DNA from: Candidatus Iainarchaeum sp.
GTDB taxonomy: Archaea; Iainarchaeota; Iainarchaeia; Iainarchaeales; CSSED10-239
Length of the DNA stretch: 26,931 bases
Reading direction: 5' to 3'
Assembly: GCA_028700115.1 (NCBI GenBank)
Contig: JAQVTI010000013.1
Coordinates: 1-26,931 of the forward strand
Part shown: positions 1-26,931 of the stretch, piece by piece
How positions within the stretch are numbered: the stretch's first letter is position 1
How the letters are laid out: each line of letters opens with the position of its first letter
The notes under the pieces: model-generated
Told to the model about the DNA's origin: nothing
Seen by the model: only the letters and a program-made list of their open reading frames with translations
Database searches by the model: none
Position numbers and translations under genes: made by a program

Positions 1-1990
<1,990 letters not shown>

Positions 1991-2377
1991 AATCAAATTT
2001 AAGCTTAATAAACTTACTTTGACAAATAAAGTTGGTTTTCTACTTTTCTCATCCCGTAAATATAAAATATTTCGTCTCTAAAAAACTAGAAACAAAACGG
2101 TCAAACCTATTTCAAAAAAACTTGTAATAGGTAATATAACTTATAGAAGAGGTAAGTTTATAAAAGGATAGGTCGACCTCCTAAGAGATTTAAAAAAATA
2201 AATAAAAATAAGTTATTTAAAGTAATTTAAATAAAAATAAAACTTCAAAATACCTTTAAAACAAAAATAAGCAAATATTTGAGGTTTATTCTAAACCCAT
2301 TATTTTAAAATGCCAGGGAATTTTTTATTAAAAAAATAAGATTTTAGAAAAAATTAATTTAATAAAAAATCATAAAT

Positions 2378-2755
2378 TTATTTAGAAGAAATTAATTCAC
2401 ATTTTTCAGAAACTTCAACAATATGTTTAATTTCCCCATTTTTATAAGAATAACATTGATTAATAGGATTATTATCCAAAATATCAATTTTTGGAGAATG
2501 AGTTATATCACAAGCCCAATTTGAAACAATTTCTTCAGATAAACAAGGTCCATCTATTAAAGAAATATTTTTTGATTTTTCTATTTTACATAAACTAATA
2601 CATTCATTAATTGCATCTTGTTCTAATTTTAAAGAATTATCATCATTTCTAAAAATAATATTTAAAATGCCAGCTAAAACAATTAATAAAAATACAATTA
2701 AATAAATATAAAATGATATTTTTGCAGGTTTTTTAAAAAAAAATATATTTTTCAA
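2378..2755 (-). CDS. Small membrane-anchored Cys-rich hypothetical protein (N-terminal TM helix, 6 Cys in the ectodomain)
   Basis: 125-aa ORF. It has a hydrophobic stretch (ISFYIYLIVFLLIVLAGILNIIF) followed by a Cys-containing soluble part. I recognise no family. Confidence 0.5.
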   Translation of the reverse strand: MKNIFFFKKPAKISFYIYLIVFLLIVLAGILNIIFRNDDNSLKLEQDAINECISLCKIEKSKNISLIDGPCLSEEIVSNWACDITHSPKIDILDNNPINQCYSYKNGEIKHIVEVSEKCELISSK

Positions 2756-2865
2756 AATAAATCACATTTTTTAAATGTATATATAGTTATATTATATCTA
2801 TAAGCTATATTTAATTCTTTTTATTTAATAAAAATAAAATAAATATTAAAAATTTGTGAAAAAAT

Positions 2866-4068
2866 ATGTTAATTGGAATTGTTGGGAAACCAAATGTAGG
2901 AAAAACAACTTTTTTTAAAGCAATGACTTTAATGAATGTAGAATCTGCAAATTATCCATTTACTACAATAGATGCAAACAAAGGCATTGGCTTTATAAGA
3001 AATAAACCATGTGTATGTAAAGAATTAAATACACAATGTAATCCAAGATATGGATATTGTAAAAACCATATTAGATTTCTACCTGTTGATTTAATTGATG
3101 TTGCAGGACTAGTTCCTGGTGCTAGTGAAGGAAGGGGACTTGGAAATAAATTTTTAACAGATTTAAATATGGCTGATGCATTAATACAAGTTATAGATAT
3201 CTCTGGATCTACTGATCAAGAAGGAAAAAATGTAAAAGCAGGAAGTATAAATCCAGCAGATGAAATTGAATTTTTAGAAAAAGAAATAAATAATTGGCTT
3301 TTTGGAATATTTAAAAAAAATTTTACAAAAATAGGAACTAGCCAAAGAGTGAAAAAACAAAAAACATTAACAATTCTAGAAGAATATTTAAAAGGAGCAA
3401 TTGGTGCTAAAGAAGAAGAAATAGATTTAGTTTTAAAAAAATATAATCTTAAAGACAAAAACTTGATTGATTGGTCAGATGAAGAAATTTTAAATTTCAC
3501 AAAAAATATAAGAGAACTTTCAAAACCAATTATAATTGCAGCAAATAAAATAGATATGCCTTTTGGAAAAGACAATTTAGAAAAATTAATTAAAAAATAT
3601 CCTAATAGAATAATAATTCCTTGTTCAGCTGAATCAGAAGTTGCTTTAAAAAATGCAGAAAAAAATAACATTATAGAATATATTCCTGGAGAAGATGATT
3701 TTAAAATTTTAAAAGAAGATATTAATGAAATACAAAAAAATGCTTTAAAATTTATTAAAGAAAATATTTTACAAAAATATAATTCAACTGGGATACAACT
3801 AATTTTAGACAAAGTAGTTTTTGAAACTCTTGGATACATGCCTATCTATCCAGGAGGCACAAAAGGACTAGGAGATAAAAATGGAAATATTTTACCAGAT
3901 TGTTTTCTAATGCCCCCAAAGTCAACTGCATTAGATTTTGCTTTTAAACTACATACTGATTTTGGGAAAAATTTCATAAAAGCAATTGATGTTAAAACAA
4001 AAATGCTTTTAGGAAAAGATCACAAACTAAAAACAAATGATGTAATAGAAATTGTTTCTGGGAAATAA
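2866..4068 (+). CDS. OLA1/YchF-family GTPase with C-terminal TGS domain (archaeal/eukaryal Ygr210-like type)
   Basis: G1 is GKPNVGKT, G3 is DVAGLV and G4 is NKID. The C-terminal segment is TGS-like (PPKSTALDFAFKLHTDFGKNFIKAIDV...NDVIEI). The 400-aa length fits the archaeal branch. Confidence 0.9.
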   Translation: MLIGIVGKPNVGKTTFFKAMTLMNVESANYPFTTIDANKGIGFIRNKPCVCKELNTQCNPRYGYCKNHIRFLPVDLIDVAGLVPGASEGRGLGNKFLTDLNMADALIQVIDISGSTDQEGKNVKAGSINPADEIEFLEKEINNWLFGIFKKNFTKIGTSQRVKKQKTLTILEEYLKGAIGAKEEEIDLVLKKYNLKDKNLIDWSDEEILNFTKNIRELSKPIIIAANKIDMPFGKDNLEKLIKKYPNRIIIPCSAESEVALKNAEKNNIIEYIPGEDDFKILKEDINEIQKNALKFIKENILQKYNSTGIQLILDKVVFETLGYMPIYPGGTKGLGDKNGNILPDCFLMPPKSTALDFAFKLHTDFGKNFIKAIDVKTKMLLGKDHKLKTNDVIEIVSGK

Positions 4069-4071
4069 AAT

Positions 4072-4575
4072 ATGATAAAATATAAATACCCTACAAAAAT
4101 AAATATTAAAGAAGATAATCAATTAAATATAATATATAATAAATATTTTAAAAAAACAAAACAAGAAGCAGATTTAAATTTAAATAAACTAAATTTATTA
4201 ATAAATAAATTCCCAAAATCAGAAACAATAATATATGATAAAAACCCAATTGGAGAAATTACAATAATCCCAACTAATTTAAAAAATATGAACTTGTTTT
4301 TAAAAGAAAAAATAAGTGAACAAGAATTAATAGATAATTCTATAAATAAGGTAAATTTAAAAAATTTTAAATGCATTTATTTATGTTATTTTATAATTTT
4401 AAAAAAATATCGTAGAAAAAAAATAATATATAAACAATTAAAAAAAATTGTAAAATATTATATAAAAATAAATCCAAAAATAACACTTTTTGTTTGGCCC
4501 TTTTCAGAAGTAGGAGAAAAAATTTCAAAAAAATTATCTAATGAATTAAATTTACCAATAATTATTAAAAAATAA
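4072..4575 (+). CDS. Hypothetical Lys-rich protein, start 4 nt after the GTPase stop
   Basis: 167-aa ORF tightly coupled to the upstream gene. A weak GNAT-like segment (ILKKYRRKKIIYKQLKKIV) is not enough for a functional call. Confidence 0.5.
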   Translation: MIKYKYPTKINIKEDNQLNIIYNKYFKKTKQEADLNLNKLNLLINKFPKSETIIYDKNPIGEITIIPTNLKNMNLFLKEKISEQELIDNSINKVNLKNFKCIYLCYFIILKKYRRKKIIYKQLKKIVKYYIKINPKITLFVWPFSEVGEKISKKLSNELNLPIIIKK

Positions 4576-4676
4576 CTTATGCAAGGCAAACATTTATATA
4601 AGAATCAAAATCTATAGAAAATATTTATATATAAATTATCATAATAATAAATATAGATTCAAAATAAAAGATCCTA

Positions 4677-5474
4677 ATGAAAATAAATATTGAAAATGAA
4701 AATCTTAAAAAAATAGAAGACTATCTTAAAAAAAGTAAAAATCAAACAATAAAACAAATATCTACTAATTTGAAATTAAATAGAAATACTTGTGCAAAAT
4801 ATTTAGAAATATTAAATGCAAAAAAAACAATAAGAGTAGAAACAAATAGAAAATTTAAAATATATAATATAAACAAAAATAAAAACATAGATTATTTGAC
4901 AAACTACATATCTGAAATTATTTTAATTTATGATGAAAATAAAAAAATTGTTTTTACAAATAAAAATTTTACAGACATATTCAATATTGAAAAAAATGTT
5001 TTAAATAAAAATGTAAATTCAATATTAAAAATAAATACTAACTATTTTTTAAAAGATATTTTAAAAGAAAAAATAATTAATTATAACTGTAGAATTTATG
5101 AAATAAATATATTAGAAGATATAGTTTATAATAATAATGATAACAACACTATGTTAATTTTTAAAGAAAACACCTATAAAAATAATATGAATAATATTAT
5201 GCAAATATATAAACAAAATGCACCTAATATGAATTGTATTGATTTAATTTTTAAAATATTATATTCTAATGAAAATATTATAAAAATAGATTTAATTGAA
5301 AATAATAAAATTATAAAAACAAAAACAAATAAAAAATACCTTGAAAAAACATATACTAAAAAATTTAAAATAAATGCTGAAAAGATAATTAAACTAACTA
5401 CAATTCAAAGAATTGATGAAAAATACAATTGTATTTTAAATGTTATTTTTGATCAAATAAAAAATAAAATTTAA
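4677..5474 (+). CDS. Putative transcriptional regulator: N-terminal winged-HTH plus PAS-like sensor region
   Basis: The N-terminus (IEDYLKKSKNQTIKQISTNLKLNRNTCAKYLEILNAKKTIRV) looks like an archaeal wHTH. The following segment (IILIYDENKKIVFTNKNFTDIFNIEKNVLNKNVNSIL) has a PAS-like pattern. Judged by eye only. Confidence 0.5.
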   Translation: MKINIENENLKKIEDYLKKSKNQTIKQISTNLKLNRNTCAKYLEILNAKKTIRVETNRKFKIYNINKNKNIDYLTNYISEIILIYDENKKIVFTNKNFTDIFNIEKNVLNKNVNSILKINTNYFLKDILKEKIINYNCRIYEINILEDIVYNNNDNNTMLIFKENTYKNNMNNIMQIYKQNAPNMNCIDLIFKILYSNENIIKIDLIENNKIIKTKTNKKYLEKTYTKKFKINAEKIIKLTTIQRIDEKYNCILNVIFDQIKNKI

Positions 5475-6838
5475 ACTAATTTTTTTAATTCTCTAATATT
5501 TTTATCAACAAACAAATTATCTATATCTTGTTTACAAAGTGAAAACTTATTTGATTTAATAATTTTAATAGTTTGATAATTTTTTAAAAGATAATTTTTA
5601 TTAAAGATTTTTTCTGAATCTATAATAGCATAAGAAAAATATTTTGCAAAATCCGAATGAAGATAAAATGCAAAATCTAAAATTGTAGATTTTTTAGGGA
5701 TATCTATTTTTTCTCTAGAAGGGGTAAATACAGATATATAATCATTATAATTTTTATCTCTTTTAGAAATATTGTTTTTATTTTTTAAAAAATTTATCAA
5801 TTTTTTATCTTTTAAATCTATTTTAGAAGATATATGCTTATAATGAAAATGAGCTGCAATCCCAAATTCAGCAGTATTATTCATTTCAATAGTTCTAATC
5901 TGTATTTCTATAGGATAATTATTTATTTCAATTCTAATATGAATAGACTGATAACCATTTTCTTTTGGATTTTTAATAAAATCATTAACTTTACTATTTG
6001 GGAATTCTTTAAATTTTTTTTTAATTTTATTTAAAACCAAATAACAATATTTTTTAGTATCATAAATTAATCTAATTGCATAAACATCAAAAACCTTATC
6101 AATAGATATTTTTCTAGAAAGATATATTTTTTCATAAAAACTACCTACACTTTTATATCTATAAGAATATCTAATTGGTTTTAAATTTTCTTTTTTTAAA
6201 AAATCAATAATAATATCTTTAAAAGGCTTTAAATTTTCAATAGGATATTTATCTAACAGATATTTTTTGGTTTCTTCAAATTTATTTTTAGATTTTATAT
6301 AAATTAATTTATTTAATAATAAATCTTTAAAATTATATAATCCTAATTGATTTGTAAGAGGGATAATACTAAATTCAATAACATCTAAAAATCTTTTTTT
6401 AAAATAATTTATTTTAATTTTATCTATAAAATATAAAATAGCTAAACATTCTGCAAAAACAACTAAAACAGCTTCAATTTTAAAAAATGACTTTATAATA
6501 ATTTCTTTAATTTCATCAAAACTAATATCTTTATTAGAAATCAAATAAATAAAATTAAAAAAATAATAATCTTTACAAATTTTTCTAATATCTTTTGGGA
6601 AATAATTTTCTTTTTTAAGACAAATATTATATTGATAAGGATTATAAAGTAAAGCACAAATAATTATATTTTCATCATAATCTGTTAAATATTCTGTAAT
6701 TTTTAAAACATACCTAAATTGATTTATTCCAAAAATTTTCTTTGAAGAATAAATTTTTTTAGAAATTTTATAGGCTTTATAAATATTAGAAGTATATTCT
6801 TGTATAATTTTTAAATATTCTTTTTGATAAATAAACAT
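5471..6838 (-). CDS. RelA/SpoT homologue: degenerate HD (pseudo-hydrolase) + (p)ppGpp synthetase domain + TGS; lacks the C-terminal regulatory domains of long bacterial RSHs
   Basis: Synthetase motifs are YRYKSVGSFYEKI (RxKxxxSxxxK), DVYAIRLIY, DFIKNPKENGYQSIHIRI and IEIQIRTIEMNNTAEFGIAAHFHYKH. The TGS segment is VFTPSREKIDIPKKSTILDFAFYLHSDFAKYF. The HD dyad position reads YN (ICALLYNPYQY), so a hydrolase function is unlikely. Confidence 0.8.
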   Translation of the reverse strand: MFIYQKEYLKIIQEYTSNIYKAYKISKKIYSSKKIFGINQFRYVLKITEYLTDYDENIIICALLYNPYQYNICLKKENYFPKDIRKICKDYYFFNFIYLISNKDISFDEIKEIIIKSFFKIEAVLVVFAECLAILYFIDKIKINYFKKRFLDVIEFSIIPLTNQLGLYNFKDLLLNKLIYIKSKNKFEETKKYLLDKYPIENLKPFKDIIIDFLKKENLKPIRYSYRYKSVGSFYEKIYLSRKISIDKVFDVYAIRLIYDTKKYCYLVLNKIKKKFKEFPNSKVNDFIKNPKENGYQSIHIRIEINNYPIEIQIRTIEMNNTAEFGIAAHFHYKHISSKIDLKDKKLINFLKNKNNISKRDKNYNDYISVFTPSREKIDIPKKSTILDFAFYLHSDFAKYFSYAIIDSEKIFNKNYLLKNYQTIKIIKSNKFSLCKQDIDNLFVDKNIRELKKLV

Positions 6839-6875
6839 AAAATCATCTTACAATTTCCAAATTATAATAAAACAA

Positions 6876-9743
6876 CTATTCAATAAGAATACCTATTTTT
6901 CCTGGACTAGCACCTTTTGCTTTTATATCTAAAGAATCTTCTGCTTTTAAAATATTAAAAGAAATATTAAATTCTTTTTCTAAAAATGTTTTTGCAGAAA
7001 CATATAATTCATATTCTTCTTCTTGATTATAACAAATTTCTAAAAGAGAAGGTTGTTTTAAAACTTTTGGAACTATTTTTCCAAGTTCTTTTTTCTTATC
7101 AGGATATTTTTGTGATAAAATAGACATAATTTTCCCAATATTTTTAGTTTCTAAAAACAAATCAGATATTAAATTATATACTTCATATTTCCATTTTTCA
7201 GAAATATATAAAATAACTTTATTAATTTTTTCTTGATTTGCCATTTTAGAAACATTTCTAATATCTGATATTAAATTTTCAATAGCTTTTTCATTTTCAT
7301 CAAGTTTTAAATCTATTTTAGAAAGAATTACTTCTGGAAATTTAGATACTGCAACTAAATTTTTATTACCAATAATTTCATTTAATTCTTCAGAAAGATG
7401 AGGTGTAAAAAGACCCATTGTAAGAATCCAATTAGTAATTACTTCTAATAAAACTAATTTATTATTTCCTCCTCTTCTAAAATACCAATGTAAATCATTA
7501 TAAAAATTAAAATAAATTTCATCAGTTGCTTCTTTTAACTCAACATTATTCATAGAACAAATAACTTTTTCAAGCCTTTTATAAAATTTAGATATAATCC
7601 AATTATCTAAATTGGAATAATTTTTATTTTCTAAAAAATCTTTATTATCTATAATTTCTATTATAAAATAATATATTTTTTCCAATCTTTGTTTATATTT
7701 TTTTAAATCCTCAGGAGGAAAATCAATATTTACAAAAGGAGAAGCAACATTTGCATAAAATAATCTAATTGCATCAACAGAATAATTTTTTGCTTCTTGA
7801 CCAATACTTCTTGCACCACCTTTAGATTTTGAAATTTTTCCAGATTTATTTATAACCCACCAATTTACAATAATTCCTTTTGGCCAAAATTTTTTTGGTA
7901 AAATACCAACATGATTCATTAAAAATACAGGAAAATGAACTGTTAAATGATCTTGCCCACCTAAATTAATATCTAAAGGATACCAATATTCAACATCTTT
8001 TTTAATATTATTTAAAATATCTATAGAAATATCTGATTTAATAGAAACGTCTTCTAAATTACCTTTATCTAAAAATATATAATCAAAAAACTCTTCTGTA
8101 AGATTGTCTGTTTTTAAAATTCCTTTATTTGTATAAAGTGATACTAAATAAAATATAGGATATAATGTACTATCTGCAATTGGTTCAATTGTATAACTTT
8201 TATCAAAAGGAAATTTAGTACCCAACCAATTTCCTTGTCTTGCACATGCTCTATCATCAAACCAATTTAATATATTAGGAATATTTTTTTTATATTGTTC
8301 AGGAAGTAAAAGCATTTCTTGAGAATGATTTATTGTTTTTTTAGTTAAATCTTTATCAGAATATTTAATGAACCATTGATCATCAATTTTTTTAATAACA
8401 ACTTTTTCTCCACATCTACAAATTACTTCTTCAGAAAGATCAAAAAATAAATCTGCAAGATTATTATCTATCAAATCTTTTTTAATATTTTCTTTTGCAA
8501 TTTCTACTTTTTGCCCAGAATATACCCCACAACTAGAAAGCATAATTCCTGTATGAAATCCTTTTTTATAAACTTCTTTTTTAGCTTTTTCTAATTTATC
8601 AATATCTTTTTGAGAAGTTATATTATAATCTTTACATATTTTTAATGCTGGCAAAGTTCCAAAATCTTTAGATTTAATTATTTCTATTGGTTTAATTTTA
8701 ATAATTTCATCATAAGATAAATTATATCTATCACATAATTCTTTAGAATTTTGTAAATCATAAAGACCAATCCAATCTGCAGGAGCGTCAGAAGGAACTG
8801 AAGTTACAATTCCAGTACCTATATTTGGATCACAAAAACTAGATGGAAGAATAATTATTTTTCTATTTACCCCAGGAGCTATAACATATTTCCCAGAAAG
8901 TTCTTTTCCAGAAATAGTATCTAAAATATCTATATTTTCTTTTTGATATTTTAATTTTTCTGCAAATTCTTTTGATGCAATCCATATTTCATTATTTATT
9001 TTTATATAATAATAATCTAAATCATAATCAATCCATAAATTGGTTTGACCAAAAACAGTTTCTGGTCTAAGAGTTGCAACAACAACAAAGGTATTTTCTT
9101 TATCTACAAGTTTCATTTTTAATATAGTATATTCATTTTTTTGAGCATTACCCCCCTTAGAAATATCTGACTCAGAAGGATCTACTGCAACTGGACCACA
9201 ATTAATACATGCTGTTGCAAAATAAGGTTTTTGTATTAATAAATCTTTTTCTTTTAATTTTTTAAATTGCCATTCAATAAATTTATTATAATCTTTATTT
9301 GTAGTTAATGTAAATCTTCTCCAATCTCCAATAAACCCATAAGATTCATAATCTTGAACATATATTTTTGAAAAAAAATCAATAAACCCTTCAGGATTTT
9401 TCATAATATTTAAATCAGAATCATTAAACCCCATTGATTTATAATAATTAATTATATTTAAATCATTTCTTAAAATTTTTATAGATTTAGAAACAGCACT
9501 ATTTCCACTTGCATGACCTCCAGCAGGCATCAAAACATTATATCCTTGCATTCTTTTAAATCTTGAAATTGCATCTGCATATGAATACCCTCTCATATGA
9601 CCTACATGATGAAAACCAGAAACAGTAAGATATGCCCAAATTAAAAAGAATTTTGGTTTTGTTTCATCTCTATTAACTTCGCCAATTTTTTCATCTTTCC
9701 ATCTTTTTTGCCATTTTGATTCAAATTTTAAAAAATCATACAT
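6876..9743 (-). CDS. leuS: Leucyl-tRNA synthetase, archaeal/eukaryal type
   Basis: 955 aa. The HIGH-type motif is GFHHVGHMRGY and the KMSKS-type motif is SGKISKSKGG. A CP1/editing-size insertion is present, and the N-terminus (KWQKRWKDEKI) is typical of LeuRS. Confidence 0.95.
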   Translation of the reverse strand: MYDFLKFESKWQKRWKDEKIGEVNRDETKPKFFLIWAYLTVSGFHHVGHMRGYSYADAISRFKRMQGYNVLMPAGGHASGNSAVSKSIKILRNDLNIINYYKSMGFNDSDLNIMKNPEGFIDFFSKIYVQDYESYGFIGDWRRFTLTTNKDYNKFIEWQFKKLKEKDLLIQKPYFATACINCGPVAVDPSESDISKGGNAQKNEYTILKMKLVDKENTFVVVATLRPETVFGQTNLWIDYDLDYYYIKINNEIWIASKEFAEKLKYQKENIDILDTISGKELSGKYVIAPGVNRKIIILPSSFCDPNIGTGIVTSVPSDAPADWIGLYDLQNSKELCDRYNLSYDEIIKIKPIEIIKSKDFGTLPALKICKDYNITSQKDIDKLEKAKKEVYKKGFHTGIMLSSCGVYSGQKVEIAKENIKKDLIDNNLADLFFDLSEEVICRCGEKVVIKKIDDQWFIKYSDKDLTKKTINHSQEMLLLPEQYKKNIPNILNWFDDRACARQGNWLGTKFPFDKSYTIEPIADSTLYPIFYLVSLYTNKGILKTDNLTEEFFDYIFLDKGNLEDVSIKSDISIDILNNIKKDVEYWYPLDINLGGQDHLTVHFPVFLMNHVGILPKKFWPKGIIVNWWVINKSGKISKSKGGARSIGQEAKNYSVDAIRLFYANVASPFVNIDFPPEDLKKYKQRLEKIYYFIIEIIDNKDFLENKNYSNLDNWIISKFYKRLEKVICSMNNVELKEATDEIYFNFYNDLHWYFRRGGNNKLVLLEVITNWILTMGLFTPHLSEELNEIIGNKNLVAVSKFPEVILSKIDLKLDENEKAIENLISDIRNVSKMANQEKINKVILYISEKWKYEVYNLISDLFLETKNIGKIMSILSQKYPDKKKELGKIVPKVLKQPSLLEICYNQEEEYELYVSAKTFLEKEFNISFNILKAEDSLDIKAKGASPGKIGILIE

Positions 9744-9862
9744 ATTTTCTCAATATTTTCATCTAATTTTATTTTATTTTGTTTTTATTTTATTTTATTT
9801 TGTTTTGTTTTTATTTAATTTTAATAAATATATTATATTTATATAAATAATATATAAAGAGA

Positions 9863-9880
9863 AATGTTTATAAAAACATT
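9863..9880 (-). terminator. Small AT-rich hairpin AATGTTT-ataa-AAACATT downstream of the 266-aa surface-protein gene
   Basis: 7-bp inverted repeat with a 4-nt loop, 33 nt past the stop at 9913 and followed by T runs. It has the same AATGTTT/AAACATT core as the palindrome at 10797-10822. Confidence 0.35.
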
Positions 9881-9912
9881 AATATTTTTAAAAATTATAT
9901 AAAAATAAAAAA

Positions 9913-10713
9913 TTATTCACCACTAAAAATAGATGCCATAGCATTATAACTTTCTCTAAATCTTTGATATAAAGCATCAAAGTTTTCGATCATAGTTTCA
10001 TTCATTCTAGATTCAATTCCATCAACAGAATTATTTAAAGAAGCATTAACATCATTTAAATTTTGAGATAATTCACTTACTTTATCCATAACATTTGTAT
10101 CTATATAATTTTGAACATTATTAATTTTAGTATCTAAATCCTTCATTTTATAAGATAAATTTGAATCTAAATAATTTACTCTATTAACTAAATCTTCATA
10201 TTGTTCTCTTTGAGCTCTAGAAACTTCAACAATTAAATTAAGTCCCGTTGAAACATGAAAAGAATAAGATATATGTAAATCTAAAATGTTGTCATTTTGG
10301 TTGACTTTACAAACAATATGTTCTTCATAAATTCCTTCTCTTTCAGGAGTAATAAATGGATGATAATAATTACCAGGAACAGATGTAGGAATCATAGGAA
10401 TATCTATTAAAAAATAAGATTTATCTGGATAAAGTAAAGATAAAACACAATTAGCATCAGTTATTGCATTTCCTTTATTATCTTGAAGCCTAACAATAAC
10501 TTGTCCTTGTTCTCCAGAAATATATTCTGTTCCAGAAACCATTTTAATTAATGGATCACCATTTTTAAAATTATTATTAAAAATAAAATAAAAAATAATT
10601 ATAATTAATAAAATAAAAAATATACTGATAAATAAATATTTCTTTGAAAAATTAATTTTTTTAAAAGAAAAATCCCTTTTTTTATAAGAATTAAAATTTT
10701 TTAAACGGTCCAT
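9913..10713 (-). CDS. Membrane-anchored surface protein: N-terminal TM, conserved two-Cys domain (paralogous to 10877-12787), C-terminal coiled-coil-like region
   Basis: TM segment is YLFISIFFILLIIIIFYFIF. The domain VIVRLQDNKGNAITDANCVLSLLYPDKSYF...GNYY...GIYEEHIVC...SFHV aligns with TIIRLADYKGNPYKVDNCFVTILYPDKTIF...GNWF...GTYEQEVTC...SFHL of the neighbouring gene. Confidence 0.7.
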   Translation of the reverse strand: MDRLKNFNSYKKRDFSFKKINFSKKYLFISIFFILLIIIIFYFIFNNNFKNGDPLIKMVSGTEYISGEQGQVIVRLQDNKGNAITDANCVLSLLYPDKSYFLIDIPMIPTSVPGNYYHPFITPEREGIYEEHIVCKVNQNDNILDLHISYSFHVSTGLNLIVEVSRAQREQYEDLVNRVNYLDSNLSYKMKDLDTKINNVQNYIDTNVMDKVSELSQNLNDVNASLNNSVDGIESRMNETMIENFDALYQRFRESYNAMASIFSGE

Positions 10714-10768
10714 ATTTTTAAAGTATTTTTAAAGTATTTTTAAAGTATTTTTAAAGTATTTTTAAATT
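10714..10768 (-). repeat. Tandem 11-bp repeat ATTTTTAAAGT x4 perfect + 1 degenerate, starting at the base next to the start codon; each unit holds a TATA-box-like TTTAAAAAT on the gene strand
   Basis: Read directly. Copies are at 10714-10724, 10725-10735, 10736-10746 and 10747-10757, with a variant (ATTTTTAAATT) at 10758-10768. Confidence 0.9.
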
Positions 10769-10796
10769 ATTCTAAAAATTTAAATATAAATTAAAT

Positions 10797-10822
10797 AAAA
10801 AATGTTTTTAAAAACATTTTTT
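10797..10822. terminator. Perfect 26-bp palindrome AAAAAATGTTTTT/AAAAACATTTTTT between the two surface-protein genes (candidate bidirectional terminator)
   Basis: 13-bp arms with no spacer and T5/T6 runs on both strands. It lies 55 nt downstream of the stop of the 636-aa gene. Confidence 0.4.
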
Positions 10823-10876
10823 ATAAATTTATATATTATACAACAATTACAAAAACAAATCTATAATTACAATTAC

Positions 10877-12787
10877 TTATGAAATTATTCTAACATCTAT
10901 TTCTGATTGTATTTCATTTAAAATTTCATGAGTTGTTGCATTAATATCTGTTGTTTGTTCTTTTATAATACCTACATCAATTAATAATGAATCTATATTT
11001 GTAGCTATATCTCCACTTAAAAGTTGCCAAGTATTTAAAGTAGTTGTATTTATTTGTGAAAGTCTATTATTTTGATCTTCTTGCATTATTGAAATTGCAT
11101 TTCTGATATTATAAATTTCTTTACATAAATCACTTGTATTTGTATCACTTGTTGAACAAAAATTTTCAATATTATTTAAAGAAGAATCTACTGACAAAAA
11201 TCTATTTTCAATTTCAATCATATCTAAATCATTCATAGCATGATTTGTAAGCCAGAATGTGTCTTCTTGTACATTTGCTATATCTGAAGAAATTTGGGCT
11301 AAAAGCAAATCTAATTGAGATGTTAAATTATTTACAAGATTATTTAAAATTATATTACTTAAAGAAGAATTTAAATCCGAAATTTGTGCTTGTATTTTAG
11401 TACCTGTAGATACAACTTGCCCATTTAGATTTAATTCTAAATTATTCAAACTTTCTGTTAAAAGAATATTTGAATCTAAAAACTTTTGAGCAATCAATGC
11501 ATTTGTATTATTAAACTCATTTGTTATTTGAGAAGATAAATCTAAATTTATAGAATTTAATAAATTTGTAAGAGAAGTATCCATCAAATCTATATTTGTA
11601 TTTATTTCTTCTCCAGTAGAAGCAATTGTAGCTAATAAATTAATTTTAACATTATCAAGTTCTGTTAAAACATCTTCAAATCCATCTGTTATTTGAGTAG
11701 ATAAATTTGTATTTAATGTAGTTAAAAGATTTGTTAAAGAAATATTTACATTATTTAAATTAGCATTAATTTGATCTCCTGTATTAGAAACAACTCCTTC
11801 TAAATTTAAATTTACATTTTCTAAACTTAAATTTAAATCATCTATTTCTTGACCTAATTGTGAAGATAAATTATTATTTATTGTATTTAATAATTCTTTT
11901 AAAGAAATATCTAATGAATCTATATTTGTATTTATTTCTTGACCAGTTTGAGAAACAATACCAGAGATTTGTAAATTTACATTCTCTAGATCTGTTTGAA
12001 GAACATTTAAATCAAGATCCATTTGAGAAAGTATTTGAGAATTTACTGAATTTAATAAATTTGTTAAAGATGTATTTGATAAAGATATATTTGTAATAAC
12101 ATCTTGTCCTGTTTGTGTTATATTTCCATTTATTAAAAGAGATACATTATTTAATTCTGTTCCTAATGTATTAACACCTTGTTGTATTTCTGTATTCAAA
12201 CCAGAATTAATATCTTCTAAAATTGTATTTAAGGAAGTATTTAAATTATTTAAATTTGTATTTAATACCTCACCAGTTTGTGCAAGATTTGCATTTATTG
12301 AAACATTTACATCAGATAAATCTAAATCTAAAGAATTACTCATTTCTGTAAGTGTACTAATTTGTTCTAAAGCAGGATTTAAATGAAAAGATTGTGAAGT
12401 TTTAACTTCTTGAGAACCTTTATAACATGTTACTTCTTGTTCATATGTTCCTAAAGGAGCATCAACTAATGAATCTGTTCTAAACCAATTTCCTAAAATA
12501 TTTGATTCTTGTAAAGGCTTATTATCTACAAAGATAGTTTTATCTGGATAAAGTATTGTTACAAAACAATTATCAACTTTATAAGGATTCCCTTTATAAT
12601 CTGCAAGTCTAATAATAGTAGATGCAGCATCATCTTTCCAATATTCTGTATGAGAAACCCATAAAATAGAAACTTCTTCATCTACAACTTTTTGACCATT
12701 CGCATAAGCAGATGCAAAAAATACTGCAGTAAATATAATTACTGCTGCAAGAACATGTTTTAAAATTTTTTTATTATTCTTATTCAT
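10877..12787 (-). CDS. Secreted surface protein: signal peptide, two-Cys N-terminal domain, then Asn/Leu/Thr-rich 55-aa tandem repeats and a C-terminal region
   Basis: Signal-peptide-like N-terminus (VLAAVIIFTAVFFASAYA/NG). AGGTG Shine-Dalgarno (rc of 12794-12798) lies 6 nt before the ATG. The (Q/S/N)TG core recurs at residues 171, 226, 281, 336 and 391 (period exactly 55 aa) and at 461. I counted about 16 N-x-S/T sequons by eye. Confidence 0.8.
   Translation of the reverse strand: MNKNNKKILKHVLAAVIIFTAVFFASAYANGQKVVDEEVSILWVSHTEYWKDDAASTIIRLADYKGNPYKVDNCFVTILYPDKTIFVDNKPLQESNILGNWFRTDSLVDAPLGTYEQEVTCYKGSQEVKTSQSFHLNPALEQISTLTEMSNSLDLDLSDVNVSINANLAQTGEVLNTNLNNLNTSLNTILEDINSGLNTEIQQGVNTLGTELNNVSLLINGNITQTGQDVITNISLSNTSLTNLLNSVNSQILSQMDLDLNVLQTDLENVNLQISGIVSQTGQEINTNIDSLDISLKELLNTINNNLSSQLGQEIDDLNLSLENVNLNLEGVVSNTGDQINANLNNVNISLTNLLTTLNTNLSTQITDGFEDVLTELDNVKINLLATIASTGEEINTNIDLMDTSLTNLLNSINLDLSSQITNEFNNTNALIAQKFLDSNILLTESLNNLELNLNGQVVSTGTKIQAQISDLNSSLSNIILNNLVNNLTSQLDLLLAQISSDIANVQEDTFWLTNHAMNDLDMIEIENRFLSVDSSLNNIENFCSTSDTNTSDLCKEIYNIRNAISIMQEDQNNRLSQINTTTLNTWQLLSGDIATNIDSLLIDVGIIKEQTTDINATTHEILNEIQSEIDVRIIS
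11288..12322 (-). repeat. Intragenic tandem repeats, 165 bp / 55 aa, ~6 units (L-x-N-V-N-x-x-I-x-x-x-x-x-Q-T-G-x-x-I-N-T-N...S-L-T-N-L-L-N)
   Basis: Periodicity was read from the translated protein (residues ~156-500). The units are diverged, not identical. Confidence 0.75.
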
Positions 12788-12935
12788 TAACTACACCTTT
12801 TATTTTTTATTTTTTTAAAATATAAAATATTATAATAATATGTAAAATATAACATATATAAACTTAATTGTTTTAATAAATATCTTGAATTAAAGAAAAA
12901 ATCAAAATTTTAGTAATTATTTAGAAAAATAAAAG

Positions 12936-13580
12936 TTATTTTGAAAAAATAAGAAAATATTTTCTTTTTTTTATAGAATTTTCTTTAAAAATATATTTTT
13001 TAGAAGAAAAACCAATTCTATTAAAAATAGATAAAATTATTTCTATATATTTTTCATTATTTTTTCCAAAAGGAGGATAAAATTGAAAGATTGCTTTTCC
13101 ATTTTCTTTAAGCAAACTAAATATACTTTTTGAAATTTTTTTACAAACATTCTTTATTTCAATTTCAGATTTATTTGTTAAAACCCATTGAAAAGCAGAA
13201 ATAGAAATTATTAAATCAAAATAGTTTTTTTCTAAATCAAGTTTACTTAAATCCTCAAAGCCACCTTCTTTTGTTAAAAAACCTTTATTTTCACAAATTG
13301 CTTTCATCTCTAAAGAAGGTTCAATTCCTATAAGATTATTTTTTTCAAACCCTAAAAAAACAAGATATTCCAAAGAAAAACCAGTCCCACAACCTATATC
13401 TAAAACTTTAAGATTAGAAAAATTTGTTTTTTCAAAATCAGATAGGTCTAATGCAACTTGAGTCAATTCATTTTGAGTTTTTTTCATACCACTAGAATAT
13501 TCATATCTATTAGATTCTTTTTTTGTATAAAATGAATTAGGATCTTCAAATTCCATTTCTGGAGTAATATTTTCTTGCAT
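12936..13580 (-). CDS. Class I SAM-dependent methyltransferase, Bud23/WBSCR22-like
   Basis: Motif I is VLDIGCGTGFSLEYL. The N-terminal pattern (FY.KKESNRYEYSSGMKKTQNELT..AL.L) resembles the Bud23 family, and IGIEPSLEMK matches post-motif II. Confidence 0.75.
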   Translation of the reverse strand: MQENITPEMEFEDPNSFYTKKESNRYEYSSGMKKTQNELTQVALDLSDFEKTNFSNLKVLDIGCGTGFSLEYLVFLGFEKNNLIGIEPSLEMKAICENKGFLTKEGGFEDLSKLDLEKNYFDLIISISAFQWVLTNKSEIEIKNVCKKISKSIFSLLKENGKAIFQFYPPFGKNNEKYIEIILSIFNRIGFSSKKYIFKENSIKKRKYFLIFSK

Positions 13581-13605
13581 ATCAAATATTTAAAGATAAA
13601 AAGAA

Positions 13606-13632
13606 TTTATAAAACATCTTTTCTTAGAAAAA
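13606..13632. repeat. 27-bp direct repeat, copy A (TTTATAAAACATCTTTTCTTAGAAAAA)
   Basis: Identical to 14301-14327. It lies in the intergenic space directly after the stop of the 214-aa gene. Confidence 0.95.
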
Positions 13633-14277
13633 TTATTTATTTTGGAAAATTTCTTTTTCAGAATTATATTTATGTCCATTCAATCCCAAAAATCTATACT
13701 TAAATCCAAAATATTTTAAATCATTAATAGATATAAACTCAATAGGCTTACCAAAGTAAAGTGTATTTTCTTTAAACCAAATATTATAATCAGATCTGTT
13801 TTTAAAATTTTTTAATTTATTCATAACATCTAAAGAATCCAATTTTAAAAATATTCTCCCAAATTCTTTTAGGTTATATTTATCTATAAATAAAATAGTA
13901 AAATTAGTAATATCAAACTGTCTATACATATCTAAAAATAGTCTAATATCATTAAATGAAGGTTTAGAGCCCATACTACTTTTTTTAGAAATAGTATGAT
14001 TATGAATTAATTGTAGTTTACTTAAATCTCTATCATTTTTTTTCAAATTTTCTAAAAATTTAACAGGTATTTCAACTTTATTTTTATAACCTTGACTATT
14101 ATAAATAATATGTCCACCAGGAGATTTAATTATAATAGTTTCTTTTTTTAGATCTTTTGAAATACCATAAAACTTTCTAGAAAAAGAACCTTTAGGAAGT
14201 TTCTTTCTAATTTCATTTTGTTTTTTTAATCTTTCAGTTTTACGTTTATTTAAAAAAGAATTTAATCTCTTAATCAT
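13633..14277 (-). CDS. Hypothetical protein with a JAB/RadC-like metalloprotease-type motif (tentative)
   Basis: 214-aa ORF. LQLIHNHTISKKSSMGSKPSFNDIRLF resembles the JAMM/RadC signature HNHPSG...PS..D with a longer spacer, and there is an upstream Glu (VEIPVKFLENL). The functional call is low confidence. Confidence 0.55.
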   Translation of the reverse strand: MIKRLNSFLNKRKTERLKKQNEIRKKLPKGSFSRKFYGISKDLKKETIIIKSPGGHIIYNSQGYKNKVEIPVKFLENLKKNDRDLSKLQLIHNHTISKKSSMGSKPSFNDIRLFLDMYRQFDITNFTILFIDKYNLKEFGRIFLKLDSLDVMNKLKNFKNRSDYNIWFKENTLYFGKPIEFISINDLKYFGFKYRFLGLNGHKYNSEKEIFQNK

Positions 14278-14300
14278 AAGTAAAAATATAACACAAATAT

Positions 14301-14327
14301 TTTATAAAACATCTTTTCTTAGAAAAA
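14301..14327. repeat. 27-bp direct repeat, copy B; forms the last 8 codons + stop of the GNAT gene
   Basis: Identical to 13606-13632. On the minus strand it encodes ...FLRKDVL*. Confidence 0.95.
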
Positions 14328-14871
14328 CTCTTTTATTCCCCTCATAATTAATATATTTTTCAGTTTCTCTAAAATCATTCTTTTTTGCATTTTTCAAAGA
14401 CCACATATTTTTAGGATTAATAGAAACAAAAAAGTATTTTTGTCCAAGTTTTTTAGCATAATCTATTCTTAATTTAATAAAATAATCTTGAATACCTAAA
14501 CCTCTAAATTTTTCTAAAACCCCAACCCCATTTAAATCATATAAAAAAGGCAATTGTTTTTTAGTTAATTTATATCTTTTAATATAAAGCAAATTAAATT
14601 TATCAAACTTAGCAACTGACATAAAAGAAAAAGCAACAGGTTTATTTCTATAATACATTAAAAAGATATAATCTTTCTTATTTTTAATATCTTCTTTCTT
14701 ATTTTTAATATCTTCTTTAAAACGAGAATACTCATAAGCACAATCAAAACTTAAAGGTGTATTTTTTAAAATTTCTAAATGTAATTTTTTAAAAATATAA
14801 ACTACAGATGAGTTAATCTTGTAAACTTTACAATTTTTATTTTTTAATTTAATGTTTTCAATAAATTTCAT
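14302..14871 (-). CDS. GNAT-family N-acetyltransferase
   Basis: Motif A is GVGVLEKFRGLGIQDYFIKLRIDYAKKLG. Size is 189 aa. Confidence 0.8.
   Translation of the reverse strand: MKFIENIKLKNKNCKVYKINSSVVYIFKKLHLEILKNTPLSFDCAYEYSRFKEDIKNKKEDIKNKKDYIFLMYYRNKPVAFSFMSVAKFDKFNLLYIKRYKLTKKQLPFLYDLNGVGVLEKFRGLGIQDYFIKLRIDYAKKLGQKYFFVSINPKNMWSLKNAKKNDFRETEKYINYEGNKRVFLRKDVL
14673..14714 (-). repeat. Perfect in-frame 21-bp tandem duplication inside the GNAT gene (protein KEDIKNK-KEDIKNK)
   Basis: CTTTCTTATTTTTAATATCTT occurs at 14673-14693 and again at 14694-14714. Confidence 0.95.
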
Positions 14872-14912
14872 TAAAATATATAAATAAATATAAAATATAT
14901 TTAAAAATAAAA

Positions 14913-14959
14913 CTTTTTAAAAAAAAGAAAAAAAGACTTAAGAAAATTATTTCTTAAGT
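14913..14959 (-). terminator. Hairpin spanning the MscS stop codon followed by T7/T8 runs on the transcribed strand
   Basis: ACTTAAGAAA-atta-TTTCTTAAGT (14936-14959) has a 10-bp stem, and the TAA stop lies in the loop. Downstream on the minus strand the sequence reads CTTTTTTTCTTTTTTTTAAAAAG. Confidence 0.5.
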
Positions 14960-16014
14960 TCAATTGTTTGTGTAGGATATGCAAAGTCAATTTTTGCTTT
15001 TTCAAATTCTTTTTTAATTTGCATATTTACAGAATCAATTGTTTCAAGATAAATAGCATAATCTACAAAAGAAATATAATAAATTACTGAAATATTTAAA
15101 GAAAATTCCCCAAAAGATTCAAAAGTTACATAAAATATTTCTGAAATTCTTTTTTCTTTTGTTAAAATATTTGTAATTATTTTTTTAGCTTTCTCAAGTT
15201 TTGAAACAGAAGTATCATAAGTTAAGCCTAATTTAACAACTTCTTTTCTTGTAGGTCTTTTCGAGATATTTTCAACAGCTTTTGTAGTTAAATGTGAATT
15301 TGGAAGATTTATTAAAGTTCCATCAAAAGTTCTAATTTTAGAAGACCTAATCCCAACTTCTTCAATTGTTCCAAAACCATCTGATGTTTTTATAATATCA
15401 TCTATCTGAAATGGTTTTTCTGTAAATATAATAATACCACTTAAAAAATTTTCTAAAATATCTTTTGCAGCAAAAGCAATTGCTAAACCCCCAATTCCAA
15501 GTCCTGCTAAAAGAGCACTAATATTATACCCAAAATATTTTAAAACAATTAAAACAGAAATTGTAAATACTATAACCTTACTTAAACCTTTTAAAAGAGG
15601 AATTAATTGATCATCTAATTTAGAATCTGTTTTTCGTGCAATTTTTTCAAAATATTCTTTAATTAATCCTAATAAAAATTTGATTAAAAACAAAGAAAAA
15701 CCTAAAACATACAATAAAAATGAACCTATTCTAATAAATTCTGAAATCCAGGTTAATACATTTAAATATTTAAAACCTATATTAAAAAATATAATTATTA
15801 TAATTATTTTAAAAGGCATAGGTTTTGAAAGAATATTAATAATTATATCATCTAATTTATTTTTTGTAATTTTTGAAATCTTTTTAAAAATATTTAAAGT
15901 TAAAAAAACAAAAATTTTAGATATAATAAAACCTAAAAAAATAAATATTATAAAAATTAAATAAGCCTTAATTGTATTTCCTAAAAAAATATATTCTAAA
16001 AACATAATTATCAC
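14947..16014 (-). CDS. mscS: MscS-family small-conductance mechanosensitive channel
   Basis: The N-terminal half has multiple TM helices. The conserved pore-helix and beta-domain region reads GLGIGGLAIAFAAKDILENFLSGIIIFTEKPFQIDDIIK...GTIEEVGIRSSKIRTFDGTLINLPNS. Confidence 0.9.
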   Translation of the reverse strand: MIIMFLEYIFLGNTIKAYLIFIIFIFLGFIISKIFVFLTLNIFKKISKITKNKLDDIIINILSKPMPFKIIIIIIFFNIGFKYLNVLTWISEFIRIGSFLLYVLGFSLFLIKFLLGLIKEYFEKIARKTDSKLDDQLIPLLKGLSKVIVFTISVLIVLKYFGYNISALLAGLGIGGLAIAFAAKDILENFLSGIIIFTEKPFQIDDIIKTSDGFGTIEEVGIRSSKIRTFDGTLINLPNSHLTTKAVENISKRPTRKEVVKLGLTYDTSVSKLEKAKKIITNILTKEKRISEIFYVTFESFGEFSLNISVIYYISFVDYAIYLETIDSVNMQIKKEFEKAKIDFAYPTQTIELKK

Positions 16015-16169
16015 ATATTATTAATTTTTAAAAAAAATAAAAATTTAATATATAAATTTTTAAAAAATTTTAAAATATTATAATTATTAATAACCAAATC
16101 CTTTATAAAATATTATATTTTTATATATATAGTTTATATAAAAAAAATATATTAAAAGAACGATAATAA

Positions 16170-16859
16170 ATGACAGATTGTGTAGTTGAACTAAGAGATG
16201 TTTCTAAAATCTATAAAATGGGAGAAATAAATGTAAAAGCATTAGATAATGTATCCCTAAAAATTAATAAGGGGGAATTTGTCTCAATTATGGGTCCTTC
16301 TGGTTCTGGAAAATCTACTATGATGCATATTATTGGTGCACTTGATTTGCCTTCTAAAGGAGAAACTCTAATTAACGGAAATAAACTATCTAATCTCTCT
16401 GAAGATGACTTAGCTACTTTAAGAGGGAAAAATATAGGTTTTGTTTTCCAAGAATTTAATTTAATTACAACTCTAACAGCATTTGAAAATGTAAGACTTC
16501 CTATTTTATTTCAAGAAGATGAACTTAAAGAAGAATATAATAAAAGATGTGAAGATTTATTAAAAGAAGTAGGACTTGGAGATAGAATAAATCATAGACC
16601 TACTGAACTTTCTGGAGGTCAACAACAAAGAGTAGCAATCGCAAGATCTCTTGCAAACAATCCTGAAATTCTACTTGCAGATGAACCTACTGGTGCACTT
16701 GATTCTAAATCTTCTAAAGAAATTATGAATGTTTTAAAAAATCTAAATAAAAAAGGAAAAACTGTAATAATTATTACACATGATAAAAATGTAGCAAAAG
16801 AATCAAAAAGACAAATCTTTCTAAAAGATGGAAAAGTTCTAACTGATAAAAAAATGTGA
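16170..16859 (+). CDS. ABC transporter ATP-binding protein, MacB/LolD (COG1136) type
   Basis: Walker A is GPSGSGKST, the signature is LSGGQQQRV and Walker B is ILLADEPT. The Q-loop and H-loop (ITHD) are present. Confidence 0.95.
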   Translation: MTDCVVELRDVSKIYKMGEINVKALDNVSLKINKGEFVSIMGPSGSGKSTMMHIIGALDLPSKGETLINGNKLSNLSEDDLATLRGKNIGFVFQEFNLITTLTAFENVRLPILFQEDELKEEYNKRCEDLLKEVGLGDRINHRPTELSGGQQQRVAIARSLANNPEILLADEPTGALDSKSSKEIMNVLKNLNKKGKTVIIITHDKNVAKESKRQIFLKDGKVLTDKKM

Positions 16860-16867
16860 ATTATTAA

Positions 16868-18058
16868 ATGATAAATATTTTTAATTTTGTTTTAAAAAAT
16901 CTAAAAAGAAGAAAACTTAGAAGCTGGCTTACAATTATAGGTATAATTATTGGTGTATTTGCAATTGTGTCTTTAATGTCACTTTCCCAAGGACTAAAAA
17001 CTAGTATAAATGAACAATTTGGAAAAATGGGTGCAAACAAAATTACAATTGAATCAAAATATACAACTTTTGGTGCAGAAACAGAAATTGGGTTAGGACA
17101 AGAAGATATTAGAAACTTAGAAAAAATAAGTGATTTAGAGTTTGTTTCTGGAGAAGTTAATGCAAATATAAAAACTGAATTTAATGGAGAAATAAATTTT
17201 ATAACTTCAAAAGGATACAATACAGAAAACTTTGAAAGAATTTTAGAACAAGATAATTTTAAACTTCTAAAAGGTAATTTTTTTGAAAATAATAAATCTA
17301 AACAAGTAATAATAGGTTATGATTTTTATAATGAAAAAGATTTGTTTGATAAAAAAATAAATATAAATGATAAATTAGAAATAAATAATGAAAAATATAC
17401 AGTAATTGGTATATTAGAAGACACTGGATCTAGTACAACAAACACATTAATGTATTTTCCAATTGAAACTTTAATTGATATTACAGAAAGCTCAGAAAAT
17501 TCAGTTGATTCAATAATTGCAATTGTAAAACAAGGTAAAGATATTGAAATTGTTTCTAAAAAAATTGAACAAAAACTAGAAATTAAAAGAGGGGAAAAAG
17601 ACTTTACTGTTTCAACTCCAATTGATAAAGCAAAAGATAGAGAAGAAATATTAAACACAGTTTCAATTGTTGTAATTGGAATTGCTGCAATTTCTCTTTT
17701 AGTTGGAGGAATTGGAATAATGAACTCAATGTATACTTCTGTTCTTGAAAGAAGAAAAGAAATTGGGGTATTAAAAGCAATTGGAGCAAAAAGAAAAGAT
17801 ATTCTAAAAATATTTTTATTAGAAGCAGGTTTGATTGGAATAGTTGGAGGGGCAATAGGTACTTTTTTAGGTTTTTTAGTATCTATTCTTGTAAAAATAA
17901 TTAGTAGTTATTTTGAAATAGATCTATTTGTGTCTATAAATATAGAAATAATTATTCTTGCAATTGGATTTTCATTTATAATTGGTTTAATTTCAGGATA
18001 TCTTCCAGCAAACCAAGCATCTAGACAAGAAGCAGTAGATTCTTTAAGAGAAGAATAG
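16868..18058 (+). CDS. ABC transporter permease, MacB/FtsX type (N-terminal TM, large extracytoplasmic domain, C-terminal FtsX 3-TM bundle)
   Basis: N-terminus LKNLKRRKLRSWLTIIGIIIGVFAIV. The FtsX region reads GGIGIMNSMYTSVLERRKEIGVLKAIGAKRKDI...GYLPANQASR. Confidence 0.9.
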   Translation: MINIFNFVLKNLKRRKLRSWLTIIGIIIGVFAIVSLMSLSQGLKTSINEQFGKMGANKITIESKYTTFGAETEIGLGQEDIRNLEKISDLEFVSGEVNANIKTEFNGEINFITSKGYNTENFERILEQDNFKLLKGNFFENNKSKQVIIGYDFYNEKDLFDKKININDKLEINNEKYTVIGILEDTGSSTTNTLMYFPIETLIDITESSENSVDSIIAIVKQGKDIEIVSKKIEQKLEIKRGEKDFTVSTPIDKAKDREEILNTVSIVVIGIAAISLLVGGIGIMNSMYTSVLERRKEIGVLKAIGAKRKDILKIFLLEAGLIGIVGGAIGTFLGFLVSILVKIISSYFEIDLFVSINIEIIILAIGFSFIIGLISGYLPANQASRQEAVDSLREE

Positions 18059-18125
18059 TTTTATAAAGATTTAAATCATAATATATTAAAATATATTTTT
18101 ATATACAAAAAAAGGTGAATTAAAA

Positions 18126-18407
18126 ATGCCAATAAAAAGAAAAAAAACAAATTTAACTAAATCAAAACAAAATATAAGAATGATAGGTAGTAGAACAATT
18201 AAACCAAAAAAAGAAACCATTACAAAATCTTTAACATTATTACAAAAATTATCTCAAATATCTGAAAAAGAAACAAGCTCACTTAGAAAACAAAAAATGC
18301 AAGAAATTACTAAAAATTTACAAGAATCTTTTAAAAAAATAAAAAATGAAGAAAGATTATTAGAATTTAATCAAGAATTAAGATCAACTTTAGAAAAATT
18401 TAAATGA
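18126..18407 (+). CDS. Small Lys-rich hypothetical protein within the ABC cluster
   Basis: 93-aa ORF preceded by a strong GGTGA Shine-Dalgarno box (18114-18118) 7 nt before the ATG. I recognise no family. Confidence 0.6.
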   Translation: MPIKRKKTNLTKSKQNIRMIGSRTIKPKKETITKSLTLLQKLSQISEKETSSLRKQKMQEITKNLQESFKKIKNEERLLEFNQELRSTLEKFK

Positions 18408-18421
18408 AAATATGAGAAATT

Positions 18422-19687
18422 ATGAATTATAAAAAATACTTAATACCTGTAATTTTTGCAATTTTAATAATTAGTTTATTTTCTGTAAATCTATTTGCAG
18501 AAACAATAGATTATGACATAATTAATTTAAATGCAGATAATTACACTTATAGCCCAACTCCAGTGATTTCTGGAGATGAATTTGAATTATGGATACAACT
18601 TACAAACAATAGTAATACAGTTGCAGAAAATATCGAATATATTTTAGAATTAGAATATCCTTTTTCACTTCTAGAAAATAATGAAAACATAGGTACAATT
18701 AAACAACTTGCACCTCATCAAACAAAAGTTATAAAATATGATTTAAAAACAAGTCCTGATGCTTTAGACAGAACTTATAATCTAAATTTTAAATACAAAA
18801 GAAATGGATTTGAAACATATACAATAAAAAATATAGAAATTGATGTTTCTGGAGATAATGCTATAGTTGACATTATATCTTCAAATATTGAAACTGCAGA
18901 AATTGGTAAAAATTCAGAAGTTTCTTTAACTATAAAAAATTTAGGTGGAAAAAACGCAAAAGATATTTTTATAACTTTAGATAATTCTGAAGACACATAC
19001 ATAAATATTTTAGATCTTAAAACAAAATATATAGAAAATTTAGAAATTGGTTCTGAACAAATTATAAAATTTAGAATAAATGTATCTAAAAATGCAAGCC
19101 TTAATAGTTATACTCTACCTATTACAATAGAATACAAAGATAATGATGGAAATTATGAAACTAATAGAAATATAGGTATAGAAATTATTGATAATCCTGA
19201 AATAATTACTAATATCCTATCAGTTGGGGAAAATTATAAACTTAAGGCAAACTCAACTGAGAAAATTTCTCTTGAAATTTATAATATAGGAAATGTAGAT
19301 GCTGAATCTGTATATATTAATTTAATATCAGACATCGCAAATGCACCATCTTATTTTATAGGTTCAATTGAAAAAGATAATTATGATAGTATTGAACTAG
19401 ACTTACAAACAAGAAACATAACTCTAGGAGAATACAATATAACTCTTGAAGTTTACTATAAAGATAGAAATTTAAAAGAACAAATGATACAAAAAGAAAT
19501 AACTATAGAAATTGTTTCTCAAACAGGAGCAAAATCAGGAGTAACTAGTGTAATATCTATAATCTTTGGAATATTAGGTTTTATTATAGGACTATCAATT
19601 TTAGTACTTTTATTAAAATGGTTGACTAAGATTTTAATAAAACCTGCTTTAAAAGAAATTAAAGGAATTTTTAGAAAAAAGAAATAA
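18422..19687 (+). CDS. Surface protein with repeated CARDB/COG1361-like (S-layer-domain type) Ig-fold modules, N-terminal signal and C-terminal TM anchor
   Basis: Signal YLIPVIFAILIISLFSVNLFA. Recurrent modules read SLTIKNLGGKNAKDIFITL and SLEIYNIGNVDAESVYINL. The C-terminal segment VISIIFGILGFIIGLSILVLLL carries a basic tail. Confidence 0.75.
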   Translation: MNYKKYLIPVIFAILIISLFSVNLFAETIDYDIINLNADNYTYSPTPVISGDEFELWIQLTNNSNTVAENIEYILELEYPFSLLENNENIGTIKQLAPHQTKVIKYDLKTSPDALDRTYNLNFKYKRNGFETYTIKNIEIDVSGDNAIVDIISSNIETAEIGKNSEVSLTIKNLGGKNAKDIFITLDNSEDTYINILDLKTKYIENLEIGSEQIIKFRINVSKNASLNSYTLPITIEYKDNDGNYETNRNIGIEIIDNPEIITNILSVGENYKLKANSTEKISLEIYNIGNVDAESVYINLISDIANAPSYFIGSIEKDNYDSIELDLQTRNITLGEYNITLEVYYKDRNLKEQMIQKEITIEIVSQTGAKSGVTSVISIIFGILGFIIGLSILVLLLKWLTKILIKPALKEIKGIFRKKK

Positions 19688-19734
19688 TCTTTCTTTTTTC
19701 CTAAAATATTTTTTATTTTTAAAAAGTGTAATTA

Positions 19735-20967
19735 ATGAATTCTGAAAAAATTAAATATCTATTAAATCTAGTTTTAAAAAATATTAAAAAAAGAAAACTA
19801 AGATCAATTCTTACAATTTTATCTGTAACAATTGGAATTGCATCAATTATCGCACTTATTCTAATTAGTGAAGGTTTATTTAATTCTGTTAAAAAACAAT
19901 TTATGGATATGGGAATTAACAATATTTATATAACTCCAGTAAATTTTGGAGGAGGAGCAAATGGAGAATTTGGGGCTTCTTCAAGACTTAGTGATGATAT
20001 TAAACTTACAGAAAGAGATGTAAAAGATATTGAAAGGCTTGCAGAAGTCAATAAAGTCTTTGGAATAAGTTATAAGATTGGAAAAATAACAGTTTCAAAT
20101 CAAGATGAATATGCCTTTGTAATAATGGCAGATAGAAAAAAAGCAGATGGTATATTTGAAACAATGAACCTAGAAATTGAAAAAGGAACTTCTCTTCAAG
20201 GAAAAAGTGGGCATGTTGCTATAATAGGTTCTTATTTTGCAGATGGTTTATTTGAAAAAGAAGTAAAGATTGGAAGCAAGATTAAAATTAAAGAAGTTGA
20301 CTTTAAAATAATTGGAATACTAGAAACTATTGGAAATACACAAGATGATTCACAAATATATATACCTCAAGATGCAGGAAATGAAATTTTTGGAACTTCA
20401 GATGAACTTCAACAAATCATGGTGACTATTAAAGATGGTTATGATGTAGATGAAGTTAAGGAAAAAATTGAAAAAAAATTAGAAAAAACACATCAAGAAA
20501 ATACATTTACTGTAATAACTGCAAAACAAATATTAAGTCTTATTAGAAATATACTAAATAGTCTTCAAATTTTATTAATAACAATTGCAGCAATTTCTGT
20601 AATTGTTGGAAGTGTAGGTATAATGAATTCAATTTATACTTCAGTAATTGAAAGAACTAAAGAAGTTGGTATATTAAAATCAATTGGTGCTAAAATAAGT
20701 GACATATTATTTATATTTGTATCAGAATCTATAATACTATCAATAATTGGTGGAGTAATAGGGCTTGTTTTTGGAATTGGTCTTGCAAAAGCAGTAGAAT
20801 GGTATGCTTCATATAGAAATTTTGATATGCTTCAAATAATAATAAATCCAGAAATTATAATAATTACTTTAATTTTATCAATCATAATAGGTTTGATTGC
20901 TGGGGTTTTACCTGCAAGAAAAGCTGCCAAAATGAATGCAGTTGATGCTTTAAAAAATATTAATTAA
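19735..20967 (+). CDS. Second MacB/FtsX-type ABC permease (paralogue of 16868-18058)
   Basis: N-terminus LKNIKKRKLRSILTILSVTIGIASI. The FtsX region reads GSVGIMNSIYTSVIERTKEVGILKSIGAKISDI...GVLPARKAAK. Confidence 0.9.
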   Translation: MNSEKIKYLLNLVLKNIKKRKLRSILTILSVTIGIASIIALILISEGLFNSVKKQFMDMGINNIYITPVNFGGGANGEFGASSRLSDDIKLTERDVKDIERLAEVNKVFGISYKIGKITVSNQDEYAFVIMADRKKADGIFETMNLEIEKGTSLQGKSGHVAIIGSYFADGLFEKEVKIGSKIKIKEVDFKIIGILETIGNTQDDSQIYIPQDAGNEIFGTSDELQQIMVTIKDGYDVDEVKEKIEKKLEKTHQENTFTVITAKQILSLIRNILNSLQILLITIAAISVIVGSVGIMNSIYTSVIERTKEVGILKSIGAKISDILFIFVSESIILSIIGGVIGLVFGIGLAKAVEWYASYRNFDMLQIIINPEIIIITLILSIIIGLIAGVLPARKAAKMNAVDALKNIN

Positions 20968-21688
20968 TTCTTTTTATTCTCACATAGAATAAATTATCAA
21001 TATCTCTTATATCAAATTCAAATTTTAGATTTGTTTTTTTCTGTTTATTATAAATTTCTACAAACTTATGAAAATGTTTTTCAAGCTTATCTAGTTCTTT
21101 TGAATGAATTTTTGAATTTACTCTATTATATTTAATAATTCCGGCTTTTAAATGTATATAAGAAGAATTTATTGAAGAATATAATACACCTTCTTTTTTA
21201 AGTAATAAAGAACTTGCAAACAGATTATATGAAGGATGCTTTGTATGGTAACTTACACCAAATTGAGAAACTACTAAAGAATATTTATTATTTAAATGAT
21301 CAAATAATCTTTTATCTCTAGAATCTCTAGTAGGATCTATATGTTCAACAGGCCTTCCTATTGAAAAATCTCTATTAACTATATCTTTTTTAACACTTTC
21401 AGTAATTGTGTTTTCTAAACCTAAAACATCAAAACTTGTTTTATATTTATTATTTTTAAAAGTTTTTTTCCAATTATGTAAATCTTCTCCTTTTCCAGGA
21501 CCTAAAAACATTATATTATTTACTTTTTCTTTTGAAAAAAGATCTTTTTCTTTAAATATACTATTTACTAATTGTTTTGATTCATAAAATCTATTTATAT
21601 CTCCATTCATAGTCCATGAATCTTTTTTTTTATTTTTACAAACTGTTGCAACACCAGTTGTTATTTTTCTTTTTCTGAATATAGGCAT
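20960..21688 (-). CDS. Hypothetical protein, possibly a class I methyltransferase fold
   Basis: 242-aa ORF. IMFLGPGKGEDL (motif I-like), FDVLGLE, YSLVVSQFGVSY and LLLKKEGVLY loosely follow the Rossmann methyltransferase order. Weak. Confidence 0.5.
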   Translation of the reverse strand: MPIFRKRKITTGVATVCKNKKKDSWTMNGDINRFYESKQLVNSIFKEKDLFSKEKVNNIMFLGPGKGEDLHNWKKTFKNNKYKTSFDVLGLENTITESVKKDIVNRDFSIGRPVEHIDPTRDSRDKRLFDHLNNKYSLVVSQFGVSYHTKHPSYNLFASSLLLKKEGVLYSSINSSYIHLKAGIIKYNRVNSKIHSKELDKLEKHFHKFVEIYNKQKKTNLKFEFDIRDIDNLFYVRIKRIN

Positions 21689-21915
21689 ATTTAATCTTAT
21701 TTAATATTAGTTTGATTTTAATATAATTAAAGTAGAAGAAAACAAATATAAACTATTAAGTATTGGTATTTTTGAGAATTATATATAAGTTACAATAAAG
21801 ATTTATTTAAAAAGTTTTCTTTAGTAATATATATTATAAAGAAGCTAATTTTCTTTAAAACAATTAACCTTTTTTAAAAATAATTTATAAACACTTTTAA
21901 AAAAATAAGTTAATT

Positions 21916-21988
21916 GCCTCTATAGCTCAGTGGCTAGAGCAACAGTCTTGTAAACTGTAGGTCGAGGGTTCAAATCCCCCTAGAGGCT
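21916..21988 (+). tRNA. tRNA-Thr (anticodon UGU), no encoded CCA
   Basis: Cloverleaf folded by hand. The acceptor is GCCTCTA/TAGAGGC and the D arm is GCTC-AGTGGCTA-GAGC. The anticodon arm is ACAGT-CTTGTAA-ACTGT and the variable loop is AGGTC. The T arm is GAGGG-TTCAAAT-CCCCC (one A:C mismatch) and the discriminator is T. An oligo-T run follows immediately. Confidence 0.9.
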
Positions 21989-22059
21989 TTTATTTTTTGG
22001 GATATAGCTAACCCGCTTTTTTTGTACGGTTTTTAATTATTTCTATATAATTTATTTAT

Positions 22060-22542
22060 ATGGGTAGATTAGATTATTTAAATAAAATTAGATCTGATAT
22101 AAAACTATGTGATGAAAATTATATAAAATCAAATAATAGATTTAAAAAAATTAAATGTGAGCGATTATTACAAAACACAAATTATAAACAAAAATACCCT
22201 CTTTATTTAAATTTTGATTTAGAAAAAAGATTAATTGAATTAATAAATAATAAGAAATATAATTTTACTTTTTTTGATATTATTAAATTTTCGGAAAAAC
22301 ATAATGAATACACAAATTATTTTTTAGATGTTGCACATGATCTTATAAAAATTAAGGAATTATCGGAAAAAAAAGAAATAAATGATTTTACTTATAAATT
22401 TGTTTTATTGTCTTTATATTCTAATAATTTTGATTATATTATTAATTATTTAAAACCGACTGCAAAAGCAATACAATCAACTAATTCAAATAATTCTCAA
22501 TATAAAAAAGAAACTAGAAATGGATCAAAAAAATATATATGA
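22060..22542 (+). CDS. Hypothetical protein (possibly the N-terminal part of a frameshifted gene continuing in 22520-22885)
   Basis: 160-aa ORF that ends 9 nt after an A7 run (22527-22533). The next ORF starts inside it in the +1 frame. Confidence 0.5.
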   Translation: MGRLDYLNKIRSDIKLCDENYIKSNNRFKKIKCERLLQNTNYKQKYPLYLNFDLEKRLIELINNKKYNFTFFDIIKFSEKHNEYTNYFLDVAHDLIKIKELSEKKEINDFTYKFVLLSLYSNNFDYIINYLKPTAKAIQSTNSNNSQYKKETRNGSKKYI

Positions 22543-22885
22543 GAATGATGCTGATAGTACATTAAAAATAATACAAATCTGGGACCCGAAGTTCCATAAG
22601 TTCCTTTTAAAATTTTTAAACAAAGATTTAAGAAATTCTTTTGCTCATTCAAATTATTATATTAAAAATAATACAATTTATTACAATGTAGATAAGAAAA
22701 AGCAAAAAAAAATCAACATAGATACTATATTATCTTATTTTATAAATTGTGGATTATTTATTAATAAAATTCAGAATTTTGACTTTAAATATAGAAGTAT
22801 ATGTTATAGAAAACTGTTACAAAAAAAGATAATTAAGAAAAACATAGGCGAATATATTAAAAATATTTGTCTTTCCAATACTTAA
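22520..22885 (+). CDS. Hypothetical protein with a HEPN-type Rx4H motif (LRNSFAHSNY)
   Basis: 121-aa ORF. RNSFAH matches the R-N-x-x-A-H form of the HEPN RNase motif seen in Abi-type and DUF4145-type proteins. It is a single-motif call. Confidence 0.45.
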   Translation: MDQKNIYENDADSTLKIIQIWDPKFHKFLLKFLNKDLRNSFAHSNYYIKNNTIYYNVDKKKQKKINIDTILSYFINCGLFINKIQNFDFKYRSICYRKLLQKKIIKKNIGEYIKNICLSNT

Positions 22886-25418
22886 CATGGCTTCTTGTTT
22901 TGAAGCCATATTTTTCTTTCAATTCTTTATTACTTAATGTTTCTAAATCTCTTTTGAATTGATCATTATTTTTATATTCTATTGGCTTAAATGGATTTAG
23001 TGCTTCTTCATCAATATTATTTGCTTCTTTTCCTATATATTGAATGTCATTTGAAATAATTGATTTTCTTTCAAGATAACCAATATCTCCATTAAATTTC
23101 TTTTCAAGATGATCATAAAAATCTAAAATGGTATTTCCTAAGGCTTTCCAATATTCTATACCATTCTTGATTTCTCCAGTTTTATAATCAATAAAATCAC
23201 TATAAACTGCTTCTTGTGGATCTTTCCCAAAAGGTATTAATGGTTTAACATTATCTTTAGTAGTAAATCCAACATAAACAAAATTAAAGGGTTTTATATG
23301 GTTTAAATATTCTTTATCTTTATTCATTAGATTAAATCTTCTCATAACATTTGGAGTGGAAATTGTTAATTTTGCTATTCCATATAACCCAGAATATTTT
23401 TCAAATGTAATACCTTCTGTAATACTTCCATAATATATTTGTATTACAATCTGCCAAATTTCTTTGTGCCAATCAGCTATTTTACTATTATAAGGGTTAA
23501 TTAGATGCCCTAATCCATGTAATTTATAGTCAATAATGTCTATTGTATTACATTTTAATTGATATAAACAATATCTCTTACTACAAATCCCATAAAATAA
23601 TAGATTTTCTTTATCTTTCTTAAGTATTGGAATGTTTAACTCATAAGGATTTAAGTAATTAAAGTAATTAATTATCTTATTAGATATGTCTGGAGAAACA
23701 AAAATACTATCTGTATCCATATAATAGTGTTTCTGCCCTTCTTTTTCTGCTATTGTTTGAGCAATTGTTAAGAATAACCTAGCCCCTGAAGTTATTATAG
23801 TTGCTAAAACAGGATTAAAATATCTCCCTTCTGCTTCTACATGGTTAGTTTTAGATTTAAATTCATTTAAACCATATATTTTTTGTTCTTGATTAATTAC
23901 TTTTGTATTTAATTCAATAAAAATACCATAACTAAGAGCATTTACTAAAATTTTTAGTGATTTTTGCTTACTATTATTTAAATTGTAATCTTTATGGTCT
24001 TTAGGGGTATTCTTTAGCATTTGTCTTTCTTCTACAAGTATCTTAATTAGATTATCTTTCTTTGGATCTATATCAATTCCAACAACATTTGAAGATTTGA
24101 GAGTGTCTTGAATACCTTTTGGAATAAATCTAATTGCTTTAATTATCTCAGGAACTTTATTTATATAAATTTTAGAAGCAATAACATCAGGGAGAGAATA
24201 CCAAACTTCTTGATTACTGGTTAAATAGTTTAAACCAACATTATTTGTTTTATTATCTCCTTTGTAATCCATCCTAATTGGTAAAAAATCATTATTTGGT
24301 TTAATTTTTACTAACACATTAAACATTTTATATATTTTTTTATCTTTTAATTGTTCTAAATCAATATTTTTTAATAAACCTTTAATTTCTAGAGTAACAT
24401 CTTCAGTTATTATTTCTTTAGCAATAATAAAATCCCAAATATCATATAGAATAGTAATTGTTGGATACATAGAAGTAAAGTCAAGAACATCTGTAAGAAT
24501 TGGTTTTTTTCTATAATTGCATTCACATCTTCCCCCATAATAAGAAGTCATTATGTTTCCTAATATAGATTTATCAAAATCAGGATTATTTTCTCTAAAT
24601 GGATTAATACCTAATTGATTTAAAGCATATTTTCCTAAAGAAGCTGAACTATATACTTTTGTTATTGGAATATCAATATTATATCTTTCAAATTCAGAAA
24701 CTAATTTTGTATATACATTATAAGTTGTTAAAACATCATAAATGTTATAATCAATATATTCTTTAGTTATTTTGCCATGTTCATTAGTTTTTTGTTTTTT
24801 TGTAGTTGTGTTTAATATTTCTCCTACTTTTGATAAACTAATATGTTTTTGTTCTAATAATATTTCTGCTAATTTTTGAACATCTAAAAAATTTCCAGAA
24901 AAATAATCTTCTTTTCTATTCTTAAAGGTTCTTTGAAAACTAAAAGAATAGGCATCTCCTAGTTTTTTAATTACTATTGGAGGATTATTTTTATTTTCAG
25001 ATAACTTAAATGTAAAGCCACCTTTATTATTATTTCTTGAATTTGTAAAATTAAATGCAATTCTGGACAAATCAAAAGCTAAATTAAAACCAATACATAA
25101 TGCTTTAGAATGAAACACTTGATAATAAAAGACTTTATCTATAAATTCTTGTAATGTATATACAGGAATGCCTTTTTGTTTTGAATAGCGATTTAATATT
25201 TCTAATTCTATAGAACTTAAATTATCATAAAATAAACCTTGTTTTATTACTACATTATTTAGATATACTTGAAAAAAGCCAAATTTTAAATTTTGATATT
25301 CATCAGTTGTAGTTTCTGTATCAAATACTAAAACCCTATTGTGTTTTGTTTTAGTTTCAAGTAAATTATTCTGTCTTTTCTTTGTCGGAGCATAAGCCCT
25401 CAATTGTATGCTTTTCAT
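22857..25418 (-). CDS. polB: Family B DNA polymerase of the protein-primed (phi29-like) architectural type, with a ~235-aa C-terminal extension
   Basis: ExoI is VFDTETT (D33/E35), ExoII is FNLAFD and ExoIII is YNIYD. YxGG is SYYGGR, motif A is DFTSMYP and motif B is KILVNALSYG. Tx2(A/G)R is TSGAR, motif C is YYMDTDS and KxY is KRY. There is no N-terminal domain before ExoI, unlike cellular replicative archaeal PolBs. A GGAGA box lies ~10 nt upstream of the ATG. Confidence 0.9.
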   Translation of the reverse strand: MKSIQLRAYAPTKKRQNNLLETKTKHNRVLVFDTETTTDEYQNLKFGFFQVYLNNVVIKQGLFYDNLSSIELEILNRYSKQKGIPVYTLQEFIDKVFYYQVFHSKALCIGFNLAFDLSRIAFNFTNSRNNNKGGFTFKLSENKNNPPIVIKKLGDAYSFSFQRTFKNRKEDYFSGNFLDVQKLAEILLEQKHISLSKVGEILNTTTKKQKTNEHGKITKEYIDYNIYDVLTTYNVYTKLVSEFERYNIDIPITKVYSSASLGKYALNQLGINPFRENNPDFDKSILGNIMTSYYGGRCECNYRKKPILTDVLDFTSMYPTITILYDIWDFIIAKEIITEDVTLEIKGLLKNIDLEQLKDKKIYKMFNVLVKIKPNNDFLPIRMDYKGDNKTNNVGLNYLTSNQEVWYSLPDVIASKIYINKVPEIIKAIRFIPKGIQDTLKSSNVVGIDIDPKKDNLIKILVEERQMLKNTPKDHKDYNLNNSKQKSLKILVNALSYGIFIELNTKVINQEQKIYGLNEFKSKTNHVEAEGRYFNPVLATIITSGARLFLTIAQTIAEKEGQKHYYMDTDSIFVSPDISNKIINYFNYLNPYELNIPILKKDKENLLFYGICSKRYCLYQLKCNTIDIIDYKLHGLGHLINPYNSKIADWHKEIWQIVIQIYYGSITEGITFEKYSGLYGIAKLTISTPNVMRRFNLMNKDKEYLNHIKPFNFVYVGFTTKDNVKPLIPFGKDPQEAVYSDFIDYKTGEIKNGIEYWKALGNTILDFYDHLEKKFNGDIGYLERKSIISNDIQYIGKEANNIDEEALNPFKPIEYKNNDQFKRDLETLSNKELKEKYGFKTRSHVKYWKDKYF

Positions 25419-25695
25419 TTAGTAATCTCTCCAGTTTCAATAATTCATCTCCTATTGTTTTCAATAAACTACCTATTGAAATTAATAGAAACTTTAGTTT
25501 TTTAGTGTCATTAAAATTAGATCTCTCTTTTGGCGATAATTTGTTTTGGTCATAAGTAGTTTTATTATGGCAATTATTACAAAGTGCTATTGTATAATTA
25601 GAATTAACTTTTCCAAAAACATGATGTTTTTCTATTTTTCTAATAACTGCTGGATGATCTTCTCCACAGATAGCACATTGTAATTTATCTTCCAT
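25366..25695 (-). CDS. HNH-type zinc-finger endonuclease
   Basis: CAICGEDH...EKHHVFGK...NYTIALCNNCHNK has CxxC ... HH ... N ... CxxCH spacing. The start is 2 nt after the upstream stop, and the 3' end overlaps the polB start by 53 nt. Confidence 0.75.
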   Translation of the reverse strand: MEDKLQCAICGEDHPAVIRKIEKHHVFGKVNSNYTIALCNNCHNKTTYDQNKLSPKERSNFNDTKKLKFLLISIGSLLKTIGDELLKLERLLNEKHTIEGLCSDKEKTE

Positions 25696-25697
25696 AT

Positions 25698-26333
25698 TTA
25701 TCTATCCCTATATATTTCTAAAAATTCTGGTTCTTCAATAGAGTTTTCATAATCTTTAACTTTATTAAGATCAGTTTCAAGTTTATGATATTTTCCACTA
25801 GCATCTTTTAATCTAATTTTTTTATATTTTTCAAGATAACTTGCATCTCCTGATCTTAGTGCTTTTTTAATATTTGAAAAATATTCCCCGATTATTGATC
25901 TATCTTTAGAACTTGTAACAATTATATGATTTATCCCTAAATCTTTTTCATAAATCATCATAGAAGTTTGTAAATAATCTTTAGAAAGAACTGCCCACCT
26001 ATTGTTTTTCTTAAATAGATATTTTCCAAGATGTTTTTGTATTAATTCTTTTGTTATGCCTAAATTATTGATTACAGAATTAAGTGTTTCTTTATTTCTT
26101 ATTCTTCTTATTGCTGAAATAACTAGATTTCTTTCTCTTTTTTCTTTTTTTGTTAGATCTATCCATTTCTTATTACTAATTAGAAAATCACTAAAGTTTA
26201 ATTTAGATAATTCAGATAATGTTTTATTAGGTAATATGTAATGTTTTGCGATTATAGATCTTCCATATCTTGTTTTTCTATTCCCTGCTTTTAGCCAAGA
26301 AGTAAAACTTCTATATTTTCTAGAAAACATCAT
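25698..26333 (-). CDS. Hypothetical basic protein of the polymerase operon (HTH-like segment; function unknown)
   Basis: 211-aa ORF whose ATG overlaps the stop of the RHH ORF (ATGATG). The segment ETLNSVINNLGITKELIQKHLG is HTH-like. I recognise no family. Confidence 0.6.
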   Translation of the reverse strand: MMFSRKYRSFTSWLKAGNRKTRYGRSIIAKHYILPNKTLSELSKLNFSDFLISNKKWIDLTKKEKRERNLVISAIRRIRNKETLNSVINNLGITKELIQKHLGKYLFKKNNRWAVLSKDYLQTSMMIYEKDLGINHIIVTSSKDRSIIGEYFSNIKKALRSGDASYLEKYKKIRLKDASGKYHKLETDLNKVKDYENSIEEPEFLEIYRDR

Positions 26334-26479
26334 TTCCCCTCTTCTTGTTCTATATATTCTTTCAAATGGTAATAAAGTGCAATTCTTACAACTTCTGATT
26401 CAGAACATTCTCTTATTACTGAAGCTGTTTCAATTGCTCTCTTTACATTCTTTGGAATTGTTATTATCATTCTGGTCAT
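26330..26479 (-). CDS. Ribbon-helix-helix (CopG/Arc/MetJ-like) DNA-binding protein, 49 aa; not in the supplied ORF track
   Basis: Hand translation gives MTRMIITIPKNVKRAIETASVIRECSESEVVRIALYYHLKEYIEQEEGK, which has a beta-strand/helix/helix pattern. A GGTGA Shine-Dalgarno box lies 5 nt before the ATG. The TGA stop overlaps the ATG of the next gene. Confidence 0.7.
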   Translation of the reverse strand: MTRMIITIPKNVKRAIETASVIRECSESEVVRIALYYHLKEYIEQEEGK

Positions 26480-26520
26480 ATCAATCACCGTTTAATTATT
26501 AAATAACTTATGAGACAACC

Positions 26521-26590
26521 GTATGATATATATATTTGATATAGATTTTGATATAGAAATAGATATATATTTAAATATATCGTGATATAT
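26521..26590. promoter_or_regulatory. Iteron-like array of five GATATA(G/T)A motifs in the divergent control region between the RHH operon and the wHTH gene
   Basis: GATATA occurs at 26525, 26538, 26550, 26562 and 26584, with spacings of 13, 12, 12 and 22 bp. Two copies share the longer form TTGATATAGA. Confidence 0.55.
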
Positions 26591-26630
26591 ATTATATTAT
26601 AACTGATAACTAATTTGAAAGGTAAATTAT

Positions 26631-26931
26631 ATGGTTAAAGAAGACAATAGCAAAATTATTGAATTTGTTAAAGAAAAGAGATTTATACCTAAGACCGAAT
26701 TAAAAGAGTATATTATAAAAGAACAAAATTGTAGTGATATTACTGCCAATAGAAAGATAGATGCTCTTATTTCTTTAGGAAAACTAATAAAAATTAATAA
26801 AACTGAATATTCTACATATAACATAACAGAAACAGATAACAGGGTTGTATATATTGGTTTAAAACAAAATAAAGAAATAATAAAATATGTTCAAGACAGA
26901 TTATATGATTTAAAAAAAGAAACATCTCCTT
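26631..26931 (+). CDS. Winged-HTH-like protein, 5' part only (open to the window end); not in the supplied ORF track
   Basis: Hand translation gives MVKEDNSKIIEFVKEKRFIPKTELKEYIIKEQNCSDITANRKIDALISLGKLIKINKTEYSTYNIT.... There are 100 codons with no stop, and an AAGGTAA box lies upstream. It is divergent from the RHH operon. Confidence 0.6.
   Translation, partial: MVKEDNSKIIEFVKEKRFIPKTELKEYIIKEQNCSDITANRKIDALISLGKLIKINKTEYSTYNITETDNRVVYIGLKQNKEIIKYVQDRLYDLKKETSP

Follow-up and report, generated by a model that had tools for sequence, protein, structure and literature searches.

A truncated element at tRNA-Thr(UGU) of a Forterrea-like Iainarchaeota archaeon, very probably a family-2 casposon

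What kind of element adjoins a tRNA gene in the tiny genome of this Forterrea-like Iainarchaeota (DPANN) host, and can its class be named from one end? The window analyzed, the whole 26,931-bp source contig, stops inside the element, which is therefore cut by the contig end. Its integration target is a tRNA-Thr(UGU) gene (21,916–21,988, plus strand; ARAGORN; Rfam RF00005, 71.4 bits), and the 3' end of this gene adjoins the element. ARAGORN, Rfam, and the ORFs confirmed the layout given in the preliminary description, in which the tRNA is followed by a minus-strand operon for a ribbon–helix–helix (RHH) protein, a 211-aa protein, an HNH nuclease, and an 853-aa family-B DNA polymerase (PolB), then by a divergent region and a cut wHTH gene. 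That description took the locus for one end of an integrated self-synthesizing element at the tRNA-Thr(UGU) of a DPANN archaeon, which Cas1, terminal inverted repeats (TIRs), and target-site duplications (TSDs) in relatives support. It held the class to be undecidable; since Cas1, TIRs, and 14-bp TSDs occur in its near-identical copies and complete relatives, the element can now be classed as a casposon. We are highly confident that positions 21,999–26,931, ~4.9 kb in all, form the PolB side of a family-2 casposon that is integrated at the 3' end of tRNA-Thr(UGU) and truncated by the contig end just before Cas1.

The PolB gene (22,857–25,418, minus strand; Pfam PF03175, E 1.2e-10) is intact and encodes 853 aa with a C-terminal HTH. 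The protein shows the ExoI motif FDTET with D33, YYGG at 293, motif A at 313, motif B KILVNALSYG at 489, TSGAR at 543, DTDS at 568, and SKRY at 613. All catalytic motifs are invariant in the homologue alignment, motif C being YMDTDS in 24 of 24 aligned PolBs; from motif B to motif C we measured 79 aa, close to the ~75 aa stated earlier for motif B to DTDS. Its architecture is compact and phi29/pPolB-like, as had been proposed. The AF2 model (pLDDT 77.6) has phi29 and viral pPolBs as closest folds, with phi29 as the top Foldseek match in the PDB and protein-primed viral PolBs occupying the top of BFVD, and the predicted fold is thus closest to protein-primed PolBs. By sequence, the PDB matches were archaeal PolBs only. 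The protein shares 65% identity with the PolB of L004, a complete element, and ~50% with hundreds of PolBs encoded next to Cas1 in Methanosarcinales; it belongs to the casposon PolB group and not to the phi29-type pPolBs proper. The casposon literature describes family-2 PolBs as RNA-primed, unlike the fold signal found here. The C terminus of PolB matches the Cas1 C-terminus profile with 94% probability.

Viral protein-primed PolBs being the closest folds, one could imagine a provirus or linear plasmid with such a polymerase. We consider this extremely improbable, however, as the complete relatives have no capsid, packaging, or terminal-protein gene within their 7.7–8.4 kb, no match was found by tblastn among 50,697 records of phages and archaeal viruses, and a scan of the wHTH gene against viral_contigs found no relative.

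Upstream of PolB in the casposon operon lies the gene for an HNH-type nuclease of 109 aa (25,366–25,695, minus strand; CxxC..HH..CxxCH). The family profile matched the McrA HNH (6GHC; E 3.2e-6), with C7, C10, H24, H25, C39, N41, C42, and H43 invariant; Pfam HNH models matched weakly in 4 of 14 family members, and the window protein alone gave no significant Pfam match. The basic 211-aa core protein (25,698–26,333, minus strand) is found at this position in most loci where the PolB operon persists, both in DPANN and in Methanosarcinales, and is the second "HTH protein" named in the literature. Weak matches to HTH_40 were seen in 2 of 12 members of its family, and no relative of the protein was found in the PDB. 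The first gene of the operon (26,330–26,479, minus strand) encodes the RHH protein, of 49 aa from ATG or 52 aa from GTG. It gave no Pfam match alone, but its L004 orthologue (62% identity) scores above the RHH_1 threshold (22.3 bits vs. a cut-off of 20.5; E 1.2e-4). The divergent control region (26,480–26,630) holds TGATAT(A/G) repeats ~12 nt apart, a block kept in L004, L005, L009, L038, and L040 and a putative operator. On its other side, the plus-strand gene for a wHTH plus helical-repeat ("HTH-h") protein runs from its ATG at 26,631 to 26,931, where the contig end cuts it after 100 codons; the translated part has 99% aa identity to 278-aa proteins of L007 and L028.

Variable cargo adjoins each TIR, an Rx4H gene in the window and a type II restriction-modification (R-M) pair on the Cas1 side of sister copies. 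The two small plus-strand ORFs of the preliminary description, of 160 aa (22,060–22,542) and 121 aa (22,520–22,885), are really one frameshifted cargo gene of ~275 aa (22,060–22,885), broken at an A-run (22,526–22,535); the homologues P0245 and P0246, of 265–271 aa, span both halves. The gene encodes an Rx4H motif (DLRNSFAH), had no match in Pfam or PADLOC, and was not found in any related locus. The split recurs in the independent assembly L043.

The half beyond the contig end can be seen in related copies. L038 shares 98.7% DNA identity with positions 24,299–26,931 over 2,633 nt, and L028, L039, and L040 (98.3–98.7%) and L007 (97.5%) match the last 482–593 nt. All five run on into the wHTH gene (278 aa) and then Cas1 (392–393 aa), which is followed by a methyltransferase and a restriction enzyme, the type II R-M pair. 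The Cas1 of L004 matches the M. mazei casposase structure 6OPM (PMC6977970) over its full length (E 4.9e-129), and the Cas1 of the relatives is thus a casposase. For the window element, we infer the parts past the contig end (Cas1, right TIR, and second TSD copy) from these near-identical copies, which come from other samples. Sister copies are not all alike, as the 98% identical relative L040/L028 has no 211-aa/HNH/PolB block, and the unseen side of the window copy could differ too. The same tRNA adjoins related elements in L004, L009/L042, L038, and L040, L009 being the copy within the closed "Ca. Forterrea multitransposorum" genome. A rough NJ tree groups the Cas1 proteins of the tRNA-Thr elements in a clade of their own. 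The core of RHH, 211-aa protein, HNH, and PolB on one side and HTH-h and Cas1 on the other is also found in Methanolobus psychrophilus and other Methanosarcinales and in Woesearchaeota and Nanoarchaeota MAGs.

The element ends agree with this assignment. Each of the three complete relatives has an exact 14-bp TSD that begins with the final 4 nt of tRNA-Thr(UGU), GGCTTTCTATTTTT in L004, GGCTTCTTTTTATT in L009, and GGCTCTTTTTTATT in L040, and imperfect TIRs starting GGG(A/T)TATA. The target-site segment of the window (21,985–21,998, plus strand) is in register with these TSDs; its distal copy would fall past the contig end. Similarly, an alignment places the sequence after the tRNA in register with the TIRs of the complete relatives, and the PolB-side TIR (21,999–22,059, plus strand; inner boundary approximate), beginning GGGATATAGCTAACCCGCTTTTTTTGTACGGTTTTTAATT, aligns with both L004 arms. 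It fits the motif GGG[AT]TATA-N(8-16)-TTTGTACG present at the ends of L004, L009, L038, L039, L040, and the Methanolobus loci. The L004 arms are identical at 66/90 positions, with a 17-nt exact repeat consisting of GGCTTTCTATTTTT plus GGG; L040 likewise has an exact repeat of 17 nt, and L009 has its TIR at 4100–4135 and 12432–12467 with a perfect 14-bp TSD. The start of the window TIR is slightly ambiguous, because the DNA directly past the distal TSD in L004, L039, and L040 starts GGGATAT and so resembles its tip. At a distal end, GGCTTTTATTTTTT is the sequence expected after the inverted GGG(A/T)TATA...TTTGTACG terminus.

Like the window element, pipolins are self-synthesizing, adjoin tRNA genes, and have a compact PolB; they carry tyrosine recombinases and direct att repeats, whereas window-type elements use Cas1, TIRs, and a 14-bp TSD. 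A pipolin-like or integrase island with a primer-independent PolB, a tyrosine recombinase, and att repeats at the tRNA would account for the tRNA 3' end as target and for the compact PolB with ExoI near its N terminus and a PF03175 match. We give it almost no credence: complete relatives have Cas1 and no tyrosine or serine recombinase between their TIRs, they terminate in inverted repeats and a 14-bp TSD instead of long direct att repeats, and the closest PolB relatives all adjoin Cas1.

The junction itself could be false, a host contig joined to foreign DNA at the tRNA during assembly or binning, as two sibling assemblies, L001 and L002, stop within the tRNA, with Illumina adapter sequence at the L002 end. 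Such an artefact is most unlikely. L043, assembled independently from a different run, is identical to the window across the tRNA 3' half, TSD, TIR, and cargo gene; as it reproduces the junction base for base, the junction is not chimeric. The closed Forterrea genome and a 698-kb contig also share the tRNA-to-casposon arrangement and syntenic host genes.

The casposon might still be an immobile relic, decayed, fixed at the locus, and vertically inherited in the Forterrea lineage. The host genes at 14,944–20,959 share synteny with those flanking tRNA-Thr in Forterrea, where an element sits at the same locus; the Forterrea PolB is in two pieces (522 + 288 aa), that of L005 is disrupted, and the window cargo gene is frameshifted. 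The composition is host-like, as described earlier (GC 0.231 vs. 0.215 in the host). We nevertheless think a relic improbable, though less remote than the other alternatives. The PolB, HNH, 211-aa, and RHH genes of the window are intact, and TSDs are still perfect in relatives. Despite the syntenic host genes, the element is inverted relative to Forterrea: the side nearest the tRNA is that of PolB in the window and L040 but that of Cas1 in L004, L009, and L038. Moreover, copies 97.5–98.7% identical are found beside a different tRNA-Thr variant and in the other orientation, while the host flanks are only ~70% identical. These copies contradict the long residence once suggested, and the GGTGA Shine–Dalgarno box supposedly shared with the host is no common hallmark, as just 1 of the 7 element genes and 1 of the 17 host genes have it upstream. 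The preliminary description had asked whether relatives show conserved core synteny with no repeat, TIR, or recombinase, which would have refuted it; the outcome points the other way, as their same-locus elements have TIRs, TSDs, and Cas1, are inverted, and differ in cargo. We found no empty tRNA-Thr site. The activity of any given copy is putative and unproven, the cargo being frameshifted in the window and PolB broken in Forterrea and L005.

The assignment to family 2 follows from the C-terminal HTH of Cas1 and the core of HNH and two HTH proteins. PolB and Cas1 have the C-terminal HTH in common, and the 14-bp TSD overlaps the tRNA by 4 nt, a hallmark of the family (PMC6977970, PMC4046053). 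The named comparison set is the Methanosarcinales family-2 casposons (M. mazei tRNA-Leu, Methanolobus psychrophilus, Methanococcoides burtonii; Krupovic 2014, 2016; Hickman 2020). They have the same gene order (Cas1 with C-terminal HTH, HTH-h, RHH, ~211-aa protein, HNH, PolB with C-terminal HTH), with PolB ~50–54% and Cas1 ~50–57% identical, and a 14-bp TSD that starts with the last 4 tRNA nt and continues into AT-rich sequence. The TIR tips are nearly identical (GGGATATAGCTAAC in the window vs. GGGATATAGGTAAC in Methanolobus). Both groups show both orientations, tandem or remnant copies at the target, and restriction-modification cargo; both orientations and tandem copies have been reported for Methanosarcina casposons (PMC4779613). 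They differ in host (DPANN, Forterrea-like Iainarchaeota vs. euryarchaeal methanogen), target (tRNA-Thr(UGU) vs. tRNA-Leu or tRNA-Pro), and the conserved 4-nt TSD start (GGCT vs. CGCA), and the tRNA-Thr elements are small (7.7–8.4 kb).

AciBoo-C1 of Aciduliprofundum boonei is likewise a family-2 casposon at a tRNA 3' end (tRNA-Pro), with a 14–15-bp TSD. Its PolB was assigned to the "PolB_CDTDS" cluster (Kazlauskas 2020), a group tied to both the main and the protein-primed PolB clusters, which fits the mixed sequence and fold signals of the window PolB; motif C of the window PolB, at most a candidate member, is YMDTDS and not the CDTDS of the cluster name. Family-1 casposons of Thaumarchaeota are also Cas1-dependent and self-synthesizing, with a PolB of pPolB-like architecture. 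However, their casposase has no HTH domain (PMC8464041), they target aEF-2, and their gene set differs and includes a candidate terminal protein (PMC4046053), whereas the Cas1 of the window's relatives has an HTH and their core is the family-2 set. The Cas1 C-terminal HTH and the HNH/two-HTH core point to family 2, not to a family-1 casposon or a pipolin.

By analogy with the casposases of M. mazei and A. boonei, as known from biochemistry and structure, a tetramer of Cas1 would read the tRNA 3' segment and the 14-bp target. It would join the TIR ends, through their 3'-OH groups, to the two strands of the target at points 14 bp apart, in either orientation; gap repair would then yield the 14-bp duplication and leave the tRNA intact. 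The element would be copied by its own PolB. The genes for the RHH and wHTH proteins flank the repeat-rich divergent region, and these proteins probably control the two operons; the HNH nuclease and 211-aa protein may assist excision, end processing, or replication. In the literature searched, this type of casposon was reported only from methanogens and their relatives. The element type is well known, and what is new is the host phylum, Iainarchaeota of the DPANN archaea, and the tRNA-Thr target.

ARAGORN, Rfam and ORF calls recovered, at the same positions, the tRNA and genes listed in the preliminary description. The window, which is the entire 26,931-bp source contig (protein PHN22_03910 is labelled 'Candidatus ainarchaeum sp.'), has a mean GC content of ~22%; it opens on the minus strand with an archaeal 23S rRNA gene (1-1990, truncated where the contig begins; model positions 1-2025 of 2987) at ~43% GC, the rest of the contig being at ~21%. 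Its single tRNA, tRNA-Thr(UGU), lies on the plus strand at 21916-21988 and is followed by two overlapping plus-strand cargo ORFs of 160 aa (22060-22542) and 121 aa (22520-22885). A tightly packed minus-strand operon encodes an RHH protein of 49 aa (26330-26479), a 211-aa protein (25698-26333), a 109-aa CxxC..HH..CxxCH protein (HNH; 25366-25695) and a PolB of 853 aa (22857-25418; Pfam PF03175, E 1.2e-10). Between the RHH gene and a plus-strand wHTH gene, which starts at 26631 and whose ORF runs past 26931, lies a divergent region of 150 nt (26480-26630). The junction between tRNA and element is not chimeric, since a Logan assembly from a different run (L043) reproduces it exactly, with 0 differences across the tRNA 3' half, the next 14 nt, the repeat and the cargo ORFs.

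The contig ends before Cas1 is reached, and the missing half was found in other copies. Contig L038 is 98.7% identical to window positions 24299-26931 over 2,633 nt, L028, L039 and L040 are 98.3-98.7% identical to the last 593 nt, and L007 is 97.5% identical to the last 482 nt; all of them run on into a 278-aa wHTH-helical protein and then a Cas1 of 392-393 aa, followed by a methyltransferase and a restriction enzyme (PADLOC MTase_II 2e-53; REase_II 3e-15 and 2e-35). Because these near-identical contigs continue in this way, the window element almost certainly carries Cas1 directly past 26931. The PolB relative at 65% identity is encoded on L004, a JGI contig of 8.6 kb with a complete element in the order tRNA-Thr(UGU), Eco47II-like REase and Dcm methylase, Cas1 (393 aa), wHTH (279 aa), divergent region, RHH, 213-aa protein, HNH, PolB and two small cargo genes. 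Over its full length (residues 1-393), the L004 Cas1 aligns with PDB 6OPM (E 4.9e-129), the M. mazei casposase-DNA complex (PMC6977970). A scan of the viral_contigs set with the wHTH protein gave no relative. The Cas1-side cargo of three copies consists of different type II restriction-modification pairs, an N6/N4 MTase with an REase (L007:2187-3646), a second MTase with an REase (L040:5949-7690) and Eco47II with Dcm (L004:188-1831).

The ends of the element were placed by comparison with complete relatives. In L004, the TIR arms are identical at 66 of 90 positions, including all of the first 15 nt, and both junctions carry a 17-nt exact repeat, GGCTTTCTATTTTTGGG; the most economical reading of the sequence is a 14-bp TSD (GGCTTTCTATTTTT) followed by the GGG that opens each TIR. 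The first 4 nt of this TSD are the last 4 nt of the tRNA. The 8,368-bp element of the closed "Ca. Forterrea multitransposorum" genome (L009, CP045477.1) abuts tRNA-Thr(UGU), with TIR arms at 4100-4135 and 12432-12467 and a perfect 14-bp AATAAAAAGAAGCC on both sides, and the complete 7.65-kb element of L040 has a 17-nt exact repeat, GGCTCTTTTTTATTGGG. Past the tRNA, the window reads GGCTTTTATTTTTT and then GGGATATAGCTAACCCGCTTTTTTTGTACGGTTTTTA; as this sequence aligns in register with the relatives' TIRs (terminus motif GGG(A/T)TATA...TTTGTACG), the proximal TSD copy was assigned to 21985-21998, with the TIR starting at 21999. The window thus holds one TIR end and the proximal TSD copy only, both arms being seen in L004, L009 and L040.

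The same geometry recurred across phyla in our survey of other loci: the final 4 nt of a tRNA with 10 nt beyond it, and then a TIR beginning GGG(A/T)(A/T)ATA. Two tRNA-Gln genes are among the targets that follow this rule, one in an unclassified archaeal MAG (L021; tRNA-Gln(UUG), with two exact copies of a 15-nt repeat separated by 9.0 kb) and one in a Methanosarcinales MAG (L010). In Methanolobus the target is tRNA-Leu, with the published CGCA motif, and in a Nanoarchaeota MAG (L015) it is tRNA-Ser(GCU), the element starting 10 nt after the tRNA. The repeats are exact over 14 bp at tRNA-Thr (L004, L009 and L040) and at tRNA-Gln (L010 and L021). This geometry is exactly that of the M. mazei casposon: a 14-bp TSD, 4 bp of which overlap the tRNA, with a conserved tetranucleotide ahead of AT-rich sequence (PMC6977970). 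The TSDs of the tRNA-Thr(UGU) elements begin with GGCT, and the M. mazei motif is CGCA.

Beyond the distal TSD, the flank begins with GGGATAT(A), like a TIR tip, in L004 (8540-8553), L039 (~5310-5325) and L040 (7791-7806); such stubs may have been left by earlier insertions at this tRNA-proximal position, or they may be a native part of the target. The closed Forterrea genome has no such stub, its flank reading ATTTTATTTT, and three Methanolobus loci (L013, L016 and L030) show the TIR tip GGGATATAG past the distal TSD, with the full TIR motif of a tandem copy in L016 and L030. Lookups with the host flank yielded no empty tRNA-Thr site, returning only contigs that stop inside the tRNA. One of these contig ends, in a deposited MAG (L002:4082-4095; GCA_028691725.1, JAQUYT010000066.1), is an Illumina adapter, GAGATCGGAAGAGC, inside tRNA-Thr. 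Two Logan contigs (the end of L001 and the start of L043) break at window 21935-21944 (..TAGAGCAAC), inside the tRNA and not at the element boundary; as both break at the same point, the community seems to hold a second sequence with the same 5' half of the tRNA.

The preliminary description had left the class of the element open, with family-1 casposons and pipolins among the candidates. The core of family 2, as described by Krupovic et al. in 2014, comprises a Cas1 with a C-terminal HTH, a PolB with a similar C-terminal HTH, an HNH nuclease and two HTH proteins, one of them with helical repeats (PMC4046053). Among the features used to judge membership were an extra C-terminal HTH of ~60-70 aa on Cas1, TIRs at both ends and a TSD of ~14 bp that overlaps the last 4-7 nt of the tRNA and leaves the tRNA intact. 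We found the casposase in near-identical copies, a PolB with a Cas1-like HTH, an HNH protein, TIRs and a 14-bp TSD at a tRNA. The alignment of PolB and Cas1 C-termini with hhalign (probability 94.4%, E 8.6e-8) revealed a predicted HTH common to the two proteins, the hallmark of family 2, and the PolB is ~50-54% identical to Methanosarcinales PolBs whose genes adjoin Cas1. In a family-1 casposon, the casposase would have no HTH domain (PMC8464041), and the element would have an aEF-2 target, a Thaumarchaeota-type gene set and a candidate terminal protein (PMC4046053); here Cas1 has the HTH, the target is a tRNA and the gene set is the family-2 core. The complete relatives have no integrase inside their TIRs, and their ends are inverted repeats with a 14-bp TSD. 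Pipolins, which combine a piPolB with a tyrosine recombinase, are bounded by tRNA-derived direct att repeats, so neither of these readings holds. The window element is thus a family-2 casposon, of otherwise textbook anatomy, in a new host phylum and with a new tRNA target and TSD motif. The combination of Cas1, PolB, a small HNH-like protein and a ~211-aa protein recurs in 20-odd loci of GTDB genomes in a Cas1-seeded scan. In Methanolobus psychrophilus R15, Cas1 follows a ~300-aa gene, which diverges from a series of 47-aa, 212-aa and PolB genes, with a second Cas1 nearby.

The remaining core genes gave domain matches of varying strength. The L004 orthologue of the RHH protein scores above the Pfam RHH_1 threshold; the HNH protein of the window falls by itself below Pfam thresholds, but its family profile matches the McrA HNH domain (6GHC, E 3.2e-6), with the CxxC...HH...CxNCH zinc and catalytic residues invariant. 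The L004 279-aa orthologue of the wHTH-helical protein gives weak matches to HTH_DeoR (E 0.2) and a TPR-like repeat (E 7e-4), and both HTH-protein genes were recognised by position and homology to the Methanosarcinales core. The 211-aa protein is conserved throughout the family and weakly HTH-like (HTH_40 in 2 of 12 members), with invariant Y23, Y151 and Y208; a PDB profile search with it gave nothing meaningful, and its single-sequence model (pLDDT 43.5) was too poor for use. The two small plus-strand ORFs, initially taken as separate genes, are one gene broken at an A-run: the N-terminal half of 265-271-aa proteins aligns with the 160-aa ORF and their C-terminal half with the 121-aa ORF (E 1e-15 and 5e-22). 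The gene has a conserved DLRNsfAH motif (Rx4H), neither ORF belongs to a Pfam or PADLOC family, and a word-seeded database search with the 121-aa half found no relative except itself.

The divergent region contains conserved TGATAT(A/G) repeats at ~12-nt spacing, a block also present in L004, L005, L009, L038 and L040. GATATAG is also the tip of the TIR (22001-22007), and the window has 10 copies of it where 3.7 would be expected. The idea that the GATATAG repeats of the divergent region derive from the TIR tip, one protein binding both, was set aside, the match being a 7-mer only and L009 showing no co-variation.

The host genes at 14944-20959 are syntenic, at 67-71% nucleotide identity, with the tRNA-Thr flank of a 698-kb Forterrea-like contig (L042), and the casposon occupies the same host locus in both organisms. 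Since Forterrea belongs to Iainarchaeota, within the DPANN kingdom Nanobdellati, the call of a DPANN-like host proved right. The shared locus is not core synteny because the element is inverted (its PolB side lies next to the tRNA in the window and L040, and its Cas1 side does so in L004, L009/L042 and L038), the cargo is different in every copy, the 98.7% identical L038 copy adjoins a different tRNA-Thr variant and divergence is far greater in the host flanks than in the elements. Copies of 97.5-98.7% identity come from different samples, occur in both orientations and carry swapped cargo, which suggests recent activity; the long residence proposed earlier conflicts with such near-identical copies elsewhere. 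GGTGA, thought to be a Shine-Dalgarno box shared with the host, was found upstream of only one of seven element genes and one of 17 host genes. Methanosarcina casposons have been described in both orientations at a single tRNA and as tandem copies with a shared TSD (PMC4779613), and we saw tandem TIR-TSD-TIR junctions in Methanolobus loci. L040 (125-7776; also L028) holds a complete element, with TIRs and a 14-bp TSD at tRNA-Thr, that is 98-99% identical to the window in the RHH/wHTH/Cas1 region and lacks the 211-aa, HNH and PolB genes, having in their place a membrane protein, an ABC-ATPase fragment, a 330-aa double-HTH protein and a 225-aa gene; its RHH ORF is fused to a tail that matches the C-terminal end of this 330-aa protein. 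The L040 element looks like a casposon derivative that has no PolB and is non-self-synthesizing.

The polymerase gave mixed signals. Its motifs are ExoI at D33, YYGG at 293, motif A at 313, motif B at 489, TSGAR at 543, motif C (MDTDS) with DTDS at 568, and SKRY at 613; the position of ExoI and the long spacings (176 aa from motif A to B and 79 aa from motif B to C) fit the architecture of protein-primed PolBs. Among 5.8 billion proteins, three close relatives were found (100%, 84% and 65% identity), the next being hundreds of proteins of ~890 aa and ~50% identity from Methanococcoides, Methanolobus, Methanosarcina and related methanogens. One ~890-aa casposon-type PolB (P0045, 51% identical) is labelled 'Tissierellia bacterium' by NCBI and could be a binning error or a bacterial copy. 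The PolB is split in Forterrea (L009:5369-7950; 522 + 288 aa, with the break between motifs B and C) and in L005:1460-3975 (246 + 563 aa), and intact in the window and L004. Exact-protein lookups with the PolB and the 211-aa protein gave no match, nor did tblastn of the PolB against phage records. A phmmer search of the PDB returned archaeal PolBs only (5MDN, E 4.9e-4), while the AlphaFold model (pLDDT 77.6, pTM 0.75) was closest among PDB structures to phi29 polymerase (E 7e-13, TM 0.57 per target), with TM of 0.26-0.40 to archaeal PolBs and Pol alpha; against viral models, the best eight included protein-primed PolBs of Sulfolobus ellipsoid virus 1, His1, a tectivirus and phage GA-1. The early label 'phi29-like' therefore stands for the predicted fold, PF03175, the ExoI position and the spacings, but not for the sequence matches in the PDB. 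PolBs of the protein-primed type (DNA_pol_B_2; phi29, His1 and tectiviruses) are compact exonuclease-polymerases that lack an N-terminal domain, have insertions between motifs A and B and between motifs B and C, and use a terminal protein; by comparison, the window PolB has ~280 extra C-terminal residues, and no terminal protein was identified.

Papers of 2014 and 2016 labelled family-2 PolBs as RNA-primed and related to PolB3 (PMC4046053, PMC4779613), while in the analysis of Kazlauskas et al. (2020) the PolB of the A. boonei casposon fell into a separate cluster (PolB_CDTDS) with links to the main PolB group as well as to the pPolB group, a dual linkage that agrees with the signals seen here. 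The predicted fold would call the RNA-primed label into question. The window PolB, and family-2 casposon PolBs generally, might start DNA synthesis in the manner of their closest structural relatives, either protein-primed, possibly via the 211-aa protein with its invariant tyrosines, encoded just upstream in the operon, or primer-independent like piPolB; against the published label, we regard this as conceivable but rather unlikely. If true, family-2 casposons would be wholly self-priming, a property well suited to hosts whose replication machinery is minimal, such as DPANN archaea with 0.8-Mb genomes.

The Iainarchaeota host departs from the distribution of family 2 so far, Euryarchaeota and mainly methanogens: a 2023 review limits the family to euryarchaea, and the descriptions we found confine it to euryarchaeal methanogens and A. 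boonei. Family-2-type cores were also observed in Woesearchaeota and Nanoarchaeota MAGs (L011, L015, L018, L019, L022, L023 and L032) and in unclassified archaeal MAGs (L021 and L024). As DPANN and Methanosarcinales sequences intermix in rough NJ trees, there is a hint of exchange between DPANN archaea and methanogens. The 8.4-kb element makes up ~1% of the closed 0.84-Mb Forterrea genome, and the paper on that genome mentions no casposon, Cas1, CRISPR or polymerase. The portions of the casposon and DPANN literature covered by our searches contained no report of a DPANN casposon, and the literature searched nowhere paired 'casposon' with 'tRNA-Thr'; either may be mentioned elsewhere.

The CRISPR adaptation module is proposed to descend from casposons. 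The present cases add intact-looking, TSD-flanked family-2 casposons in DPANN archaea, including one in the closed Forterrea genome, and the tRNA-Thr(UGU) target with its GGCT-initiated TSD provides a second natural target motif to compare with the CGCA of M. mazei. The known concept of casposons is unchanged by this, their host range is wider, and the small, tractable elements are available for biochemistry.
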